From positions 19,984 through 83,983 of the forward strand of contig JACKIB010000020.1 in the NCBI GenBank assembly GCA_020638695.1: a DNA stretch of 64,000 nt, given 5' to 3'. The translations under genes and the position numbers were made by a program. The notes under the pieces are model-generated. The model was not told the DNA's origin and made no database searches. It was given only the letters and a program-made list of their open reading frames with translations. Origin of the DNA: Planctomycetota bacterium. Lineage in GTDB: Bacteria > Planctomycetota > UBA1135 > UBA2386. Below are positions 1 to 64,000 of the stretch, one piece after another; within the stretch, counting starts at the first letter, position 1; the number at the start of each line of letters is the position of its first letter.

Positions 1-237
1 CTGATTGCCCTCGTTCAACCCCGCCAGCAATCGGGCGTGCCCGTCGGCGTCGTCGCGGCTCGCGACGAGGAACCGCCACGGCTGACTGTTGTTGCACGAC
101 GCCGCCCAACGCGCGGCCTCGAGCAGGCTCACCATGACGTCCGGCGGCACCGGCCGCTCGGAGAACGCGCGCGGGCTCCAACGATTGCGGATGACGTCGA
201 TGATCGGCTGACGGGTGACGGCGGGCTTGGCGAGCAT
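1..237 (-). CDS. nitroreductase-family protein, N-terminal part only (gene runs off the left edge of the window)
   Basis: Absent from the ORF track because there is no stop in the window. Own translation of the minus strand from ATG 237-235: MLAKPAVTRQPIIDVIRNRWSPRAFSERPVPPDVMVSLLEAARWAASCNNSQPWRFLVASRDD... This RWSxRxF / AxxAPSxxNxQPWRF-type N-terminus is typical of the nitroreductase fold. AGGAG lies 8 nt upstream of the ATG. Confidence 0.6.
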   Translation of the reverse strand, partial: MLAKPAVTRQPIIDVIRNRWSPRAFSERPVPPDVMVSLLEAARWAASCNNSQPWRFLVASRDDADGHARLLAGLNEGNQ

Positions 238-364
238 GGGGGAGACTCCTTCAGGCGGTGACCGGCCGCGACAGGGCCGGCGCGCATGATGCCAGGGCGG
301 ATGGCCGGTCGCGACGCTCCGGCGGCCACCCGCGGGCGGGCACGGGGGCCCGCCCCTACGAGTC

Positions 365-1399
365 CTACGCGGCCGAGTCTGCGCGGTCGGCTCGACCGCG
401 GCGGTGCCGCTCCAGCGTCACCGCCAACCACAGCGCACTGCCACCCGCGAGCAGCGCACTCAGGAACAACGGCACCTCCTCGGCGAGGTGGGCGAAATAC
501 AGCGTGTAGACCTGGATCACCCCGAACGTCACCGCATAGCCGGTGAGCATCCCCATCGCGGTGCGTGCGCCGGCCAGCAGCAACCCGGCGTTCATCCCGG
601 CCCACAGCAGGTTGAACAGCAACAGCTCGCTCGCGCCGCCCGTGCGCCAGCCAGCCTCGAGATCGAAATTGCCGAAGATGGACAGGATCCACAGCGCCAT
701 CTCGGTGAAGTAGATCCCGGCCGACAGCCACACCTTCGCGAATCCCCGGTAACGCAGGAGCGGCCCCTGCTCGGCCATCAGGTGGGCGACCCCGACCAGC
801 GCGATGGCGACGCCGGCGCCGACGAAGCGCAGCGGATAGCTCATCCCGAACCAGTACGCCCCCCAACCGGATGCGTATCCGGTGAAGCCACCGAACCAGG
901 AGAAGAACACCACCGCCGACAGCACCAGCAGCAGCACGTTGCGAAGCAGGTAGGCGAGCGGCACCAACACCAGGAGGTCGATGAGGAGCAGCGCCGGCCA
1001 GTTGCCCGAGCCGGTCGAGTAGATGAGCCCGAGGGTGAACGTGAGCCCGATGATCGCGAAGCCACCGAGGAGCTCCAGCGCGCGCGGCGTCCACACCATC
1101 GTCGGTCGACGCTGCACCAGCCAGCGCGCGCCGCCGAGCAGCGCCGCGACCAACACCACCAGCCCGATCGCGAGCTTCTCGAGGGTGAACTCGAGGTAGT
1201 CGCGCACCAGCACGCAGAGCCCCGCCGCCAGCGTCACCGCGCCGAGGATCAGGAACCACCGGCCGAGCGCGCGCCAGTCCCAACGCGTCACCGGGTAACG
1301 CACCGCCAGCGCCGCGTGCTGCTCGGGCGCGAGCAGCCCGTCGCGCAGCAGGTCGTCGAGCTCGCGGCGGGTCGCACGATTGAGCGATGCAGGTGTCAT
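365..1399 (-). CDS. polytopic membrane protein, DUF2157-like
   Basis: Track ORF 365..1474 trimmed to Met26 (MTPASLNRATRRELDDLLRDGLLAPEQHAALAVRYP...). Short soluble N-terminus followed by many hydrophobic helices. The ATG overlaps the stop of the upstream paralogue (ATGA). Family name is from memory, not searched. Confidence 0.6.
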   Translation of the reverse strand: MTPASLNRATRRELDDLLRDGLLAPEQHAALAVRYPVTRWDWRALGRWFLILGAVTLAAGLCVLVRDYLEFTLEKLAIGLVVLVAALLGGARWLVQRRPTMVWTPRALELLGGFAIIGLTFTLGLIYSTGSGNWPALLLIDLLVLVPLAYLLRNVLLLVLSAVVFFSWFGGFTGYASGWGAYWFGMSYPLRFVGAGVAIALVGVAHLMAEQGPLLRYRGFAKVWLSAGIYFTEMALWILSIFGNFDLEAGWRTGGASELLLFNLLWAGMNAGLLLAGARTAMGMLTGYAVTFGVIQVYTLYFAHLAEEVPLFLSALLAGGSALWLAVTLERHRRGRADRADSAA

Positions 1400-2385
1400 G
1401 ACGTCTCTCCTTCGGTGCCCGTCGCGCGCAGACGCTCGATGAGGTAGCCGATGCCCATCGCCGCGAGCCCGCACACGATCAACACGGTGGCCAGCGAGAG
1501 CCGATCCCAGAACCGCTCGTGAAACCGGGTGTAGAGGTCGATGGCGAGGAACACCACACCGAAGCCGGTGATGCGCCCGTCCTGTAGACGGGCGCCGGCG
1601 ACGATCTGCGCCACCGCCGCGGCGGAGAACGCGACCACCCAGCCGAGCTCACCGCGCGGCAGGGTGAGGAACCAGAGCGAGACGTTGAAGTAGACGAGCC
1701 CCAGGATCAGATACAGGTGCCCGAAGCCGACCAGGCGCACGAGCGGGCCGCCATCCTCCCGCCGCTCGTGCCACAGGCCGAGCACCGCCACGGCCAGCGC
1801 GATCGGCGCCATCACCCGCGGCTCCTGGACGTCCGCGAAGTACCCACCCCCGCCACCGTAGGCGTGCCAGGCGCCGAGGCCGTGGAACGCCATCAGCAGT
1901 CCGAGCAGCAGCGGCCAGCGCATGTGGTAGCGATAGGCGACCCCGATGGCCGCAGCGGCGCTGGCGAGCAACAGCGGTGGTACGAGATCCTCGTCCGGCT
2001 CGGCTCCGGTCGCCATCGCCAGCAGCAGCAGGGTGCCGAAGCACCCGGCGAGCGCGACGGTGACCAGGATCGACCCGGACAGCGGGAAGCGCGCTGCCGC
2101 CTCGGTCGCGAGGCGCACCCCGAGCACCCCGATGCCCACGCTCACCATGCCGAGCAGCACGGCGCCCACCGCCAGCGACTCGCTCATCGCGCCGACGAAC
2201 GAGAGCACGGAGAGCACCAGCCAGAACGCGGCGAATGCACCGAGCCAGCGCAACATGACCGACAGGAAACGCCCCTGCCGGTCGTAGCGACGCCCGAGGG
2301 TGGCGGCGAGGTCGGCGTCGATGAGGCCAGCGTGGTGCCAGCCGGCTGATTGCGCCGCGAGGTGCTCTCGTAGTCGTTCGCGCAT
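1396..2385 (-). CDS. polytopic membrane protein, DUF2157-like paralogue
   Basis: Track ORF 1396..2553 trimmed to Met57 (MRERLREHLAAQSAGWHHAGLIDADLAATLGRRYDRQ...). Same architecture as 365..1399, with a 4-nt overlap onto it. Confidence 0.6.
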   Translation of the reverse strand: MRERLREHLAAQSAGWHHAGLIDADLAATLGRRYDRQGRFLSVMLRWLGAFAAFWLVLSVLSFVGAMSESLAVGAVLLGMVSVGIGVLGVRLATEAAARFPLSGSILVTVALAGCFGTLLLLAMATGAEPDEDLVPPLLLASAAAAIGVAYRYHMRWPLLLGLLMAFHGLGAWHAYGGGGGYFADVQEPRVMAPIALAVAVLGLWHERREDGGPLVRLVGFGHLYLILGLVYFNVSLWFLTLPRGELGWVVAFSAAAVAQIVAGARLQDGRITGFGVVFLAIDLYTRFHERFWDRLSLATVLIVCGLAAMGIGYLIERLRATGTEGETS

Positions 2386-2722
2386 GGTCGGTCCGATCCT
2401 CGGTGCTCTGTGCCCACTCGGGCGTTTGCAGGTCTCGTGCCAGTCGCGCCATCGACCGGAGATGCGCCAACCCATTGATTTGCCAAGCGCATCGAGGGCG
2501 ACACGGGCATCTCCCGCCGAGCCGCCATACAAATCATGTCGGTGATGGCGCACGGAATGCAGGCCGGCGTGCTCTGCCCGGCGGTGGTCCCGCTCTCCGG
2601 TCGGCGCCTCCAGAGCATGGACCCGTCGGCGTCACTCGGCCAGACGACATCCGCGGTTTCGGCGCATCGCGAAACGCGCGAGACTCCGCACCCGGGCGCA
2701 AGCGGACGGAAATGGGAGCACG

Positions 2723-4012
2723 ATGATGTCGATCTCGGTCGAGGCCACGTCGGAACGAATCCTCGCGGCGGTGGATGCGGCCTTCGCGGACCAGGTCGCG
2801 TTCACCCAGGCGCTGGTGCGCTTCCCGTCGCAGCGCGGGGCGGAGCACACGGCGCAGGACTTCGTCCACGCCGCGATGCGCGAGCGTGGGCTCAAGACCG
2901 ACCGCTGGGCCGTGGACGTCGACGCCATCCGCGATCACCCCGGCTTCTCCCCGGTCACCGTCTCCTACGAGAACGCGTTCAACGTCGTCGGCAGCCACCG
3001 CCCGCGCCAGATCCGCGGCCGCTCGCTGATCCTGAACGGCCACATCGACGTGGTCCCCACCGGTCCGCTCGACATGTGGACCTACCCGCCCTACGACCCG
3101 CGGATCGTCGACGGCTGGATGCACGGGCGCGGCGCCGGTGACATGAAGGCGGGTCTCGCCGCCAACCTGTTCGCGCTCGACGCGCTCCGCCGTGCCGGCT
3201 TCCAGCCCGCCGCCGACGTGCACCTGCAATCGGTGGTCGAGGAGGAGTGCACCGGCAACGGCGCGCTCGCCTGCCTGGTCCGCGGCTACCACGCCGACGC
3301 GGTGATCATCACCGAGCCGACCGGCGACGCCCTCACCCGCGCCAACGTCGGCGTGCTGTGGTTCCAGGTCGAGGTGCGCGGGCGCCCTGCCCACGTGCTC
3401 GAGTCCTACAAGGGCTCGAGCGCGATCACCGCGATGTACCGCATCATCGAGGCGCTGCAGGGGCTCGAGCAGGTGTGGAACGCGCAAAGGGGCGAGCACC
3501 GGCACTTCGAGGACCACCCGAAGCCGATCACGGTGAACATCGGCAAGATCGAGGGCGGCGACTGGGCGTCCTCGGTGCCGTGCTGGTGCCGCATCGACGT
3601 CCGTGCCGGCATCTACCCCGGCACCCGGGTCGACGCCGTCAAGGCCGAGATCGAGCGCGCCATCCGCACCGCCTGCATCGACGATCCGATGCTGTCGAAC
3701 CACCCGCCGACGGTCACCTACAACGGCTTCGCGGCCGAGGGCTACGTGCTCGCCGAGGGCAGCGAGGCCGAGGCCTGCCTCGCCCGCGCCCACCACCGCG
3801 TCCACGCGGCGGACCTGCAGTCGGTGACCACCCCGGCCTACCTCGACGCCCGCGTCTTCGCGCTCTACGACGACACCCCGGCCCTGGTCTACGGCCCGCT
3901 CTGCGAGCGTATCCACGGCTTCGACGAGCGGGTGAACCTCGAGTCCTGCCGTCGGGTGACCCAGGCGGTGGCACTGTTCATGGCCGACTGGTGCGGGCTG
4001 GAATCGATCTGA
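2723..4012 (+). CDS. M20-family metallo-deacylase (ArgE/DapE/acetylornithine deacetylase-like)
   Basis: 429-aa ORF with NGHIDVVP, GRGAGDMKAG and VVEEECTGNGA metal-ligand and catalytic motifs of peptidase family M20. Confidence 0.8.
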   Translation: MMSISVEATSERILAAVDAAFADQVAFTQALVRFPSQRGAEHTAQDFVHAAMRERGLKTDRWAVDVDAIRDHPGFSPVTVSYENAFNVVGSHRPRQIRGRSLILNGHIDVVPTGPLDMWTYPPYDPRIVDGWMHGRGAGDMKAGLAANLFALDALRRAGFQPAADVHLQSVVEEECTGNGALACLVRGYHADAVIITEPTGDALTRANVGVLWFQVEVRGRPAHVLESYKGSSAITAMYRIIEALQGLEQVWNAQRGEHRHFEDHPKPITVNIGKIEGGDWASSVPCWCRIDVRAGIYPGTRVDAVKAEIERAIRTACIDDPMLSNHPPTVTYNGFAAEGYVLAEGSEAEACLARAHHRVHAADLQSVTTPAYLDARVFALYDDTPALVYGPLCERIHGFDERVNLESCRRVTQAVALFMADWCGLESI

Positions 4013-4085
4013 GCCCGCGCGCTCGCTGGACGCGCGCCGGGCCCTCGCTCAAGATCCACCATCGGTCGAAACGGGGGACGAGACG

Positions 4086-5456
4086 GTGCCGGGAATGCTG
4101 ACGCTCGACGCACTCAAGAAACTGGTGACCGCCGGCGAGATCGACACCGTGCTGGTGTGCTTCGTCGACATGCAGGGCCGCCTCATCGGCAAGCGGTTCC
4201 AGGCCGAGTTCTTCGTCGACGGCGCGCACGAGGAGACCCACGGCTGCGACTACCTGCTCGCCAACGACATCGACATGGAGCCAGTGCCGGGCTACGCCGC
4301 CGCCAACTGGCAGCGGGGTTACGGCGACTTCGTGATGAAGCCCGACCTCTCCACCCTGCGCCTGGCGCCGTGGCTCGAGGGCACGGCGCTGGTGTTGTGC
4401 GACGTGCTCGACCACCACGACCACGCCGACCTGCCGCACTCGCCGCGCGCGGTGCTGCGCCGCCAGGTGGCGCGACTCGAGAAGCTCGGCATGCGCTGCT
4501 ATGCGGCGTCGGAGCTCGAGTTCTACCTGTTCGACGAGACCTACGAGTCGGCGAGCACCAAGGGCTATCGCGATCTGCAGACCGCCGGCCGCTACATCCA
4601 GGACTACCACATCCTGCAGACCACCAAGGAAGAGGGCGTGATGCGCGCCATCCGCAAGGGTCTGCAGGGCGCCGGCATCCCGGTCGAGAACTCCAAGGGC
4701 GAGTGGGGGCCCGGCCAGGAGGAGATCAACGTCCGCTACACCGACGCGCTGGAGATGGCCGACCGCCACGCGATCTTGAAGAACGCGTGCAAGGAGATCG
4801 CGCTGCTCGCCGGCAAGGCGGTGACCTTCATGGCGAAGTGGGACTACGCGCTCGCCGGCAACAGCGCGCACGTGCACATGTCGTTGTGGGACAAGGCCGG
4901 GAAGAAGCCGCTCTTTCGTGACCCCAAGGGTCCGCACGGCATGTCGAAGGCGATGCAGCACTTCCTGGCCGGTCAGCTCGCGCACGCGCGCGAGATGACG
5001 TACTTCCTCGCGCCCTACATCAACTCCTACAAGCGTTTCCAGGTCGGCACCTTCGCGCCGACACGCGCGGTGTGGAGCATGGACAACCGCACCGCGGGAT
5101 TTCGCGTGTGCGGCGCGGACTCGAGCGCGGTGCGCATCGAATGCCGCATCGGCGGCGCCGATCTGAATCCGTATCTCGCCTTCGCGGCACTGATCGCGGC
5201 GGGGCTAGACGGCATCGAGCAGGAGATGCCGCTGGAGGCCGGTTTCGAGGGCGACGCCTACCACGGCAAGCGCCTGCGCGAGATTCCGAAGACGCTCCGC
5301 GAGGCGATCACCCTGCTCGACAAGTCGCGCTGGCTGCGCGGCGCGCTCGGCGACCAGGTGGTCGACCACTACGTGCACACCGCGCGCTGGGAGCAGCTCG
5401 AGTACGACCGCCGCGTCACCGACTGGGAGCGCCACCGCGGGTTCGAGCGCTCCTGA
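4086..5456 (+). CDS. glutamine-synthetase-family ligase (GlnA3/PuuA-like gamma-glutamyl-amine synthetase candidate)
   Basis: 456-aa ORF with a GS beta-grasp N-domain and catalytic domain (SELEFYLF, NSKGEWGPGQEEIN, NSAHVHMSLW, NSYKRF, NRTAGFRV). Confidence 0.85.
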   Translation: MPGMLTLDALKKLVTAGEIDTVLVCFVDMQGRLIGKRFQAEFFVDGAHEETHGCDYLLANDIDMEPVPGYAAANWQRGYGDFVMKPDLSTLRLAPWLEGTALVLCDVLDHHDHADLPHSPRAVLRRQVARLEKLGMRCYAASELEFYLFDETYESASTKGYRDLQTAGRYIQDYHILQTTKEEGVMRAIRKGLQGAGIPVENSKGEWGPGQEEINVRYTDALEMADRHAILKNACKEIALLAGKAVTFMAKWDYALAGNSAHVHMSLWDKAGKKPLFRDPKGPHGMSKAMQHFLAGQLAHAREMTYFLAPYINSYKRFQVGTFAPTRAVWSMDNRTAGFRVCGADSSAVRIECRIGGADLNPYLAFAALIAAGLDGIEQEMPLEAGFEGDAYHGKRLREIPKTLREAITLLDKSRWLRGALGDQVVDHYVHTARWEQLEYDRRVTDWERHRGFERS

Positions 5457-5552
5457 GCGCGGCGGCGAGAGGCGCTGGACGAGCCCGGGTGCGCGGTCGC
5501 GACCACTGGGCGGGCTCGCCGCGCGACGAATCGCGATCACCGAGGACTACCG

Positions 5553-6938
5553 ATGACTGACAAGGTACGTTGCGTCTCTCCGGTCGACGGCTCGGTCTAC
5601 GCCGAGCGGCCACGCGCGACCGACGCCGAGGTCGCCGCCACGCTGGATCGGGCGCGGGCGGCGCAGCGTGCCTGGCGGCAGACCACCATCGCGGATCGCG
5701 CCGAGGCCTGCTCGCGCGCGGTCGACGCGATGCTCGCCATGCGCGAGGCGATCGTGCCCGAGCTCGCCTGGCAGATGGGTCGTCCGGTGCGCTACGGCGC
5801 CGGCGAGCTCAACGGATTCCAGGAGCGCGCGCGCCACATGATCGGCATCGCCGCGGACGCGCTGGCGCCGGTCGACCCCGGACCCAAGGACGGCTTCGTA
5901 CGCTACGTGCGCCGCGATCCGCTCGGCCTGGTGCTCACCATCGCCCCCTGGAACTACCCCTATCTCACCGCGGTGAACTCCGTGGTTCCCGCGCTGATGG
6001 CGGGCAACGCGGTGATCCTCAAGCACGCGGCCCAGACGCTGCTGGTGGCCGAGCGCTTCCAGGCGGCGATGGACGAGGCCGGGCTGCCCGCGGGCCTGTT
6101 CCAGCACCTGTTCCTGTCGCACGACCAGACCACCCGCATCATCGCTTCCGGTGCCGTCGACCATGTCTGCTTCACCGGCTCGGTCGAGGGAGGACGCGCG
6201 ATGGAGCGTGCCGCCGCCGGCACCTTCACCGGGCTCGGCCTCGAGCTCGGCGGCAAGGACCCGGCCTACGTGCGCGGTGACGCGGATCTCGCCCACGCGG
6301 TCGAGAACCTGGTCGACGGCAGCTTCTTCAACTCCGGGCAGTCGTGCTGCGGGATCGAGCGCATCTACGTCGACGCCAACGTGCACGACGCGTTCGTCGA
6401 GCGCTTCGTCGACCTCACCCGCCAGTACGTGCTCGGCAGCCCGCTCGAGTCCGAGACCACCCTCGGCCCGATGGTGCGCCCGGCAGCGGCGGAGTTCGTG
6501 CGCGAGCAGGTGGCGGCCGCGGTTCGCGCCGGCGCCACCGCGCACGTGGACCCGCGGTCGTTCGAGCGCGACGCGCCAGGCTCTGCCTACATGGCACCGC
6601 AGGTGCTGACCGGGGTCGACCACCAGATGTCGGTGATGCGCGAGGAGTCGTTCGGACCGGTGGTCGGCATCATGCCGGTCGCCTCCGAGGACGAGGCGGT
6701 CGCGCTGATGAACGACTCGCCCTACGGCCTCACCGCCAGCATCTGGACCCGGGATCTCGAGGCGGCCGAGCGCATCGGCACGCACATCGAGACCGGCACC
6801 GTGTTCATGAACCGCTGTGACTACCTCGACCCGGCGCTCGCCTGGACCGGGGTGAAGGACACCGGCCGCGGCGCCACGCTGTCGCGGGTCGGCTACGAGA
6901 TGCTGACCCGCCCGAAGTCGTTCCACCTCCGACGCTGA
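5553..6938 (+). CDS. NAD(P)-dependent aldehyde dehydrogenase
   Basis: 461-aa ORF with ELGGKDP and the catalytic Cys motif FNSGQSCCGIERIYV. Length is typical of ALDH. Confidence 0.85.
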   Translation: MTDKVRCVSPVDGSVYAERPRATDAEVAATLDRARAAQRAWRQTTIADRAEACSRAVDAMLAMREAIVPELAWQMGRPVRYGAGELNGFQERARHMIGIAADALAPVDPGPKDGFVRYVRRDPLGLVLTIAPWNYPYLTAVNSVVPALMAGNAVILKHAAQTLLVAERFQAAMDEAGLPAGLFQHLFLSHDQTTRIIASGAVDHVCFTGSVEGGRAMERAAAGTFTGLGLELGGKDPAYVRGDADLAHAVENLVDGSFFNSGQSCCGIERIYVDANVHDAFVERFVDLTRQYVLGSPLESETTLGPMVRPAAAEFVREQVAAAVRAGATAHVDPRSFERDAPGSAYMAPQVLTGVDHQMSVMREESFGPVVGIMPVASEDEAVALMNDSPYGLTASIWTRDLEAAERIGTHIETGTVFMNRCDYLDPALAWTGVKDTGRGATLSRVGYEMLTRPKSFHLRR

Positions 6939-7011
6939 GAGAATCGGGCACATCGCATCCGCGCCGACCGACGCGCCGTCATCAACCGCACATCACCGAG
7001 ACCCGACGCCC

Positions 7012-8169
7012 ATGAAGTCCGCCAACTGGAGCTATCCGACCGCCATGCGTTTCGGCCCCGGCCGCATCGCCGAGATCGCCGACGCCTGCACCGCCGCCGG
7101 TATCCGCCGCCCGCTGCTGGTGACCGACCCCGGCCTCGCCGCGCTGCCGATGATCCCGGCGACGCTCGAGCGGTTGCGGGGCGCCGGGCTCGCCGCCGAG
7201 GTGTTCTCCGACGTCAAGGCCAACCCGGTCGAGCGCAACGTCGAGACCGGCGTCGCGGCGTTCCATGGCGGCTCTCACGACGGGGTAATCGCGTTCGGTG
7301 GCGGCTCGGCGCTGGACGTCGGCAAGGTCATCGCCCTGATGGTGGGGCAGTCGCGGCCGCTGTGGGACTTCGAGGACATCGGCGACTGGTGGACCCGTGC
7401 CGACGCGAGCCGTATCGCACCCGTCATCGCAGTGCCCACCACCGCCGGCACCGGCTCCGAGGTCGGGCGGGCCGGGGTCATCACCAACTCCGCGACTCAC
7501 GAGAAGAAGATCATCTTCCACCCGAAGCTGATGCCCGTGGTCGTCATCTCCGACCCGGAGCTGACGGTCGGGCTCCCGGCGAGAGTCACCGCGGCGACCG
7601 GCATGGACGCCCTGGCGCACTGTCTGGAGGCGTACTGCGCGCCGAGCTACCACCCGATGGCCGAGGGAATCGCGGTGGAGGGGATGCGCCTGGTCAAGGA
7701 CTGGCTGCCCCGCGCGGTCGCCGAGGGCACCGACATCGAGGCGCGCGGCCACATGCTGGTGGCGGCATCGATGGGCGCCACCGCGTTCCAGAAGGGTCTC
7801 GGCGCCATCCACGCGCTGTCGCATCCGGTCGGCGGGCTGTACGACACCCATCACGGCCTCACCAACGCGGTGTTCATGCCCTACGTCCTCGCGTTCAACC
7901 GCGCGGCGATCGAGGACAAGGTCGAGCGCCTGGCGGCCTGGCTCGGGCTCTCCGGAGGCTTCGGCGCGGTCATGGACTGGGTGCTGGCACTGCGCGCCGA
8001 GCTCGGCATCCCGCACACGCTGGAAGGGTTGGGGGTGCCGATCGAGGGCGCCGGCCAGGTGGCACGGATGGCGGTCGTCGACCCGTCGGCCGGGGGCAAC
8101 CCGGTCACGCTCGACGAGGCCGGCGCGAGAGCCATCTTCGACATGGCGATGGCCGGCCGACTCGCCTGA
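7012..8169 (+). CDS. iron-containing (group III) alcohol dehydrogenase
   Basis: 385-aa ORF with the GGGSALDVGK dinucleotide motif and His-rich metal site (HALSHPVGGLYDTHHG). Confidence 0.85.
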   Translation: MKSANWSYPTAMRFGPGRIAEIADACTAAGIRRPLLVTDPGLAALPMIPATLERLRGAGLAAEVFSDVKANPVERNVETGVAAFHGGSHDGVIAFGGGSALDVGKVIALMVGQSRPLWDFEDIGDWWTRADASRIAPVIAVPTTAGTGSEVGRAGVITNSATHEKKIIFHPKLMPVVVISDPELTVGLPARVTAATGMDALAHCLEAYCAPSYHPMAEGIAVEGMRLVKDWLPRAVAEGTDIEARGHMLVAASMGATAFQKGLGAIHALSHPVGGLYDTHHGLTNAVFMPYVLAFNRAAIEDKVERLAAWLGLSGGFGAVMDWVLALRAELGIPHTLEGLGVPIEGAGQVARMAVVDPSAGGNPVTLDEAGARAIFDMAMAGRLA

Positions 8170-8181
8170 CGCGCGGCACGG

Positions 8182-8209
8182 CGGGCCGGCTCGGAGCACG
8201 ACCGGCCCG
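8182..8209. terminator. GC-rich hairpin between convergent genes (possible bidirectional terminator, no U-tract)
   Basis: CGGGCCGG (8182-8189) pairs with CCGGCCCG (8202-8209) around a 12-nt loop. It lies between the ADH stop (8169) and the GGDEF-EAL stop (8233). Confidence 0.25.
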
Positions 8210-8232
8210 GGGCACGCGCCGCGGCGGCGACG

Positions 8233-10857
8233 TCAGCCGGCCGCCGCGGGGCGCTGGCCCGACTCGGGCAGGGCCGCGATCCGCGCCGCGAACTCGTCCG
8301 CCGGCATCGGTCGGGCATAGTGGAAGCCCTGGGCGTACGGGCAACCCAGCGCGTGCAGCAGGCGTGCCTGGCCGGGCGTCTCCACACCCTCGGCCACCGC
8401 CTCGATGGCGAGGCCCCGAGCCATCGCCACGATCGTCTCCACCAACCGCGCGTCGGCCGGGTCGTGCTCCATGTCACGCACGAACTCGCGGTCGATCTTG
8501 AGCGCCGACACCGGAAAGCGTCGCAGGTAGGACAGCGACGAGTAGCCGGTGCCGAAGTCGTCGACCGCGATGCGCACGCCGAGTGCGCGCAACCCCTCGA
8601 GCGCCTCGCGCACGCGGTCGTCCTCCTCCATCAGCAGCGACTCGGTGATCTCGAGCACCAGACGCGTGGCGCCGACCCCGGATGCCGCCAGTGCGCTCTC
8701 GACCTGGCCGGGACCGAATCCGGCGCGGAACTGTCGCGACGACACATTGACCGCGAGGTACAGGGGCTCGCCCGCGACCACCGGCCAGCGGGCCGCCTCG
8801 CGGCAGGCCGCCTCCAGCAGCCAACGCCCGAGCGGCTCGATGAGCCCGGACTCCTCCGCCACCGGAATGAACTCGCCCGGCAGCACCGGCTCCCGGCCCG
8901 GCGGACACCAGCGCGCCAACGCCTCGGCGCCGATCACCGCGTCGTCGGCGAGCCTGACGATCGGTTGCAGCCATATCTCGAACTCACCGGCGTCGATCGC
9001 ATGGCGCAGATGGCGCTCCAGCGCCACGAAGCGCTCCGCGCGCTGGGTCATCTCGCGGGTGAAGTAGCACACCACGCCCCGCCCGCGCGCCTTCGCCGCG
9101 TACATCGCGATGTCCGCGTTGCGCAGGAGCTCGCCCGCGTCTCGACCGTCGGCGGGATAGGCGGTGATGCCGATGCTCGCGCCGGCGAAGACCTCGTGGT
9201 GGTCGAGCACGAACGGGCGCGCGATGGCGTCGATGATCGCCTCGGCCACCACCGTCGAAGCCATCCCGGGACCGCTGTCGGTGAGCAACACCGTGAACTC
9301 GTCACCACCGAGGCGCGCCACCAGATCGGTCTCGCGGATGCAGGCACGAATGCGCCGCGCCGCCTCCACCAGGAGCGCGTCGCCGATCTCGTGGCCGAAC
9401 GCGTCGTTGACGTTCTTGAAGCGGTCGAGGTCGATGAACAGGAGCGCGACCGCGGTGCGCGAGCGCTGAGCCCGGCGGACCGCCGCGTCGAGCTGCTCGA
9501 GGAAGCTCGCGCGATTGGCGAGCCCGGTCAGCGGATCGAAGTTCGCCCGCCGATGCACGTCCTCCTCGGCGCGGCGGATCTCGGTGACGTCGGTGTGGAT
9601 TCCGACCAGGCCGCCATCGGCGGTGCGCCGCTCGGCGATGCCGATGACGCGACCGTTCGCGAACCGCAGCTCGACGTTGCCACGCGCCTCGCGATGGCCA
9701 CTGGCGCGGGCGGTGATCCAGGTCTCGGGATCCTCGGAGATGTGCAGATTGCCGTCGGCCACGAAGCGCTGGAGAAGCTCGCGGTAGGGGACGCCCGGCC
9801 GCAGACCGTCGGCGAGCGGCCCGTAGATCTCGCGGTAGCGCGCGTTGCACAGCACGAACCGATCATCGGCGTCCCACAGCACGAAGCCCTCGTGGATGGC
9901 ATCGATGGCATCGGCCAGCCGCTGACTGCTGCGACCGAGCTCGGCTCGGGCGCCGGCGCGCTCACGCTCGGCACGGACCCGCACCGCAGCCAACCCGGCC
10001 GCCAGGCAGGCGATGAGCACGGTGACCAGGCGCAGCACCCAGGCCTCGGGGCTGGTCGTCGGCCAGCCGTCGCGCGGCGTCGCCGCGAGCTGCCAGCTCC
10101 CACCCGGCATCTGCACCTCGGCCACCACCGAGTCCTGGTCGAACAGTGACGGCGAGCCGTAGAAGACCTCCCCCGTGGCACCGAGCCCGTCTCGCCCGCG
10201 GATGGCGACCTTGAGGGAGAGGCCCGGGTCGTGCAGGCCGACCCTGGCGTAGATCTGGTCGAGGTCGACGACCGCCGCGACGAGTCCCCAGAACCGCCGC
10301 GCCCCCCCGTCGTCGTCGGTGAAGACCGGCGCCCGCACGATCAACCCCCGCCCGCCCTGCACCAGCTCGACCGGCCCGGCGACGACGACCTGACCGGTGT
10401 CACGTGCGCGCAGCGCCGCGTCGCGCTGTGCCGGCACGGCGCGGTAGTCGAGCCCGATGGCGGCCCGGTTCTCGGCGAGCGGATAGACGTGGCGGATGAT
10501 GAGGTCGGGCGCGGCGGAGATGCTGCGGAGATCGGTGCCCTCGGCCACCAACATGCGCCCGAGGGCATCGAAGTGGGTCGCGTCCGCGTCGGGGTGGAGC
10601 GCGATCTCGAGAGCCAGGCCCCGCACGAGGAACAGACTGCTGGTGAGGCGGCTCTCGAGCCGTCCGCGCAACACGAACAGCTTCTCCTGGACCGCATCGC
10701 GAGCCACCTGGCGGCTGCGCTCGCCCACCGCGCGATCGACGAGGACGCCGATGGTGAGGACCGCGATCACCACCACCGCGGGCCAACGCCAGGTCCCACG
10801 GGTCAGGGCCGACGCGCCTGCGGGCACGCCGGGTGCGATCGCGTGGCGTTCGGTCAT
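8233..10857 (-). CDS. CHASE-PAS-GGDEF-EAL signalling protein (c-di-GMP synthesis/hydrolysis)
   Basis: 874-aa ORF. N-terminal TM helix, a periplasmic CHASE-like domain and a second TM helix. Then PAS, GGDEF (RLGGDEFTVLL) and EAL (GAEALARW, DDFGTGYSSLSYL). Confidence 0.85.
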   Translation of the reverse strand: MTERHAIAPGVPAGASALTRGTWRWPAVVVIAVLTIGVLVDRAVGERSRQVARDAVQEKLFVLRGRLESRLTSSLFLVRGLALEIALHPDADATHFDALGRMLVAEGTDLRSISAAPDLIIRHVYPLAENRAAIGLDYRAVPAQRDAALRARDTGQVVVAGPVELVQGGRGLIVRAPVFTDDDGGARRFWGLVAAVVDLDQIYARVGLHDPGLSLKVAIRGRDGLGATGEVFYGSPSLFDQDSVVAEVQMPGGSWQLAATPRDGWPTTSPEAWVLRLVTVLIACLAAGLAAVRVRAERERAGARAELGRSSQRLADAIDAIHEGFVLWDADDRFVLCNARYREIYGPLADGLRPGVPYRELLQRFVADGNLHISEDPETWITARASGHREARGNVELRFANGRVIGIAERRTADGGLVGIHTDVTEIRRAEEDVHRRANFDPLTGLANRASFLEQLDAAVRRAQRSRTAVALLFIDLDRFKNVNDAFGHEIGDALLVEAARRIRACIRETDLVARLGGDEFTVLLTDSGPGMASTVVAEAIIDAIARPFVLDHHEVFAGASIGITAYPADGRDAGELLRNADIAMYAAKARGRGVVCYFTREMTQRAERFVALERHLRHAIDAGEFEIWLQPIVRLADDAVIGAEALARWCPPGREPVLPGEFIPVAEESGLIEPLGRWLLEAACREAARWPVVAGEPLYLAVNVSSRQFRAGFGPGQVESALAASGVGATRLVLEITESLLMEEDDRVREALEGLRALGVRIAVDDFGTGYSSLSYLRRFPVSALKIDREFVRDMEHDPADARLVETIVAMARGLAIEAVAEGVETPGQARLLHALGCPYAQGFHYARPMPADEFAARIAALPESGQRPAAAG

Positions 10858-11087
10858 GGCCCTCTATCGGACACCGCGCGTCGATTCCTTAGCCCACCGG
10901 CGCGCGCCGACCCAATCCCCGACAGGGCGTAGCGCCGCTGCCGAGCTCGAGGCGCCGTCTCATACCGAGTCGCCCCTGCGCACCGTCGCTCCCCAGTGGT
11001 CCGCGAAGCCTCGCGCGATTGTACGCGACGACCGAAGGGCCGGTCCCGGACCCGGTCGGTCCTTCCGCGGCGGCGAACCGACCGGCT

Positions 11088-12077
11088 TCAGGCCGGCTCG
11101 GGGCTCGTCGCGGCAAGAAAGCAGCGCACTGCGTGGGCGGCTGCTGGACGCGACTCCTCGGGATAGGACTCCGTGCAGCGCTCGAGCCGATGCCTGCAAC
11201 GCGGCGCGAAGGCGCACCCGACCGGCAGCGATGCGAGGTCCGGGGGCGAGCCCGGAATCGCCTCCAGTCGCTGACCGCGCATCGCGCCGTGCACGGTCGA
11301 GGCGAGGAGACCCTGGGTGTACGGGTGCGATGGAGTCTTGATCACGGTGCCAACCGGACCACTCTCCACGAAACGCCCGGCATACATCACCGCGATGCGG
11401 TCGGCGATCTCCACCGCCACCCCCACGTCGTGGGTGACGAAAATCACCGCCATCCCGAGCTCGCGTTGCAGCTCGCGCAGCAGCAGCAGGATCTGGATCT
11501 GCACCGAGGCGTCGAGCGCGGTGGTCGGCTCGTCGGCGAGGAGCACGTCCGGGCGGCACGAGAGCGCGAGCGCGATCATCGCGCGCTGGCGCATCCCGCC
11601 GGAGAGCTCGTGCGGATAGGAGGCGAGCCGGCGCTCCGGCGACGGAATCCGCACCAGGTCCAGGAGCTCGACGGCACGACGGTGCGCATCGGCGCGCGAG
11701 ACCTTCTCGTGGCGCACGATGGTCTCGGTGATCTGGCGCCCCACGGTGTAGACCGGATCGAAGGCGAGCGCCGGCTCCTGGAAGATCATCGACACCTGGC
11801 CGCCGCGGAGATCGGAGAGCGCGCGCTCGCCCATCGACATCACCTCGCGGCCGGCGACCTTCACCGAGCCGGACAGCCGGGCGCGACGTGGCGGCAGCAA
11901 GCGAATCATCGCGCGCAACGTCACGCTCTTTCCGGACCCCGACTCGCCGAGGATGCACAGCGCCTCGCCGCGCGCGAGGTCGAGGTCCACGCCGTTGACG
12001 GCATGGACGGTGGCGTCGCGGCTGACGAAGCTGACCCGGAGATCCCGGATCGAGACCAGCGGCTCGGCGCTACCCAC
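11088..12077 (-). CDS. ABC transporter ATP-binding protein (DppD/OppD-like)
   Basis: Walker A GESGSGKS, signature LSGGMRQR, Walker [12 protein letters not shown] and a C-terminal oligopeptide-type extension. Its start overlaps the amidase stop by 8 nt. Confidence 0.85.
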   Translation of the reverse strand: MGSAEPLVSIRDLRVSFVSRDATVHAVNGVDLDLARGEALCILGESGSGKSVTLRAMIRLLPPRRARLSGSVKVAGREVMSMGERALSDLRGGQVSMIFQEPALAFDPVYTVGRQITETIVRHEKVSRADAHRRAVELLDLVRIPSPERRLASYPHELSGGMRQRAMIALALSCRPDVLLADEPTTALDASVQIQILLLLRELQRELGMAVIFVTHDVGVAVEIADRIAVMYAGRFVESGPVGTVIKTPSHPYTQGLLASTVHGAMRGQRLEAIPGSPPDLASLPVGCAFAPRCRHRLERCTESYPEESRPAAAHAVRCFLAATSPEPA

Positions 12078-13497
12078 CCGTGTCGTCCTCCCCCGGGTGC
12101 TGCTCGACCCAGCCCGCAGCCGCCTCGTAGGCGGCCCCGAAACGGAACAGCGATGCCTCGTCGAACGGCCGCCCGACGAGCTGGAACGACAGCGGCAGCC
12201 CGCTGGACGAGAACCCGGCGGGCACCGACAGCCCGGGCAGGGCGAGGTAGTTGATCGGCCGCGAGCAGCGGGTCATGTCGGTGATCATCTTGCGCATCTC
12301 GGGGCTGTCGGCGACGTCCGTCTCGGCGATGGTCGGCACCGGGAAACCGAGGATCGGGCAGTGCAGGACGTCGCACCGCGAGAACACCGCCTCGACGAAC
12401 CGGCGGATCACACGCGGGCGGACCTGCAGCGCCGCGAGATAGTCACCGGCCGGGTAGGCGAGGGTCATCTCCAGCCGGGCGCGCACCTGGGGCCCGTAGT
12501 CGTCGGGACGATCGCGCAGCCAGGCGCGGTGGAGCGCGATGGCCTCGGTGCCGGACAGCGCACCGCCGATGACCGAGGTCGCCTCCGCGTCCGGAAGCGT
12601 CACCTCGACCACCTCGGCCCCGAGCGAGCGGTAGACGTCGAGACTCGCCTGCAACGCGGACCGGATCTCCGGGTGCACGCCGTCGTAGTAGTAGTTGGCC
12701 GGCACGCCGATGCGGGTGCCACGGATGTCGGGATCGGTCGCCGCCGCCTCGTAGCCCGCCACCGGGCGGCGGCTGGAGGTCGGGTCGAGTGGGTCGTGGC
12801 CGGCGATGACCTCGGTGATTCGGGCGCAGTCGCGCACGGTGCGGGTCAGTGGCCCGACGGTGTCGAGTGAGTACGAGAGCCCCATCACGCCGTAGCGCGA
12901 GACGCGGGTCTGGGTGGGCTTGATTCCCGCCAGCCCGCACATCGCGGCCGGCAGACGAATCGAGCCGCCGGTATCGGAGCCGAGTGCGCCGAACACCAGC
13001 CTGCCGGCGACCGCGGAGCCCGAGCCGCTGGACGATCCACCGGTGACGTGCGCGGTGTTCCAGGGATTGCGCGCCGGCCCGAAGTGGTGATTGTGGCCGG
13101 TGGGACCGAACGCGAACTCCGACATGTTGAGCCCACCGAGGTTCAGCGCACCGGCCGCCTCCAGCCGGGTCAGAACCGTGGCCGTACGGTCGGGCCGGAA
13201 GTCGCGCCGGATCCTCGAGCCGCAGGTCGTCACCACGCCCTCGCGGTAGTACATGTCCTTGTGGGCGAGCGGAACGCCGTGCAGCGGTCCCAGCGTCTCG
13301 CCCGCGGCACGACGGCGGTCCGCCGCGTCGGCCTGGGCCAGCGCGCCCTCCGGATCGAACGAGATGTAGCAGTTGAGCCGCGCGCCCAGCCGCTCGGTGC
13401 GACGAATGCACGCCTCGGTCAGCTCCCGCGACGAGACCTCGCCGTCGCGAACCATGCGCGCCGCCTCGACCAGGGACAGGTGAGTGAGCGCGGTCAT
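12070..13497 (-). CDS. amidase-signature enzyme (AtzE/GatA-like)
   Basis: 475-aa ORF with the amidase signature GGSSSGSGSAVA and the Lys in PLAHKDM. Confidence 0.85.
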   Translation of the reverse strand: MTALTHLSLVEAARMVRDGEVSSRELTEACIRRTERLGARLNCYISFDPEGALAQADAADRRRAAGETLGPLHGVPLAHKDMYYREGVVTTCGSRIRRDFRPDRTATVLTRLEAAGALNLGGLNMSEFAFGPTGHNHHFGPARNPWNTAHVTGGSSSGSGSAVAGRLVFGALGSDTGGSIRLPAAMCGLAGIKPTQTRVSRYGVMGLSYSLDTVGPLTRTVRDCARITEVIAGHDPLDPTSSRRPVAGYEAAATDPDIRGTRIGVPANYYYDGVHPEIRSALQASLDVYRSLGAEVVEVTLPDAEATSVIGGALSGTEAIALHRAWLRDRPDDYGPQVRARLEMTLAYPAGDYLAALQVRPRVIRRFVEAVFSRCDVLHCPILGFPVPTIAETDVADSPEMRKMITDMTRCSRPINYLALPGLSVPAGFSSSGLPLSFQLVGRPFDEASLFRFGAAYEAAAGWVEQHPGEDDTGG

Positions 13498-13715
13498 CGA
13501 CTGCCCTCCGCCGGCGGAGCGAGCTCGGCGAGGACGGTCTCCAGATTCTGCGGCTCGGTGTCGAACAGGGACTCGGCCGCGAGAGCGGCCAACGCCTCGC
13601 CGACACCTTCGACCGCCGCGGCCATCCGCTCGGCGGACTCCGCGGACGGGCGACGCCCGAGCGTCGACGCCACGAGATCGGCGAGCCCGGCGGGATCGGG
13701 TCTGCTCATCACCAT
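13494..13715 (-). CDS. small AtzG/GatC-like (DUF4089-type) partner subunit of the amidase
   Basis: 73-aa acidic, Ala-rich ORF whose stop overlaps the amidase ATG (ATGA). Size, position and composition match the AtzG-AtzE arrangement. Assignment is from memory, not searched. Confidence 0.5.
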   Translation of the reverse strand: MVMSRPDPAGLADLVASTLGRRPSAESAERMAAAVEGVGEALAALAAESLFDTEPQNLETVLAELAPPAEGSR

Positions 13716-13765
13716 CTCCTCAATTCGACACCACTACGAGTCCCCGACCACGGCGCGATCGCGCC

Positions 13766-14815
13766 TCAGGCCGAGGGTCCGGCCGGGGCGTCCGGATGGC
13801 CGGACCCCGGCGTCACCAGGTGACAGGCCACGCTTCGCCCGCTCGCCGCGACGTCGGCCACCAGCGGTGGCTCGCGGTCCCGGCACACCGCCTGCGCGAA
13901 CGGGCAGCGGGTGTGGAACCGGCATCCCGACGGCGGATTGATGGGGCTCGGCGGGTCGCCGGCCAACGGCGCGTCCTCGGTGCGACGATCCGGATCCATC
14001 GACGGCATCGCCGACAACAGCGCGCGGGTGTACGGGTGCTGGGGCTCGCGGTACATCACGTCCACCGGACCGACCTCGACCACCTTGCCGAGGTACATCA
14101 CCAGCACCCGATCGCTCACGTATTGCACGACGTTGAGATCGTGCGAGATGAAGAGATAGGTGAGCGCGAACTCGCGCTTGAGATCGCTGAGGAGGTTGAG
14201 CACCTGTGCCTCGACCGACTTGTCGAGCGCGGAGACCGCCTCGTCGAGCACCAGGAGATCGGGCTGGATCGCGAGCGCGCGGGCGATGTTCACCCGCTGG
14301 CGCTGACCGCCCGAGAGCTCGTGAGGATAGCGGCGGATGAACAGATTCGGATCCAGGCCGACCTTGCCGAGGATGTCCCTCGCGCGCGCGCGCGCCTCGC
14401 GCCTCGGCGTGCCGTGGACGATCGGCCCGAACGCGATGGTGTCCTCGATGGTCAGGCGCGGGTTGAGCGACGAGTACGAGTCCTGGAACACCATCTGGGC
14501 ATGGCGTCGCAGCTCGCGCAGCGGGATCCGACCGGCACCCTCGCCCACCTCCTTGCCGCCGTAGCGAATCCGCCCCGCGTCGGGCGTGATGAGCGCGAGC
14601 AGCAGCCGGGCGGTGGTCGACTTGCCACAGCCCGATTCGCCGACGATGCCGAGCGTCTCGCCACGCTCGACCTCGAAGCTCACGTCGTCGACCGCCTGCA
14701 CGGTCGCGAGCTGGCGGTTCAGGACGCCCCCGGTGACCGGGAAGTACTTGCGCAGATCCTGCACCGACAGCAGCGGCGTGCCGCCCGCCCTCGCCCCGTT
14801 CACCACCGCGCTCAC
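13766..14815 (-). CDS. ABC transporter ATP-binding protein (DppF/OppF-like)
   Basis: Track ORF 13766..14959 trimmed to the GTG at 14815 (VSAVVNGARAGGTPLLSVQDLRKYF...), which overlaps the permease stop as GTGA. Walker A GESGCGKST, signature LSGGQRQR. Confidence 0.8.
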   Translation of the reverse strand: MSAVVNGARAGGTPLLSVQDLRKYFPVTGGVLNRQLATVQAVDDVSFEVERGETLGIVGESGCGKSTTARLLLALITPDAGRIRYGGKEVGEGAGRIPLRELRRHAQMVFQDSYSSLNPRLTIEDTIAFGPIVHGTPRREARARARDILGKVGLDPNLFIRRYPHELSGGQRQRVNIARALAIQPDLLVLDEAVSALDKSVEAQVLNLLSDLKREFALTYLFISHDLNVVQYVSDRVLVMYLGKVVEVGPVDVMYREPQHPYTRALLSAMPSMDPDRRTEDAPLAGDPPSPINPPSGCRFHTRCPFAQAVCRDREPPLVADVAASGRSVACHLVTPGSGHPDAPAGPSA

Positions 14816-15711
14816 AGTCTCACGTCCATGGCACTGCGCAGGCCGTCGCTCATCAGATTGAAGCTGAGCGAGGTGAAGAAGATCATCACCCCCGGCAACG
14901 CCGCCACCCACGGCGAGACGTAGATCGACTGCCGCAGGGTATTGAGCATCAGCCCCCATTCGGGGTGCGGCGGCTCGGTGCCGAGACCGAGGAAGCTCAG
15001 GCCCGCGGCGAGGATGATGCTCACGCTGATGAGACTGGTGGCGTAGATGAAGACCGGCCCGAGCACGTTGCTCAGCACGTGCACGCGAATGATGGTGAAG
15101 GTGCCGGCGCCGCTCGCGCGCGCCGCATCGACGAAGTCCAGACTTCGGACCTGGGTGGTCACGCTCTCGGTCACCCGCGCGATGGGCGGCACGAAGACCA
15201 CTGTCAGCGACACGATGGCGTTGGTGACACCGGCGCCGAGCGAGCCGGAGATCGCGACCGCGAGCAGCACCGACGGGAAGGCGTAGAGGACGTCGATGGT
15301 GCGCATGATCAGCATGTTCACCCGCCCACCGAGGAAGCCCGCCACCAGCCCCAGCGCACCGCCGATGACCAGTGCATAGACCACCGGGACGATACCCATG
15401 AACAGCGACAGGCGCCCGCCGTGGAGCAGACGCGAGAGCATGTCGCGTCCGAGCTCGTCGGTGCCGAGCGGGAAACCCTCGGTGCCGATCGGCTTGAGCC
15501 GCTTGAGCATGCTGGTCTTGTACGGGTCGGCCGGGGCGAGCCAGTCCGCGAGCACCGCCGAGAGCACGATCAGGGCGAGCACCACGAAGCAGGCGATCGT
15601 CACCTTGTCACCGCGAAGGCGTAGCCACACCGTCTTCCAGTAGCCACGCGACTGCGCCGCGACCTGGGCCGCGTCGACCATCGCCGCCGAGGTCTCGGTC
15701 GCCTGGCTCAT
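14812..15711 (-). CDS. ABC transporter permease (DppC/OppC-like)
   Basis: Track ORF trimmed to MSQATETSAAMVDAAQ... (ATGA overlap with the upstream permease). Multiple TM helices and an EAA-like loop (DFVDAARASGAG). Confidence 0.8.
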   Translation of the reverse strand: MSQATETSAAMVDAAQVAAQSRGYWKTVWLRLRGDKVTIACFVVLALIVLSAVLADWLAPADPYKTSMLKRLKPIGTEGFPLGTDELGRDMLSRLLHGGRLSLFMGIVPVVYALVIGGALGLVAGFLGGRVNMLIMRTIDVLYAFPSVLLAVAISGSLGAGVTNAIVSLTVVFVPPIARVTESVTTQVRSLDFVDAARASGAGTFTIIRVHVLSNVLGPVFIYATSLISVSIILAAGLSFLGLGTEPPHPEWGLMLNTLRQSIYVSPWVAALPGVMIFFTSLSFNLMSDGLRSAMDVRL

Positions 15712-16661
15712 GTCCGCGCCATCCGCGGGTCGATCGCGCTCTGCAGGATATCGACCATCAGGTTCAGGACCACGAAGAACATCGCGAGCACCAGGATCGT
15801 CCCCTGGAGCAGGGGGATGTCGCGGCGGAAGATGGCGTCGTTCAGGAGGAATCCGGTGCCCGGCCAGGAAAAGACGGTCTCCACCAGGATCGATCCGCCC
15901 ATCAGGTAACCGAGCTGCAGGCCGAGCACCGCGAGCACCGTCGGCGCTGCGTTCTTCACCACGTGCGCGAGCACCTGGTAGCTGCGCAACCCCTTCGCGC
16001 GGAGCGTCTGCACGAACTCCTGGCTCAGGATCTCGGCCATCGCCGCGCGCATGGTGCGCGTCACGATTCCCATCGGAATCACCGACAGCGTGACCACCGG
16101 TAGCACCAGGTGCTTCATGTGCTCGATGTCCCACGCCCAGGCACTCGATCCACCGGGACCCATGCCCATCGCCGGCAGGGTGTTCAGCTCGACCGCGAAC
16201 ACGATGACCAGCACGATCCCCAGCCAGTAATGCGGGATGCTGACACCGGTGATCGCGATCGCGGTGGAGAGCTTGTCGATCCAGGTGCCCTGGTAGTACC
16301 CCGCGATGCCACCGAACAGACATCCCAGAGTGAAGCCGAGCAGGCTCGCGCCGGCGGCGAGCACCAGCGTGTTCGGCACTGCGGCGCGCAGCGCCTCGGT
16401 CACCGAGCGGCCGGTGGCCACCGACGTGCCGAGATCACCGGTCAGGGTCCGCCCCAGCCAGATGAAGTACTGCACCGGCAGCGGCTTGTCGAAGCCGTAG
16501 TCGCGCTTGAGCTGCTCGACCACCTCCTTCGGCGCATCCGGCGCGACCACCGCGTTCAGCGGGTCGCCGGGTGCGAGATGGACGAGCGAGAACACGAGCA
16601 CCGTCACGCCGAGCGCGATCGGCAGCACGTAGAGGAGACGGCGCAGGATATAGGCGGTCAT
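15708..16661 (-). CDS. ABC transporter permease (DppB/OppB-like)
   Basis: 317-aa ORF starting MTAYILRRLLYVLPIALGVTVLVFSLVHLAPGDP, the canonical DppB N-terminus. Also carries QEFVQTLRAKGL. Confidence 0.85.
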   Translation of the reverse strand: MTAYILRRLLYVLPIALGVTVLVFSLVHLAPGDPLNAVVAPDAPKEVVEQLKRDYGFDKPLPVQYFIWLGRTLTGDLGTSVATGRSVTEALRAAVPNTLVLAAGASLLGFTLGCLFGGIAGYYQGTWIDKLSTAIAITGVSIPHYWLGIVLVIVFAVELNTLPAMGMGPGGSSAWAWDIEHMKHLVLPVVTLSVIPMGIVTRTMRAAMAEILSQEFVQTLRAKGLRSYQVLAHVVKNAAPTVLAVLGLQLGYLMGGSILVETVFSWPGTGFLLNDAIFRRDIPLLQGTILVLAMFFVVLNLMVDILQSAIDPRMART

Positions 16662-16762
16662 GGCTCGCGGGTTCCGGGCGGAACCGGCCGGCGCGCGCGG
16701 CGCCGGCCGGGGTGACGGTCGATGCCGGGGGCCGCACTGCCCCCCGGCGGGTCAGCGCGGCG

Positions 16763-18391
16763 TCACTGCTCCATGTACACCGGGGTCAGCGACTGGAACC
16801 AGTTGCGCGCCTGAGCGAAGCCCTTGACCTTCTTCGACATCGCGCGCGGCGCGACATCGTGCACCACCCAGATGAACAGCGCCTCGTTCACCTCCTTGGT
16901 GTGGACCTTGCCGAGCCACTCGTCGCGCTCGGCGTCGGTCTTGGCGAGCGAGGCGTTCTTCAGCATCTCGTCCATCTCGGGATTGCTGTAGTAGCCCCAG
17001 TTCACGCCGTTCGGGGCGTGCAGGTCGGAGCGCAGGAATCGCGTGAACGAGCTGTACGGATCCTGAGTGGTGTAGCTCACGTTGATGGCATGGCCACCGG
17101 CCGAGTCCGGAGACTTCGACCCGGCACGCCAGCGATCGAGCAAGCTCTGCCACTCCATCACCTCGAACTCGACCTCGATGCCGACCTCCTTCAGGTTCTG
17201 CTGGATGTACTCGTTCATCGCGAGCGGCAGCATCTGCCCGGAGCCGCTGGCCGAGATCAGGATCTTGGTCTTGGCCGGCTTGCTCGGTCCGTAGCCGGCC
17301 TCGGCCATCAGCTTCTTGGCCGCCTCGGGGTCGTACTTGATATCGAAGCTCGGGTTACCCCACCAGGCGTCGCCCGGGGACACGTGCCCCTTCGCTGGCA
17401 CCGCGTATCCGCCGAGGAGCTGCACGATGCCATCGCGGTCGATGGCGAGATTGGCCGCCTTTCGCACCCGCTCGTCGTTCCAGATCGAGCCCTCGATGAA
17501 GCTCAGGTGGTACGGCCACACGTGCGGATACTGGTTGGAGACGATGTCGAAGCCCTGCTGCTTGATGCGCGGAATCGCGTCCGGCGCCGGCGCCTCGATC
17601 CAGTCGACCTGGCCGGAGAGCAGCGCGTTGGTGCGCGCGTTCGGGTCGGGAATCGGGAAGGTGATGACCTTGTCGAGCTTCGGAACGCGGGTCTTGTCCC
17701 AGTGCTCCTTGAACGGCTCGAACTCGGCGCGCTCGCGCGGCACCAGCTTGGTCAGGCGCCATGGGCCGGTGCCCGAGGGCGTCTTGGCGAACTCGTTCCA
17801 GTCCTTGCCGGTCTGCTCCCAGGCCGCGGGGCTCGCCATCACGATGTAGCAGATCTGGTAGGGGAAGAAGCTGTCGGCGGCGTGCAGCGTGAACTCCACG
17901 GTGTGGTCGTCGACCTTGCGCCACGACTTCACCGCCGGGATGCGGAAGTTCACCAGCGAGGCCTGACGGGCGCTGTACTGCGGCGCGTCCTGCTTGAACA
18001 GCTTGTCGAAGTTGAACAGCACGGCGTCGGCGTTGAACTCGGAGCCGTCGTGGAACTTCACGCCCTGGCGCAGCTTGAAAGTCCACTTGGTGGGATCGTC
18101 GGGATTCGGTGCCCAGCTCTCGGCGAGCCCCGGGACCAGGCCCGATGGACGATCGACGGCAGTGAGATCCCAGTTCACGAGCGCGTCGTAGACCATGAGG
18201 CCCATGTACCGAAACCCCTCGAAGCCGTTGTCCGGCTGACCGAAGGACACCGGGATGTCGGCCGCGGTCATACCCAGCCGCAGCGTGCCCTGGGCATGAA
18301 CGGCCCCCGGGGCGGTGATGGCGAGCGCGGCACTGAGCAGCGCTCCCGTGAGTCCACGCGCGCGAGCGCGACGGCGAGCGATTGGCAACAT
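16763..18391 (-). CDS. ABC transporter substrate-binding protein, family 5 (peptide/nickel/opine type)
   Basis: Track ORF trimmed to Met11 (MLPIARRRARARGLTGALLSAALAITAPGAVHA, a signal peptide). SBP_bac_5-like body of about 540 aa. Confidence 0.8.
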   Translation of the reverse strand: MLPIARRRARARGLTGALLSAALAITAPGAVHAQGTLRLGMTAADIPVSFGQPDNGFEGFRYMGLMVYDALVNWDLTAVDRPSGLVPGLAESWAPNPDDPTKWTFKLRQGVKFHDGSEFNADAVLFNFDKLFKQDAPQYSARQASLVNFRIPAVKSWRKVDDHTVEFTLHAADSFFPYQICYIVMASPAAWEQTGKDWNEFAKTPSGTGPWRLTKLVPRERAEFEPFKEHWDKTRVPKLDKVITFPIPDPNARTNALLSGQVDWIEAPAPDAIPRIKQQGFDIVSNQYPHVWPYHLSFIEGSIWNDERVRKAANLAIDRDGIVQLLGGYAVPAKGHVSPGDAWWGNPSFDIKYDPEAAKKLMAEAGYGPSKPAKTKILISASGSGQMLPLAMNEYIQQNLKEVGIEVEFEVMEWQSLLDRWRAGSKSPDSAGGHAINVSYTTQDPYSSFTRFLRSDLHAPNGVNWGYYSNPEMDEMLKNASLAKTDAERDEWLGKVHTKEVNEALFIWVVHDVAPRAMSKKVKGFAQARNWFQSLTPVYMEQ

Positions 18392-18694
18392 GACGGAACC
18401 CCTCCACATCTGCGAGCACACGGCGGGCGCCGTGCGCTGACTTCCCGATCGAGCATCTCGACGGTGGACGTCGGGAGCAAGAAGCGGGCCAATCGGACCT
18501 GTCGTCCGTCGACACGGCGATCGGCGCTTCTATGACGCCGTCTCCCGCACCGGGCCCGGCCGAGCGTAGCACGGAAGGAATCGCAATCGCACCAACACGG
18601 TGCGGGCCACGATCCGCAATGGCGCGCGTGGCTGGCAGCGCACGCGCAGCCCTTATACTCGCGCCACCGAGGCGACCCCGACCGGAGCGACCCG

Positions 18695-19753
18695 ATGACC
18701 GATACCGTTCGTGTGCCCTGCGACGAGTTGCGCGCGCTCACCCACGCCGCGCTCGAGGCGGTGGGCGTCCCACCCGCCGATGCCGCCGACGCGGGCGACG
18801 TGCTCTGGCGCGCGCAGATGATGGGCATCACCACCCACGGCGTGCGACGCCTGATCCCCTACATCCAGCGCATCCACGACGGCGCGATCGATCCGAACCC
18901 CACCATCGAGCACGTCCGCAAGGCGCCGTCGATCACGGTCATCGACGGCGGCAACGGACTCGGGCCGGTCATCGGAAGTCGCGGCACCGCCGAGGCGATT
19001 CGCCTCGCCCGCGAGACCGGGATCGGTTACGTCGCCTGTCGCGCGAGCCACCACTTCGGGCCGGTGATGCCCTATCTGCTGCGCGCGGTCGAGGCCGGCA
19101 TGGTCTGCTTCATGGGCACCAACGTGCAGCCGGTGATGGCGCCATGGCGTGGCGCTCGACTCGCCCACGGCAACAACCCGATCGGATTCGGTGGGCCACG
19201 CCGCGACGGCTACCCGTTCTTGCTCGACATCGCGATCAGCGTGGTCGCGTTCAGCAAGCTGCGCCACGCCAAGGAAGCCGGGGAGCCGATCCCCGAGGGT
19301 TGGGCCGCCGACAGCGCCGGACGACCGACCACCGATCCGGTCGCCGGAATGGGCGGCTGGGTGCTGCCGATCGGCGGGCACAAGGGTTACGGCCTCGCGT
19401 TGGCGGTGGAGATGCTCGCCGCCGGGCTCGCCGGTGGCGCGCTCGGCACCGAGGTGCATGGGCTGTTCGAGCGCGGGCCTCGCGCGCAGGGGGTCTGTCA
19501 TTTCTTCATGGCGATCGACCCCGAGCGCACCATCGGCCTCGACGCCTTCCGTGATCGGATGGAGGTGCTGTGCGCGATGATGCACGACACCCCGGCGGTG
19601 GATCCGGCCGAGCCGGTGCTGGTCCCGGGTGAGCCCGAATGCGCGCTGATGGCGGACTGCGAGGCCAACGGCGTGCCGCTGCCGGCGCAGTGGCTCGACG
19701 AGATCCGTGGCCTCGCCCGCGGCGAGATGCCGCGCAGCATGCCGGAGGCGTGA
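18695..19753 (+). CDS. Ldh2-family (malate/L-lactate/ureidoglycolate-type) NAD(P)H oxidoreductase
   Basis: 352-aa ORF with ITTHGVRRLIPY, SHHFG, GNNPIGFGGP and DIAISVVAF motifs of family PF02615. Confidence 0.8.
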   Translation: MTDTVRVPCDELRALTHAALEAVGVPPADAADAGDVLWRAQMMGITTHGVRRLIPYIQRIHDGAIDPNPTIEHVRKAPSITVIDGGNGLGPVIGSRGTAEAIRLARETGIGYVACRASHHFGPVMPYLLRAVEAGMVCFMGTNVQPVMAPWRGARLAHGNNPIGFGGPRRDGYPFLLDIAISVVAFSKLRHAKEAGEPIPEGWAADSAGRPTTDPVAGMGGWVLPIGGHKGYGLALAVEMLAAGLAGGALGTEVHGLFERGPRAQGVCHFFMAIDPERTIGLDAFRDRMEVLCAMMHDTPAVDPAEPVLVPGEPECALMADCEANGVPLPAQWLDEIRGLARGEMPRSMPEA

Positions 19754-19808
19754 GCCACCCACGGCGGATCGCCGCCGTGTCGACCTGACCGACCTCGAGG
19801 AGGCGACG

Positions 19809-20354
19809 ATGGACGTGAGAAAGATCGTGATCCTGCACGAGACGGTGTTCGGGGAGGCCGGACGCGGTGCCGCGTCGCCGGTCACCCGGGTCGCCGGCAT
19901 CGCAGTGGTACGCAACCCCTTCGTCGGCCGCCACGTCGAGGACCTCGGCGCGCTCTTCGATCTCGGCGGACAGCTCGGCGAGGAGATGATGGAGGAGGTC
20001 GTGGCGCGGCTACGCGGCCCTGCGGTGAGCTATGGCAAGGCCGCGGTGGTCGGCGCGCTGGGCGAGTTCGAGCACGGTGGCGCCTGCATCCACCCCAAGC
20101 TCGGCAAGCCGATGCGCGCCGCGATCGGCGGCGGCAAGGCGGTCATCCCGTCGAACGTCAAGGTCGGACCACCCGGCACCGCGATCGACGTGCCGCTCGG
20201 GCACAAGGACGAGCCGTGGTCATTCGACCACTTCGACACCCTGACGGTATCGGTGGCGGACAGCCCGCGCCCGGACGAGATCATGGTGGTGATGGCGGTC
20301 GCCGACGGTGGCCGGGTCCATCCGCGCTGCGGCAGCGGCCCGGTCACCACCTGA
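19809..20354 (+). CDS. amino-acid-synthesis (AA_synth, PF06684/DUF1185) family protein
   Basis: Track ORF trimmed to Met35 (MDVRKIVILHETVFGEAG...). SYGKAAVVGALGEFEHGGACIHPKLG and IDVPLGHKD match my memory of this family. Confidence 0.6.
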   Translation: MDVRKIVILHETVFGEAGRGAASPVTRVAGIAVVRNPFVGRHVEDLGALFDLGGQLGEEMMEEVVARLRGPAVSYGKAAVVGALGEFEHGGACIHPKLGKPMRAAIGGGKAVIPSNVKVGPPGTAIDVPLGHKDEPWSFDHFDTLTVSVADSPRPDEIMVVMAVADGGRVHPRCGSGPVTT

Positions 20355-20576
20355 ACGCACCGCGGTGACGATCGGGGTCAAGAGCCGCCGGCCCGGCCGC
20401 CTGCTATGGTGCGCCATGGTGCGGTAGCGACCGGGGCGGCGCAGGGTGAGCGCGCGTCCTCGCGCCGCGCCGGGTAGCACCGCTCGACGCGGCATGCAGC
20501 GCCGCCGGCGGTGCTGGAGACGGTCGGCCTCGAGGAGCGGTGTCGACCGCAGTCCTCCAGCGGGAGGCGAGCCGCC

Positions 20577-23162
20577 ATGCGGATCGACACCATCACCCGA
20601 CTCCTCACGCTCTCCCTCGCCATCGCCGCGAGCGCGGTGCCGGCAATCGACACCGCCACACCGATTCGCAGTGGTCACTTCCGGGAGGTGACCGACGTCG
20701 CGAGCGCCGGGCACGTCATCCTGAACCTGCGCATGAGCGCCGACGGCTCGAGGATCGTCTACCTGACCACCACCGGCGTGTTTCCCGAGACGCTGCGGGT
20801 GGTCGGCAGCGACGGCAGCGGCGCGACGGTGATCCACCAGAATCCGCCCGACGGCGCCTACCCACGGGTGATGGACAGCTTCGCGATCTCCGACGACGGC
20901 AGCACCGTGGTCTACGGTCTGCTCGTGAACCCGGCCAACAACGACTCGGAGCTCCGCGTCCACGACACCACCACCGGCGCCGACCGCCTGCTGCTGCGCG
21001 AGGTCACGCATCTCAGCTTCGGTGTCAGCAGTCCGGTGAACATCGCGCACCTGCAGAGCACCCGCCTCCTCGCGCTCGCCGGGGACGGGACGGTCGTCCA
21101 CTTCCTCAACCGGTTCGGCCCGATCGGCAGCGGCAACGCCGGCCAGGATCCGTCCGGCCAGACCCTCTATGCGGTCGACGTGGCCACCGGGACGCCGACG
21201 CCACTGTTCTCGCAGTCCGACCTCCCCGACGTCGCGGCCATCTCGCCGTTCGCGGTCGAGCTGCTGACCTCGGGCGGCTCGCTCGCGACCGACGGCGACG
21301 GCAGCGTGGTGATGCTCCCGGTCGGCGGGTCGGGGGCGTCGGCCAACCCACCCCACAGCCTGCTCCGGCTCGACCCCGCGGTGGGCGCGGCATCGGCCGA
21401 GGTCGTGCTCGAGCTGACCGGCACCCTGTTCACCGGGCCGAGCGTGAGCACCGCAGGCGACCTGATGGCGCTCACCCGGGCCGGCGGCGACCTCCTCCCC
21501 GCGGGTCTGATGGCGATGAGCCCGGGCGGTGGCGCGCCCACGGTGCTCGACACCGGCTTCCTCGCCAGCCGACCGCCGGTCAATCCCCGGCTCTCCGGCG
21601 ACGGCACTGCGGTGTCCTACCGCATCGAGCTCGGCGGCAGCGACGAGCCGTCGGTGCGGTGGATCGCCACCAGCGGGTCCGCGGCGCCGGTGCCGGTCAG
21701 CCAGAACACCGTCGATGCCGGCGGCTCGAGTAGCGGCGTGCACGACATCAGCAGCGACGGCACTCGGATCGCCTTCCTCGGCGGCGTGCGCGCCGCGGTC
21801 GGCGGACAGCCCGCCGACCTCGTGATCTTCGACTGGGCCGCGGCGCCCGTCGGGACGCCGGCGGTGACCGCCGTTCGTGCCGACCCGAGCCTCGACTTCG
21901 TCATCCAGCCGTTCCTCTCGGCCGAGGTCACCCATTCGTTCTCGTACGACACCACCGGCGCCGACCGCGCGCTCGCCCAGAGCTGGATCTACGACGCCGC
22001 GGGGCGCGACCTGCGAGGGCTGCAGTTCAGCGGCATCGGCAACTTCTTCTCCGACGTCGCCGACGACGGCACCGGCGGCGATGCCATCGCCGATGACGGC
22101 ACCTACGACGATGCGGGCATCTGGGCGTTCAGCGCCGCGGTGCCGGGCACGGTGACCGGTCGCGCGGCGATCACTGCGACCACGGGAAGAGCGAGCTTCG
22201 TCGACTTCCCCATCACCGTGCGCGCACCGGTCCCGCCGACCGCCAGCTTCGAGGCTCGACCGCGGATCGGCGTCGCACCGCTCACCGTCACCTTCGAGAA
22301 CACCAGCTCCGGCGACTACGCCTTCACCGACTACGACACCAACGGCGACACGGTCCTCGACCGCTTCGCGGTCGCCAATCCGTTCCAGCTCACGTACGAC
22401 ACGCCGGGAACGCGCGACGTGGCGATGCGCGCGCGTGGCTTCGGCAACGAGGACACGGCGACCATCGTCGGCGCGGTGGTCGTGCTGCCGTCAGGCGGCG
22501 AGATCGACCTCGGCGACGCACCCGACCCGAGCTACCCGACCCTGCTCGCGAGCGACGGCGCGGCGCACGTGCTCGGCTCGGGGCTGTTCCTCGGCGCGGG
22601 CGTCGACGGCGAGGCGGATGGCCAGCCGAGCGCGAGCGCGACCGGCGACACCGACGACGGCCTCGTGCTCACCTCCGATCCGCTGATCGGAAGCCCGCTC
22701 GCGCTGGAGGTAACGGCCTCGGCGAGCGGCCGCCTGAACGCCTGGATCGACTACAACCGTGACGGTGACTGGACCGATCCGGGCGAGCACGTGCTGGACG
22801 ACGTGCTGCTCGCGCCGGGGCCGAACGCGCTGGTGACCGCGGCGATTCCGGACGACGCCACCCCTGGCACCACGTTCGCGCGCCTGCGGCTCGACTCCGT
22901 CGGCGGGCTCGAGCCCACCGGCCCGGCGAGCGATGGCGAGGTCGAGGACCACGCGCTGGTGCTCGTCTCTCCGGACAGCGACGGCGACGGCCTCACCGAC
23001 TGGGAGGAGCGCAACGTCCACGGTACCGACCCGACGCTCGCCGATACCGACGGCGACCGCCGTACCGACGGCGACGAGGTCAGCGCCGGGCGCAATCCAC
23101 TGGTCAACGAGGCGGCCAGCGTGATCCCGCTCATTCTCGACATCGTCGACGAGCGTCGTTGA
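20577..23162 (+). CDS. large secreted multidomain protein: TolB-like beta-propeller, PKD-like, GEVED, and C-terminal TSP3-type Ca-binding repeats
   Basis: Trimmed to Met23 (MRIDTITRLLTLSLAIAASAVPA, a signal peptide; GGGAGG RBS upstream). About seven S-x-DG-x-x-(V/I) blades. PKD-like VAPLTVTFENTSSG. GEVED domain (DLGDAPDPSYPT...AWIDYNRDGDW...DGEVEDH). DSDGDGLTDWEE/DTDGDRRTDGDE repeats. Confidence 0.7.
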   Translation: MRIDTITRLLTLSLAIAASAVPAIDTATPIRSGHFREVTDVASAGHVILNLRMSADGSRIVYLTTTGVFPETLRVVGSDGSGATVIHQNPPDGAYPRVMDSFAISDDGSTVVYGLLVNPANNDSELRVHDTTTGADRLLLREVTHLSFGVSSPVNIAHLQSTRLLALAGDGTVVHFLNRFGPIGSGNAGQDPSGQTLYAVDVATGTPTPLFSQSDLPDVAAISPFAVELLTSGGSLATDGDGSVVMLPVGGSGASANPPHSLLRLDPAVGAASAEVVLELTGTLFTGPSVSTAGDLMALTRAGGDLLPAGLMAMSPGGGAPTVLDTGFLASRPPVNPRLSGDGTAVSYRIELGGSDEPSVRWIATSGSAAPVPVSQNTVDAGGSSSGVHDISSDGTRIAFLGGVRAAVGGQPADLVIFDWAAAPVGTPAVTAVRADPSLDFVIQPFLSAEVTHSFSYDTTGADRALAQSWIYDAAGRDLRGLQFSGIGNFFSDVADDGTGGDAIADDGTYDDAGIWAFSAAVPGTVTGRAAITATTGRASFVDFPITVRAPVPPTASFEARPRIGVAPLTVTFENTSSGDYAFTDYDTNGDTVLDRFAVANPFQLTYDTPGTRDVAMRARGFGNEDTATIVGAVVVLPSGGEIDLGDAPDPSYPTLLASDGAAHVLGSGLFLGAGVDGEADGQPSASATGDTDDGLVLTSDPLIGSPLALEVTASASGRLNAWIDYNRDGDWTDPGEHVLDDVLLAPGPNALVTAAIPDDATPGTTFARLRLDSVGGLEPTGPASDGEVEDHALVLVSPDSDGDGLTDWEERNVHGTDPTLADTDGDRRTDGDEVSAGRNPLVNEAASVIPLILDIVDERR

Positions 23163-23209
23163 CACGTGCCGCCACCGGCGGCGCCGGACGCCGAAGCGGC
23201 CGAACGCGG

Positions 23210-25240
23210 TCAGCCGCTCGCGCAGAGCAGCGCCCCGGACGCGTGCACCTCCACCGTCCAGCCGGGTGGAACAACCGTGGTGCCGCCCGCCTCCTCGACG
23301 ATCAGCGGGCCGTCGAGCGCGGTGCCGATACCGAGCTTCTCGCGGTCCAGCACGTCGACCTCCCGCCAGCCGTCGAGCCACACCGCGCGCCGCTCGATTC
23401 GAGGGTCACCGGCACCGTGCGGGGCGAGATCCAGCACCGGCTGGTCGACCAGGCCGGTCGCGACCAGCCGCAGATTGACGATCTCGAGGTCGTTGGTCGC
23501 GTCGGCGTAGCCGAACGTCTCCTCGTGCCGCGCATCGAACGCGCGACGCAGCGGCGTCCAGTCGACGTCGGTCGGCTCCCAGGTGATCGGTAACGTGAAC
23601 GACTGCCCGGCGTAGCGGGCGTCGACCGAGAACGCGAAACGATGACGCTCGGGTGCGATGCCGTCGGCCCGGAGCAGGTCGCCGCCGCGCGCGCGGAGAC
23701 GATCGGCCCGGGCACGGAGGTCGCCGAGGTCGAGCTGCGACAGGCGGCCACCCCAGACCTCGACCAGATCCCGGCGCATGTCGGCGAGCATCTGCCCCAG
23801 CGCGGAGACGTGACCGGGATGCGGTGGCACCAGGACGCGTGACATGCCGAGCTCCGCGGCGACCAGGAACGCGTGCATCGGGCCGGCACCGCCGAACCCG
23901 ACCAGCGCGAAGTCGCGCGGGTCGAAGCCGCGATGGACCGAGACCTCGCGCACCGCACCGGCCATCTTCGCCACCGCGATGCGCACCGCGGCATCCGCGA
24001 GCGCGACGACATCGGTCACCCCGAGATTCCGGCCCAGAGTCGCGAACGCACGCTCGGCGCGCTCGCGCTGCAGCACCAGACCACCGCTCAACGCGCGCGC
24101 GGTGGGCAGTCGCCCGAGCAGCAGGTTGGCGTCGGAGACCGTCGGCTCGGTGCCACCGCGGCCGTAGCAGGCGGGGCCCGGAACCGCCCCCGCGCTGCGC
24201 GGGCCGACACCGAGAGTGCCATCGGGCTGCACCCACACGATCGACCCGCCGCCGGCGCCGATGGTGTGGATGTCGAGCTGCGGCATCTGCAACGGGTAGG
24301 CGTCGATCTGGTTGTCGTGCGACATCCGCGGGCGCCCGTCGTGGATCAGGGCGACGTCGGTGCTGGTGCCGCCCATGTCGAACGTCACCAGGTCGCGCAC
24401 CCCGGCGTCGCCGGCCACCCGCAGCGCGCCCACCACGCCGCCGACCGGGCCGGACAGGAAGGTCCCGGCACACCGCTCGGCGGCGGCATCGAGGGTCATC
24501 GCGCCGCCGTTCGAGCCCATGATGTCGACCGGCGCGACGACCCCGCGCTCGGCCAGCGCGTCGGCGAGACGGGTGAGGTAGGCGGTCATCACCGGCGTGA
24601 GGTAGGCGTTCAGCACGCAAGTTGACGTGCGCTCGAACTCGCCCCGCTCGGGCGCGAGCGCGGCCGAGGTCGAGACCGGGATCCCCGGAAGCGCCTCACG
24701 CAGCGCCGCCGCCGCGGCGAGCTCGTTGCCGGCGTTCACGTAACTGTTCACGAACGCGACCGCGATCGCCTCGGCGCCGCGGGCGGAGAGGGTCTCGGCC
24801 AGCGATGCCAGCGCGGCGGGGTCGAGCACTTCCAGCACCGTGCCGTCGGCGGCGGTGCGCTCGGCCACCTCGAGGCGCCGGTCGCGTGGCGCGATCGGCG
24901 GCGGGCGTTGCCAGGCCGCATCGAACAGCCCGCCGGCGAGACGGCGGCACTTGCCGATCTCGAGCACGTCGCGGAATCCGGCGGTCGTCACCAACGCGGT
25001 GCGCGCCCCCTTGCGCTCGAGCAATGCGTTGGTCGCGATGGTGGTGCCGTGGACGAAGGCGCGGATCGCGGTCGGCGCGATGCCGAGCGCGGACAGCGCC
25101 TCGAGCACGCCGCGCCACTGCTCGCCCGGCAGCGACGGCACCTTGGCCAGGGCGAGCGCGCGCCCGTCGCCGGCGTAGGCCACGACGTCGGTGAACGTGC
25201 CCCCGACGTCGATGCCGACCAGGAATCCGGGCGCCGCCAT
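23210..25240 (-). CDS. hyuA: hydantoinase/oxoprolinase family, A (ATP-binding) subunit
   Basis: Track ORF trimmed to Met41 (MAAPGFLVGIDVGGTFTDVV...), about 676 aa. The ATG overlaps the hyuB stop (TGATG). Confidence 0.85.
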   Translation of the reverse strand: MAAPGFLVGIDVGGTFTDVVAYAGDGRALALAKVPSLPGEQWRGVLEALSALGIAPTAIRAFVHGTTIATNALLERKGARTALVTTAGFRDVLEIGKCRRLAGGLFDAAWQRPPPIAPRDRRLEVAERTAADGTVLEVLDPAALASLAETLSARGAEAIAVAFVNSYVNAGNELAAAAALREALPGIPVSTSAALAPERGEFERTSTCVLNAYLTPVMTAYLTRLADALAERGVVAPVDIMGSNGGAMTLDAAAERCAGTFLSGPVGGVVGALRVAGDAGVRDLVTFDMGGTSTDVALIHDGRPRMSHDNQIDAYPLQMPQLDIHTIGAGGGSIVWVQPDGTLGVGPRSAGAVPGPACYGRGGTEPTVSDANLLLGRLPTARALSGGLVLQRERAERAFATLGRNLGVTDVVALADAAVRIAVAKMAGAVREVSVHRGFDPRDFALVGFGGAGPMHAFLVAAELGMSRVLVPPHPGHVSALGQMLADMRRDLVEVWGGRLSQLDLGDLRARADRLRARGGDLLRADGIAPERHRFAFSVDARYAGQSFTLPITWEPTDVDWTPLRRAFDARHEETFGYADATNDLEIVNLRLVATGLVDQPVLDLAPHGAGDPRIERRAVWLDGWREVDVLDREKLGIGTALDGPLIVEEAGGTTVVPPGWTVEVHASGALLCASG

Positions 25241-27246
25241 CACTGTGGCTCGCGGCGCACGACGCGCAACGTGACCTCGTCGCCGGGCGCGATCCCGAGC
25301 ACCGAGCGCCCGACCGGGCCGAGCGCGAGCACGTCGTCGACGGCGCCCACTCGTGCCCATGCGCGCAGCGCCGCCCCACTGCTCGGGGTGGTCAGCTCGA
25401 CGAGATCACCATCCTCGACCTCGAGCGCGCCGGCGAGCGCCGGCGGCAAGGTCAGGCGACGCCGCGATCGCTCGATGTCGTCGTCCGCCCGTGCGACCAC
25501 CGGGGCGCGCAGCACTGCCGCGGCGAGACGCGCGCGCGCGGCCTCGGTCGCGTCGAGGTCCACCCCATCGGGGCCGAGCACCACGCCGTAGCGCCGCGCC
25601 GCCTGGTCGGCGTCGAGATAGCCGAGGGCGACGTCACTCGCCACCGCGCTCGCGGCGCGCGCGAGCGGGTCGCCGTGCCCGCCGCCACCGGAGGATTCCA
25701 TCCGCACCACGTCGCCCGCGCGCAGCGCGAAGCCGCCGACCTTGCCCGGGACCGGAGAGGGCTCGATCGACACGCCGCCGCGCACCACGGTGAACCGGTT
25801 CGCCGCCCCGCTCGCGCCGCCGGCCACCCCGAACGGCGGGATCACGTTCTTGTCGGCGAGCACCGACAGGCTCGCGCCGTCGACCAGCACGCGCACCTCG
25901 CGTCGCAGGCCGAGCCCGCCGCGGTGCTCGCCGTCGCCGCACGAGCCCTCGCGCAGCGTGTGACGCTCGACCCGCAGCGGGCACTGCGCCTCGACCACCT
26001 CGACCGACTGCACCGCGTTGAAGTCGCCCTCGGGGAAGGCGCGCACCGCGTGGTTGCCGTCGCCGCGCGCGGTCGCCCCGGTGCCGCCGGCCGGGTACTC
26101 GTAGAGCAGGAAGATGCCGTCGCCGTCGGGGCGCGGACCCGAGACGTAGACGTGGTTCGCCCCGCCCTTCAGGTCCCCGACCAGTCGGTCAGGCATCGCG
26201 CGGCCGAGGGCGGAGACCACCAGCCCACACATCAACGCACGGCACTCGACCATTCCGCCGCACGGCGCGGGCAGCGTGGCGTTCAGGAAGCTGCCGGGTG
26301 GGTTGACGATCGCGATCGGATTGAACGAGCCGTGGTTGACCGGCGTGTCCGGGTCGAGGAAGGACTTGACGATGCTCGCCACCGCGTTGAATGCCATCGC
26401 CGGCCCGACGTTGGTCGGCCCCATCGTCTGCGGCGACGAGCCGGTGAAGTCGGCCTCGATGCGGTCGCCGTCGATGGTGAGCGCAAGGCGCCCGACCAGC
26501 GGCTCGTCCCCGTGACCATCGTTGTCGAGGTAGCCCTCGGCCTGGTAGGTGCCGTCCGGCACCGCCGCGATTCGCTCGCGCATCACGCGCTCGGCTCCCG
26601 CGATCAGCGTCTCCACCGCGTCGAGCAGCGTGTCGCCACCGAAGCGGTCGAACAGGCGGCGCAGGTGCTCGGCGGCCTTGCGCGAGGTGCCGAGCATGGT
26701 GTTGAAGTCGCCCCGGCGCTCGCGCGCGATGCGCATGTTGTCGAACAGCAGACCGAGGAAGGCGTCGTTCATGCGCCCGCGCTCGCAGATACGAGTGGGC
26801 GTGATGCGCAGCCCCTCCTGGTACACCTCGCGCACCCGACCCGACAGGCTCCCCGGTGTCATCCCGCCGACGTCGCCCCAGTGACAGCGCGTCGCCGCGA
26901 ACAGCGCGAGACGGCCGCGATCGAACACCGGGTAGAGCATCAGCACGTCGTTGAGATGCGTGCCGCCGGTATAGGGATCGTTGTGCAGGAAGATGTCGCC
27001 CTCGTGGATGTCGTCGGCGAACGCCTCGACGATGCGGGCGGTGGAGTACGGCACGGCGAAGATGTGGATCGGGTTGTCGGCGGCACCCTGGGCCACCAGC
27101 CGGCCGTCGGCCGCGACCAGCGCGCAGGAGAAGTCGTGCCCCTCGTAGATGATCGACGAGTACGAGGAGCGAATGACGTTCGCGCGCATCTCGTGGACCA
27201 CCGCGATCAGGGACTCGCGGATCAACTCGAGCTGGCCGATGCTCAT
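25240..27246 (-). CDS. hyuB: hydantoinase B/oxoprolinase family subunit with a roughly 100-aa C-terminal extension
   Basis: Track ORF trimmed to Met64 (MSIGQLELIRESLIAVVHEMRANVIRSSYSSIIYEGHDFSCAL...). The extra C-terminal tail ends ...LTLPPALAGALEVEDGDLVELTTPSSGAALRAWARVG...GIAPGDEVTLRVV. Confidence 0.85.
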   Translation of the reverse strand: MSIGQLELIRESLIAVVHEMRANVIRSSYSSIIYEGHDFSCALVAADGRLVAQGAADNPIHIFAVPYSTARIVEAFADDIHEGDIFLHNDPYTGGTHLNDVLMLYPVFDRGRLALFAATRCHWGDVGGMTPGSLSGRVREVYQEGLRITPTRICERGRMNDAFLGLLFDNMRIARERRGDFNTMLGTSRKAAEHLRRLFDRFGGDTLLDAVETLIAGAERVMRERIAAVPDGTYQAEGYLDNDGHGDEPLVGRLALTIDGDRIEADFTGSSPQTMGPTNVGPAMAFNAVASIVKSFLDPDTPVNHGSFNPIAIVNPPGSFLNATLPAPCGGMVECRALMCGLVVSALGRAMPDRLVGDLKGGANHVYVSGPRPDGDGIFLLYEYPAGGTGATARGDGNHAVRAFPEGDFNAVQSVEVVEAQCPLRVERHTLREGSCGDGEHRGGLGLRREVRVLVDGASLSVLADKNVIPPFGVAGGASGAANRFTVVRGGVSIEPSPVPGKVGGFALRAGDVVRMESSGGGGHGDPLARAASAVASDVALGYLDADQAARRYGVVLGPDGVDLDATEAARARLAAAVLRAPVVARADDDIERSRRRLTLPPALAGALEVEDGDLVELTTPSSGAALRAWARVGAVDDVLALGPVGRSVLGIAPGDEVTLRVVRREPQ

Positions 27247-27250
27247 GCCG

Positions 27251-27655
27251 TCACTCGTTGCGCGTCCGGCGAAGCGTCCACAGCGCGAGCGACACCAGCA
27301 CGACGGTGACCGCGTGCAGCCACACCAGCCGGTCGAGCGCGGCGTGCTCGGCGGGCGAGAGCGCGAGCCCCGACGGCACGTCGGCGATCCAGGGTCGCAG
27401 CAGCGTGTAGAGGGCGATCTGGCTCGCCGCGGCAAGATAGAAGGCCGGCGCCGCGATGCGCACTCGCATGGGAAGGCCGATGCAGACCACGATGTCGAGC
27501 ACGAGATAGACGACGTCGAGCACCCGCCAGTGCATCGGCGTGCTCGCCCAGCTCGTACCGGTCGCCCCCAGCATGCTCTGCAGGTGCGCCATCGCGCCGA
27601 GACCGTAGAGCACCGCCACCCCCCACAGGACGACGATGGCCAGCGTGCGCCTCAT
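27251..27655 (-). CDS. small integral membrane protein, unknown function
   Basis: 134-aa ORF with about four hydrophobic helices. Sits tightly between the lactonase-like gene and hyuB (5-nt gap). Confidence 0.5.
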   Translation of the reverse strand: MRRTLAIVVLWGVAVLYGLGAMAHLQSMLGATGTSWASTPMHWRVLDVVYLVLDIVVCIGLPMRVRIAAPAFYLAAASQIALYTLLRPWIADVPSGLALSPAEHAALDRLVWLHAVTVVLVSLALWTLRRTRNE

Positions 27656-27685
27656 CGACTCGCCGCTCGCTGCCGCACCGGGCGC

Positions 27686-28705
27686 TCACAGCGCTGCCGC
27701 GAGGATCCACATCGGCCCGTCTCCGACCTGGACCCGGGCGACACGCCGGAGCAAGCCGGTCGCCGGATCGATGCGATAGGTCTGCAGCGTCGCCGTCTCC
27801 AGTCCGCCCGCGAGCAGGAAGCGCCCGCTCGGGGTGACCTCGATCACCCGCGGAACCGCATCCGCCGGCGCGTGGCCGATGACGGTGAGCCGGCCGTCGC
27901 GCGGATCGACCCGCATACAGGCGATGGTGTCGTGGCCGCGGTTCGGCGCGTAGAGGAACCGCCCACACGGCGTGATGCGGATCTGCGCGCACTTGCTCGC
28001 GCCGTGGAAGCCGGGTGGCAGGGTGGAGACGGTCTGCACCGGGGTCAGGGTTCCGCTCTCGGCATCGAGCGACCACACGGTCACGCTGCATCCCTGCTCG
28101 TTGCTGGTGTAGAGGCGGTCGAGCCTCGGGTGCAGGCAGAAATGGCGTGGCCCGAGCGGTCCGGGCGGGTCCGCGCGCGGGGGGTCGCGCGGCGTCAACG
28201 CTCCGGTCGCGGCGTCGAACCGGAACTGCGCGATGGTGTTCCAACCGTCCTCGCGCGAGATGTGCGGCGCGAACGCGAAGCGATTGGTGCGCTCGGTCGC
28301 GAGCATGTGGGCGCCGGTCGCGGTGCGCAGCCACTGCACCGGCTCGCCGCTCACCGCGCCGGAATCGTCCACCCGATGCACCGCCAGCGCGCCGGCGTTG
28401 TAGTAGGCGGAGAAGAGCCAGCGGCGGGTGGCGTCGAGCGCGAGGCAACACGGGTCGGACGGAAGTGCCGCCTCGCCGATCTGATCGAGCGCGCCGGTGG
28501 TCGGGTCGACCCGGTAGCTCGCGAGGCACGGCGTCCCGCGCCGGCCGACGTGCAGCACCCGCGCCGGCGCGTCGAGGGCGAGTGGCGCCGGCCGCCCCGA
28601 CACCGCGGTGCGCGCCGCCGGCCGCAGCTCGCCGTCGCGTGGATCGAGAACGTAAGCCGCGATCTCGTCCTGCTCCCACAGCGAAACCAGCACGATCTGG
28701 CTCAT
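27686..28705 (-). CDS. 7-bladed beta-propeller lactonase-family protein (Pgl/YbhE-like)
   Basis: 339-aa ORF with repeated blade pattern and motifs (PRHFCLHPRLDRLYTSNEQ, GRFLYAPNRGHDTI) matching lactonase family PF10282. Confidence 0.7.
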   Translation of the reverse strand: MSQIVLVSLWEQDEIAAYVLDPRDGELRPAARTAVSGRPAPLALDAPARVLHVGRRGTPCLASYRVDPTTGALDQIGEAALPSDPCCLALDATRRWLFSAYYNAGALAVHRVDDSGAVSGEPVQWLRTATGAHMLATERTNRFAFAPHISREDGWNTIAQFRFDAATGALTPRDPPRADPPGPLGPRHFCLHPRLDRLYTSNEQGCSVTVWSLDAESGTLTPVQTVSTLPPGFHGASKCAQIRITPCGRFLYAPNRGHDTIACMRVDPRDGRLTVIGHAPADAVPRVIEVTPSGRFLLAGGLETATLQTYRIDPATGLLRRVARVQVGDGPMWILAAAL

Positions 28706-28787
28706 CGGGCTCCCCTCCGTCGCGACGCGGCGAGGCTATCACGGACCGTCGACGCGAGCACTCGGCCCGGTCGAGCTGCCACACCCG

Positions 28788-29642
28788 CTACCGCAGACCG
28801 ATGATCACCACGCTCGGCACCACCAGCGCGACCGCCAGCGCCACCCGCCGGTCGAGGGCCTGCTCGCCGAAGACGAAGCGCCCGAGCAGCAGCGTGAACA
28901 GCGGCGAGCAGGCGACGATCGGGCTCACCACCACCAGGTCCTGGGTGAGCAGCGCGGTGTTCAGGACCAGCACCGCGATGCTGTAGGCGAGGCCGGTCCC
29001 GATCAGCCACACGAGCCCGGCGCGCGGAATCGGCACGCGCTTTCGGCGCACGCGGAGATCGTTGCCGAGCGCGAGCGGGAACGACACCGTGTAGGCGACG
29101 AGGGCGACGAAGAAAGGATTGGGCAGGATGTCGAGGCCGATCTTGGCCAGGGCGTGGGCGAGGCTACGCAGGAACGCGGCACCGATCGGCAGCAGCAGCG
29201 CCCACAACGGCCAGGCCCGACTCGCCCGACCGCGCCAGGTCAGCGTCACCACCCCGGCCACGATCCCGGCGGTACCGACGCCGACCTCCCAACCGAGAGT
29301 CTCGCCGAGCAGGACGATGCCGAGCCCGACGCCGAGGAGCGGCGCGGTCGCCGACAGCGTGCTGGCGACGGTGGGACCGAGAATGCGGGTCCCCGCCATG
29401 CCGAGGTTCGCCGACAGCAGCGGGCGGAACAGCCCGATCGCGGCGAGCAGCGGCAGCGCCGGCGAGGTCCAGAACCACGACTCGAGATAGAGCGGCGCGG
29501 TCAGCCAGTACAGGACCGTGCCGGTGCCGATCTGGAACAGCGTCGCGGTCTGGGAGTCGACATGGCGCAGCGCGAGGCGCGAGAGCTGGTTGCCGATCGC
29601 GAACAACAGCGCCCCGGTGAGCGGCAACAACAGCGCGCTCAT
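28788..29642 (-). CDS. DMT-superfamily (EamA-like) transporter
   Basis: 284-aa ORF with ten predicted hydrophobic helices in two EamA-like halves. Confidence 0.75.
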   Translation of the reverse strand: MSALLLPLTGALLFAIGNQLSRLALRHVDSQTATLFQIGTGTVLYWLTAPLYLESWFWTSPALPLLAAIGLFRPLLSANLGMAGTRILGPTVASTLSATAPLLGVGLGIVLLGETLGWEVGVGTAGIVAGVVTLTWRGRASRAWPLWALLLPIGAAFLRSLAHALAKIGLDILPNPFFVALVAYTVSFPLALGNDLRVRRKRVPIPRAGLVWLIGTGLAYSIAVLVLNTALLTQDLVVVSPIVACSPLFTLLLGRFVFGEQALDRRVALAVALVVPSVVIIGLR

Positions 29643-29728
29643 CGGGCGCGCGCGCCGTCGGCGCTGGCAACGCCCGCGCGCGGAGCGTAGATTCCGGACC
29701 CGGGCAGGGCACCGCGGGGGTTCCGCCG

Positions 29729-30742
29729 ATGCACGAGCACCCCATTCCGGTCATCGACGTGCGCGACCACCTCGCCGGCCGACCCGGCGCGCTGCGCCGC
29801 GCCGCGGCCGAGTTGCGCCACGCGCTCGAGCGAGTCGGCTTCTACTATCTCCGCGGTCACGATGTCTCCCCCGAGCTGACGGCGGCGGTGTTCGCCGAAT
29901 GCCGCCGGTTCCACGCCCAGCCGCTGGCGGCGAAGATCGCACTGCGCGCGAACGAGCACAATGTCGGCTACATGCCGGTCAACGGCTACGTCTCGCGCAG
30001 CTCGCGGGTGGAGCAGGCGCGAAAGCCGAACCTGGTCGAGGCGTTCTTCGTCAAGCGCGACCTGCCCGCCGACCATCCGGACGTGGTCGCCAACAAGCGG
30101 TTTCGCGGCGCCAATCAGTGGCCGGACACGCTGCCGGGGTTCCGCGAGACGGTGGTGGCGTATTGCGACGCGATGGAGACGCTCTGCCTGCGAATGCTGC
30201 CGGTCTACGCGGTCGCGCTCGACCTCCCGGCAGACCACTTCGACGACGCCTTTCGCGAGCCCCAGTACACGCTGCGGATGTCGCACTACCCACCGGCGGA
30301 GGTCGGTGAGGCGGACCAGTTCGGGGTCGCACCACACACCGACTCCAGCTTCCTCACCATGCTGGCGCAGTCGGAGCTCCCGGGTCTCTCCATCCGCACC
30401 GCCGACGGCGAGTGGATCGATGCCCCGATCGTCGACGGCACCTTCATCGTGAACTCGGGCGACATGCTGCGCCGGTGGACCAACCATCGGTTCCTGTCGA
30501 CCCCGCATCGCGTGATCAATCGCAACCCCGGTCGCGACCGCTACGCGATTCCCTATTTCTTCGACGCGAGCATCGACTACCCGATGGCCTGCCTGCCCAC
30601 CTGCTGCGACGTGGACGAGCCGCCGCGCTACCAGCCGGTGACCTATGCCCAGTACATGGCCTGGTTCACGAGCCAGTACGACCACATTCGCGCGAGGGAT
30701 CCGGCCGAGGTGCCGAATCCGGGGACGCCGACGGTCGCTTGA
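29729..30742 (+). CDS. 2-oxoglutarate/Fe(II)-dependent oxygenase (isopenicillin-N-synthase-like)
   Basis: 337-aa ORF with an N-terminal IPVIDV motif, the HxD facial triad (PHTDSSFLT), the distal His (STPHRV) and RxS. Confidence 0.8.
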   Translation: MHEHPIPVIDVRDHLAGRPGALRRAAAELRHALERVGFYYLRGHDVSPELTAAVFAECRRFHAQPLAAKIALRANEHNVGYMPVNGYVSRSSRVEQARKPNLVEAFFVKRDLPADHPDVVANKRFRGANQWPDTLPGFRETVVAYCDAMETLCLRMLPVYAVALDLPADHFDDAFREPQYTLRMSHYPPAEVGEADQFGVAPHTDSSFLTMLAQSELPGLSIRTADGEWIDAPIVDGTFIVNSGDMLRRWTNHRFLSTPHRVINRNPGRDRYAIPYFFDASIDYPMACLPTCCDVDEPPRYQPVTYAQYMAWFTSQYDHIRARDPAEVPNPGTPTVA

Positions 30743-30851
30743 CCCCGGGGCGGAGCCGGTCGGCGCGCCGCCGACGCGAGTCGGGTGCGGACGCCACCGC
30801 CCGGGCGTCGCTCTGCTACGCTGCGCCATCTCCTCGCGACGGGCACCCGGT

Positions 30852-31742
30852 ATGCGCATCGGATTCATCGGCCTCGGCAACATGGGCGCGCCGCTCGCGC
30901 GCCGCCTCGTCCCCCACGGCGGTCTCACCGTCCACGACCGCGACCCCGCGGTGGCGCGCGCCCTGGCGGCCGAGAACGTGGTCTCGGTCTCGACTCCCGC
31001 GGAGGTCGGCGCCCGGTCCGATCTCGTGCTCACCTGCCTGCCCACCTCGGCCCACGTCGAGGAAGTGATCTTCGGCGCCGACGGTGTGGCGTCCACCCTC
31101 GCCGCCGACGGCATCGTCGTCGACATGACGACCGGCGATCCGGCGTGCACCCGCGACATGGCGGCGCGCCTCGCCGAGACCGACCGCCACCTGGTCGACG
31201 CTCCGGTGAGCGGGGGGCCACGCGGCGCGAACGAGGGCACCATCGCAATCATGGTCGGCGCCTCGGACGCACTGCTGGCGCGGGTCAAACCCGTCCTCGA
31301 TCGCATCAGCGTGAACGTGGTTCACGCCGGCGCGGTCGGCGCCGGGCACGCGATCAAGGCCGGCAACAACCTGCTGAACCTGGTGTGCCGGCTCGCGACG
31401 TTCGAGGTGGTCTCGATGCTGGTCCGTGACGGTGTCGACCCCGAGCGCGCGGTTGCAATCATCCAAAAGAGCTCGGGCAGGAACTACGCCACCGAGATCA
31501 CACTTCCCGACAACATCCTGTCGGGCAAGATGCACCAGGGATTCACCGTCGGCCTGATGCGCAAGGACGCCAGCCTCGCGCTCGACATCGCCCGCGCGGT
31601 CGATGCACCGATGCCGCTCGGCAACCTCGCCCGAGAGCTGCTACAGGTCGTTCACAACGCCCACGGCGCGAACGCCGACATGAGCGCGGTCGCCCTCACC
31701 TACGAGCAACTCACCGGCGCCCGGATCCGCCCCACCCCGTAA
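30852..31742 (+). CDS. NAD(P)-dependent 3-hydroxyisobutyrate/6-phosphogluconate-dehydrogenase-like oxidoreductase
   Basis: Track ORF trimmed to Met70 (MRIGFIGLGNMGAPLARRL, a Rossmann motif). Also DAPVSGG and KAGNNLL motifs. Confidence 0.8.
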   Translation: MRIGFIGLGNMGAPLARRLVPHGGLTVHDRDPAVARALAAENVVSVSTPAEVGARSDLVLTCLPTSAHVEEVIFGADGVASTLAADGIVVDMTTGDPACTRDMAARLAETDRHLVDAPVSGGPRGANEGTIAIMVGASDALLARVKPVLDRISVNVVHAGAVGAGHAIKAGNNLLNLVCRLATFEVVSMLVRDGVDPERAVAIIQKSSGRNYATEITLPDNILSGKMHQGFTVGLMRKDASLALDIARAVDAPMPLGNLARELLQVVHNAHGANADMSAVALTYEQLTGARIRPTP

Positions 31743-31800
31743 CCCGAGCGCAACTCGGGAAGGGGTGATCGCGGGGGCCGCACCTCCCGGCGCCGGCGCC

Positions 31801-32727
31801 TCACGGTGGGAGCACCACCCCCGTCTGCGACGTGATCAGGCCATAGTGCTCGATGCGACGATGGCGGGCGAAGTCGAAGATCGTCTTCTTCCCGAACGCG
31901 GTGTCGTCGAGGTCACAGGCGTGGACGACCATCTCGTCACCCTCGCCCTCGGTGGCGGCGACGATCTCCCCGTCCGGATTCACGATCACCGTGCCACCGA
32001 TGAGCGGATGGCCGTCCTCGACCCCGGCCTTGGCCACGCTCACCACCCAGGTGCTGTTCTGGTAGGCGCCGGCCTGCACCACGAGGTTGCTGTGGAAGAT
32101 TCGCTTCGACGGCCCCTCGGCGTTCTTCTGCGCGTTGACCGACGGCGTGTTGTAGCCGAGCAGAATCATCTCCACGCCCTGCAAGCCCATCATCCGGTAG
32201 GTCTCGGGCCAGCGCCGATCGTTGCAGATGCACATCCCGAGGATCCCGCCGAGGGTCCGCCACACCGGGAACCCGAGGTCACCCGGCTCGAAGTAGTACT
32301 TCTCGAGATGTTGATGCGAGCGCTCGGTGTCGTAGTCCGAGTGTCCCGGCAGGTGCACCTTGCGGTACTTGCCGACGATGGCGCCGGTCTTGTCGGTGAG
32401 AATCGAGGTGTTGAACCGTCGCCCCTCGGGGGTGAGCTCCGCGTAGCCGAAACTCATCGCCATCCTCGCGTCGCGAGCGAGGTCGAACAACGGGCGCGTC
32501 GGCTCGTTCGGCATGTCGCGCTCGAACCACTGCTCGATCTCGGCCTTGTCGGTGGTGTAGTAGCGCGGAAAGAAGGTGGTCAGGGTGAGCTCGGGATAGA
32601 CGATGAGGTCGGCGCCCTGGGCGCGTGCCTCGCGCATCATCGCGAGCATCCGCTCGACCACCTCCTCCCGACTCTCCGCCTTCTGGATCGGCCCCATCTG
32701 GGCGGCGGCGACGTTCAGCACTCTCAT
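31801..32727 (-). CDS. nitrilase-superfamily N-carbamoyl-(D)-amino-acid hydrolase-like amidase
   Basis: 308-aa ORF with the Glu-Lys-Cys triad in context (YPELTL, YRKVHLPG, GMCICNDRRWPE). Close to D-carbamoylase sequences as I remember them. Confidence 0.8.
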   Translation of the reverse strand: MRVLNVAAAQMGPIQKAESREEVVERMLAMMREARAQGADLIVYPELTLTTFFPRYYTTDKAEIEQWFERDMPNEPTRPLFDLARDARMAMSFGYAELTPEGRRFNTSILTDKTGAIVGKYRKVHLPGHSDYDTERSHQHLEKYYFEPGDLGFPVWRTLGGILGMCICNDRRWPETYRMMGLQGVEMILLGYNTPSVNAQKNAEGPSKRIFHSNLVVQAGAYQNSTWVVSVAKAGVEDGHPLIGGTVIVNPDGEIVAATEGEGDEMVVHACDLDDTAFGKKTIFDFARHRRIEHYGLITSQTGVVLPP

Positions 32728-32754
32728 GACTGCGATCTCCAGAAACGTGGGGAC

Positions 32755-33420
32755 TCAGCCCGCGATGCGGTGCTCGAGGCGGCTCAGGAGCCGAACCACG
32801 GGCCACAGCAGCAGCAGGTAGAAACCGGCGGCAAGAACGATGGGCGACGCGTTGTAGGTCACCGAGCGTGCCATGTCGGCGGCGTAGAGAAGCTCGGGCA
32901 ACGCCACCACGCTGGCAATCGAGGTCAACTTGACCACCTCGATGGTGTTGCTCAGCAAGTCGGGCAGGACGTTGCGCACCGCCTGCGGCAGCACGACCCA
33001 GGTCAGCGTCTGGGTCGCGGTGAGGCCGGTCGAGCGCGCGGCCTCGCGCTGGCCACGCCCGATGCTCTCGATGCCGGCGCGCACGATCTCGGCGTAGTAG
33101 GCGGAGTTGTTGAGGAGGAACGCGACCGCCACCGCCGCGAAGGCGGTGAGCTCGATGCCGGCGAACGGCAGCCCGGAGTGCACGAAGATGAGCAGCACCA
33201 GCGGCGGCACCGCGCGAAAGAAATCGATCCAGCAGGCGAGCAGGAAGCGCTTCCAGCGCGAGCGCGTGGTACCGAGCACCGCCAGCACCAGCCCGCCGGC
33301 GAAGCCGAGGGGAATCACCACCGCGCAGAGCGCGAGGGTCGTGAGGACACCTCGTAACAGAAGCGGCAAGGCCTCGCGCATGATGGCGAGGTTGAAGAAG
33401 GTCTCGACCAGCAGGTCCAT
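32755..33420 (-). CDS. polar amino-acid ABC transporter permease
   Basis: 221-aa ORF of the HisM/GlnP type with an EAA loop (IESIGRGQREAARSTGL). Confidence 0.8.
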   Translation of the reverse strand: MDLLVETFFNLAIMREALPLLLRGVLTTLALCAVVIPLGFAGGLVLAVLGTTRSRWKRFLLACWIDFFRAVPPLVLLIFVHSGLPFAGIELTAFAAVAVAFLLNNSAYYAEIVRAGIESIGRGQREAARSTGLTATQTLTWVVLPQAVRNVLPDLLSNTIEVVKLTSIASVVALPELLYAADMARSVTYNASPIVLAAGFYLLLLWPVVRLLSRLEHRIAG

Positions 33421-34118
33421 CAGGCACGCTTCCAGGCGAAACGCGTCTCGACCCAGCGCCCGAGCATCACCACCGGCACGAACAAGACGACGTAGGCGAT
33501 CGCCCCCATCATCAGCGGCGTGGCGCTACCGGTGAAGGACTGCGCGGTGGTCGCCTGGTTCAGGATCTCGCCAACGCCGATCACGGTCCCGAGCGCGGTG
33601 TTCTTGGTGATCGCGATGGCTCGATTGGTGAGTGGTGGCACGGTCATGCGCACCGCCTGCGGCAGGATCACCCACACCAGGGTCTGGTTGAAGCCGAGAC
33701 CCGTCGAGCGCGCGGCCTGCCACTGCCCGTCGCGCACCGAGAGCATCCCGGCCCAGAAGATCTCCTCGGCGAATGCGGCCAGCACCAGGGTCAGCACGAG
33801 CCACAGCACCACGAAGCTCGACAGACTGATGCCGACCGACGGCAGGCCGAAATAGAACAGCAGGATCAGCACCAGCGGCGGCAACGCCCGCATCACGTCG
33901 ACGAAGACGACGATGAGGAAATTCAGCGCGCGAAAGCGCAGGGCGCGCAGGTAGGCGAGCAGCAATCCGAGCGCGGTACCGCAGACCAGCACCAGCACCG
34001 CGACCTCGCAGGTCACGACCATGCCGAGCGCGATGTCGTCGGAATACTCCGCCAGGAGGTCCGGGCGGAAGAAGGTCTCGACGAATCGCTGCCAGGCGCT
34101 CAGCTCGGGCGTGGCCAC
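33420..34118 (-). CDS. polar amino-acid ABC transporter permease
   Basis: 232-aa ORF with the loop SVRDGQWQAARSTGL. Overlaps the next permease by 1 nt. Confidence 0.8.
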   Translation of the reverse strand: MATPELSAWQRFVETFFRPDLLAEYSDDIALGMVVTCEVAVLVLVCGTALGLLLAYLRALRFRALNFLIVVFVDVMRALPPLVLILLFYFGLPSVGISLSSFVVLWLVLTLVLAAFAEEIFWAGMLSVRDGQWQAARSTGLGFNQTLVWVILPQAVRMTVPPLTNRAIAITKNTALGTVIGVGEILNQATTAQSFTGSATPLMMGAIAYVVLFVPVVMLGRWVETRFAWKRA

Positions 34119-34211
34119 GAGCCTCCTCCGGCGGCGGCGATGCCGCGTCGCCTGTCCCCACGGACCCGAACGCGATGCATGTCGTGGCGCTCCAACGTGG
34201 TCTCGACGGAC

Positions 34212-34967
34212 TCAGCGCGTGACCTCGGCCACGAACTCACGTAGCCGCGGGCTGCGCGGGCGCTCGAAGATCTCCTCGGGCGAGCCTTCTTCCACGATGC
34301 AGCCGTCGTCCATGAACACCACGCGATCGGCCGCCTCGCGCGCGAAGCGCATCTCGTGGCTCACCACCACCATCGTCATTCCCGCGGCACGAAGATCGCG
34401 CATCACCGTGAGCACGCTACCCACCAGCTCGGGGTCGAGCGCACTGGTCGGCTCGTCGAAGAGGACGAGCTGCGGCTCGAGTGCGAGCGCGCGCGCGATC
34501 GCGACCCGCTGCTGTTGGCCGCCGGAGAGCTCGCTCGGATACGCATCGGCCTTGTCTGCGAGTCCGACGCGGGCGAGCGCCGCCTCGGCGATTCGGTCGG
34601 CCTCCACCCGCGGCTTGCGCAGCACACGACGCAGCGCCAGGGTCACGTTCGAGCGTACACGCAGGTGTGGGTAGAGGTTGAACGATTGAAACACCATCCC
34701 GATGCGCCGACGCATCGCGTTGATGTCGGTCGAGCGCGCCATCAGATCCACGCCGTGCACCACGACGCTTCCGGCGGAGGGCTCCTCCAGCCGATTGAAG
34801 CAGCGCAGCAACGTGCTCTTTCCGGAGCCGGACGGGCCGATGACGAAGACCAGCTCACCGGACCGAACCCGGAAATCGACGCCCTTGAGCACCTCGAGGT
34901 CACCGAAGGACTTCCGCAAGCCCCGTGCCTCGAGGATGTAGTCGCCGTTGGCTCCGGGCTCGCTCAT
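34212..34967 (-). CDS. polar amino-acid ABC transporter ATP-binding protein
   Basis: Track ORF trimmed to Met39 (MSEPGANGDYILEARGLRKSFG...). Walker A GPSGSGKST, signature LSGGQQQRVAIARAL. Confidence 0.85.
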   Translation of the reverse strand: MSEPGANGDYILEARGLRKSFGDLEVLKGVDFRVRSGELVFVIGPSGSGKSTLLRCFNRLEEPSAGSVVVHGVDLMARSTDINAMRRRIGMVFQSFNLYPHLRVRSNVTLALRRVLRKPRVEADRIAEAALARVGLADKADAYPSELSGGQQQRVAIARALALEPQLVLFDEPTSALDPELVGSVLTVMRDLRAAGMTMVVVSHEMRFAREAADRVVFMDDGCIVEEGSPEEIFERPRSPRLREFVAEVTR

Positions 34968-35111
34968 CGAGCGCGGCCGCCACCGGCGCCGCGCCGGCGG
35001 CCGACGCGCGCGGTCTCGACCATGCGTCGAGCTCGCGCCGCCCGGGCGGCTCGCCGGCGGGGGTGCATCCCTGCACCGCACCGGAGCTGCGGGATCACGC
35101 AGCGTTCCCCG

Positions 35112-35960
35112 TCACTTGCAGGCCGGCACGTGCGGGGTCGCCTCATAACCCTCCATGCCGGGCACCCCGTAGCCGTACTGCACGGTCACCGCCGCGGCCC
35201 CGGGCCCCGGCGTGACCCCGAACCACTTCTCGCTCAGCTCGACCATCGTGCCGTCGAGCTTCATGCACTCGATGGCCGCCTCGACCTGGTTGCGGAGCGC
35301 CACGCTGTCCTTGCGAAACGGCATGGCGAAGACCCGGCCGGTGGAGTGGAGGTAGGAGAGCTTGATGCGCGGGTTCTTCTTCACCGCCCACGCCGACACC
35401 GTGTTGCCGGCCACGTTGGCGAATGCCCGGCCTGCGATCACCGCCTGCACCGCGTCGGTGTTGGTGCCGTAGGACTCGACCTTCCAACCCACCGTCGGCT
35501 CCAGATCCCGCGCCCACTTGTCGTAGGCGGAGCCCTTGTTCACCGCGATCACCTTGCCCTTGAAGTCCTCGAGACTGGTGACCTCCGGCGCGTCCTTGGC
35601 AACCACGAACTGGAAGTCGGTGTTCAGGTAGCCCTCGGTGAACAGCAGGCTCTTGGTCCGCTCCTCGGTGACGGTGGTCGGTGCGACCAGGAAGTCGTAC
35701 GTCCCGGCCTGCATCGCCGGCAGCAACCCCGACCACTGCGCGGCCGTGATCTCGACCTTGCCCCCGAGCCGGCGACCGATCTCGTTGGCGAGGTCAACGT
35801 TGAAGCCCTCGATGCCGCCATCCATCCGCGGCATCGCATGCGGCGCGAAGGTGCCGTCGAGCGCGACCTTGTACGTCTTGTCCTGGGCGCCGACGTTCGT
35901 GGCGAGCGCGAGCGCGGCGAACCCCGCGACGGAAAGCGACCTGACCACCCGGTGAACCAT
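35112..35960 (-). CDS. polar amino-acid ABC transporter substrate-binding protein
   Basis: Track ORF trimmed to Met37 (MVHRVVRSLSVAGFAALALATNVGA, a signal peptide). SBP_bac_3-like body. Confidence 0.8.
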   Translation of the reverse strand: MVHRVVRSLSVAGFAALALATNVGAQDKTYKVALDGTFAPHAMPRMDGGIEGFNVDLANEIGRRLGGKVEITAAQWSGLLPAMQAGTYDFLVAPTTVTEERTKSLLFTEGYLNTDFQFVVAKDAPEVTSLEDFKGKVIAVNKGSAYDKWARDLEPTVGWKVESYGTNTDAVQAVIAGRAFANVAGNTVSAWAVKKNPRIKLSYLHSTGRVFAMPFRKDSVALRNQVEAAIECMKLDGTMVELSEKWFGVTPGPGAAAVTVQYGYGVPGMEGYEATPHVPACK

Positions 35961-36151
35961 GGCGTTACTCCTCAGAGAGAGTGCGATTTCTCGAATGGGC
36001 GCCCATCCGGTGCCGAGCCGGCTTCTGGCGGCGCGATGGTGGGAAGGCGACGAGCCTGGGCGCTGCACTGCCGGCGACCGGCGGCAGGGCGGGCGCGGGC
36101 AGGGGCGTCACCGTGACCGCGCCGGAGTATGTCAAAGGCCGGTCGCCACGT

Positions 36152-36781
36152 TCAACTCGCCCCCGGGCGCTCGGGGCGTGGCATGAAGAAGCGGTCGCGG
36201 GTGGTCGCGTAGTCGTCGCCGCCGAGGCGGCCGATGGTGTCGAGGCCGACGGCATCGATGTGCAGCCGCTCGCGGTCGACCAGGCTTTCGCGCACCGCGA
36301 TGTGGAGCACCTCGCCGATGACGATCTCGCGCCGGTTGCCCACCTCGAGGGTGGTGTGACGGACGCACTCGAGACAGGCCGGCGCATCGACGAGTCGCGG
36401 CGGCGCCACGGCCTTCGACGCCACGGTGGCGAGCCCGGCCACCGCGAGCTCGGGCTCGCCCGGGGCGAGTGGTAGCGAGCAGAGGTTCATCCGCTCGGCG
36501 AGCGCACGGTCGACCACGTTGACCACGAACTCGCGGGTCTCTCGGATGTTGCGCGCGGTGTCCTTCTGACTGCCGTCGGGCCGGGCCTCGAGACCCAGGA
36601 CGACCATGCAGGGGTCGAAGGCGATGGCGTTGAAGAACGAGAACGGCGCGGCGTTGACGGTACCATCGGCGTTGCAGGTGGTCACGAGCGCGATGGGGCG
36701 CGGCGTCACCACGCTTCGCAGTACCTTGTAGGCATCCTGCGCGGACAGGCTTGCGAGCGCGAACTCGCTCATCGAGGACAT
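36152..36781 (-). CDS. flavin reductase (NAD(P)H:flavin oxidoreductase, Flavin_Reduct family)
   Basis: Track ORF trimmed to Met90 (MSSMSEFALASLSAQDAYKVLRSVVTPRPIALVTTCNADGTVNAAPFSFFNAIAFDP...). GGAG RBS upstream. Confidence 0.75.
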   Translation of the reverse strand: MSSMSEFALASLSAQDAYKVLRSVVTPRPIALVTTCNADGTVNAAPFSFFNAIAFDPCMVVLGLEARPDGSQKDTARNIRETREFVVNVVDRALAERMNLCSLPLAPGEPELAVAGLATVASKAVAPPRLVDAPACLECVRHTTLEVGNRREIVIGEVLHIAVRESLVDRERLHIDAVGLDTIGRLGGDDYATTRDRFFMPRPERPGAS

Positions 36782-36912
36782 GGGAGCTCCAATGACGCAC
36801 GAGCCGGCAGCGGCCGGCGAAGGTGGCGAGTATATCGTTCGGCAGGAGTTGGATCCCTGGCTCAGTCGACACACAATGACGAGTCTCCAGCCCCAGACGG
36901 GAGGACAGCGGG

Positions 36913-38106
36913 ATGAACGATGCCACCGCTCCCGAGGCGCGCGACACCACCGGGCTCGGCCACGACATGCTCGCGGTGGCGCGGTCACTCGGCCCGGAGA
37001 TCGCCGCCGCCGCGGACCGTACCGACGCCGAGTGCGAGATCCCGCCACCGCTCGCGGCGCGGCTCGCCGACGCCGGGCTGTTCCGCATGCTCGTCCCGCG
37101 GCGTCTCGGCGGCGGGGAGCTGGACCTGCCGACCTACGTCCGGGTGCTGGAGGAGGTCGCCCGCGCCGACGGCAGCACCGGCTGGTGCGTCAACCAGGGG
37201 GCGGTGTTCGCCACCAACGCCGCGTTCATGGATCCCGAGGCGGCCCGCGAGATCTGGTCCGATCCCCGTGCCGCGATCTCGAACGGCCCATCGCCGACCG
37301 CGCGCGCCGAGGTCGTCGAGGGTGGCTACCGGCTGAGTGGTCACTGGGCGTTCAGCAGTGGGATCCGGCACGCGACCTGGGTCGCCGGGCTCGCCTTCGT
37401 CGAGCGCGCCGGCGAGCGCGTGACGGGGCCGGACGGCGGCCCGGTGCTACGGCACTTCGTGGTGCCCAAGTCCGAGGTCACGATCGTCGAGAACTGGGAC
37501 GTGCGCGGCTTGCGTGGCACCGGCAGTCATCACTTCGAGGTCCACGACCTGTTCGTGCCCGAGCGCTTCGGCGTCTACACCTACTCCGATCCCGCGCGCG
37601 AGCCGGGTCCCCTGTACAAGTTCCCGATGATTCTCCTGTTCGCCAGCGGGTTCTCCTCGGTGGCGCTCGGGATCGCGCGCGCCTCGCTCGACGCGTTGGC
37701 GGGGCTCGCCGGTGGTCGGGTGCCGCGCGGGATGCAGACCCTGCGTGACCAGCCACTGGTGCAGATGCAGATGGGTCGGGCCGAGGCCGGTCTGCGGGCC
37801 GCGCGCGCCCTTCTCCACGAGACGGTGCGCGAGGTGTGGCACGATGTCGAGACCACCGGCGACCTCACTGTCGAGCATCGGGTGCGGCTGCGCCTCGCCA
37901 CCACCCACGCCATCCGCTCGGCCGCGTCGACGGTCGACACCGCCTACGACGGCTTCGGCGCCGAGGGCATCTACGCGTCGAGCCCCATCCAACGCCGATT
38001 CCAGGACATCCACGTGGTGACCCAGCACGTGCAGGCGCGGATGGCGCATTACGAGTCCGCCGGCCGCTGGTTCCTCGGGCTCGAGCCCGACATGCGCTGG
38101 TTGTGA
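36913..38106 (+). CDS. acyl-CoA-dehydrogenase-fold flavin-dependent monooxygenase (oxygenase component)
   Basis: 397-aa ORF with the ACAD N, middle and C domain pattern of the DszC/SfnB/HpaH type. Divergently paired with the flavin reductase. Confidence 0.75.
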   Translation: MNDATAPEARDTTGLGHDMLAVARSLGPEIAAAADRTDAECEIPPPLAARLADAGLFRMLVPRRLGGGELDLPTYVRVLEEVARADGSTGWCVNQGAVFATNAAFMDPEAAREIWSDPRAAISNGPSPTARAEVVEGGYRLSGHWAFSSGIRHATWVAGLAFVERAGERVTGPDGGPVLRHFVVPKSEVTIVENWDVRGLRGTGSHHFEVHDLFVPERFGVYTYSDPAREPGPLYKFPMILLFASGFSSVALGIARASLDALAGLAGGRVPRGMQTLRDQPLVQMQMGRAEAGLRAARALLHETVREVWHDVETTGDLTVEHRVRLRLATTHAIRSAASTVDTAYDGFGAEGIYASSPIQRRFQDIHVVTQHVQARMAHYESAGRWFLGLEPDMRWL

Positions 38107-38146
38107 GGCGAGGGCGACGGCCGAGCGAGGCGCGCCGGGAAGCGCG

Positions 38147-39241
38147 TCAGCAGCTGTCGCGATAGCGATCCTGAATCGCCGTCACGGCGTCGCGCCGCGC
38201 GAGGATCGCCTCCACGCAGCGGGGGTCGAACTGACGACCGGACTCCCTGGCCAGGTGGGCGAACGCATCGTCGAGTGTCCACGCGCGCTTGTATGGGCGC
38301 GCGCTGGTGAGCGCGTCGAGCACGTCGGCGACCTTGACGATCCGCCCCTCGGGCGTGATTGCCTCGCCCGCGAGCCCGTTCGGATAGCCGCTGCCGTCGA
38401 AGTTCTCGTGGTGCTCGCCGACCACCGCACGCAGCACGTCCAGGTTGTCGATGATGTCGAGGTCGAACTGCTCCACCAGCACCTCGATGACCTCGAGCCC
38501 GCGCGGCACGTGCTGGCGCATCACCTCGATCTCGTCCGCATCGAGCGATCCCGGCTTCAGCAGGATGTGGTCCGGGATGGCGAGCTTGCCGATGTCGTGC
38601 AAGGGCGCGAACTGATACATGAACTCGATGCGCTCGTCGACCAGCTCCATCGACTCCGCGACGCCTTCGGCGACCAGCCGCGCGTAGTGCGACATGCGCT
38701 CGAGGTGGGCGCTGGTCTCGGCATCCTTGAAGCGGCTGAAGGCGATGGCGGTGTTCACCGCCCCGCGCAACGTGTGGATCGGCGCGAGCTCCGCCACCAG
38801 CAACGCGTTGATCAACCGCGCGTAGACCATCACGCGGGCCGCGGTCCCGGGATCGAAGTACCCCGCGACGGCGGCGTCGAAGAACACGAAGCCGATCAGT
38901 CGGCGGCGCGAGCGCAGCGGCAGCGTCATGCTGCTGCGAAACCCTGCCTCGCGAATCAGACGGTCGTGCATCGTCCCCGTCTCGGGGATCGCCTGCAGAT
39001 CCTCGATCACCCGCGGTCGGTCGGAGACGGCGACCGCACGCAGGGACGGGACCTCGGCCAGGTGCACCTCGTAGTGCGAGAACAGCGGGCCGCCGTCGGA
39101 GCTCTCGATGAAGGTTCGCAGCAGGTCGTCGCGCTCGTCGTAGAGCGCGATGGCGATGCGCCCGAGCTCGCTGCAGAACCCGCGCAGCTCACCGTGGAGC
39201 TTGAAGATGCGCCGACTCAGGGAGACGAAATCGGGGGTCAT
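38147..39241 (-). CDS. GAF-like sensor domain plus HD-GYP c-di-GMP phosphodiesterase
   Basis: Track ORF trimmed to Met28. HDIGKLAIP and EHHENFDGSGYPNGL motifs. Confidence 0.8.
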   Translation of the reverse strand: MTPDFVSLSRRIFKLHGELRGFCSELGRIAIALYDERDDLLRTFIESSDGGPLFSHYEVHLAEVPSLRAVAVSDRPRVIEDLQAIPETGTMHDRLIREAGFRSSMTLPLRSRRRLIGFVFFDAAVAGYFDPGTAARVMVYARLINALLVAELAPIHTLRGAVNTAIAFSRFKDAETSAHLERMSHYARLVAEGVAESMELVDERIEFMYQFAPLHDIGKLAIPDHILLKPGSLDADEIEVMRQHVPRGLEVIEVLVEQFDLDIIDNLDVLRAVVGEHHENFDGSGYPNGLAGEAITPEGRIVKVADVLDALTSARPYKRAWTLDDAFAHLARESGRQFDPRCVEAILARRDAVTAIQDRYRDSC

Positions 39242-39433
39242 GGTCGCCGCCGGGCGCAGACTTCCTCGCCCGAGGCGGGTTGCCAGCGCACGAGGCCGCG
39301 GCGGCTCGACGACGCATCGCACGCCGTCCTTCGGGCGGAGTCGAGCATGGGAAGCCTCCGCGGTGCTCGGCCGGGGGCGGTAGTGTAACCTTCACCGCAC
39401 CGACACGCACCCGACGTCGACGGAGGCGCGACC

Positions 39434-40057
39434 ATGACCGACGTCTACGCGAGAAAGAGCTACGGCGAGCAGACGATCGGATTCGGGCGATCGCTCGCGA
39501 TCCTGGTGGTGGATTTCCAGCTCGGGTTCGTCGATCCCCGATTCCAGATGGGTGGCGGCCCGATGATCGAGTCGGCAGTCGAGCGCACCGCCGACCTGCT
39601 CGCGGTCGCGCGCTCGCGCGGCGTCCCGGTCGCCAACTGCTACGTCGCCTACCCGCGTCCCGAGGCAGCGCCGTACTGGAAGGTCACCGCCGTGCCGCGC
39701 GACCTCGTGCGCGGCTCCGACGCCTGCCGCCTCGATCCGCGAATCGTCGATCACGACCACGACTTCGTGTTCGAGAAGTACGGCGCCTCGGCCTTCTTCC
39801 AGACGCCGCTCGCGAGCTACCTCGCCAAGAGCGGCGTGGACACCGTCGCCATCACCGGCTGCGTCACGAGCGGCTGCGTGCGCGCCTCGGTGGTGGACAG
39901 CTTCCAGCTCGGCATGCGGACCATGCTGGTCGACGACTGCTGCGCGGACAACGACCCGCAGCCGCACGCCGACACGCTGCGCGACGTCGGGCGGCGCTAT
40001 GCCGACATCGTGCAATCGGACGACGTGATTCGTCATCTCATGGGCAACACGGGGTAA
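39434..40057 (+). CDS. isochorismatase-family cysteine hydrolase (N-carbamoylsarcosine amidase/nicotinamidase-like)
   Basis: 207-aa ORF with LVVDFQ, the Lys in FEKYGASAF and the catalytic Cys in ITGCVTSGCVRAS. Confidence 0.8.
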   Translation: MTDVYARKSYGEQTIGFGRSLAILVVDFQLGFVDPRFQMGGGPMIESAVERTADLLAVARSRGVPVANCYVAYPRPEAAPYWKVTAVPRDLVRGSDACRLDPRIVDHDHDFVFEKYGASAFFQTPLASYLAKSGVDTVAITGCVTSGCVRASVVDSFQLGMRTMLVDDCCADNDPQPHADTLRDVGRRYADIVQSDDVIRHLMGNTG

Positions 40058-40145
40058 GCGCGCGTCGCGGCGCCCGGCGACACTGGGGCGTGCGCCGCCC
40101 AGGCTGATAAGGTTCCGGTCCTCGACTCGAACGGAGCCGCCACCC

Positions 40146-40796
40146 ATGCCCACCGTAGCCATCATCGGCGCCAGCCGCGGAATCGGCCTCGAGCTCGCCC
40201 GTCAGTACGCCGCCGACGGTTGGCGCGTGCACGCGACCACCCGCAGACCCGAGTCGCCAGGCGCCCTCGGCGAGGTGCCGGGCGACGTCGTGCTCCACGG
40301 GCTCGACGTGCGTGACGAGGCCGCGGTCGGCGCGCTCGCCCGAGCACTCGGCGACGACGCCCTCGACGTCCTCGTCCACAATGCCGGGATCAAGGACGGC
40401 GGGCACTCGCGCGCGGAGGTGATGCGCGTCAACGCCGAGGCGCCGATCGCGGTCACCGAGGCACTGATGGACGCGGTGGCCCGCGCCGGCGGTCGAATCG
40501 TGCTCGTCAGCAGCCAGCTCGGCGCGCGGCGCGGAAGCCGCAAGAGCCTCGGTGACTACGGCGACTCCAAGGCCGCACTGAACGACGCCGTGCGCGAGCG
40601 CGCGCCGCGCTGGGCCGAGCGCGGCGTCACCGCAATCGTCATCCATCCCGGTTGGGTCCGCACCGACATGGGCGGCTCCGCGGCACCGGTGTCCGTCGAC
40701 CAGAGCGCACACGGCATCCGCAGCGTCATCTCGCGCCTCACCCCCGCCGACAACGGCCGCTTCCTCACCTGGCGCGGCGACGAGCACCCCTGGTAG
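40146..40796 (+). CDS. short-chain dehydrogenase/reductase (SDR)
   Basis: 216-aa ORF with IIGASRGIG, NAG and YGDSK (YxxxK). Confidence 0.8.
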   Translation: MPTVAIIGASRGIGLELARQYAADGWRVHATTRRPESPGALGEVPGDVVLHGLDVRDEAAVGALARALGDDALDVLVHNAGIKDGGHSRAEVMRVNAEAPIAVTEALMDAVARAGGRIVLVSSQLGARRGSRKSLGDYGDSKAALNDAVRERAPRWAERGVTAIVIHPGWVRTDMGGSAAPVSVDQSAHGIRSVISRLTPADNGRFLTWRGDEHPW

Positions 40797-40803
40797 CAAC
40801 AAC

Positions 40804-40988
40804 GGGGTCGGACCAACCTATCCCCTTGTATTCGCGGAACTTTCCGCCCGCGTGATGGCCGGGCTCAGGTCCTCGCCATGCCCGGCGGCGGAACGGAGTC
40901 CGATGGCGCGAAGGAGCTCGGCGCCCGGACTCCTCCCCGTCAGCCGAGGAAATGCTGTCTTTTCAGATAGATAAGTTGGTCCGACCCC
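40804..40988. repeat. 185-bp element bounded by 14-bp perfect (19-bp imperfect) terminal inverted repeats; MITE/REP-like element or structured RNA
   Basis: GGGGTCGGACCAAC (40804-40817) is the exact reverse complement of GTTGGTCCGACCCC (40975-40988). The arms extend to 19 bp with one mismatch (..CTATC / GATAA..). It fills the convergent intergenic gap and ends in a locally AT-richer stretch (aatgctgtcttttcagatagataag). Confidence 0.5.
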
Positions 40989-40992
40989 ACTC

Positions 40993-42339
40993 TCAGTCGA
41001 GAGCGACGTCGAAGGGGGTGCCGGTGCGGGCGCGCACCTCATCCACCGTGGCGCCCGGCATCAGGGCGACCAGCACCAGCCGTCCGTCGACGAAGCGGAA
41101 CTTGGCGAGCTCGGTGATCACCACGTCGACCGCACCGATGGCGGTCAGCGGCAGGGTGCACTCGGGCACGATCTTCGGGCCGCCGTCGCGCTCGTTGTGG
41201 GTCATGGTGACGATGAGTCGCTCGGCGCCGCTCGCGAGATCCATCGCCCCCCCGACGCCCAGCAACGGCTTGCCGGGCACCGCCCAGTTGGCGAGGTTCG
41301 CGCGCGCGTCGACCTGCAGCCCGCCCATGATCGCGACGTTCACGTGCCCGCCACGGATCAGTCCGAAGGACGCCGCGCTGTCGAAGTAGCTGGCACCGGG
41401 GAGCGCGGTCACCGGGATCTTCCCGGCATTGACCGGGAACTCCATCGCCCCACCACTCTCGGGCTCGGGGCCGACACCGAGCATGCCGTTCTCGGTATGC
41501 AACATGATGCCGTGCTCGGGGGTGATGAGGTCGGCGACTAGGGTGGGGATGCCGATCCCGAGATTCACCACATCCCCCGCTCGGAGCTCCGCGAGCGCGG
41601 CGCGGGCCATGTGCATCCGCGCCTCGTCCACGCGCTTGGCGCTGCCCTTCACCGAGGCCGACGAGCCCAGGTCCGCCTCGGTGAGGTGGGCCTGGACCAG
41701 CACGTCGACGAAGCAACCGGGGGTGTGGATCTCGTTCGGATCCAGCGCGCCCACCGGCACGACGTGCTCGACCTCGGCGATGACCAGATCCGCGGCGGTG
41801 GCCGCGGCCTGGTTGAAGTTGTTCTCGGTCATCCGGTAGACGAGATTGCCGGCGGTATCGCCCTTCCACGCCCGTACCAGCGCCACGTTGCCACGAAGCC
41901 CGCGCTGGAAGACCTGGAGCTTGCCGTCGATCTCACGCGTCTCGCGGCCGTCGGCGAGCGGCGTGCCGGCGCCCGACGGGGTGAAGAACCCGCCGATGCC
42001 GGCCCCGCCGGCCCGCAACGCCTCGGCCAACGTGCCCTGGGGCAGGAGCTCGACCTCGAGCGCGCCGGACTGCGCCGCGGCCACCGCCTCGGGGTTGCTG
42101 GTGAAGAAGGAGCCGATGGCCTTCCTGATCTGGCCGTTGCGCAGCAGGCGTCCGCCACCGAGTCCCGGCTCGCCCACGTTGTTGCCGATGAAGGTGAGAT
42201 CGCGCGCGTCGGTCTCGGCGATGGCGTCGAGCAGGTGCACCGGATGGCCGGTCATGCCGAAGCCACCGACCACCAGCACGTCACCCGAACGCACCTTGCG
42301 CGCCGCCTCCGCGGCGGTCATCTGCACCACGCTCTTCAT
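40993..42339 (-). CDS. 3-oxoacid/glutaconate-type CoA-transferase, fused A+B subunits
   Basis: 448-aa ORF. The A-like half carries [11 protein letters not shown]. The B-like half carries the catalytic Glu motif HTENGMLG and the GGAMDL motif. Confidence 0.8.
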
Positions 42340-42390
42340 TCGATTCTCCGGCCGCGGGACGACACCCCGGGGCTGCGTGTCATTGCCGGC

Positions 42391-43287
42391 TCAATCGAGC
42401 CAGACGGGATTGGTCCACGCGCGTCGCCCGTCGGCGTCGATCACCGTCAGTCGCAGATAACCGGGGCGGAAGCGATCGATGGGCAGCGTCACATCGGTGA
42501 GATCCGAGCCGCGCTGCTGCTCCGACTTCGCACCACGGCCGGTGGCGGCGACCGCCACCGCGGGCGAGCAGCGCACCCGCACCCGGTCGCCGTCGATCTC
42601 GACGTCGTGCAGCACCGGGCCCTGGCTGGAGTAGTAGCGACCGGCCTTGAGGGATTCCACCAGCGCCTCCGGCTCACCGCGATCGGCGTGGACCTGCACC
42701 CAACCGCCGAAGGCGTCGTCGTGCCAGAGGTGGGCATCGTCGGTGGCGTAGCCCGTCAGCCGCTTGCCCGCGTTCAGCAGCGCATCGAGGAAGGGCCAGT
42801 CGACGCCACGGTCGACCTCGATGTGGCTCCCGTGGTTGTAGATCTCCACCGCGTGGGCGACCTCGACCGTCAACGCGTCCTCCACCGTGAGGCCGTACCA
42901 CGACGGGTGATTGATGCCGATGAAGGCCCCGGCGGCGGCCGCCCGCCGGGCGAGCTCCGGGCCGGTCTCGCCGGGCGCGGGCGGGGCGAAGTCGAGCGGG
43001 AGCCCCACCGCGTGGATGTGCCACAGCTCGCCGACCGCGGTGCGCGGCGCGTGCAGCTCCGCCCCGATCACCGGGACGAAGTCGCGGGTCCGCATCGCGG
43101 TGGTATCGGTGACCGGGTAGTCGTAGCGCTCCATGAAATGGTCCGAGAGCACCAGGAAGTCGTACCCGGCCTCACGGTACGTGCGCATGACCTCCTCCGG
43201 CGGCAGTCGGCCGTCGGAACGGGTCGAGTGGGTGTGCAAGTTGCCGCGATAGAAGCGGCCCTCACGGCCGAACGGCAGAGTCTGCAT
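42391..43287 (-). CDS. PHP-domain metallohydrolase (CehA/McbA-like)
   Basis: Track ORF trimmed to Met15 (MQTLPFGREGRFYRGNLHTHSTRSDG...). GGAGAG RBS. His-rich PHP motifs (SDHF, INHPSW, TDDAH). Confidence 0.7.
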   Translation of the reverse strand: MQTLPFGREGRFYRGNLHTHSTRSDGRLPPEEVMRTYREAGYDFLVLSDHFMERYDYPVTDTTAMRTRDFVPVIGAELHAPRTAVGELWHIHAVGLPLDFAPPAPGETGPELARRAAAAGAFIGINHPSWYGLTVEDALTVEVAHAVEIYNHGSHIEVDRGVDWPFLDALLNAGKRLTGYATDDAHLWHDDAFGGWVQVHADRGEPEALVESLKAGRYYSSQGPVLHDVEIDGDRVRVRCSPAVAVAATGRGAKSEQQRGSDLTDVTLPIDRFRPGYLRLTVIDADGRRAWTNPVWLD

Positions 43288-43382
43288 GGATCGCTCTCCG
43301 GGGTTGGACGCACCGGCGGCAGCCGGCACGCACGGCGGCTATGGTACCAGGCCGATGTGACGCCGAAGCAGCGTCCCGGCGC

Positions 43383-44498
43383 TCACCGCGACGGGGACGC
43401 GACCTCGACCGCGGCGGCTCGGGCGAGTTCGGAGCGCTGCCCGTCGCGCTCGGGGAAGTGGCAGGCCGCGCGGTGGGCGCCACCCATCGGCTCGAGCCCC
43501 GGGTCGTGCTGCACGCAGAGCGCCGGAAGCCGCGTGCCGGCACGCTCGACCGTCGGCGCCCTGGCCGCCGCGGCAATCAGCCGCGCGCGATAGCAGCGGG
43601 GGTGGAAGCGGCAGCCAGGCGGCAGCTCGGTGGCGGAGCCGATCTCCCCGTGCAGCACCACGCGCTTGCGACCACGCTCGCGCTGCGGATCGGGCACCGG
43701 CACCGCCGACAGCAGCGAGACCGTGTAGGGGTGCAGCGGCGCGCCGTAGAGCGCATCACGCGGCCCGATCTCGACGATCTTGCCGAGATACATCACCGCC
43801 ACGCGGTCGCTCACGTGCCGGACCACGGCGAGATCGTGGGCGATGAACAGGAACGCGAGCCCGGCCTCGCGCTGCAAAGCGCGCAGCAGATTGATGATCT
43901 GCGCCTGGATCGAGACGTCGAGCGCCGACACCGGCTCGTCGAGCACCAGCAGCTTGGGATGCACGGTCATCGCGCGCGCGATGCCGATGCGCTGGCGCTG
44001 CCCGCCCGAGAACTCGTGCGGGTAGCGCTCGGCGTGGCCGGGCTCCAGCCCGACGCGGCCGAGGACCTCGGCGACCCGGCTCGGACCATCGCCCCGCCAC
44101 AGCCCGTGGACCACCATCGGCTCGGCGACCAGGGAGCCGACCCGCATCCTCGGGTCGAGCGAGCCGTAGGGGTCCTGGAACACCATCTGCACCTCGCGGC
44201 GCAACGCGCGGACCCGACGCCGGCCGAGGGCGGTGATCTCCTGGCCGTCGAACCAGATGCGCCCGCTGCTCGGGTCCACCAGCCGCAGCACGAGACGCCC
44301 CAGGGTGCTCTTGCCGCTACCGGTCTCCCCGACCAGGCCCAGCGTCTCGCCGCGATTCAGCTCGAAGCTGACATTGTCGACCGCGCGCACCGTGGAACGG
44401 CGCCGGCCGAGGAAGCCGCGGCTCGACTCGAAGGTCTTGCCGACCTCCTCGACCCGCAGCAGTGGCCCGTCGTGCTCGACCTCTCGTCCCGCGGTCAC
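43383..44498 (-). CDS. ABC transporter ATP-binding protein (DppF/OppF-like)
   Basis: Walker A GETGSGKST, signature FSGGQRQR. ATGA overlap with the upstream ATPase gene. Confidence 0.85.
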   Translation of the reverse strand: MTAGREVEHDGPLLRVEEVGKTFESSRGFLGRRRSTVRAVDNVSFELNRGETLGLVGETGSGKSTLGRLVLRLVDPSSGRIWFDGQEITALGRRRVRALRREVQMVFQDPYGSLDPRMRVGSLVAEPMVVHGLWRGDGPSRVAEVLGRVGLEPGHAERYPHEFSGGQRQRIGIARAMTVHPKLLVLDEPVSALDVSIQAQIINLLRALQREAGLAFLFIAHDLAVVRHVSDRVAVMYLGKIVEIGPRDALYGAPLHPYTVSLLSAVPVPDPQRERGRKRVVLHGEIGSATELPPGCRFHPRCYRARLIAAAARAPTVERAGTRLPALCVQHDPGLEPMGGAHRAACHFPERDGQRSELARAAAVEVASPSR

Positions 44499-45511
44499 GC
44501 CGCGTCCTCCGCCAGCTCGGACCAGTGATGGCAGGCCGACGCGTGCCCCTCACGATCGGTGGCAGCGAGCCCGGGGCGGGACGCGCGGCAGGTCTCGCGC
44601 CCACGGCCGAGGAAGCAACGCGGCTCGAACGGGCAGCCGGGTGGGAGGGCCGCCAGATTCGGCGGCATGCCCTCGATGGCCGGCAGCGCCTCGCCGGGCG
44701 GCCCGTCGAGCCGCGGGATGCTGCCGAGGAGGGAACGGGTATACGGATGGCGCGCGTCGGCGAATCCGTCCTCGACCCGACAGGTCTCGACCACCCGTCC
44801 GGCGTACATCACCGCCACCCGCTCCGCGTGCTTCGCCACCAAACCGAGGTCGTGGGTGATGAGCACCATCCCCATCCCGAGCTCGGCGCGAAGCTCCGCC
44901 AGCAGCTCGAGGATCTGGGCCTGGACGGTGACATCCAGCGCGGTGGTCGGCTCGTCGGCCACCAGCACCTTCGGCCCGAGCGCGATCGCCATCGCGATCA
45001 GAACCCGCTGACGCATGCCACCGGAGAGCTGGTGCGGAAAGTCGTCGACCCGCCTCGACGGGTCCGGGATGTGCACCCGCTCGAGGGTCTCGATCGCGAG
45101 CTTGCGGGCCGCCGCAGCGCGCAGGGGGCGGTGGGCGCGAATCACCTCGACGAGCTGGTCGCCGATGGTGAACACGGGATTGAGGGCGGTCAGCGGATCC
45201 TGGAACACCATTGCCACACCGGCACCGCGTATCGCCCGTAGCTCGGCCGGCGCGAGCTGCACCAGGTCCACGCCGCCGAAACGGACCTCGCCGGCCACCA
45301 CGCGCCCCGGTCGCGGAACCAGGCCGAGCACGGAGAGGAAGGTCATCGTCTTCCCCGAACCGGACTCGCCGACCACCGCCAGCGTCTCCCCGGCGTGGAC
45401 CGACAGCGACACCCGATCGACCAACACCACCGGGCCGTCCTCGCCCGGAAAGGCGGTGCGCAGGCCCTTGACCTCGAGCAGCGCCTGGCGCGGTGTCGTC
45501 ACCTCGGTCAT
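44495..45511 (-). CDS. ABC transporter ATP-binding protein (DppD/OppD-like)
   Basis: Track ORF trimmed to Met59 ([21 protein letters not shown]...). GESGSGKT and [13 protein letters not shown] overlap with the permease stop. Confidence 0.85.
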
Positions 45512-46410
45512 CACAGCATTCGACTGCTGGTGTCGCGTCGCATCTGTGGGTCCAGCGTGTCCCGCAGGCCGTCGCCGAGCAGATTCAGTGCGACCACCGA
45601 GGCCGCGATGCACGACCCGGCGGAGAGCGAGATCCACGGATTGGTGGTGATGTAGCCCTGGCCGTCGGAGATGACGTTGCCCCACGTCGGCGTCGGCGGC
45701 TGCACCCCGAGACCGAGAAAGCTCAACCCGGCCTCGGCGAGGATGGCGGTCGCCGCGCTGACGGTGGCCACCACGATCACCGGCGGCAGGCTGTTGGGGA
45801 TCACGTGGCGCAACAGCACGCGCGCCGACGTCATGCCGATCGCATGCGACGCCTCGATGAACGGGCGCGGCCGAATGGTGAGCACCACCGAGCGCATCAC
45901 CGCGGCGACGCGCGGGGTGTAGGCGATCGACACCGCCAGGATCACGTTCTCCAGCGAGGATCCGCGCGCCGCTACCAGGGCCAGCGCGAGCAGGAAGCCG
46001 GGGAACGCGAGCAGGATGTCGTTACCGACCATCAGCACGCGCTCGGTCCAGCCACCCAGGTACCCGGCCAGCGCACCGACGAGCGAGCCGAGGGTGAGCG
46101 ACAGCGCCACCACCGCGAGCGCCACCTGGATCGAGACCCGCGCGCCCCACACCAGACGCGAGGCGATGTCGCGCCCGTACTGGTCGGTGCCGAGCAGGTG
46201 TGCGGCCGACGGAGGCGCCAGGGTATTCAGCAGATCGGTGTCGTTCGGCCCGTACGGCGCGAGCCACGGCGCGGCGATCGCCACCACCATCAGCACCAGC
46301 AGCAGCACGAGCCCGGTGGCGAAGCCGGGATGGCGCAGATACCGCCCGATCCGCGAGCGTCGCACTCGGCGCCGGGGCGAGGGCGCGGGGCCGGGAGGCG
46401 TCGCGCTCAT
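45511..46410 (-). CDS. ABC transporter permease (DppC-like)
   Basis: 299-aa ORF with TM helices and the loop PFIEASHAIGMTS. Confidence 0.85.
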   Translation of the reverse strand: MSATPPGPAPSPRRRVRRSRIGRYLRHPGFATGLVLLLVLMVVAIAAPWLAPYGPNDTDLLNTLAPPSAAHLLGTDQYGRDIASRLVWGARVSIQVALAVVALSLTLGSLVGALAGYLGGWTERVLMVGNDILLAFPGFLLALALVAARGSSLENVILAVSIAYTPRVAAVMRSVVLTIRPRPFIEASHAIGMTSARVLLRHVIPNSLPPVIVVATVSAATAILAEAGLSFLGLGVQPPTPTWGNVISDGQGYITTNPWISLSAGSCIAASVVALNLLGDGLRDTLDPQMRRDTSSRML

Positions 46411-47348
46411 CCCACCCGCACCCTCGGGTCGACCAGCCCGTAGACGATGTCGAGCGTGGTGTTGACCAGCACCACGGCGCAGGCGAGCACCAGCACCCCG
46501 GCCTGCACGAGCTGGTAGTCGCGAGCGAACACCGCCTTCAGCACCATCGAGCCGAGTCCCGGGCGGCTGAACACCGCCTCGACCAGAATCGCGCTACCGA
46601 GCGACCACGCGAAGGTCACGCCGATCACTGCCAACACCGGAATCAGGGCGTTGCGCAGCGCGAGCCTGAACACGATTCGGCGCTCCGGGATCCCCATCGC
46701 ACGCGCCACCCGCACGTAGTCCTGCCCGAGCACCTCGAGCATCGCCGAGCGGGTCAGGCGCGCGATGTAGGCGGCGACGGAGAGGCCGAGCACCAGCGCC
46801 GGCAGCGCGAGGTGGTGGAGCTGCACCCACGGGTCGGCCGACGAGCTGGCGCCGAGCGCGGGGAAGATCCGCACCTCGTGCGCCAGCAGGAGGATGCTGG
46901 CGAGGCCGACCCAGAACACCGGGAACGAGATCCCGGCCAGCGCTCCGAGCATGACCGCCATGTCGACCCAGGTCCCCTGCCGGACCGCGGAGACGACGCC
47001 GAGCGGCACCCCCACCACGACCGCGACGACGATACCGGCGAGCGCGAGCGCCGCCGACCACGGCAGGCTCTCCAGGACCTCCGCGAACGCCGGCTGGCCG
47101 GTGACCACGGAGCTTCCGAGGTCACCGCTGAACGCCCGACGCATGAAGCCGAGGTACTGCTCGTGAACCGGCCGGTCGAGCCCGAGCTGCGCGCGCAGCG
47201 CCGCGACCGCCTCGGTGGTCGCGTAGTCGCCGAGCATGTAGGTGGCGGGGTCACCCGGGATGGCCCGGATCAGGAAGAAGACCACGGTGACCATCCCGGC
47301 CACCGTGACGAACATCAGCAGCAGGCGGCGAGCGACGTATCGCAGCAC
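46407..47348 (-). CDS. ABC transporter permease (DppB-like)
   Basis: 313-aa ORF starting MLRYVARRLLLMFVTVAGMVTVVFFLIRAIPGDP, with QDYVRVARAMGI. Confidence 0.85.
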   Translation of the reverse strand: MLRYVARRLLLMFVTVAGMVTVVFFLIRAIPGDPATYMLGDYATTEAVAALRAQLGLDRPVHEQYLGFMRRAFSGDLGSSVVTGQPAFAEVLESLPWSAALALAGIVVAVVVGVPLGVVSAVRQGTWVDMAVMLGALAGISFPVFWVGLASILLLAHEVRIFPALGASSSADPWVQLHHLALPALVLGLSVAAYIARLTRSAMLEVLGQDYVRVARAMGIPERRIVFRLALRNALIPVLAVIGVTFAWSLGSAILVEAVFSRPGLGSMVLKAVFARDYQLVQAGVLVLACAVVLVNTTLDIVYGLVDPRVRVG

Positions 47349-47385
47349 GATCTCGGATCCGTCGCCCGCCGCCCTGGTGATTGCC

Positions 47386-48954
47386 TCAGTTCTTCAGCGA
47401 GACCGAGTAGGTGAGGACCGTGAACAGCGAGTTCTGGACCAGCCCCTCGACCTTCGCGGTGTGGGCGAGGAACAGCCGGTCGGCGTAGAGCGGCAACACC
47501 GGCACGTCGGACATCGTCTGCTTCAACAGATCGCGGTAGATGCCAGTGCGCTTGTCGGCATCTTGCTCCGTCGCCGCGCGCGCGAGCAGATCGTCGGCCT
47601 TGTCGTAACGCGAGGTGTTCAGCCCCGGCGGGAACGACTGGGTCGCGTACAGGCTGACCAGCGGCGAGTCCGGATCCGGCGGACCGACCACCCCGGTGAC
47701 GCAGGTCATGATGTCACCCTTGCCGCGCGCCTGCAGGTACGCGCCGCGCTCGAGCACCTTGATGTTGGTCTTGATCCCGACCTTGTTGAGGTCGCTCGCG
47801 ATCGGCACCACGATCTGGTCGTAGGGGCTGAATCCGACCGACACGAGATCCAGCGTGAAGTCGCCGACACCGGCCTCGGCGAGCAACGCCTTCGCCTTCT
47901 CCGGATCGTAGGGGTACTGCGGAACGTCCTCGGAGTACTGCGGGAACGACGAGGTCAACACGCTGTGCCCCATCCCCTTGGTGCCCTTGAAGAAGCCGTC
48001 GATGAGGGCCTTGCGATTCACGCCGTAGGCGATGGCGCGGCGCACGCGCACGTCGTCGAGTGGCTTGATCGAGGTGTTGAGCACGAGGTTGATGGTGTGG
48101 TTGGCAGGGCGGTCGAGCACCGTGATCGACGCCGCCTTGCGCAGGCGGTCGATGACCACCGGGGACTGCAGCGCGAAGAAGATGTCGATCTCGCCGTTCT
48201 CGAGCGCGATCGCCGCCGCAGTCTCGTCCTTGATGACCTTGAACACCACCGCGTCGATCTTCGGCGCGCCCTCGAAGTACGACTTGTTGGCCGATAGCCG
48301 CACCTCGCTGCCCGGGGTCCACTTCTCGAACACGAACGGACCGGTGCCGATCGGGTTGAGCGCGACCTTGTCGTCACCGATCTCGGCGACGGCCTTGCGC
48401 GACATGATCCAGCCCTGGTTGAACGCGGTCACCTTGTTCAGCAGACCCGCATTCGGCTTCTCGAGCGTGATGCGTACGGTCGACGGATCGGGCGCGTCGA
48501 CCGACTTGACGCCGGCGAGCTGACCCGCGTACCGACTCTTGGTCGCCGGGTCGAGCACGCGCTCGAGCGAGAACTTGACGTCGTCGGCGGTGAGCGGGCC
48601 GTAGCCCTTGTGGAACTCGACACCCTGGCGAAGCTTGAACTCGTAGGTCAGCCCGTCGGCCGAGACGCTCCACTCGCGCGCCAGATCGGGGACGATCTCG
48701 TTGGTCGCCTGGTCATACTTCACCAGGCCGTTGAACACGTGACCGGCCACCGTCTGGTTCTCGACCTGGAAGATACGTGCAGGGTCGAGATTGCCGATGT
48801 CGGAACCGAACCGCACGCGCAGCGTGCCGCCATCGGCACTCGCGGCGGACATCGCCCCGAGCCCCACCGCCAGCGCAATCGCGCCACCCGCGAGCGTCCG
48901 TGCGACGACCCCGGCGGCGGCGCGCCGCGATAGCCGAATCTCACCCCTGTCCAT
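47386..48954 (-). CDS. ABC transporter substrate-binding protein, family 5
   Basis: Track ORF 47386..49587 trimmed to Met212 (MDRGEIRLSRRAAAGVVARTLAGGAIALAVGLGAMSAASA, a signal peptide). GGGAGGGG RBS 3 nt upstream. The longer ORF would overlap the next gene. Confidence 0.8.
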   Translation of the reverse strand: MDRGEIRLSRRAAAGVVARTLAGGAIALAVGLGAMSAASADGGTLRVRFGSDIGNLDPARIFQVENQTVAGHVFNGLVKYDQATNEIVPDLAREWSVSADGLTYEFKLRQGVEFHKGYGPLTADDVKFSLERVLDPATKSRYAGQLAGVKSVDAPDPSTVRITLEKPNAGLLNKVTAFNQGWIMSRKAVAEIGDDKVALNPIGTGPFVFEKWTPGSEVRLSANKSYFEGAPKIDAVVFKVIKDETAAAIALENGEIDIFFALQSPVVIDRLRKAASITVLDRPANHTINLVLNTSIKPLDDVRVRRAIAYGVNRKALIDGFFKGTKGMGHSVLTSSFPQYSEDVPQYPYDPEKAKALLAEAGVGDFTLDLVSVGFSPYDQIVVPIASDLNKVGIKTNIKVLERGAYLQARGKGDIMTCVTGVVGPPDPDSPLVSLYATQSFPPGLNTSRYDKADDLLARAATEQDADKRTGIYRDLLKQTMSDVPVLPLYADRLFLAHTAKVEGLVQNSLFTVLTYSVSLKN

Positions 48955-49022
48955 CTTCCCCTCCCGCATCATTGGAACGTGGCCACGTCCGGCGGCGCGT
49001 CCGACGCGCCGCGCGACCCCTC

Positions 49023-49685
49023 TCAGCCCGCCGCGCGCACCCGCGCCGGCGAGTTCAAGCCCTTCAGGTAACGCACGACCTCGGCACTGTCGACGACGTC
49101 GGCGTACTTGGAGTCGATGTCGAAGAGGTTCACCTGGTGCGAGAGCGGCGCGCGGTCGGCCACGCAGTCCGCCGGCACCACGGGCCGGAATCCTCCGGAG
49201 ATTGCGTCGCAGGCGGTGGCCCGTACGCAACCGCTGGTCGAGTTGCCGACCACGATGGTGGTGTCCACCTTGAGCGCGGTCAGCATCGACTGCAGATGGG
49301 TGCCGTAGAAGGCACTGGGGAACTTCTTCACGATCAGGTGATCGCGATCGAGGACCGGCAGGCGCGGATCGATGTCCACCGCCTCGGCGCCGTGCAGCAA
49401 CCCCTGCACCAGCACCGCCTTCTTGCCGAAATACGCGGCGTCGGCCAGGTCCGGGTGGTAGGCGACGGTGGTGAACACCACCGGAGCGTCGATCGCGCGC
49501 GCCGCGTCCAGGATGGCCTGGATGCGCGGAATGTGCGCGTCCATGTCGATGAACATCTTGTTGCCGCGCTCGGTGATGCCGCGACACATGTCGATCACCA
49601 GCACCGCCGGGCGCTCACCGTAGCCGATGCGCTCGCTGAATCCGATCTGGGCGTAGTAATCCTGCTGGCCGGAGAGATCGCTCAA
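49023..49685 (-). CDS. isochorismatase-family cysteine hydrolase (second copy)
   Basis: 220-aa ORF with LVIDMC, the Lys in VKKFPSAF and the catalytic Cys in VVGNSTSGCVRAT. First gene of the ABC operon. Confidence 0.8.
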   Translation of the reverse strand: MSDLSGQQDYYAQIGFSERIGYGERPAVLVIDMCRGITERGNKMFIDMDAHIPRIQAILDAARAIDAPVVFTTVAYHPDLADAAYFGKKAVLVQGLLHGAEAVDIDPRLPVLDRDHLIVKKFPSAFYGTHLQSMLTALKVDTTIVVGNSTSGCVRATACDAISGGFRPVVPADCVADRAPLSHQVNLFDIDSKYADVVDSAEVVRYLKGLNSPARVRAAG

Positions 49686-49781
49686 GTCACACCTCCAAAC
49701 TCGGGCGCGGCCACCACGCGGGCGCCGACGCGACGCTCACACACGCCCGCCGCGGGTGCCCGAAGGCCACCCGCACCGGTC

Positions 49782-50546
49782 TCAGGTCTCGTCCCAGACC
49801 TTCTCGGTCAGCGGCAGTCCACGAATGTGGTCCGCGGTCAACGGCCGGTCCGGGCGCACCCCGGCGGTCTCCAGCAGCGACGCGAGCTGGCGCACGTGCT
49901 GGGTGGAATGCCAGACGGTGCGCTCCAGCATCTCGTGACGCGTGGTGCCACCGAAGTACGTCGGCACCTGCCCCTCGAAGTCCTCGCCCTCGGCATCCGC
50001 CCACCATCGCGCGAACCGCGCCCTGACCTGCTCGCCGAAGGTCGCGATGTCGTCGCTGGTGCGCATGTCCTGCGGCGGTGGCGCGACCATGTTCTCGTAG
50101 GTCAGGGCCTGCCCCGTCTCCTCCATGTCGAGGAAGGACGTCGGGATCTGGAAGACGTGGTGCATCAGCACCCGCCATGACCGGGGGCGGTTGGGGAGCT
50201 CGTCGTCCAGCCGACCGTCCGGCATCTGGCGCGTGAGCCGGATGGCGGTGTCGAGAATCTCGCCGTAGCGCGTGGCCAGCTCGGTCGGCGTGAGCTGTGG
50301 CCTGGTGTCGTCGTCGAGGTCGAGGAAATCGACCACGTCCTTGATCACCTGCGCGAAGACGAACTGGTCTCCACGCGAGACGACGGGCACGCTGCGCGCG
50401 CCGAGCCGCCTCAGCTCCTCCATACCACTCTTGTCAGCCAGCACGTTCACCGATTCGAACTCGATCCCACGGACCGAGAGGTAATCCTTTACCCGGAGAC
50501 AGCTGGTTCAGTGCGGCTGCCAGAAGACCTTTATCACGTCGCCCAT
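49782..50546 (-). CDS. glutaredoxin/NrdH-like domain fused to a DinB-family domain; candidate selenoprotein with in-frame UGA (50510-50508) read as Sec in a U-T-S-C motif
   Basis: The track ORF (49782..50450) starts at an internal GTG. Own upstream translation in the same frame: ATG(50546) [35 protein letters not shown](50450)NVLADK... This restores a complete Grx fold. The C-terminal DinB-like helices carry His residues (MHHVF, WHSTQH). The part downstream of 50450 is confident (about 0.75). The Sec-containing extension is inference. Confidence 0.5.
50474..50496 (-). promoter_or_regulatory. candidate bacterial SECIS hairpin
   Basis: mRNA 5'-CCG GGUAA [AGGA] UUACC (UCU) CGG-3'. Eight base pairs with a 3-nt bulge and a G-containing tetraloop. 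It starts 11 nt after the UGA at 50510-50508. Confidence 0.35.
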
Positions 50547-50755
50547 CGGGACCGACCCTCACCTCGGAAACGGCATGGCGCGCAGAGTACCGAACGTCGG
50601 CCGCGGGGTGCAATCGAGCGGCCACCGCGCACCGCAGCGCAATGCTGTCGGCAGCTCGGCCGGCGATGCCCGTCGGTCGGACTAAAGCGACGCGTCCGGC
50701 GGCCGATAAACGAGCGTCCTCCCACCGCCCGCCGAGTCGTGGGCATCGAGCGGTC

Positions 50756-52303
50756 ATGACCATTCGCACCAAGCTTCTCGGCCTCCTGGCGGCGAGCCTC
50801 CTGGTCCCCGGGCTCGGCACCCTCGTCGGCCTCCTCACCTACGAGGCAGTGCTCGACGACGTCGCGAGCACCCATGTCGCGGGGGCCCGGGCGACGGCCT
50901 CGGTGCTCGAGCTCGAGCAGGCCCTCGCGGCGCGCGACGGCGCCCGCGGCGACCTGGCGAAGGCGAGCAACCGGATCACGAGCGCGATGCGTGAGCTGCA
51001 GGGTGCGGTCGCGGGGAGCGGCGTCGCCGAGGCGGAGCTCGCCCCCTTGCGGACCGGCCTCGCCGCGCTCGATGCGACCTTCATCGGTGGCGACGGCGAC
51101 GAGGCGACTCGGACGCGACGCACCGCCGCGCGGGCCGAGGTCGACGGCGTGCTCGGGCGACTGGCCGACATCGTCGCCGAGCACACCACGGCGCAGGTCG
51201 AGGCCGCCGATGCCCGCCACGTCGAGTCCATCGTGCGTCTCGGCGCGGTCGCGAGCCTGCTGATGGCGCTGATCGCGGTGGGCTTCTGGCTGGTCATCAC
51301 GCGCCATGTCTGCGGGCCGATCGACCGCCTGCGAGCCCGAGTGGCGGAGCTCGCGGAGGGCGAGGTGGACCTCACACGGCGCCTTCCCGCGGGCAGCCAC
51401 GACGAGCTCTCGGCCATCGCCCACGACGTCAATCGGCTCTGCGAGCGCCTCGACGAGCTGGTGCGGGAGGTCGCGGTCGACGCATCGCAGGTCGCATCGC
51501 TGTCGGCGCGGTTGAGCGTCTCCAGCGACGATTCGCTGGCCGCGGCACGCAGTCAGCGCGCGGCCACCGGCGACGTGGCGGCCTCGGTCCACGAGCTGGT
51601 GACCAACAGCCAGGCGATGGCGGCGCGCACCCGTGACGCGGCACACGCGGCGGGAGAGGCCGGCGAGGCCTCGATCAGCGGGCGCGCGGTGGTCGAGGGC
51701 ACCCGCAACGCCATCAACGGACTCACCTGCGAGCTCGACGATCTCTCACGGGTGGTGGAGGCGCTCGGATCGGACTCCCAGCGCATCGGCGCGGTGCTCG
51801 AGGTCATCCGCAGCATCGCCGAGCAGACCAATCTGCTCGCGCTCAATGCCGCCATCGAGGCGGCGCGGGCCGGCGAGCAGGGGCGCGGCTTCGCCGTGGT
51901 CGCCGAGGAGGTGCGCACGCTCGCGATGCGGACCCAGCAGTCCACGGAGGAGATCGACGACATGATCTCCCAGCTCCAGAGCCGCACCCAGGCCGCCGTG
52001 AACGCGATGTCGGAGAGCCGCGACCGGGCGCGCAACAGCGTGTCCCACGTCGGCGAGGCGACCGAGGCGCTGGAGCGCATCAACACGGCCATCGACACCA
52101 TGGTCGACCTCAACCAGGCCATGGCCCGCACCGCCGACGAGCAGAGCGGGATGCTGGATTCGGTCGGGCGGAGCACCGCCCGCATCGCGGACGTCGCCGA
52201 CACCGCGTGCGAGCGCGCGAGCGAGCGCGCCAGCTCGGTCACCGCCCTGGCCGAGCTCGCGAGGCACCTGGATCGCCGCCTCGCGCAGTTCAAGACCGCC
52301 TGA
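50756..52303 (+). CDS. methyl-accepting chemotaxis protein (TM, HAMP, MCP signalling domain)
   Basis: Track ORF trimmed to Met39 ([19 protein letters not shown]...). HAMP region, then the canonical hairpin tip [31 protein letters not shown]. Confidence 0.85.
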
Positions 52304-52339
52304 GCAATCCCCGACCGACGGCCGACTCGAGCGACGGCC

Positions 52340-52369
52340 GCCGGCCCGGAGCCCGGCGCGCGGGCCGGC
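52340..52369. terminator. GC-rich hairpin between convergent genes (possible terminator, no U-tract)
   Basis: GCCGGCCCG (52340-52348) pairs with CGGGCCGGC (52361-52369) around a 12-nt loop. It lies between the MCP stop (52303) and the SDR stop (52379). Confidence 0.25.
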
Positions 52370-52378
52370 CCCTCACCC

Positions 52379-53137
52379 TCAGCCGCGACCGACGAAGGGC
52401 ATCTTGGTGGCCATCACGGTCACCGTCTGGATGTTGGCGTCCAGCGGCAGGCCGGCCATGAACACGACGGTGCTCGCGACGTTGGCGACGTTCATCGTCG
52501 GCTCCACCGCCATCGTGCCGTTGGCCTGGGGCACACCCTTCTTCATCCGCTCCGTCATCTCGGTGGCCGCATTGCCGACGTCGACCTGACCGCAGGCGAT
52601 GTCGAACGGGCGCCCGTCGAGCGCGATGGTCTTGGTGAGCCCGGAGACCGCATGCTTGGTGGCGGTGTACGGCGCGGAGCCGGGCCGCGGCACGTGAGCC
52701 GAGATCGAGCCGTTGTTGATGATTCGCCCGCCCATCGGACGCTGACGCTTCATCAACCCGAAGGCCTCGCGTGCGCAGAGGAACACGCCGGTGAGGTTGA
52801 CGTCGACCACCGCACGCCACTGCGCCGGGGTGAGCTCGTCGATGGTCTTCGCCGGGGTGTTGGTGCCGGCGTTGTTGAACAGGACGTCGAGGCGCCCATA
52901 GCGTTCCTCGGTGGTCGCGAACAGGGCCCGGACCGAGGACTCGTCGCTGACGTCGGTCGGCACCGCGAGTGCGTTGCCACCGGCGCCGCCGGCGGCCTCG
53001 ATCGTGCCCTGTAACGCGTCGGCCCGTCGCCCGGCCAGCACCACGGTGTAGCCCGCCTCGAGCAGCGCCACCGCGCTCGCCCGTCCGATACCGGAGCCGG
53101 CTCCGGTCACCATCGCGATCTTGCCGTTCGCGGCCAT
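52379..53137 (-). CDS. short-chain dehydrogenase/reductase (SDR)
   Basis: 252-aa ORF with [15 protein letters not shown] and YTATK (YxxxK). Confidence 0.85.
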
Positions 53138-53382
53138 CGTCTCTTCTCCCCTGCCTGATGCGTCGTGTTGGCGGCGAGTGTGCTCTCCCGCCAGGGATTC
53201 CGGTCGACCGCGACCGACGCCGCGCGCGAGACGCGCCGGCCCACCCGCGGCCCGTGAGACGCCGATTGTCCGCTCCCGAGCGCCGGCCCGTCCACACGGC
53301 GCCGCCGCCGGTGCCCGAGCATTGTCGAGGGCCCCGGGCTTGGGGCACGATGGCGCGACCCCGAACCTGCCGGAGAACTCCG

Positions 53383-54429
53383 ATGAGAGCCGCCGTCTTC
53401 AAGGCCCCTGGCACCCCCCTGGTGATCGAGAACGTTCCCGACCCGACGCCCGAGCCGGAGGAGTTGCTGATCGAGGTCCGGGCCTGCGGCATCTGCGGCA
53501 CCGACCTGCACTGGACCCAGGGCACCGACCCGACGGCGGGGTGGCGCACGCTGAACCCGGGTGCGGTCCTCGGGCACGAGTTCTCGGGAGAGATCGTCGA
53601 GGTCGGGCGTGATCTGCGGGGGAAGTGGAAGGTCGGGGAGCGCGTCTGCGCCCAGCCGTTCATCGGTTGTGGCCGATGCCCGGCCTGTCTGGCCGGCCGT
53701 GCCTACCGTTGCCCCACGGTCATCACCCGCGCCTCCGACCGCCTCACCGGCGCCTACGCTCAGCTCGCGCGCATCGGCGCCACCGAGACGCTGCGCCTGC
53801 CCGAGGCGGTCGACTACCACACCGGCGCGCTGGTCGAGCCGCTCGCGGTCGGCCTCGCCGCGGTCCGCCGCGCCCGCCTGCAGCCCGGTGACAACGCCCT
53901 GATCATCGGCGCCGGTCCGGTCGGGCTCGCGGTCGCCATGTTCACCCGCCACCTCGGCGCCAGCCACGTCGTGGTGAGCGACCTGGTGGGTGCCCGCGCG
54001 GAGCGGGCCACCGAGTTCGGCGCCACCGCCGCCATCGACGCCAGCCGCGAGGACGTGCGCGAGCGCTTCGAGCGCATCACCGGTGGCCCGCCGAGCGTGG
54101 TCTACGACTGCGTCGGCGTGCCCGGCTCGATGCAGCTCGCCATCGACCACGCGCCACCGGAGTCGCGAGTGGTGGTCGTCGGGCTGTGCATGGCGGCCGA
54201 CCACTTCTTCCCCGCCCGCGCGATCGTGAAGGAGCTCGACATCGCCTTCGCGTACGTCTACACGCGTCGCGATTTCGAGATCGTGGTCGATCTGCTCGGG
54301 CGCGAGCGCATCGACCCCTCGGCGATGGTCACCGCGGCGGTCGACCTCGACCACTTCCCGCACGCCTTCGAGGCGCTACGGCGACCGACCGACCAGATCA
54401 AGGTGATGGTGGAGCCGAACCGCATCTGA
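53383..54429 (+). CDS. zinc-dependent medium-chain alcohol dehydrogenase
   Basis: Track ORF trimmed to Met139 ([21 protein letters not shown]...). CGICGTDLH and [12 protein letters not shown], structural-Zn Cys cluster ([15 protein letters not shown]), GAGPVG Rossmann motif. Confidence 0.85.
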
Positions 54430-54578
54430 ACCGGACCCGCCCCCGGCCCGCGTGGCCCGGGTGGAGCGCAGCGCAACCCGGAAACGGGGACCAGGCGTCG
54501 CGCGGACGGTGTAGCGCCGAGGCCCGATAGTCGTCCGGTCGAGGCACGTGCGCCGGACCTGCCTGTCGTGGGCGGCGG

Positions 54579-55607
54579 CTAGAGCACCAGGCGGAGCCGC
54601 GGGCGCGTTCCCGCCTGGGCACAGACGCCGCAGCGCGCCTCGCCCGGGAGCACCGACGGCGGTCGATGGAAGGCGGTGCCGCACACCGAGCAGACGCGGC
54701 GCACGAGTGCGATGCGGTGTGGGGCCGCTACCGTGTCGGACCGGACCTCCACCGCCCGCTCGGCGCACAGGTCGACGCAGAGCCCGCAGCCGGTACAGGC
54801 GTCGGGCTCGATCTGGTAGTCGTCGGCATCCGGGCCGCCGACGATGGCCGCGTGCGGACAGATTCGCGCGCAGGCGTCGCAGCCGCTGCACCGGTTCGGG
54901 TCGATGCTCGGCGCATGCAGGCGCGGAACCGCTCCCGCGGCGGGCGCGAGCGATTGCCCCGGGGGCCGCCACGGCGTCGACGCCACGTCCGGAGGAGCGC
55001 GGTCGACGGCGGCGACCACGACGCGGCGCCAGAACCCTCGCCGGCTCATTCCCGGCTCGGATCTCGCCGGTCGCGCGGCGGCGGCCCGGCGGTTCCACCG
55101 CGCCGGCCCGAGTGGGAACACGGCAATCGGCAGCGCCCCCCGTGCCACCAGCACCCGGTTCAGGCGCGCGACCCGTTCCCCCAGCCGCTCGCCCCGGTCG
55201 CGGGGGCAGTCGTCGCATCGACCCGTGCAAACCTCGAGTCGACGCATGCCGCGAGAATGCAGACCGAGCAGCTCCGCGAGCGACACCGCATGCACGCATG
55301 GAGGCCCGCCGACGCGGTCGGTACCCGCGCGCTCGCAGGCGAGGAAGACGCTCGCCGCATCGTGGCCGCCAGCCGCGAGTGCCGGCGCCTCACCGAGCAG
55401 CGCACCCTCGGTGCAGGCAGCGACGCACAGGCCACAGCCGTCGCACGATTCCGGCTCGATGTCGGGGCATCCGTCCACCACCACCGCTTCACGCGGGCAG
55501 ACCTCCAGGCAGCGACGGCAGGACACGACGGTGGCGCGCGCGTGCACGCAGCGCTCGACCAGGATCTCGGGCGGGTAGCCGCTCGACGATTGCCCCCCCG
55601 CCGGCAT
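54579..55607 (-). CDS. cytoplasmic polyferredoxin (NapF-like multi-[4Fe-4S] protein) with a C-terminal Cys4 ribbon
   Basis: Track ORF trimmed to Met162 (MPAGGQSS...). Motifs CRRCLEVCP, CDGCGLCVAACTEGA, CSGCDACARICPHAA, CTGCGLCVDLCAERA and CSVCG...CGVC. No signal peptide. Confidence 0.7.
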   Translation of the reverse strand: MPAGGQSSSGYPPEILVERCVHARATVVSCRRCLEVCPREAVVVDGCPDIEPESCDGCGLCVAACTEGALLGEAPALAAGGHDAASVFLACERAGTDRVGGPPCVHAVSLAELLGLHSRGMRRLEVCTGRCDDCPRDRGERLGERVARLNRVLVARGALPIAVFPLGPARWNRRAAAARPARSEPGMSRRGFWRRVVVAAVDRAPPDVASTPWRPPGQSLAPAAGAVPRLHAPSIDPNRCSGCDACARICPHAAIVGGPDADDYQIEPDACTGCGLCVDLCAERAVEVRSDTVAAPHRIALVRRVCSVCGTAFHRPPSVLPGEARCGVCAQAGTRPRLRLVL

Positions 55608-55632
55608 CACGCCTCTCGCCGACCGGTCGGGC

Positions 55633-56382
55633 TCACCAGCCGGGTCCGAGCCCGGGCAGATACGGCGCCTCCTCGGCGCTCGGCGCCCCGCGCCGCGGCA
55701 ACGGCTCCACCACCGGCCGCGGCCGCTCGAGGACCTGCGCCAGCACCTCGCGAAGCTCCTCGAGATAGACCGCTGTGAGCGCCGCCAGCCCGGCGTAGAA
55801 GGACGTCTCGGACCGCGCGGCGACCCGCGCGGCGAACGCGGGTAGCCAGCGGAGCAGGTGCGCGTCGAGGAAGGCGGCCGCGGTCTCGAGCGCCTCGTGA
55901 TCACCGCGCCCGACCAGAACAGCGACGAACTCGAGCTGGTGCACGAGGTGGTCGTCCGGGCGCAACCGCCAATCCGGCGCCTTAAGCCCCTGGCGTGCAT
56001 AGGCCCGGCGAACCTCGAACATCGGGCCCTGCATCGCCAGGCCCTCGTCGTCGAGCCACACCGACTCGGACGGCGCCGCACCGTAGCCATGCGTCAGGTA
56101 GATGGCGGCGAAGTCCGCGGCGTGGCGGTCGAGCGAGTCGGCGCCGTCGTCGAGCTCGGCGACGACGGCCGCCATCGACGCGAGGATCGACCGTCCGCGC
56201 TCCGATACCAGCCGGACCCCGAGTGAGTCCGGGAACCCCACCCGCCTCAGCGCGAGCACCGCCGCGCCGTCGAGCTCACCCGCGTGCAGTGCTGCAAGCT
56301 CGTCGAGATCCGCCGAGCACAGCCCGCAGAACCGCCGCAACGGGCCGGTCGTGGCCACCCCTCGCTCCGCCACCACCGCCAT
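55633..56382 (-). CDS. TorD/DmsD-family redox-enzyme maturation chaperone
   Basis: Track ORF trimmed to Met183 (MAVVAERGVATTGPL...). AAIYLTHGYGAAPSESVW and DHLVHQLEFVAVLV match TorD-family motifs. TGATG overlap with the upstream FeS subunit gene. Confidence 0.7.
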   Translation of the reverse strand: MAVVAERGVATTGPLRRFCGLCSADLDELAALHAGELDGAAVLALRRVGFPDSLGVRLVSERGRSILASMAAVVAELDDGADSLDRHAADFAAIYLTHGYGAAPSESVWLDDEGLAMQGPMFEVRRAYARQGLKAPDWRLRPDDHLVHQLEFVAVLVGRGDHEALETAAAFLDAHLLRWLPAFAARVAARSETSFYAGLAALTAVYLEELREVLAQVLERPRPVVEPLPRRGAPSAEEAPYLPGLGPGW

Positions 56383-57044
56383 CACACCTTGCCCTTGCTG
56401 TGCGGGACGAAGACGATCGACGGCCGGGTGAGCTCGGGATCGGCGAAGCCCTTCACCGCCCCCACCGCCTCCTCGCTCGCGGTCATCGCCTTGGTCGGGT
56501 ACTGCTTCGCGCGCAGCAAGTCGATGGGCCCCACGTCGAGGACCCGCATCATGCACGCCATCACGCAGTAGGGCTTGCGTCCCGCCTCCAGCTCGTCGAT
56601 GCAGAGGTTGCACTTCTTCACCACCTGCGCCTCGGGATCCCACTGCGGTGCGCCGTAGGGACAGGCGGCCTCGCAGCGCCGACAGCCGATGCACAGCGTC
56701 GAGTCGATGTCCACGACCCCGTTGTCCGGACGCTTCCAGATCGCACCGGTCGGGCAGGCCGGTAGACAGGCGGGCTCCGCGCAGTGGTTGCAAGACACGT
56801 TGACCTTGTACGCGAACACGTCCGGATAGGTTCCACCCTCGACGTACAGGACCCGCCTGAAGCGCGGTCCGGGTGGCAGGCCGTTCTTGTCCTTGCACGC
56901 CATCTCGCAGGCGCGACAGCCGATGCAATCCACGTTGTTGTGGATGAAGCCGAGCTGCTGCTCGGGAACGACCGGCGTGTAGACTTCCTTCTTGCGTCGC
57001 TTCACCGCCTCTTTCAACGCGGCGCGGTCCTTGATGTCGGCCAT
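56382..57044 (-). CDS. DmsB-like four-cluster [4Fe-4S] electron-transfer subunit
   Basis: Track ORF trimmed to Met71 (MADIKDRAALKEAV...). GGAGGG RBS. Four Cys groups: CIGCRACEMAC, CNHCAEPACLPACP, CIGCRRCEAACP, CNLC...CVMAC. Confidence 0.85.
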   Translation of the reverse strand: MADIKDRAALKEAVKRRKKEVYTPVVPEQQLGFIHNNVDCIGCRACEMACKDKNGLPPGPRFRRVLYVEGGTYPDVFAYKVNVSCNHCAEPACLPACPTGAIWKRPDNGVVDIDSTLCIGCRRCEAACPYGAPQWDPEAQVVKKCNLCIDELEAGRKPYCVMACMMRVLDVGPIDLLRAKQYPTKAMTASEEAVGAVKGFADPELTRPSIVFVPHSKGKV

Positions 57045-57058
57045 GTCGAAGCCCTCCG

Positions 57059-59641
57059 TCAGAGGTCGCGTCGAAAGACGTGGGAACGAGCCGTCGCCAG
57101 GCGATCCCATCCGGGCCGGTGCTCGAGATCGGTCTTGCGAATGTCGCAGAGCACGGTGTTGTAGGCGAACGATCCGGCGGGACTCGGCTCGTCGAGAGTC
57201 AGCATGTCGGGATTGCCGGAACGGTCGACGCCGTCGGCATCCAGGTCCAGCCACGCGCCCTCGTGCAACACCGCGACTCCCGGCATGCAGCGCTCGGTGA
57301 CGTAGACCGGCACCACCACACTACCGCGCGCATTGAAGACCTCCACCGTATCCCCGGTGCGGATCCCGAGGCGCCGCGCATCGGCCGCGTTGAGCGTCAC
57401 CTCTTGCTCGTACACCTCGCGCAGCCAGGAGCAGTTGTTGAAGATCGAGTGCGTGCGCCATCTCGGATGCGGCGAGATCAGATGGAATGGGTAGGTCTTC
57501 GACTTCTCGCTGTTCAATGACTCCCACGGCTCGATCCACTTCGGGATCGAAGGTATGTGATACCCGTAGCGGGTTCGGGTCCAGTCCGAGATCTGCGCGA
57601 GCTCGGTGCACAGGATCTCGATCCGGCCCGAAGGTGTCTGGAACGGCACTCCGTTCTCGATCTGGTCGCGGAACGCGACCTGTGGCTTGTCGAGCTTGAA
57701 CTTGTAGACGCCGCGACTCTTGAACTCGTCCCAGCCCATCTCCACGCCCTGGTGCGCCATCACCTTCGACTGCCACCACTCGCGCAGGTAGGCCTCGTCG
57801 ACCGGATCCGGATTGGTGAAGTAGTCGCGCGTCGCTCGCGGGTTGTAGGCGCGCCCGAAGGAGTCTCCGATTCCGGTCTTGTGGCCGATGCGATAGGCCA
57901 GCTCGGTGAACACCTGGAAGTCGGTCCTGGCCTCACCCAGCGGCTCGATCACCTTCGGTCGGTGGATGTAGTAGTGCCCCTTGTACCAGGGCAGCGCGAC
58001 GTCGTGGCGCTCGAAGTGCGTGGCAATCGGGAACAGCACGTCGGCGTAGAGTCCGGAGGGGGTGATGGTCGAGTCCATGCACACCACCAGCTCCAGCTTC
58101 TCGATCGCCTTCAACCCCTTCTTGACGTTGGTGAGCTGATTGAGCCAGTCCGATCCCTGCCAGAAGATTCCCTTGATGTTCGGAATCACCCCGTCCAGCG
58201 CGTCCTGCCGCGGCCACAGGCCGATCTCCTCGCGCTCGACGTTCGGGTACTCGAGCACACAGTGGGCCCAGCGATCGGACTTGATCGACGAGAACCAGAT
58301 GTTGGCGTACTGATCGTAGGGGTAGGCCACGGCCTCGGCGTGCCATGCCTTGCCGACACCTTCGGCACTGCCACCGAGGATCCCGATGTTTCCGGTCATC
58401 GCCTGCAGGGCGGCGGCCATTCGGTTGTACTGCTCGCCGTAGGCGTTGCGCCCGGGCGACCACGACGCCTTCAGCGCCGCCGGCTTGGTTCGTGCATACA
58501 TGTCTGCGAGCTTGCGGATGTCGGCGGCCGAGACGCCGCAGATCTCGCTCGCCCATTCCGGGGTCTTGGGCACACCGTCGTAGGCCCCGAGGATGTAGTC
58601 CTTGAAGTTCTCCCGGCCGTTGGCTGACCCTCCGGCCCACGCCGGCATGGTGCCGGCGTCCATTCCCTGCGTGAAGCGGTCGATGAATGCCTGGTCCTGG
58701 AGGTTCTCGGTGAAGATGTGATGCGCCATACCTGCGAGCATCGCGCCATCGGTGTTCGGTCTGATCGGAATCCACCACGCATCGTAGGCGGCGGCCGAGT
58801 CCGTGTACTGCGGATCGACGAGAACGAACTTGCACCCGCGCTGCTTGGCGAGGCGCATGTAGTAGAAGGTGTTTCCGCCGTGGAAGCTGTAGGCGGGGTT
58901 CCAGCCCCACATGATGATCAGCTTCGAGTGCGCGAAGGCGTCGTCCTCGTTGCCGTCCTCGATGGTGCCGAAGGTCCAACGCGAGCTCGAGGTCGTCCCC
59001 TGGTACGAGGGGACCGACCACGAGCTGGTCCGGCAGCCGAACATGCCGAGGAAGCGGCCGAGCAGACCCTCGATCTGATCGGACTTGTGTAGCACGCCGT
59101 AGGATGCGCCCGCATAGCTCTGGTCGAGCAACGCGGTGGAGCCATACTGGTTCTTGATCTCCAGCATCTTGTCGGCGACGTACTCCAGCGCCTCGTCCCA
59201 GCTCAGCCGCTTGAAGCGGCCCTCTCCGCGCTTTCCGACGCGCCCCATCGGATAGAGCAAACGCTCCGCGGAGTAGAGGCGTTGACGGTAGGAACGTCCA
59301 CGCAGACACGCCCGGAGTTGCGGCTCCTCCTCGGTGTCCTTTCCGAAGTGCCCATCACGCTGGTAGCGGCCGTCGTCGGTCGACAGCCGCACGATGACGT
59401 CGCCCTTCTTGTGCGCGACCAGCATGTGCCGCGAGCCGCAGTTGTGGGCACAGCTCGTGACCACCGACGTGAGATCGTCGTCGCGCGGGTACGGCTCGTA
59501 GGGAAAGGCGCCGGCATCGCGGACGCCGACGAGTCCGCTGGCGCCCAGCGCGGCGGTACCCGCGGCGCTGGTCTTCAGGAACGACCGCCGCGTGAGGTTC
59601 AGGCGGTCGTCCAGAAAGCCGTATCGATCCTGGGTGCTCAT
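57059..59641 (-). CDS. Tat-exported DMSO-reductase-family molybdopterin (bis-MGD) oxidoreductase, DmsA-like catalytic subunit
   Basis: 860-aa ORF. Twin-arginine signal LTRRSFLKTSAAGTAALGA. Strong resemblance from memory to E. coli DmsA blocks (SCAHNCGSRH.., QLRACLRGRSYRQRLYS..RLLYPMGRVGKRGEGRFKRLSWDEA, IPIRPNTDGAM). Confidence 0.85.
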   Translation of the reverse strand: MSTQDRYGFLDDRLNLTRRSFLKTSAAGTAALGASGLVGVRDAGAFPYEPYPRDDDLTSVVTSCAHNCGSRHMLVAHKKGDVIVRLSTDDGRYQRDGHFGKDTEEEPQLRACLRGRSYRQRLYSAERLLYPMGRVGKRGEGRFKRLSWDEALEYVADKMLEIKNQYGSTALLDQSYAGASYGVLHKSDQIEGLLGRFLGMFGCRTSSWSVPSYQGTTSSSRWTFGTIEDGNEDDAFAHSKLIIMWGWNPAYSFHGGNTFYYMRLAKQRGCKFVLVDPQYTDSAAAYDAWWIPIRPNTDGAMLAGMAHHIFTENLQDQAFIDRFTQGMDAGTMPAWAGGSANGRENFKDYILGAYDGVPKTPEWASEICGVSAADIRKLADMYARTKPAALKASWSPGRNAYGEQYNRMAAALQAMTGNIGILGGSAEGVGKAWHAEAVAYPYDQYANIWFSSIKSDRWAHCVLEYPNVEREEIGLWPRQDALDGVIPNIKGIFWQGSDWLNQLTNVKKGLKAIEKLELVVCMDSTITPSGLYADVLFPIATHFERHDVALPWYKGHYYIHRPKVIEPLGEARTDFQVFTELAYRIGHKTGIGDSFGRAYNPRATRDYFTNPDPVDEAYLREWWQSKVMAHQGVEMGWDEFKSRGVYKFKLDKPQVAFRDQIENGVPFQTPSGRIEILCTELAQISDWTRTRYGYHIPSIPKWIEPWESLNSEKSKTYPFHLISPHPRWRTHSIFNNCSWLREVYEQEVTLNAADARRLGIRTGDTVEVFNARGSVVVPVYVTERCMPGVAVLHEGAWLDLDADGVDRSGNPDMLTLDEPSPAGSFAYNTVLCDIRKTDLEHRPGWDRLATARSHVFRRDL

Positions 59642-59657
59642 ACCGTTCTCCGCGCGG

Positions 59658-60452
59658 CTATCTCTTCAGGTCGGGCTTCGGCCCGGCGGCCTTGGTGAAC
59701 CGCGGATCCGATGCAGTCGGACGCCCCTTCGCCCAGTCCGGCACGCTGTCACCCCCGCCTGGCCATGGATGGCGTGGGTAGGGGTACGAGGTTCGATACC
59801 AGGCGCGCCCACCGTGGCAGCCGTAGCAGACGTCACTCGTGCTACCTGCGGCCTCCTCGATGGCCTCGGGGCGAAGGAAGCTCACCTGATGGCGATTGGT
59901 GCGGATGGCTGCGTGGCACAACAGACAGTTGTCTGCGAACATCGCGCCATGCTCGCTCCACGGGCCGGGGATTCCCATCACCGCGTAGTTGAAGGTGCCG
60001 TGACACATCAGACATGTCTTGGGGTCGACCTGCTTGCGCAGGACGAGCCCGGGCTGCATCTCCGCCGATGACATCCCGGTCTCCTCCACCGGGTCGTTGC
60101 CCTGGTGGCAAGTCGTGCACTGGAGCGACATGACGTTGCGCGCGTACTCGGTGACGAGGTGGCGGCGATGAAACGTCTCTTGCTCGCCGGCGTAGGTGTC
60201 CAGGGTCTGGTACCAGGCGAGAGCATCGGTGGCAGCGAGGCCCGCGGGGGTGGTCTCGCGCACACGGCGGTCGATGATCTCCTGGTGGCAGGCCAGACAC
60301 TGCGCATCAGTGGCGTCATCGATGGCTGGCTTGAAGTGGATCGGGTCCCATCGCGCGCGCTGGTAGCTCGGTGATTCCTCGGCAGCGACACCACCGAGTA
60401 GAGCCGAGAGCGCGATGAGCAACGCGAGCCGTTTCCCGAATCGTCTGGTCAC
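59658..60452 (-). CDS. pentahaem c-type cytochrome (secreted or N-terminally anchored)
   Basis: 264-aa ORF with an N-terminal hydrophobic segment and five CxxCH motifs (CLACH, CTTCH, CLMCH, CLLCH, CYGCH). Its stop is 17 nt from the start of the Mo-subunit gene. Confidence 0.8.
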   Translation of the reverse strand: MTRRFGKRLALLIALSALLGGVAAEESPSYQRARWDPIHFKPAIDDATDAQCLACHQEIIDRRVRETTPAGLAATDALAWYQTLDTYAGEQETFHRRHLVTEYARNVMSLQCTTCHQGNDPVEETGMSSAEMQPGLVLRKQVDPKTCLMCHGTFNYAVMGIPGPWSEHGAMFADNCLLCHAAIRTNRHQVSFLRPEAIEEAAGSTSDVCYGCHGGRAWYRTSYPYPRHPWPGGGDSVPDWAKGRPTASDPRFTKAAGPKPDLKR

Positions 60453-60526
60453 GACATCTGCTCCGGACTGAAAGCGCGGGCACGTCCCTGTGCCCTCGGG
60501 ATTTCCCTACAACGTGTCGGCAGGGC

Positions 60527-60928
60527 TCACTTCGGCGGGGCCCACCCACCGGCCATGCCGGACATACCCGACATTCCACCCATCCCGGACATGCCGCTCA
60601 TGCCCTGCTGCGCGGGATAGAAGAAGATCTGGCCGTCCGGCGAGATCCGGAAGTAGCCCGACATCCCGGACATGCCGCCCATTCCGGACATGCCGCCCAT
60701 ACCCGACATGCCACCCATGCCCGACATGCCACCCATGCCCGACATGCCGCCCATGCCCGACATGCCGCCCATGCCGGACATGCCGCCCATGCCGCCCATG
60801 CCCGACATGCCGCCCATACCGGACATGCCGTCCATGCCGGTCATGCTGGCCGACGCCCCGCTTCCGACGAGCAGGCCGATCGCCGCCGCGAGCATTGCCT
60901 TGCCAAAGGCCTTGCGCATTCGTTTCAT
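60527..60928 (-). CDS. secreted methionine/glycine-repeat protein, (G-M-S/G)n
   Basis: 133-aa ORF with a Sec-type signal peptide (MKRMRKAFGKAMLAAAIGLLVGSGASA). Strong RBS GGGGAGGA 8 nt upstream. Same strand as the flanking operon. By my count 27 of the 106 mature residues are Met, at every third position. Confidence 0.65.
   Translation of the reverse strand: MKRMRKAFGKAMLAAAIGLLVGSGASASMTGMDGMSGMGGMSGMGGMGGMSGMGGMSGMGGMSGMGGMSGMGGMSGMGGMSGMGGMSGMSGYFRISPDGQIFFYPAQQGMSGMSGMGGMSGMSGMAGGWAPPK
60659..60847 (-). repeat. coding tandem repeat, 9/18-bp period (GMS-GMG codon units), 21 triplet units; a second short block lies at 60551-60604
   Basis: The plus strand reads catgccgcccatgcccga reiterated. 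All three frames on both strands give low-complexity repeat ORFs. Confidence 0.85.
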
Positions 60929-60958
60929 CTTCGGTTCCTCCCCTTGCCGGGTTTGATG

Positions 60959-61279
60959 TCAGCGCTCGCGCGCCGACGCTTCTGGATCGGTGTGCCATCC
61001 ACGAATGTCGTAACGCCCGGTCATTCCGGGACGGTCGAACGGCGTGTACCAGGCACCCTGGTCCTCCAAGAATCGGAAGCTGCGCGGATAGGGCGGAGCG
61101 AGCCCCGTGAGCGCCCGCGCGTACCACTCACCGTCGTGATTCATCGTCGACACCACCGGTGCCCCGGCGGGCCGGGCTCCCGGTTGGGTGCCCGCGATGG
61201 GGGTCTCGGCCGCCGCCACCAGCCGGTTCCCGGCGACGGTGCAGAGCACGCCGAGCGCAAGGACCTTCACCGCGTTCAT
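60959..61279 (-). CDS. small secreted protein, unknown function
   Basis: Signal peptide MNAVKVLALGVLCTVAGNRLVAAA. ATG at 61279 is preferred over GTG at 61282. RBS GGGGAGGAG 7 nt upstream, identical in style to the RBS of the Met-rich gene. The mature part contains WYTPFDRPGMTGRYDIRGWH. Confidence 0.5.
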   Translation of the reverse strand: MNAVKVLALGVLCTVAGNRLVAAAETPIAGTQPGARPAGAPVVSTMNHDGEWYARALTGLAPPYPRSFRFLEDQGAWYTPFDRPGMTGRYDIRGWHTDPEASARER

Positions 61280-61454
61280 CACATCGCTCCTCCCCTGTCG
61301 GGCAACCGTGACATCACCGTCTATCCGGTCACGTGCGTGTCGCCCGGCTGTCGATCGGGGTCAGGCAAGCGGCATGCCATCGGCGGGATCGCACTGATTC
61401 GGCAGGAGATCCGGCGATGCATCGGCGCCTGTCACCGCGTTCCGCGGCACGACA

Positions 61455-61471
61455 CCTGACGATCTGTCAGG
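61455..61471. promoter_or_regulatory. palindrome CCTGAC-N5-GTCAGG (core TGACGATCTGTCA), candidate operator
   Basis: Perfect 6-bp arms, about 180 bp upstream of the 61279 start. The 13-mer core matches 11/13 positions of the palindrome at 62351-62363. Confidence 0.3.
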
Positions 61472-61632
61472 CGTCCTCGAGCAGGCCGACCCCGCGCGCC
61501 GGCCCGTTCCCCTCGCGCCCGGACTCACCCTGGCCAGCCCGCCCGACGAATCAAACGCTTGCACTCGCGGGCCTACGAGCGGGCCGACCGGCGAGACACC
61601 GCCGCGATCCATGACAACTTGTCCGTTCGGGC

Positions 61633-62166
61633 TCAGCGCGCCGGCGCGGACGTGTCACCACCCGCAGGGGCGGCACCCTCCGGTGCGGGCGATTCGGTCG
61701 CCGCCGCACCGGGCGGAATCAGAGTCACCCAACCGTCGTCCGCGACGTCGACCTGCCAGCCACCGCGCTCGAGCGCCTCGCGCAACGTGGTGGCAAGAGC
61801 AGGCGCCGAGCTCACGGCGACTGCCGGGCCGGGCGCGGTCCTGACGGGCGGCCGGAGAACCCACCCACCGTCGGCCGCGGACTCGCTGGACCATCCCGCC
61901 CATTGCAGCGCGAGCCGGAAACGCTCGCCGAGGGTCGCCTCGGCCGGGGCCCGTGGAGGCACGGGGAAGTAGTAGCGACTGCCGTCTGGCCCCTCGATCG
62001 AAGGCCAGCCCTTGGCGGTGATCGCCTGGCGGAGCGCCTCGGCCAGGCTCGGTGCGGGCTCGACCGCCCCCGCGGGGTCGGCCGACTGTGCTCGGGCGGT
62101 GACCGCCAACAGCGTGGTCACTGCCAGTAGCACGAGACGAGATCGAGAATGCGCACGTGCGCTCAT
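61633..62166 (-). CDS. secreted protein with three internal ~40-aa repeats, unknown function
   Basis: Track ORF trimmed to Met40 (MSARAHSRSRLVLLAVTTLLAVTARA, a signal peptide). Repeats: LAEALRQAITAKGWPSIEGPDGSRYYFP / LGERFRLALQWAGWSSESAADGGWVLRPP / LATTLREALERGGWQVDVADDGWVTLIPP. Confidence 0.5.
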   Translation of the reverse strand: MSARAHSRSRLVLLAVTTLLAVTARAQSADPAGAVEPAPSLAEALRQAITAKGWPSIEGPDGSRYYFPVPPRAPAEATLGERFRLALQWAGWSSESAADGGWVLRPPVRTAPGPAVAVSSAPALATTLREALERGGWQVDVADDGWVTLIPPGAAATESPAPEGAAPAGGDTSAPAR

Positions 62167-62350
62167 GGGGATTTCTCCGTGGCTTGGGCTCGACGCGGAC
62201 GACACCCGGGTCGAGCGCGTCCTCGACCAGCGACGAGCAAGTCCCGATCCAACGCGTCGAGGCGCGCGACCCGACGCACACATTCAAGGGCTTGGCATGC
62301 CCGTCGTCGCATTGCGCCGGGTCACCGTCGCGCCGAGGGTCGCTGCGACA

Positions 62351-62363
62351 TGACAAACTGTCA
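62351..62363. promoter_or_regulatory. palindrome TGACA-AAC-TGTCA, candidate operator in a divergent promoter region
   Basis: Perfect 5-bp arms. Lies between the 62166 gene (minus strand) and the kinase gene (plus strand, GTG 62479). Same TGAC-N5-GTCA core as 61457-61469. Confidence 0.3.
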
Positions 62364-62478
62364 GAGAATCCGCCAGCCAGATGCCTAGAATCGGAGTCGC
62401 CGGAGTGGGACCGTCTCGGCGGCGCCACCGCGGCGACCGGCAGGTGATGGACGGGCGACGACGCCCACGGGTGCTCGC

Positions 62479-64000
62479 GTGCACTGGCTCCTCGCACATC
62501 TCAATCGCAAGTTCGCCGTCGGCACCGCAGCCGGCCTGGTCATGAGCTCGCTCGTGTTCCTGGTCCTGTACGTGAACCTCTATCGCGCGGAGCTCGAGTC
62601 CGAGCGAACTCGAGCCGCGGAGCAGGTCAACCAGCTGCTGCAGACGTCGCTCGAGAACGCGATGCTGAAGCGTGACCTGGAAGGTCTGCGTGTGATCGTC
62701 GAGCGGCTGGGCCAACAGGCCCACATCGACTCGGTGTTCATCACCGACCGCGGCGGCGAGATCCGATTCGCCAACACACCGAGCCTCCTCGGTGGCCGCC
62801 ATCCGCCGCCACGCGGCGAGCCGTTCACCGAGTTCGTCACCAATGCCGCCGGACGGAAGGTGCTACGCAGCGTCAATCCGGTCGCGAACCAACCGGTCTG
62901 CGAGACTTGCCATGGATCAAGCGCCGAGAACCCGCGCAACGGCACGCTATACGTCGAGTACGATGCCGCGCCCATCGTCGAGCAGGCGCGCCGCACGACC
63001 CTGGTGTTGATGGGCGCGGGCGCGATCGTCGTCGTGCTCAACATCGCGGGTGGCTGGTGGTTCATCCGACGAAACGTCCTGGCGCCGATCCAGCGGCTGA
63101 CAGGGGCGAGCCGTCGACTCACCGCCGGCGATCTCGGGGCGCGTGCGGCGCTGCCCGGGGTCGACGAGCTCTCCGAGCTCGGCCACAGCTTCGACCGCAT
63201 GGCCGACGAGCTGAAGACGCGGATCGACGAGGGCCACCGCCAGCGCGAGTTCCTGCAGCAACTGGTGGACGCGATCCCGGACGGCGTCCGCGTCATCACT
63301 CCGGACTACCGCGTGATCCTGGTGAACAAGGCGTATCGAGAGCAGCTCAAGCTCACCGCCGACGAGGGACTCGACGAGCCGTGTCATGCGCGGTCCCACG
63401 GATCGAGCGAGCCCTGCCCGCCGACGCTGGTGACCTGCCCGGTGCGCGAGCTCCGCGCTCGCGCGGAGCCGGTCAAGGCGCTGCACCGCCATCTCGATCG
63501 TGACGGCCGGGCACTGGATGTCGAGATCCACGCGTCACGGATGCGCGGATTCGTCGACGGTGCGCAGACGACCCTCGTCGTGGAGTCGATTCGCGATCTC
63601 TCCAAGGAGGTGCAGTACTCGCACGACCAGAAGCTCTCCGAGCTCGGCAAGCTCGCGACCGGGGTCGCGCACGAGATCTACAACCCGCTCACATCGGTGC
63701 GCCTCGCGCTGCAGTCGTTCGCGGCCGAGCGCCGCGCGAGTGATGGCTCGGAGGAGCTGGAGGAGTACCTGGAGATCGTCGACCGCGAGATCGATCGCTG
63801 CATCAGCGTGACCGAGCGACTGCTGAAGCTCGGGATGGCGCCGGACGAGCACTCGGAGCTGGTCGACGTGACGACAGCGGTCGAGGACACCTTGAGCCTG
63901 GTGCGATGGGAGATGGGCTCGCGCGCGATCACGCTCCGCACCGAGCTCGCCCCCGATGCCCGCATTCTCGGTAGCGACAGCCAGATCCGAATGCTGACAC
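62479..64000 (+). CDS. sensor histidine kinase (partial, runs off the right edge): TM, periplasmic domain with CxxCH, TM, HAMP, Cys-containing PAS, HisKA
   Basis: Absent from the track because there is no stop in the window. Own translation from GTG 62479, the first start after the in-frame TAG at 62386: VHWLLAHLNRKFAVGTAAGLVMSSLVFLVLYV...NPVANQPVCETCHGSSAENPRNGTLYVEYD...LMGAGAIVVVLNIAGGWWFIRRNVLAPIQRL (HAMP)...PCHARSHGSSEPCPPTLVTCP...LGKLATGVAHEIYNPLTSV (H-box)... Confidence 0.8.
   Translation, partial: MHWLLAHLNRKFAVGTAAGLVMSSLVFLVLYVNLYRAELESERTRAAEQVNQLLQTSLENAMLKRDLEGLRVIVERLGQQAHIDSVFITDRGGEIRFANTPSLLGGRHPPPRGEPFTEFVTNAAGRKVLRSVNPVANQPVCETCHGSSAENPRNGTLYVEYDAAPIVEQARRTTLVLMGAGAIVVVLNIAGGWWFIRRNVLAPIQRLTGASRRLTAGDLGARAALPGVDELSELGHSFDRMADELKTRIDEGHRQREFLQQLVDAIPDGVRVITPDYRVILVNKAYREQLKLTADEGLDEPCHARSHGSSEPCPPTLVTCPVRELRARAEPVKALHRHLDRDGRALDVEIHASRMRGFVDGAQTTLVVESIRDLSKEVQYSHDQKLSELGKLATGVAHEIYNPLTSVRLALQSFAAERRASDGSEELEEYLEIVDREIDRCISVTERLLKLGMAPDEHSELVDVTTAVEDTLSLVRWEMGSRAITLRTELAPDARILGSDSQIRMLT

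Follow-up and report, generated by a model that had tools for sequence, protein, structure and literature searches.

The window, the whole 64,000-nt stretch of DNA analyzed here, contains on its minus strand an eight-gene module that may encode a cytochrome c-wired S-oxide reductase acting on p3, a secreted methionine-rich repeat protein of the same gene cluster, in parallel to the MrpX/MsrP system. The probability of this reading is put at roughly 40%. The module is a widely conserved gene set in sulfur-oxidizing bacteria. Its gene content, the co-conservation of its genes, their shared promoter, the missing membrane anchor, the serine ligand of the molybdenum, and a very high expression in symbionts were observed directly; the substrate, catalytic direction, docking, and electron source are those that we infer from them.

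Extent and conservation of the module

An ORF and profile check returned the eight minus-strand open reading frames with the coordinates and domain content of the original prediction. From the cytochrome gene onward, the genes are separated by 16, 14, −1, and 25 nt, and neither a terminator-like site on the minus strand nor a sigma-70-like promoter was found inside the module. The eight genes were thus delimited correctly, but not the boundary at position 62166, because a divergently oriented histidine kinase gene starting at position 62479 belongs to the module as well. The window contained no homologue of DmsC/YnfH, and neither did 81 related loci searched with as much as 10 kb of flanking DNA per side. 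This agrees with the predicted absence of a DmsC/NrfD quinol anchor, and the Pfam search and the anchor search of the related loci likewise placed a pentaheme cytochrome where the anchor would be expected.

Relatives, identified by matches to family-specific peptide patterns, are encoded in at least 563 species genomes, and the best 80 of these at least 563 relatives were 77 to 88% identical. The carriers include Chromatiaceae, Sedimenticolaceae/“Ca. Thiodiazotropha,” Thiobacillus, Competibacter, and one Rhodobacterales isolate, the copy of which is horizontally acquired; others come from wastewater, soil, and freshwater lineages. Gene set and gene order are kept in dozens of genomes from several orders. 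Since this order is identical in dozens of independent genomes, the eight-gene layout is a real module, far beyond chance.

Co-conservation of the Met-repeat gene with the molybdoenzyme, on which the original prediction relied, was found: the p3 gene was present in 60 of the 73 loci with a cytochrome gene, nearly all exceptions being loci without upstream DNA, and in about 95% of the informative loci it immediately preceded the cytochrome gene on the 5′ side. The p2 gene occurred in all 34 loci with at least 2.5 kb of upstream sequence, and in 55 of 60 loci the chaperone gene was followed 3′ by the polyferredoxin gene. Homologues of p1 were encoded in 22 of 33 loci with sufficient upstream DNA and were absent from about one-third. 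Beyond the module, only the kinase and a regulator gene were conserved, and no copper-handling gene was conserved beside the module across 80 loci. In a sister clade with 54% identity, the position of p3 is held by a secreted protein with a GGMGPGGMGPHGMGP tail rich in Met, His, and Gly, and a gene for a diheme class I cytochrome is also present. The next outgroup possesses the A and B subunits with a small cytochrome and a sigma-54 system, without a Met-rich gene, which indicates that the wiring by a cytochrome is older than the link to the Met-rich protein.

Molybdoenzyme, maturation proteins, and pentaheme cytochrome

The A subunit (positions 57059 to 59641, minus strand) is a Tat-exported bis-MGD molybdoenzyme according to its Pfam domains (Molybdopterin, Molydop_binding, and TAT_signal), the alignment, and a neighbor-joining tree, in which it formed a distinct Dms-type clade of its own. 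The best NCBIfam model was TIGR02166 (dmsA_ynfE) with 599.7 bits, below the cutoff of 777.7, followed by BisC and TorA, and the protein was 34.5% identical to DmsA of Escherichia coli. In the alignment, the Mo-ligand Ser is kept, FS0 reads C-x3-C-x3-H…C, a C-terminal extension is present, and the equivalent of Tyr114 of DorA is retained. This Ser and the Tyr114 equivalent are typical of S-oxide reductases. The B subunit (56382 to 57044, minus strand) is a DmsB-like ferredoxin with four [4Fe-4S] clusters, judged by the Cys groups of its translation, 41% identity to DmsB of E. coli, and a score for TIGR02951 (DMSO_dmsB) of 198.2 versus a cutoff of 214.1. It has no signal peptide and is therefore presumably exported together with A.

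Downstream on the minus strand, a maturation chaperone of the TorD/DmsD family (55633 to 56382) matched Pfam Nitrate_red_del with an E value of 3e-20 and the NCBIfam TorD model with 68.6 bits, which is below the cutoff. The polyferredoxin (54579 to 55607, minus strand; Pfam Fer4 families) is cytoplasmic and contains about four 4Fe-4S motifs, an internal SRRGFWRR, and a C-terminal CxxC…CxxC. Its earlier designation as “NapF-like” holds for the 4Fe-4S motifs but not as an identity with NapF, since no NapF model was among the matches listed for this protein. By analogy to NapF, it is likely a maturation factor.

The cytochrome (59658 to 60452, minus strand) possesses five CxxCH motifs and an N-terminal, cleavable-looking signal peptide but no NapC-type anchor region. 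Its profile matches were weak and partial (NapC/NirT, c7, and NrfB); Pfam Cytochrom_NNT covered only profile positions 63 to 165 of 174 with 27.5 bits. A blastp comparison with TorC of E. coli gave no match, and no sequence relative was found in the PDB. The invariant residues include four His outside of the motifs, Met108, and Met159. In some lineages, the cytochrome is fused to, or encoded beside, class I cytochromes c, as in Jhaorihella, where it is fused with a transmembrane anchor and a class I cytochrome c domain. Such partners fit a reductase or a dehydrogenase.

The three small secreted proteins

None of these proteins, all encoded on the minus strand, matched a known family. In p3 (60527 to 60928), recognized by its composition and a tandem array of 10.4 copies of an 18-nt unit in its DNA, a signal peptide is followed by a mature part of 105 residues with 27 Met (26%), 40 Gly, and 15 Ser. 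The protein consists of (MSGMGG)n repeats, one aromatic module, GYFRISPDGQIFFYPAQQ, and a C-terminal GGWAPPK; it is uncharged and of low complexity, and His, Cys, and Asp are missing from the repeats. Homologues have 270 to 430 residues with 25 to 28% Met and one to three aromatic modules. Because of these lengths, and because many contigs break or collapse within the p3 gene, the size of 133 residues in the window may result from an assembly collapse.

The highly conserved p2 (60959 to 61279) comprises about 75 residues when mature, with the sequence …PYPxSLRFLEDQGxWYTPFxRPGMxGRYDIRGWH and 24 invariant columns across 340 homologues. Its AF2 model was poor (pLDDT of 68 and pTM of 0.27), consistent with a protein that may fold only upon a partner, and p2 is probably a small subunit or docking peptide. 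The repeat protein p1 (61633 to 62166) contains three helix-plus-hairpin repeats (GW..DG..PP) and represents a short version; homologues have two to nine repeats, in many cases together with a conserved C-terminal domain that appeared PepSY-like by eye. The p1 unit and the p3 module have a pattern G-[WY]-x3-5-G-x-[IL]-x-[FY]-x-P in common, albeit as a weak likeness (hhalign probability of 41%).

Regulation and expression

The kinase gene (62479 to 64000, plus strand), identified by six-frame translation and Pfam matches to HAMP, PAS_4, and HisKA, is cut by the end of the window. Its product is composed of a transmembrane segment, a periplasmic domain with a CxxCH heme c motif (CETCH), HAMP, a PAS domain with a Cys/His motif, and HisKA. 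Homologues adjoin the module in 27 of 30 long loci, and the motifs C..CHG and C-x4-H-x4-PC-x6-CP were at least 90% conserved in 34 homologues. With its heme c and Cys/His motifs, the kinase may sense redox conditions. The kinase gene is followed in other genomes by one for a sigma-54 response regulator of the NtrC/AtoC type, and ZraS and ZraR were among the NCBIfam matches.

A sigma-54 (−24/−12) promoter motif, TGGCAT-N5-TTGC, was read at positions 61365 to 61379 of the minus strand, about 85 nt 5′ of the p2 start codon, and is predicted to drive expression of the genes for p2, p3, the cytochrome, A, B, the chaperone, and the polyferredoxin. The strict consensus was present 5′ of p2 in 21 of 43 loci and a relaxed motif in 27 of 42, compared to a background of 0.03 per 240 nt; most loci without the relaxed motif carried one-base variants when inspected by eye. 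The sequence motif thus places the Met-repeat gene under the same conserved promoter as the enzyme genes. A repeat search located three overlapping short palindromes (61438 to 61487, no strand assigned) 60 to 110 nt 5′ of the promoter, a position that makes them candidate activator-binding sites.

In the symbiont of the lucinid clam Loripes, the module corresponds to locus A3193_10175-10205 and encodes the “DMSO reductase” of the clam symbionts, the substrate of which is described as unverified in papers up to 2025 (PMC8090883; bioRxiv 10.64898/2025.12.05.692423). The locus is among the most abundant transcripts and proteins of the Loripes symbiont, and p1 (A3193_10180; 279 PSMs, 78% coverage) at least equals the catalytic subunit in abundance in symbiont proteomes. 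Expression in lucinid symbionts was constitutive in all samples, matched that of Apr and other enzymes of core energy metabolism, and increased in the upwelling season, with dmsB and dmsD among the top transcripts. Transcripts of p3 did not outnumber those of the enzyme, to be read with the caveat that reads map poorly to repeats.

Possible function of the module

In the preferred reading, the genes would encode a periplasmic redox module that is complete in itself and controlled by sigma-54. Before their export by Tat, the A and B subunits would mature in the cytoplasm with the help of the TorD-like chaperone and the polyferredoxin, and the secreted pentaheme cytochrome, not a quinol anchor, would join the enzyme to the periplasmic c-type cytochrome pool, which sulfur oxidation may hold reduced in these bacteria. 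Sulfoxide/thioether oxygen-atom transfer would be the chemistry and the co-transcribed p3 the dedicated partner: Met residues in the disordered (MSGMGG)n arms would be converted to Met-sulfoxide on taking up oxidants, the aromatic hairpin module or modules would dock onto the enzyme complex, of which p2 is likely an additional subunit, and the enzyme would return the sulfoxides of p3 to Met as a cytochrome-fed counterpart of MrpX/MsrP from the DMSO reductase family. Enzymes of this family reduce Met-sulfoxide, and DorA acts on the protein-bound form (PMC7402097). An established example is MrpX/YedY, in which a molybdoenzyme cycles a Met-rich peptide of the periplasm (PMC4436054).

The original prediction of a Met-rich sink served by a DmsAB-type Met-sulfoxide reductase gains from the co-conservation, the shared promoter, the loss of the anchor, and a plausible chemistry; its pure oxidant-sink part sits awkwardly with other results. 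Control is exerted by a sigma-54 two-component system with a heme c sensor and not by an oxidant-responsive ECF sigma factor, and the p3 transcripts are not in excess of those of the enzyme. Better scavengers than Met are already present in sulfide-rich habitats. The class I cytochromes c fused or adjacent to the pentaheme cytochrome in some lineages have a high potential and, on thermodynamic grounds, donate electrons poorly to a couple near +160 mV, a further point against the preferred reading. In addition, p3 is an uncharged Gly/Ser/Met protein whereas 44% of MrpX is charged, and the reaction of Met with H2O2 is slow (PMC4436054), which also counts against a sink.

Constitutive expression at the level of core energy enzymes, raised during upwelling, is more in line with a bioenergetic enzyme than with a repair system. 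It favors, with dmsB and dmsD as top transcripts of that season, a strong rival that is possible rather than probable, a dissimilatory small-molecule oxidoreductase tied to the cytochrome c pool. As a reductase, it would use DMSO, TMAO, another S- or N-oxide, or a higher-potential oxyanion, with an unlinked quinol dehydrogenase or bc1 feeding the pentaheme cytochrome; as a dehydrogenase, it would oxidize the thioether DMS and deliver the electrons to cytochrome c like DdhABC. In both forms, p1 to p3 would be accessory, for instance, protective, scaffolding, or scavenging a reactive product. The A/B core is indeed closest to the respiratory DmsAB and YnfEFG, and the class I cytochromes in Jhaorihella and the sister clade, the older wiring in the outgroup, and the heme c and Cys/His motifs of the kinase, suggestive of redox sensing, point in the same direction. 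Soluble c-type cytochromes serve periplasmic Mo enzymes both ways, Ser, Clr, and Pcr being reductases and Ddh a dehydrogenase. Such a function, however, gives no reason why p3, p2, and usually p1 stay in the operon across orders, and the module has no quinol dehydrogenase. With potentials of about +130 to +160 mV, DMSO and TMAO are also ill suited to accept electrons from a cytochrome c chain of high potential. The nanomolar concentrations of DMSO and DMS in the symbiont habitats (PMC4287430) are hard to reconcile with a top-rank expression, and the occurrence of the module in wastewater, soil, and freshwater lineages counts against this rival as well.

The abundance of p1, at least that of the catalytic subunit, could also mean that the enzyme is surrounded in the periplasm by a Met-rich matrix or condensate made of p1 and p3. 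Multivalent p1 with two to nine units and p3 with one to three modules and disordered Met/Gly arms would cross-link to a gel in which microaerobic cells would lodge the Mo/Fe-S enzyme, which is oxygen sensitive; the Met residues of the gel would in turn be kept reduced by the enzyme, so that the matrix properties would track the redox state of the cytochrome pool. Repeat and module numbers vary freely among genomes, as a property of bulk or valency would, the low-complexity p3 carries no charge, and p1 units and p3 modules have their pattern in common. This likeness is weak, p1 is absent from about one-third of the loci and truncated in the window, and we know of no bacterial periplasmic condensate of this type, which leaves the matrix improbable. 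A very improbable role of p3 is that of a Cu(I) or soft-metal buffer that guards the exported Mo/Fe-S enzyme or supplies copper, the substrate of the enzyme being unrelated. MxxM motifs bind Cu(I) in Ctr1, CusF, CopB, and PcoE, and the regular M-x-x-M spacing of p3, the Met/His/Gly tail in the sister clade, and a control resembling the metal-responsive envelope system ZraSR/ZraP, with ZraS and ZraR matched, would agree with this role. Its repeats, however, lack His, Cys, and Asp, the usual companions of Met in Cu-binding repeats, the 80 loci had no conserved copper-handling gene beside the module, and copper availability is poor in sulfidic habitats.

About one-quarter of the interpretable metagenomic MSGMGG-repeat genes had no module gene nearby. 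This type of protein is therefore not exclusive to the enzyme, which speaks against p3 as its dedicated partner. A p3-like gene outside the module adjoins one for a secreted TlpA-like thioredoxin-fold protein, a neighbor that points to redox chemistry.

Gene content and conservation of the module

All eight minus-strand open reading frames of the original prediction were present at exactly the positions assigned to them, and their clustering is real and far from a chance event. Profile searches against Pfam and NCBIfam bore out the proposed core, which contains a Tat-signal molybdopterin oxidoreductase of the Dms type (subunit A, 57059-59641, minus strand), a DmsB-like four-cluster ferredoxin (subunit B, 56382-57044, minus strand), a chaperone of the TorD/NarJ family (55633-56382, minus strand), and a polyferredoxin, a multi-4Fe-4S protein (54579-55607, minus strand). 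The adjacent gene on the same strand encodes a cytochrome of 264 aa with five CxxCH motifs and a signal peptide (59658-60452). The three secreted proteins, the repeat protein p1, the small protein p2, and the Met-repeat protein p3 (60527-60928), did not match any family in the Pfam and NCBIfam scans, and neither did p1 from Thiodiazotropha. The module is larger than first reported, with a divergent sensor histidine kinase gene also belonging to the neighbourhood. This gene starts at position 62479 on the plus strand and runs to the end of the window at position 64000, where it is incomplete.

The predicted absence of a quinol anchor was also found. None of the module proteins matched DmsC or NrfD in Pfam, and blast queries with DmsC and YnfH were negative for the window and for 81 related loci including their flanks. 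The genes in the region 40993-54429 appear to be unrelated to the module. They encode a CoA transferase (40993-42339), an oligopeptide/dipeptide ABC transporter (ATPases, 43383-45685; binding protein, 47386-49587), a methyl-accepting chemotaxis protein (50642-52303) and an SDR-like protein (52379-53137), both assigned by eye from the translation only, and a Zn-dependent alcohol dehydrogenase (53383-54429).

Subunit A has thousands of relatives, and the best 120 listed were 80 to 87% identical. When one genome of each species was scanned with family-specific peptide patterns, at least 563 encoding loci were returned, of which the best 80 were 77 to 88% identical. Carriers included Chromatiaceae (Thiohalocapsa halophila and Thiocapsa), Sedimenticolaceae (the “Ca. 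Thiodiazotropha” lucinid symbionts and Sedimenticola), Thiolapillus, a tubeworm symbiont, Thiobacillus/Hydrogenophilales, and “Ca. Competibacter.” The Rhodobacterales isolate Jhaorihella thermophila harboured the complete module together with the kinase and regulator genes. Database entries 100% identical to p2 and the cytochrome of the window place it in a MAG of the Ectothiorhodospiraceae.

The gene order of the module was identical in all loci compared. The cytochrome gene was located directly 5′ of the gene for A in 73 loci and was preceded by a Met-repeat open reading frame in 60 of them; among the remaining 13, 8 lacked upstream DNA and 2 more were positive by BLAST, so that two or three possible losses of p3 are left, at least one of which is a collapsed repeat. 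The predicted conservation of the Met-repeat gene together with the DmsA-like gene thus held, with p3 adjoining the cytochrome gene in about 95% of the informative loci. The gene for p2 was present in 34 of 34 loci and that for p1 in 22 of 33, and the genes for B, the chaperone, and the polyferredoxin occurred together in 55 of 60. Some loci possessed an extra gene for a 251-aa protein between B and the chaperone (13282-14037, plus strand, in locus L001), which was a very distant TorD-like match (NCBIfam TorD, E = 5e-5). In locus L013, a second Met-repeat gene was located just downstream of the polyferredoxin gene (around position 6949, plus strand; 215 aa, 28% Met), and some genomes seem to contain two Met-repeat copies flanking the module.

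Probable transcriptional control by sigma-54 and a sensor kinase

A −24/−12 element for sigma-54, TGGCAT-N5-TTGC, was read from the sequence about 85 nt upstream of p2 (61365-61379, minus strand). A scan of the window for the strict form TGGCAC-N5-TTGC did not yield a match. The strict consensus was found upstream of the p2 homologue in 21 of 43 loci. A relaxed motif, with a background frequency of 0.03 per 240 nt, was present in 27 of 42 loci, and one-base variants of it could be seen by eye in most of the other 15. Neither a sigma-70-like promoter nor a minus-strand terminator was found within the module interval. Because of the conserved −24/−12 element, the genes for p2, p3, the cytochrome, A, B, the chaperone, and the polyferredoxin most likely form one sigma-54-dependent transcript. 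The gene for p1 is located upstream of the promoter. Three overlapping short palindromes 60 to 110 nt upstream of the promoter (61438-61487) are candidate binding sites of a response regulator.

The kinase gene and that of a sigma-54-dependent response regulator of the NtrC/AtoC type adjoined the module in 27 of 30 long related loci (in L001, the kinase homologue is at 2942-4786 on the minus strand). Two motifs of the kinase, a C..CHG haem c motif in the periplasmic domain and C-x4-H-x4-PC-x6-CP in the PAS domain, each reached a conservation of 90% or more among 34 homologues. The kinase looks like a redox sensor with two cofactors that would feed a sigma-54 activator.

Catalytic subunits A and B

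Subunit A matched the model TIGR02166 (dmsA_ynfE) best, with 599.7 bits and under the cut-off of 777.7. The scores were 424 to 452 bits for the exception models of DmsA, YnfE, and YnfF (cut-offs of 1600 to 1675), 259 to 274 bits for the TorA models (cut-offs of 909 to 1465), and 230 bits for the type II model (cut-off of 985). Subunit B reached 198.2 bits with TIGR02951 (DMSO_dmsB), just under the cut-off of 214.1. Identities were 34.5% between A and DmsA from Escherichia coli, 33% to YnfE/YnfF, 28% to TorA, and 41% between B and DmsB. Among 1.8 billion cluster representatives, the nearest full-length relative of A came from a Tectomicrobia-like genome and was 54% identical, and the next ones were 45% identical or less. 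By these sequence comparisons, A belongs to an isolated family, and in a neighbour-joining tree, this family and its 54% identical sister clade branched apart from the canonical DmsA/YnfE group.

An alignment revealed the Tat motif, the Ser ligand of the molybdenum, and the equivalent of Tyr114 of DorA, while Trp116 of DorA was replaced by Gly. The N-terminal Fe-S motif, FS0, had the form C-x3-C-x3-H…C, with a His substituting for the third Cys. This His was invariant only in the family of A and its sister clade; other relatives carry a Cys.

The gene contexts of the relatives suggest an evolutionary series toward the module. A 40% identical relative was part of an ordinary DmsABC with DmsC present, and the locus of a 45% identical relative encoded a sigma-54 two-component pair and a small cytochrome in addition to A, B, and the chaperone. 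In the sister clade, genes for a sigma-54 activator, a dihaem class I cytochrome, and a secreted protein with the tail GGMGPGGMGPHGMGP accompany those for the pentahaem cytochrome, the two enzyme subunits, the chaperone, and the polyferredoxin. The tail protein possessed a helical body and a Met/Gly/His tail and did not give a match in the PDB sequence search, in Pfam, or in NCBIfam. Near the sister-clade module in locus L088 were also the genes for a 734-aa AhpC/thioredoxin/NHL protein (4646-6850, plus strand) and a secreted MsrA (PMSR; 21339-22067, minus strand), which may be a coincidence or a redox-repair neighbourhood. The polyferredoxin matched generic 4Fe-4S families only, and no NapF model was among the 25 NCBIfam matches listed. 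Its internal SRRGFWRR motif is presumably reminiscent of the NapF N terminus.

Pentahaem cytochrome

In Pfam, the cytochrome matched NapC/NirT, c7, and NrfB only weakly and in part. It scored 27.5 bits with Cytochrom_NNT (cut-off of 24.1), covering only positions 63 to 165 of the 174 profile positions, and 18.7 bits with the NrfB-like model, below the cut-off of 27. A blastp comparison with E. coli TorC did not yield a match, and its profile had no relative in the PDB sequence search. The AF2 model from the family alignment, with a pLDDT of 54, was too poor to compare folds. The N terminus resembled a cleavable signal peptide. Four non-motif His and two Met residues were invariant, which would fit four bis-His haems plus one His/Met haem.

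In J. thermophila, the cytochrome was a 493-aa fusion protein with six CxxCH motifs (L085, 11312-12793, plus strand), in which the pentahaem domain is preceded by an N-terminal transmembrane helix and a class I cytochrome c domain (CKACH). This fusion and the dihaem cytochrome gene found in the sister clade point to an exchange of electrons between the pentahaem cytochrome and the ordinary periplasmic cytochrome c pool, which could proceed in either direction.

Secreted proteins p1, p2, and p3

The mature part of p3 in the window comprises 105 aa with 26% Met, 38% Gly, and 14% Ser and is encoded by an 18-nt tandem array. The protein is uncharged; its (MSGMGG)n arms flank conserved GYFxIxPxGQIxFYP modules, and the sequence terminates with GW(N/T/R)PP. 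Homologues were typically 270 to 430 aa long with one to three aromatic modules, compared to 133 aa in the window. Evaluation of this length needs to consider that the repeat breaks short-read assemblies, so that p3 is under-reported and its length unreliable, also in the window. Since 25 contigs terminated inside the Met-repeat gene (among them L004, L007, L017, L018, and L020, at contig starts), the 133-aa version may be under-assembled. In L041 (4974-5213), a signal peptide was joined straight to the C-terminal GWTP, a collapsed Met-repeat gene, and that of L002 was broken or collapsed near position 6328.

The p3 protein from J. thermophila contained a different aromatic module, GGWVCTQWTMAPGAQG. 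On the 5.2-Mb contig L087, the Met-repeat protein displayed Tyr-rich MYGMYGMPG repeats (10481-11635, plus strand); its gene was followed by a “Nitr_red_assoc” (PF09655) gene (11800-12303, plus strand), and the remainder of the module was located on the opposite strand (including 16226-18007, minus strand). A separate secreted coiled-coil protein of 189 aa on this contig (14773-15342, plus strand) started with a lipoprotein-signal-like sequence, as judged by eye, and ended with one p1-type GW…GS…LVPP unit.

The p2 protein was about 75 aa long and highly conserved, with 24 invariant columns. Its AF2 model from the family alignment (pLDDT of 68, pTM of 0.27) did not show a confident fold of p2 alone, as may be expected of a small subunit. 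The p1 proteins were composed of two to nine helix-plus-hairpin units with the consensus L..aLe.qGWrve…DGSlil.PP. A conserved C-terminal domain, which is often present and PepSY-like by eye, was missing from the copy in the window. The p1 unit aligned weakly with the p3 module (hhalign probability of 41%).

In the reverse direction, metagenomes were scanned for DNA encoding MSGMGGMSGMGGM, and 120 stretches were returned. Module genes were adjacent in 63 of them and absent from 25 with a usable flank. The p3 type of protein is therefore not exclusive to the molybdoenzyme. These 25 loci were heterogeneous. In one of the few that were inspected, L193, a gene with the p3 architecture (3065-3442, plus strand) was located between lpxR and the gene for a secreted TlpA-like protein of 453 aa, the C-terminal part of which had a thioredoxin fold of the TlpA/AhpC type with WCGPC (3841-5202, plus strand). 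This single case hints at redox chemistry.

Comparison with known systems

The DmsABC and YnfEFGH complexes from E. coli are S-/N-oxide and selenate reductases of the Dms type. The module shares with them a Tat-exported bis-MGD subunit A with a Ser ligand, a four-cluster subunit B, and a TorD/DmsD-type chaperone. It differs by a secreted pentahaem cytochrome instead of the DmsC/YnfH quinol anchor, by subunits that score below the NCBIfam cut-offs, by the separate clade and the His in place of the third Cys of FS0, and by three additional secreted proteins and sigma-54/two-component control. In the Nrf system from E. coli, a DmsB-like four-cluster ferredoxin, NrfC, likewise exchanges electrons with a soluble pentahaem cytochrome, NrfB. 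This is a precedent for the proposed electron step from B to the cytochrome, but NrfC sits on the quinol dehydrogenase NrfD, which the module does not possess.

DdhABC from Rhodovulum sulfidophilum is an anchor-free periplasmic molybdenum enzyme that delivers the electrons of thioether oxidation to cytochrome c2, and it might serve as a working model should the module run oxidatively. Ddh is a type II enzyme (NarG-like and Asp-ligated) with a haem b-containing gamma subunit, whereas A is Ser-ligated and far below the type II cut-off. The control resembles that of ZraPSR, where a sigma-54-dependent two-component pair governs a secreted protein whose tail is rich in Gly/Met(/His), and ZraS and ZraR were among the matches of the kinase and regulator of the module. 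ZraPSR does not include a redox enzyme, and neither p3 nor the tail protein of the sister clade could be related by sequence to ZraP, Spy, or CpxP.

The MrpX/YedY(MsrP)-YedZ(MsrQ) system from Azospira suillum also combines a secreted, unstructured Met-rich protein and a periplasmic molybdoenzyme of the S-oxide reductase type in one operon, and the concept of a sacrificial, enzymatically restored Met sink originates from it (PMC4436054). MsrP has a sulfite oxidase fold, whereas the enzyme of the module belongs to the DMSO reductase family, and YedY and YedZ domains were not found in the module with Pfam and NCBIfam. Electrons are supplied by the membrane haem protein MsrQ in the one and by a pentahaem cytochrome c in the other system. 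MrpX contains 20% Met and 44% charged residues (PMC4436054), in contrast to the Gly-rich and almost uncharged p3, and is controlled by the ECF sigma factor SigF and NrsF instead of a sigma-54 two-component system. In DorA/TorA with DorC/TorC, a periplasmic Ser-ligated enzyme is again combined with a five-haem c-type cytochrome, the Tyr114 equivalent is shared, and DorA reduces protein-bound Met sulfoxide (PMC7402097). The Dor/Tor enzymes are single-subunit enzymes without FS0 or B and are only 28% identical to A, with Trp116 of DorA being a Gly in the module. TorC is a membrane-anchored quinol dehydrogenase of the NapC family, whereas the cytochrome of the module has a partial NapC match and a signal peptide.

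Possible function of the module

The module combines, by obligate co-occurrence and a common promoter, a Tat-exported A/B enzyme with p2 and p3 in the absence of a quinol anchor. Its nearest families, together with the Ser ligand and the equivalent of Tyr114, suggest that the enzyme would catalyse oxygen-atom transfer at sulfoxides or thioethers. Because an extremely thioether-rich protein is kept beside the enzyme, p3 may be its working partner, a methionine sink that would be regenerated by electrons of the cytochrome c pool. With MrpX/MsrP (PMC4436054) and the activity of DorA on protein-bound Met sulfoxide (PMC7402097) as precedents, a probability of about 0.4 can be assigned to p3 as a Met sink regenerated by the enzyme via this pool. 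The mechanism, as put forward in the original prediction, is plausible but faces real counter-evidence. The expression of the module at the level of energy metabolism, the redox type of the sensor kinase, and the link of the cytochrome to class I cytochromes would rather agree with a dissimilatory reductase of small molecules or a dehydrogenase of the DMS type, with p1 to p3 as accessories; this is possible but on the unlikely side, and the conserved Met-repeat gene would be left unexplained.

Alternatively, the enzyme may interconvert Met and Met sulfoxide on p3 as a protein substrate, following the redox state of the periplasmic cytochrome c pool, which is rather unlikely. A matrix of p1 and p3 around the enzyme is improbable, and buffering of Cu(I) very improbable. 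An envelope protein of sulfur globules was rejected as a function of p3 since the module also occurs in lineages without periplasmic sulfur storage; the known Sgp proteins differ from p3 in composition, and the literature search did not reveal a link between a p3-type protein and this envelope. A redox battery storing oxidizing power was set aside; its capacity would roughly equal seconds to minutes of respiration.

An interconversion of Met and Met sulfoxide on p3 by the enzyme would mean a fifth type of protein Met sulfoxide-reducing system and the first wired via c-type cytochromes. Together with the multivalent p1, p3 might then form a protein-based periplasmic oxidant shield or a redox-switchable matrix for sulfur oxidizers. 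If the substrate is indeed a protein, the module would be a new cytochrome-fed periplasmic methionine redox system that is widespread in environmentally important sulfur oxidizers.

The locus in clam symbionts

A locus of the Loripes symbiont (supplementary tables of Petersen et al., PMC6872982) matched the module, and also the Thiodiazotropha loci compared here, in gene sizes, order, and spacing. A3193_10175 (“sensor histidine kinase,” opposite strand) corresponds to the kinase, A3193_10180 (“hypothetical,” 259 aa) to p1, A3193_10190 (“hypothetical,” 249 aa) to the cytochrome, A3193_10195 (“molybdopterin oxidoreductase,” 854 aa) to A, A3193_10200 (“4Fe-4S ferredoxin”) to B, and A3193_10205 (“TorD”) to the chaperone. 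A3193_10185 (“SRP54 Ffh,” 336 aa by its coordinates) is identified as p3 by its position and the SRP54 label, which suits a Met-rich sequence. The part of the proteome table covered here lists 279 PSMs with 78% coverage for p1, 68 PSMs for the cytochrome, 531 for A, 159 for B, and 4 for the chaperone, and no entry for the kinase or A3193_10185 was found in this part. Peptides of the latter are not expected because the repeats do not contain Lys or Arg. The p3 gene is annotated as SRP54/Ffh in the symbiont data, its product escapes tryptic proteomics, and it breaks or collapses short-read assemblies at this locus.

The “DMSO reductase” of lucinid symbionts is among the most abundant transcripts and proteins, with constitutive and high expression of the module in symbiont transcriptomes, and dmsB and dmsD were among the top transcripts of the upwelling season (PMC12172469). 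The 2016 paper, a 2021 review (PMC8090883), and a preprint from December 2025 (bioRxiv 10.64898/2025.12.05.692423) each note that its substrate still awaits verification, and a 2026 review of sulfoxide reductases presents Dms-type enzymes as three-subunit DmsABC only. No paper on p3, on the cytochrome of the module, or on its regulation by sigma-54 came up in the literature search, and the literature on DMS oxidation by Thiocapsa offered generic “DMSO reductase A/B” annotations only, without a DMS dehydrogenase gene. The symbiont “DMSO reductase” locus is not a DmsABC. Assignment of DMSO respiration from KEGG K07306/K07307 is therefore unsafe, given the missing anchor, the pentahaem wiring, the three secreted partners, and the sigma-54 haem-sensor pair. 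The module bears directly on the question of the symbiosis field, what this “DMSO reductase” acts on, and it is present in cultured bacteria, Thiohalocapsa halophila DSM 6210 and J. thermophila.

What the first reader, a model, noticed from the sequence alone, without database searches (positions are those of the whole stretch)
60527..60928. Secreted protein that is essentially a (Gly-Met-Ser/Gly)n polymer: Met at every third residue, 27 Met in about 106 mature residues
After a canonical signal peptide the sequence is SMT GMD then nineteen GM(S/G) triplets. A single non-repeat island follows (GYFRISPDGQIFFYPAQQ), then six more GMS/GMG/GMA triplets and GGWAPPK. It has no His, Cys or acidic clusters, so it differs from the PcoE/SilE or CopA-type Met/His motifs as I recall them. 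Met thioethers are soft ligands for Cu(I) and Ag(I), and they are also preferred targets of HOCl and chloramines. The protein could therefore be a metal sponge, an oxidant sink or a flexible scaffold. The DNA is a near-perfect 18-bp tandem repeat, so the copy number is probably unstable or polymorphic. Such a gene is also easily mis-assembled or mis-annotated, because all six frames give repeat ORFs.
Basis: partly seen in the sequence, partly recalled or inferred. Interest (0 to 1): 0.8.

Follow-up and report, generated by a model that had tools for sequence, protein, structure and literature searches.

The report
Secreted Gly-Met polymer in molybdoenzyme operon
A secreted, disordered protein with methionine at every third residue is a conserved, previously unrecognised part of a "DMSO-reductase-like" operon found in dozens of sulfur-oxidising bacteria. 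It is most likely the renewable methionine/methionine-sulfoxide substrate of that enzyme.

Summary
The ORF is real and reads as described: a signal peptide, 19+6 GM(S/G) triplets, one β-hairpin island and a GGWAPPK tail.

It is not an isolated oddity. In 69 of 75 related loci with usable upstream sequence, a same-strand GM-repeat gene sits at the same position. The conserved σ54-driven operon is: 107-aa secreted protein, GM polymer, pentahaem cytochrome c, Tat-exported DmsA/YnfE-like Mo enzyme (77–88% identical across classes), DmsB-like, TorD-like, Fe-S protein. A divergent haem-c sensor kinase lies upstream.

Orthologues are usually 300–490 aa. In 31 loci the contig starts inside the repeat, and short-read contigs of this organism differ from the window by one GMT unit. 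The 133-aa length is therefore uncertain.

In the lucinid symbiont Ca. Thiodiazotropha endoloripes, the gene at this position and of this size is annotated "SRP54". [quoted passage not shown]

Best explanation (inferred, about 0.5): a sacrificial periplasmic Met sink that oxidants convert to Met-sulfoxide and the adjacent Ser-ligated Mo S-oxide reductase re-reduces. This is an analogue, not a homologue, of MrpX–MsrPQ. Context gives no support for a metal sponge.

The parts
60527..60928 (-). GM-repeat protein gene: Sec signal peptide, (GM[S/G])19, β-hairpin island GYFRISPDGQIFFYP, (GMx)6, C-terminal GGWAPPK
   Evidence: AF2: repeats unstructured (pLDDT 44-50), island forms a β-hairpin (residues 92-104, pLDDT about 88). 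Orthologues at the same operon position.
60936..60941 (-). Shine-Dalgarno GGAGGA, 7 nt upstream of the ATG
   Evidence: read directly from the sequence
60669..60846 (.). 18-bp (2 x 9 bp) imperfect tandem DNA repeat underlying the first GM block
   Evidence: TRF: 10.4 copies, 82% matches
61365..61379 (-). σ54-type promoter TGGCAT-N5-TTGC, about 85 nt upstream of the 107-aa gene; likely operon promoter
   Evidence: The same motif lies 54-195 nt upstream of the orthologous gene in 35 of 42 loci. No σ70-like promoter or terminator in 59600-62500.
60959..61282 (-). p107: conserved small secreted protein of unknown function, first gene of the operon
   Evidence: 299 homologues, none annotated, no Pfam or NCBIfam match. 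Directly upstream of the GM gene in all loci with enough sequence. AF2 pLDDT 75, no fold match.
59658..60452 (-). pentahaem c-type cytochrome (5 CxxCH; weak NapC/NirT and c7-like hits), presumed electron donor to the reductase
   Evidence: orthologous in 79 of 80 loci
57059..59641 (-). Tat-exported Mo-bisPGD catalytic subunit, DmsA/YnfE-like but a distinct clade
   Evidence: TIGR02166 599.7 bits, below the 777.7 cut-off. 35% identical to E. coli DmsA. Mo-ligand Ser and Tyr114 equivalent conserved against DorA 1eu1, Trp116 replaced by Gly. 77-88% identical in 80 genomes.
56382..57044 (-). DmsB-like four-cluster Fe-S subunit
   Evidence: TIGR02951 196.6 bits, below the 214.1 cut-off; 41% identical to E. 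coli DmsB
55633..56382 (-). TorD/DmsD-family (Nitrate_red_del) maturation chaperone
54579..55607 (-). poly-ferredoxin-like Fe-S protein, last conserved gene of the operon (start approximate)
   Evidence: conserved in 27 of 28 long loci
61633..62166 (-). secreted 177-aa protein with three 'helix + GW..DG....P hairpin' repeats ('GW3') that resemble the island of the GM protein
   Evidence: Homologues upstream in many loci. The protein at the equivalent position in Ca. T. endoloripes is very abundant.
62479..64000 (+). divergent sensor histidine kinase (periplasmic domain with CxxCH, HAMP, PAS, HisKA); runs off the window
   Evidence: Orthologue with a conserved CxxCH in 26 of 28 long loci. σ54 activator next to it in L001, L005 and L093.

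Best explanation
The gene encodes a Sec-exported, intrinsically disordered Gly-Met-(Ser/Gly) polymer. It is a built-in component of a σ54-controlled periplasmic S-oxide-reductase module. Proposed cycle: (1) a haem-c sensor kinase and its σ54 activator switch on the operon. (2) The polymer accumulates in the periplasm, with every Met flanked by Gly or Ser and fully exposed. The repeats contain no other oxidisable residue, so oxidants (H2O2, HOCl/chloramines, peroxynitrite, singlet oxygen) produce only reversible Met-sulfoxide. (3) The co-encoded Tat-exported, Ser-ligated Mo-bisPGD enzyme (DmsA/YnfE-like) reduces the protein-bound Met-sulfoxide. Electrons come from the respiratory chain or periplasmic cytochrome pool through the pentahaem cytochrome and the DmsB-like subunit. 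The net activity is a catalytic, respiration-driven oxidant reductase. (4) The β-hairpin islands, the GW..DG..P repeat protein and p107 may dock or organise the polymer near the enzyme. Shown here: the sequence features, predicted disorder, conserved operon membership, σ54 promoter, sensor kinase and active-site residues. From the literature: expression of the orthologous cluster in a lucinid symbiont. Inferred: oxidation of the polymer, its reduction by this enzyme, and the roles of the islands, GW3 and p107.
For: A same-strand GM-repeat ORF lies directly upstream of the pentahaem cytochrome in 69 of 75 loci with at least 400 nt of upstream sequence. These span Gamma-, Beta- and Alphaproteobacteria and one Kofleriaceae MAG. 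A seventieth locus holds a collapsed remnant. Composition is held at 24-29% Met, 31-42% Gly and 13-18% Ser in nearly all full-length operon copies, in loci of 48-70% GC, with Ser codons from both codon families. In a reduced variant operon (L093) that lacks DmsB and the pentahaem cytochrome, a Met-rich two-island protein still directly precedes a 73%-identical Mo enzyme. In L005 the same slot holds a GM protein with a different non-repeat domain. The enzyme keeps the Ser Mo-ligand and the Tyr114 equivalent of DorA and scores best against the DMSO/selenate and S/N-oxide reductase models. Published work shows that DMSO-reductase-family enzymes reduce Met-sulfoxide, including protein-bound MetO by DorA (PMC7402097). 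A periplasmic Met-rich peptide recycled by a Mo reductase scavenges hypochlorite (MrpX/YedY, PMC4436054). AF2 predicts unstructured repeats. In Ca. Thiodiazotropha endoloripes a cluster with the same gene order and sizes is among the most highly transcribed, together with aa3 oxidase. Its Mo enzyme takes 1.7-4.3% of counts and the gene at the GM position 0.29-0.67% (PMC6872982). The authors found this puzzling for an 'anaerobic' reductase. L001 also carries msrA and an AhpC/thioredoxin-like gene nearby.
Against: There is no biochemical evidence that the polymer is oxidised in vivo or that this enzyme accepts protein-bound MetO. According to a review (PMC13488963), Dms- and Dor-type enzymes are stereospecific (R and S respectively) and mainly convert small molecules. 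One epimer might therefore accumulate. Trp116 of DorA is not conserved. Very high constitutive-looking expression in symbionts would also fit a primary respiratory role with a small-molecule acceptor. Six loci lack a detectable GM gene; one of these has a collapsed remnant and some others may be assembly collapse. The GM protein was not found in the held part of the published proteome, though it has almost no tryptic sites. That the T. endoloripes gene is the GM orthologue rests on position and size, not on its sequence.
Confidence: 0.5

Rival explanations
1. The Mo enzyme respires or detoxifies a small molecule (DMSO, another S-/N-oxide, chlorate, selenate). The GM polymer is only a bystander shield that absorbs reactive by-products or ambient oxidants. 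It is turned over or repaired by other enzymes such as MsrA/B or MsrP, not by this reductase.
For: The enzyme scores best against the DMSO/selenate reductase models. Lucinid studies interpret it as a DMSO reductase (PMC6872982; bioRxiv 10.64898/2025.12.05.692423). DMSO-family enzymes can make chlorite from chlorate, which oxidises Met (PMC9805139 abstract). An msrA gene lies nearby in L001.
Against: It does not explain why the Met-rich gene stays glued to the catalytic subunit even in the reduced L093 operon. It also leaves unexplained why a sink with 25-29% Met would be encoded in front of an S-oxide reductase without being its substrate. No cld, transporter or substrate-specific genes are conserved in the loci.
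Confidence: 0.17
2. Structural or scaffold role. The flexible polymer, its β-hairpin islands and the GW..DG..P-repeat and p107 proteins form a periplasmic tether, gel or condensate. This organises or retains the soluble reductase-cytochrome complex (there is no DmsC anchor). Met redox chemistry is not the point.
For: Hairpin modules are shared between the GM protein and GW3. A further conserved domain is shared between GW3 homologues and other GM proteins. No membrane-anchor subunit is encoded. The protein at the GW3 position is extremely abundant in symbiont proteomes. The repeats are predicted disordered.
Against: A mere linker does not need Met. Strict conservation of Met at every third residue at 24-29% in nearly all full-length operon copies points to thioether chemistry. 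Typical bacterial linkers are Pro/Ala/Thr/Ser-rich.
Confidence: 0.15
3. Soft-metal buffer. The (MxxM)n array binds Cu(I), Ag(I) or Hg in the periplasm, protecting the Fe-S/Mo enzyme or storing copper.
For: Met every third residue formally gives tandem MxxM 'Mets' motifs like those of Cu(I) transport proteins (my own recollection, not tested here).
Against: The repeats have no His, Cys, Asp or Glu ligands. No match to any metal-protein family. No cop/cus/sil/pco/mer genes are conserved around 28 long loci. The hosts live in sulfidic habitats, where I would expect free Cu(I) and Ag(I) to be very low (my own reasoning, not tested). The partner is an S-oxide reductase with no copper centre.
Confidence: 0.07
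4. Collagen-like Gly-X-Y triple helix (X = Met) forming a rigid fibre.
For: Gly is at every third position. There are weak Pfam Collagen and NCBIfam SclB hits.
Against: The repeats have no Pro and almost no charged residues. There is no trimerisation or anchoring domain. The SclB score is 16.5 against a cut-off of 325. AF2 gives no ordered structure for the repeats.
Confidence: 0.03
5. Not a real gene: a chance ORF in a DNA tandem repeat, or the opposite strand or another frame is the one translated.
For: All six frames are open across the repeat. The antisense ORF 60672..60956 also has high GC3.
Against: Only this frame conserves the signal peptide, islands and GWxPP[KQN] tail across loci of 45-70% GC. 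Ser codons switch between TCN and AGY. There is an SD and operon polarity. The gene at the equivalent position in T. endoloripes is transcribed.
Confidence: 0.01

Closest known systems
MrpX-YedYZ (MsrPQ) hypochlorite-scavenging system of Azospira suillum (PMC4436054)
   Same: A small signal-peptide-bearing, Met-rich periplasmic protein is encoded in one operon with a periplasmic molybdoenzyme able to reduce sulfoxides. The logic of the proposed model is the same: sacrificial Met oxidation followed by enzymatic regeneration.
   Different: MrpX is 20% Met plus 44% charged residues. Here the mature protein is about 26% Met, 38% Gly, 14% Ser and about 4% charged, arranged as strict tripeptide repeats with β-hairpin islands. 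The partner is a bis-PGD DmsA/YnfE-like enzyme with DmsB and a pentahaem cytochrome, not the sulfite-oxidase-family MsrP with MsrQ. Regulation is by σ54 and a haem-c sensor kinase, not SigF/NrsF. It is an analogue, not a demonstrable homologue.
E. coli DmsABC / YnfEFGH and Rhodobacter DorA S-/N-oxide reductases
   Same: Tat signal, Mo-bisPGD architecture, Ser Mo-ligand and a DmsB-type Fe-S subunit. It is 35% identical to DmsA and 41% to DmsB. DorA reduces protein-bound MetO (PMC7402097).
   Different: It falls below every NCBIfam cut-off. There is no DmsC; a pentahaem cytochrome c takes its place. The third Cys of the FS0 motif is replaced by His, and DorA Trp116 by Gly. The enzyme is always accompanied by p107 and usually by the GM polymer.
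Met/His-rich periplasmic metal-binding proteins (PcoE/SilE, CusF, CopC-type Mets motifs)
   Same: Periplasmic location and multiple Met at short spacing (MxxM).
   Different: No His or acidic ligands, no folded domain, no metal-resistance gene context and no family match.
'Highly expressed DMSO reductase-like gene' of lucinid symbionts (Petersen et al. 2016, PMC6872982)
   Same: Judged by gene order and sizes it is the same operon: HK, 259-aa hypothetical, 1011-nt 'SRP54', 251-aa hypothetical, 854-aa Mo enzyme, 4Fe-4S. Thiodiazotropha loci carry the operon at 81-82% identity.
   Different: That work treated only the catalytic subunit as a possible DMSO respiratory enzyme. The gene at the GM position was annotated SRP54 and not discussed.

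Membership tests
MrpX (Met-rich peptide X) / MsrPQ system | Signal peptide and periplasmic location | tested here: met
   N-terminal K/R-rich n-region, hydrophobic core and ASA|S cleavage motif
MrpX (Met-rich peptide X) / MsrPQ system | Composition: about 20% Met with about 44% charged residues (PMC4436054) | tested here: not met
   About 26% Met but only 4 charged residues in about 105 mature residues; Gly and Ser fill the rest
MrpX (Met-rich peptide X) / MsrPQ system | Co-operonic with YedY/MsrP (sulfite-oxidase family) and YedZ/MsrQ | tested here: not met
   The partner is a bis-PGD DmsA/YnfE-like enzyme with DmsB and a pentahaem cytochrome
MrpX (Met-rich peptide X) / MsrPQ system | Control by the SigF/NrsF ECF system | tested here: not met
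   σ54 promoter and haem-c HAMP-PAS histidine kinase instead
MrpX (Met-rich peptide X) / MsrPQ system | Rapid oxidation by hypochlorite and enzymatic re-reduction | not testable with these tools
   Needs biochemistry
DmsABC / YnfEFGH reductases (adjacent enzyme) | Tat signal, molybdopterin and molybdopterin-dinucleotide-binding domains | tested here: met
   Pfam PF10518, PF00384 and PF01568
DmsABC / YnfEFGH reductases (adjacent enzyme) | Serine ligand to Mo | tested here: met
   S212 aligns with DorA Ser147
DmsABC / YnfEFGH reductases (adjacent enzyme) | Reaches the curated family score (TIGR02166, NF011566, NF041885) | tested here: not met
   599.7 against 777.7; 426 against 1600; 451.7 against 1675
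DmsABC / YnfEFGH reductases (adjacent enzyme) | DmsC/YnfH membrane anchor subunit | tested here: not met
   No such gene in the operon here or in 28 long loci; a pentahaem cytochrome c is conserved instead
Met-rich copper/silver-binding proteins (PcoE/SilE, CusF, CopC) | Family HMM match, or His/Asp/Glu co-ligands with Met | tested here: not met
   No Pfam or NCBIfam hit; no His, 2 Asp
Met-rich copper/silver-binding proteins (PcoE/SilE, CusF, CopC) | Metal-resistance gene neighbourhood | tested here: not met
   The conserved neighbours are only the reductase module, p107, GW3 and the kinase with its σ54 regulator
Met-rich copper/silver-binding proteins (PcoE/SilE, CusF, CopC) | Cu(I)/Ag(I) binding | not testable with these tools
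   Needs ITC or BCS competition
Bacterial collagen-like (Gly-X-Y) proteins | Gly at every third residue | tested here: met
   GM(S/G) register
Bacterial collagen-like (Gly-X-Y) proteins | Pro- or charge-rich X/Y positions, trimerisation or anchor domain, family score | tested here: not met
   No Pro or charges in the repeats; NF038329 scores 16.5 against 325; AF2 shows no ordered repeat structure
SRP54/Ffh (RAST label of the gene at this position in Ca. T. endoloripes) | NG GTPase domain and SRP M domain | tested here: not met
   No Pfam or NCBIfam SRP hits for the window protein. The label presumably reflects Met-richness only.

The most novel reading that the evidence does not exclude
The 'DMSO reductase' that ranks among the most highly expressed genes of chemosynthetic symbionts and many free-living sulfur oxidisers is not a DMSO respiratory enzyme. 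Its dedicated physiological substrate is a genetically encoded polymeric electron acceptor, the Gly-Met polymer. This polymer would be organised with the GW-hairpin protein and p107 into a periplasmic redox-buffer matrix. The matrix would couple electrons from sulfur oxidation to continuous removal of oxidants, as a protein-based, regenerable terminal electron sink.
Probability: 0.25. Interest if true: 0.9.

Novelty: new variant of a known kind. Interest (0 to 1): 0.78.

Why it matters
If the model is right, three things follow.

- It identifies the native substrate and role of a very widespread, very conserved and very highly expressed molybdoenzyme. More than 570 genome hits were found, at 77-88% identity across proteobacterial classes. 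The presence of this enzyme next to aerobic respiration in lucinid symbionts was explicitly called intriguing.
- It extends the 'sacrificial methionine plus Mo reductase' defence from MsrPQ/MrpX to the DMSO-reductase family, with a chemically minimal substrate design.
- It flags a systematic blind spot. The gene breaks short-read assemblies, collapses in copy number, gets annotated as SRP54, collagen or hypothetical, and is nearly invisible to tryptic proteomics.

Tried and rejected
- Exact-sequence look-up of the 133-aa product found nothing on record.
- Pfam and NCBIfam gave no real family for the GM protein, p107 or GW3. The Collagen, SclB and Forkhead_N hits are compositional.
- Full-text searches for the repeat strings and for Met-rich, molybdopterin, pentahaem and sulfur-oxidiser combinations found no description of this protein or operon.
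- PMC6620896 looked promising (Thioalkalivibrio molybdoenzyme) but concerns SoeABC.
- The AF2 model of p107 (pLDDT 75, pTM 0.35) had no Foldseek match in the PDB.
- My first kinase translation used the wrong frame and was redone.
- The domain shared by GW3 homologues and some GM proteins looks PepSY-like by eye. Pfam gives only one sub-threshold PepSY_2 hit, so I do not name it.
- Contexts of other GM-repeat proteins show the repeat also serves as a linker or appendage elsewhere. Examples are cytochrome c5-like P0074 and DsrE-fused P0053. P0053, and the GM-poor island protein P0039, sit next to a Thioredox_DsbH protein. P0090 has no Mo enzyme within 8 kb.
- No conventional terminator or σ70 promoter was found inside the operon.
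Full report
**Observation.** It has a Sec-type signal peptide (…GSGASA|S), then SMT GMD and nineteen GM(S/G) triplets. The island GYFRISPDGQIFFYPAQQ follows, then six more GMx triplets and GGWAPPK.

The mature part has 27 Met, 40 Gly and 15 Ser in about 105 residues. It has no His or Cys and only four charged residues. A GGAGGA Shine-Dalgarno lies 7 nt upstream of the ATG.

GC3 is 0.88, as in neighbouring genes of this 70% GC window. Differences between repeat units are confined to third codon positions. Ser is encoded by both TCN and AGC.

The underlying DNA repeat is imperfect: TRF gives period 18, 10.4 copies, 82% matches and 10% indels. All six frames are open through it.

**Frame and reality of the gene.** A word-indexed search of 5.8 billion proteins returned 93 GM-repeat proteins. 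A subset shares the signal peptide, the island (GYF[KR]I[TS]PxG[QE]I[FY]FYP) and, in some, the GWxPP tail.

Across orthologues from loci of 45-70% GC, the operon-linked copies examined are 24-29% Met, 31-42% Gly and 13-18% Ser. Gly third positions drift freely. Ser uses both codon families. That pattern indicates selection on the protein in this frame, not on the DNA repeat or another frame.

AlphaFold2 gives no secondary structure for the repeats (pLDDT 44-50). It gives a confident β-hairpin for the island (residues 92-104, pLDDT about 88).

**Context in the window.** On the same strand, with short or overlapping junctions, the gene order is:

- a σ54-type promoter (TGGCAT-N5-TTGC, 61365-61379)
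- a 107-aa secreted protein, p107
- the GM protein
- a pentahaem c-type cytochrome
- a Tat-exported Mo-bisPGD enzyme of 860 aa
- a DmsB-like Fe-S subunit
- a TorD-family chaperone
- a poly-ferredoxin-like protein

Upstream lies a secreted protein with three 'GW…DG….P' hairpin repeats (GW3). Divergent from it is a HAMP-PAS histidine kinase whose periplasmic domain carries a CxxCH haem-c motif. No σ70-like promoter or intrinsic terminator interrupts the unit.

**The enzyme.** It scores best against the DMSO/selenate reductase A-subunit model but below its cut-off (599.7 against 777.7 bits). It is 35% identical to E. coli DmsA, and its partner is 41% identical to DmsB.

Aligned with Rhodobacter DorA (1eu1), the Mo-ligand Ser147 and Tyr114 are conserved, while Trp116 is Gly. 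The N-terminal Fe-S motif reads Cx3Cx3H…C where DmsA has a third Cys. There is no DmsC-type anchor.

**Comparative genomics.** A scan of one genome per species with an alignment of this enzyme found more than 570 relatives. The best 80 are 77-88% identical. They come mostly from sulfur-oxidising Gamma-, Beta- and Alphaproteobacteria:

- Chromatiaceae
- Sedimenticola
- Ca. Thiodiazotropha and other lucinid or tubeworm symbionts
- Thiobacillus
- Competibacter
- Thiothrix
- Hyphomicrobiales
- Tepidiphilus
- Castellaniella
- one Kofleriaceae MAG

The gene order p107, GM, cytochrome, DmsA-like, DmsB-like, TorD, Fe-S is conserved.

Of 75 loci with at least 400 nt upstream of the cytochrome, 69 have a same-strand GM-repeat ORF directly upstream. 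A seventieth has a collapsed remnant: signal peptide plus SMGGMSGWTP.

The σ54 motif precedes p107 in 35 of 42 loci. The kinase with its CxxCH is present in 26 of 28 long loci. A σ54 activator lies next to the kinase where it could be seen.

In an AT-rich gammaproteobacterial contig (L093) the operon is reduced to a Met-rich two-island protein, the Mo enzyme (73% identical), cytochrome c and the Fe-S protein. In L005 the slot is filled by a GM protein carrying a different non-repeat domain. The link therefore runs specifically between a Met-rich secreted protein and this catalytic subunit.

**Assembly and annotation.** Orthologues are typically 300-490 aa with two or three islands, extra 'GxWVW[VMQ]PSG' islands and a GW[NTA]PP tail.

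In 31 of the 69 positive loci the contig begins inside the repeat. Two MAGs from one study have identical termini but 56 against 433 aa (L008 and L031).

p107 is 100% identical to a protein of an Ectothiorhodospiraceae MAG (H6983_09120). Short-read Logan contigs of the same organism end inside the repeat and contain one extra GMT unit relative to the window. The 133-aa, one-island version is therefore probably an underestimate or one allele of a polymorphic array.

In Ca. [quoted passage not shown] I identify it with the GM gene by position and size only.

**Expression.** Petersen et al. [quoted passage not shown] They called this intriguing.

Their supplementary tables show the same gene order and sizes as here:

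| Gene | Annotation there | Share of transcript counts |
|---|---|---|
| 259-aa protein at the GW3 position | hypothetical | 1.1-2.3% (also abundant in the proteome) |
| 1011-nt gene at the GM position | SRP54 | 0.29-0.67% |
| 251-aa gene at the cytochrome position | hypothetical | 0.44-1.13% |
| 854-aa Mo enzyme | anaerobic DMSO reductase chain A | 1.7-4.3% (56 peptides) |
| 4Fe-4S subunit | 4Fe-4S ferredoxin | 0.83-1.15% |

The protein at the GM position is absent from the held part of the proteome table. With almost no Lys or Arg it would be nearly invisible to tryptic proteomics.

**Interpretation.** Two precedents apply. The MrpX-YedY system uses a secreted Met-rich peptide that hypochlorite oxidises and a periplasmic Mo enzyme regenerates (PMC4436054). 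DorA reduces protein-bound Met-sulfoxide as efficiently as free MetO (PMC7402097).

A disordered polymer presenting Met between Gly or Ser at every third position looks like an ideal substrate of this kind. It has no other oxidisable residue and is encoded immediately before a Ser-ligated S-oxide reductase. I therefore favour a Met/Met-sulfoxide cycle driven by respiratory electrons (confidence about 0.5).

Oxidation of the polymer, its reduction by this enzyme and the trigger sensed by the haem-c kinase are all inferred. The main caveats are the reported stereospecificity and small-molecule preference of Dms- and Dor-type enzymes (PMC13488963), and the possibility that the enzyme's main job is small-molecule respiration.

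The rivals are a bystander shield, a scaffold or gel, a soft-metal sponge, a collagen-like helix and an artefact. They are weighed in the rival section. Context gives the metal reading no support.

**Membership and novelty.** The protein is not an MrpX homologue: composition, partner enzyme and regulator all differ. It is not a member of any metal-binding, collagen or SRP family by the tests run.

I found no description of this protein family or of the operon as a unit in the searchable literature. I classify it as a new variant of a known kind (sacrificial Met-rich peptide plus Mo sulfoxide reductase).

A bolder reading is not excluded. The polymer may be the dedicated physiological acceptor of one of the most abundant enzymes of chemosynthetic symbionts.

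Noticed in passing
window 60959-61282 (-): p107 is a small secreted protein (mature part about 75 aa) with 299 homologues and invariant W/Y/P/G positions (…PYPxSLxFLEDQGxWYTPFxxPGMxGRYDIRGWH). It has no annotation, no Pfam or NCBIfam match and no fold match. It is always the first gene of this operon and may be an extra subunit or docking factor.
   Followed up: partly
window 61633-62166 (-); L026:6267-7091, L031:5730-6971: The GW3 family consists of 2-6 repeats of an amphipathic helix plus a 'QGW-x6-DGSxIYRxP' hairpin that resembles the GM protein's island. Many members end in a conserved domain of about 70 aa (…VGRIRKINRIYLVSIV…QLxIRxxDG…). That domain is also found fused to GM repeats (P0004, P0025, P0063, L034:3715-4680). 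The protein at the equivalent position in Ca. T. endoloripes is among the most abundant proteins.
   Followed up: partly
window 62479-64000 (+): The sensor kinase has a periplasmic CxxCH motif (weak Tll0287-like hit) that is conserved in 26 orthologues. It is probably a haem-c redox or gas sensor controlling the σ54 operon. The cognate σ54 activator lies beyond the window end.
   Followed up: partly
window 57059-59641 (-), residues 64-72: The FS0 motif of the Mo enzyme reads Cx3Cx3H, where E. coli DmsA has Cx3Cx3C. This holds in the three relatives whose sequences I read (L001, L005, L093). It suggests a His-ligated or altered N-terminal cluster.
   Followed up: no
L088:2760-2909, L089:2762-2884 against window 60830-60928: Short-read assemblies of the same organism contain SMTGMTGMDGMSG, whereas the window has SMTGMDGMSG. 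Both short-read contigs end inside the repeat.
   Followed up: yes
L093:8001-12987: A variant operon in an AT-rich gammaproteobacterium has a Met-rich two-island protein, a 73%-identical Mo enzyme, a monohaem cytochrome c and an Fe-S protein. No DmsB, pentahaem cytochrome or TorD gene is called in that stretch, which implies a different electron entry route.
   Followed up: partly
L002:2280-5359, L090:3746-6669: Two other proteins from the homologue search sit directly downstream of a roughly 690-aa Thioredox_DsbH-domain protein. They are P0039 (Met-containing, with the island motif) and P0053 (GM repeats fused to DsrE). In L002 an ECF sigma factor follows. This may be a second redox context for such proteins.
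   Followed up: no
L001:9986-10900: In this ENA assembly the GM region is split by frameshifts into several overlapping ORFs (P0033 is one fragment). The pentahaem cytochrome gene is also split. These are probably assembly indel errors.
   Followed up: no
L015:13459-13920 and L015:16510-16869; L034:3715-4680; L058:3655-4476: Several genomes carry additional GM-repeat or island-containing genes within 10 kb of the operon, so the module can be multi-copy.
   Followed up: no
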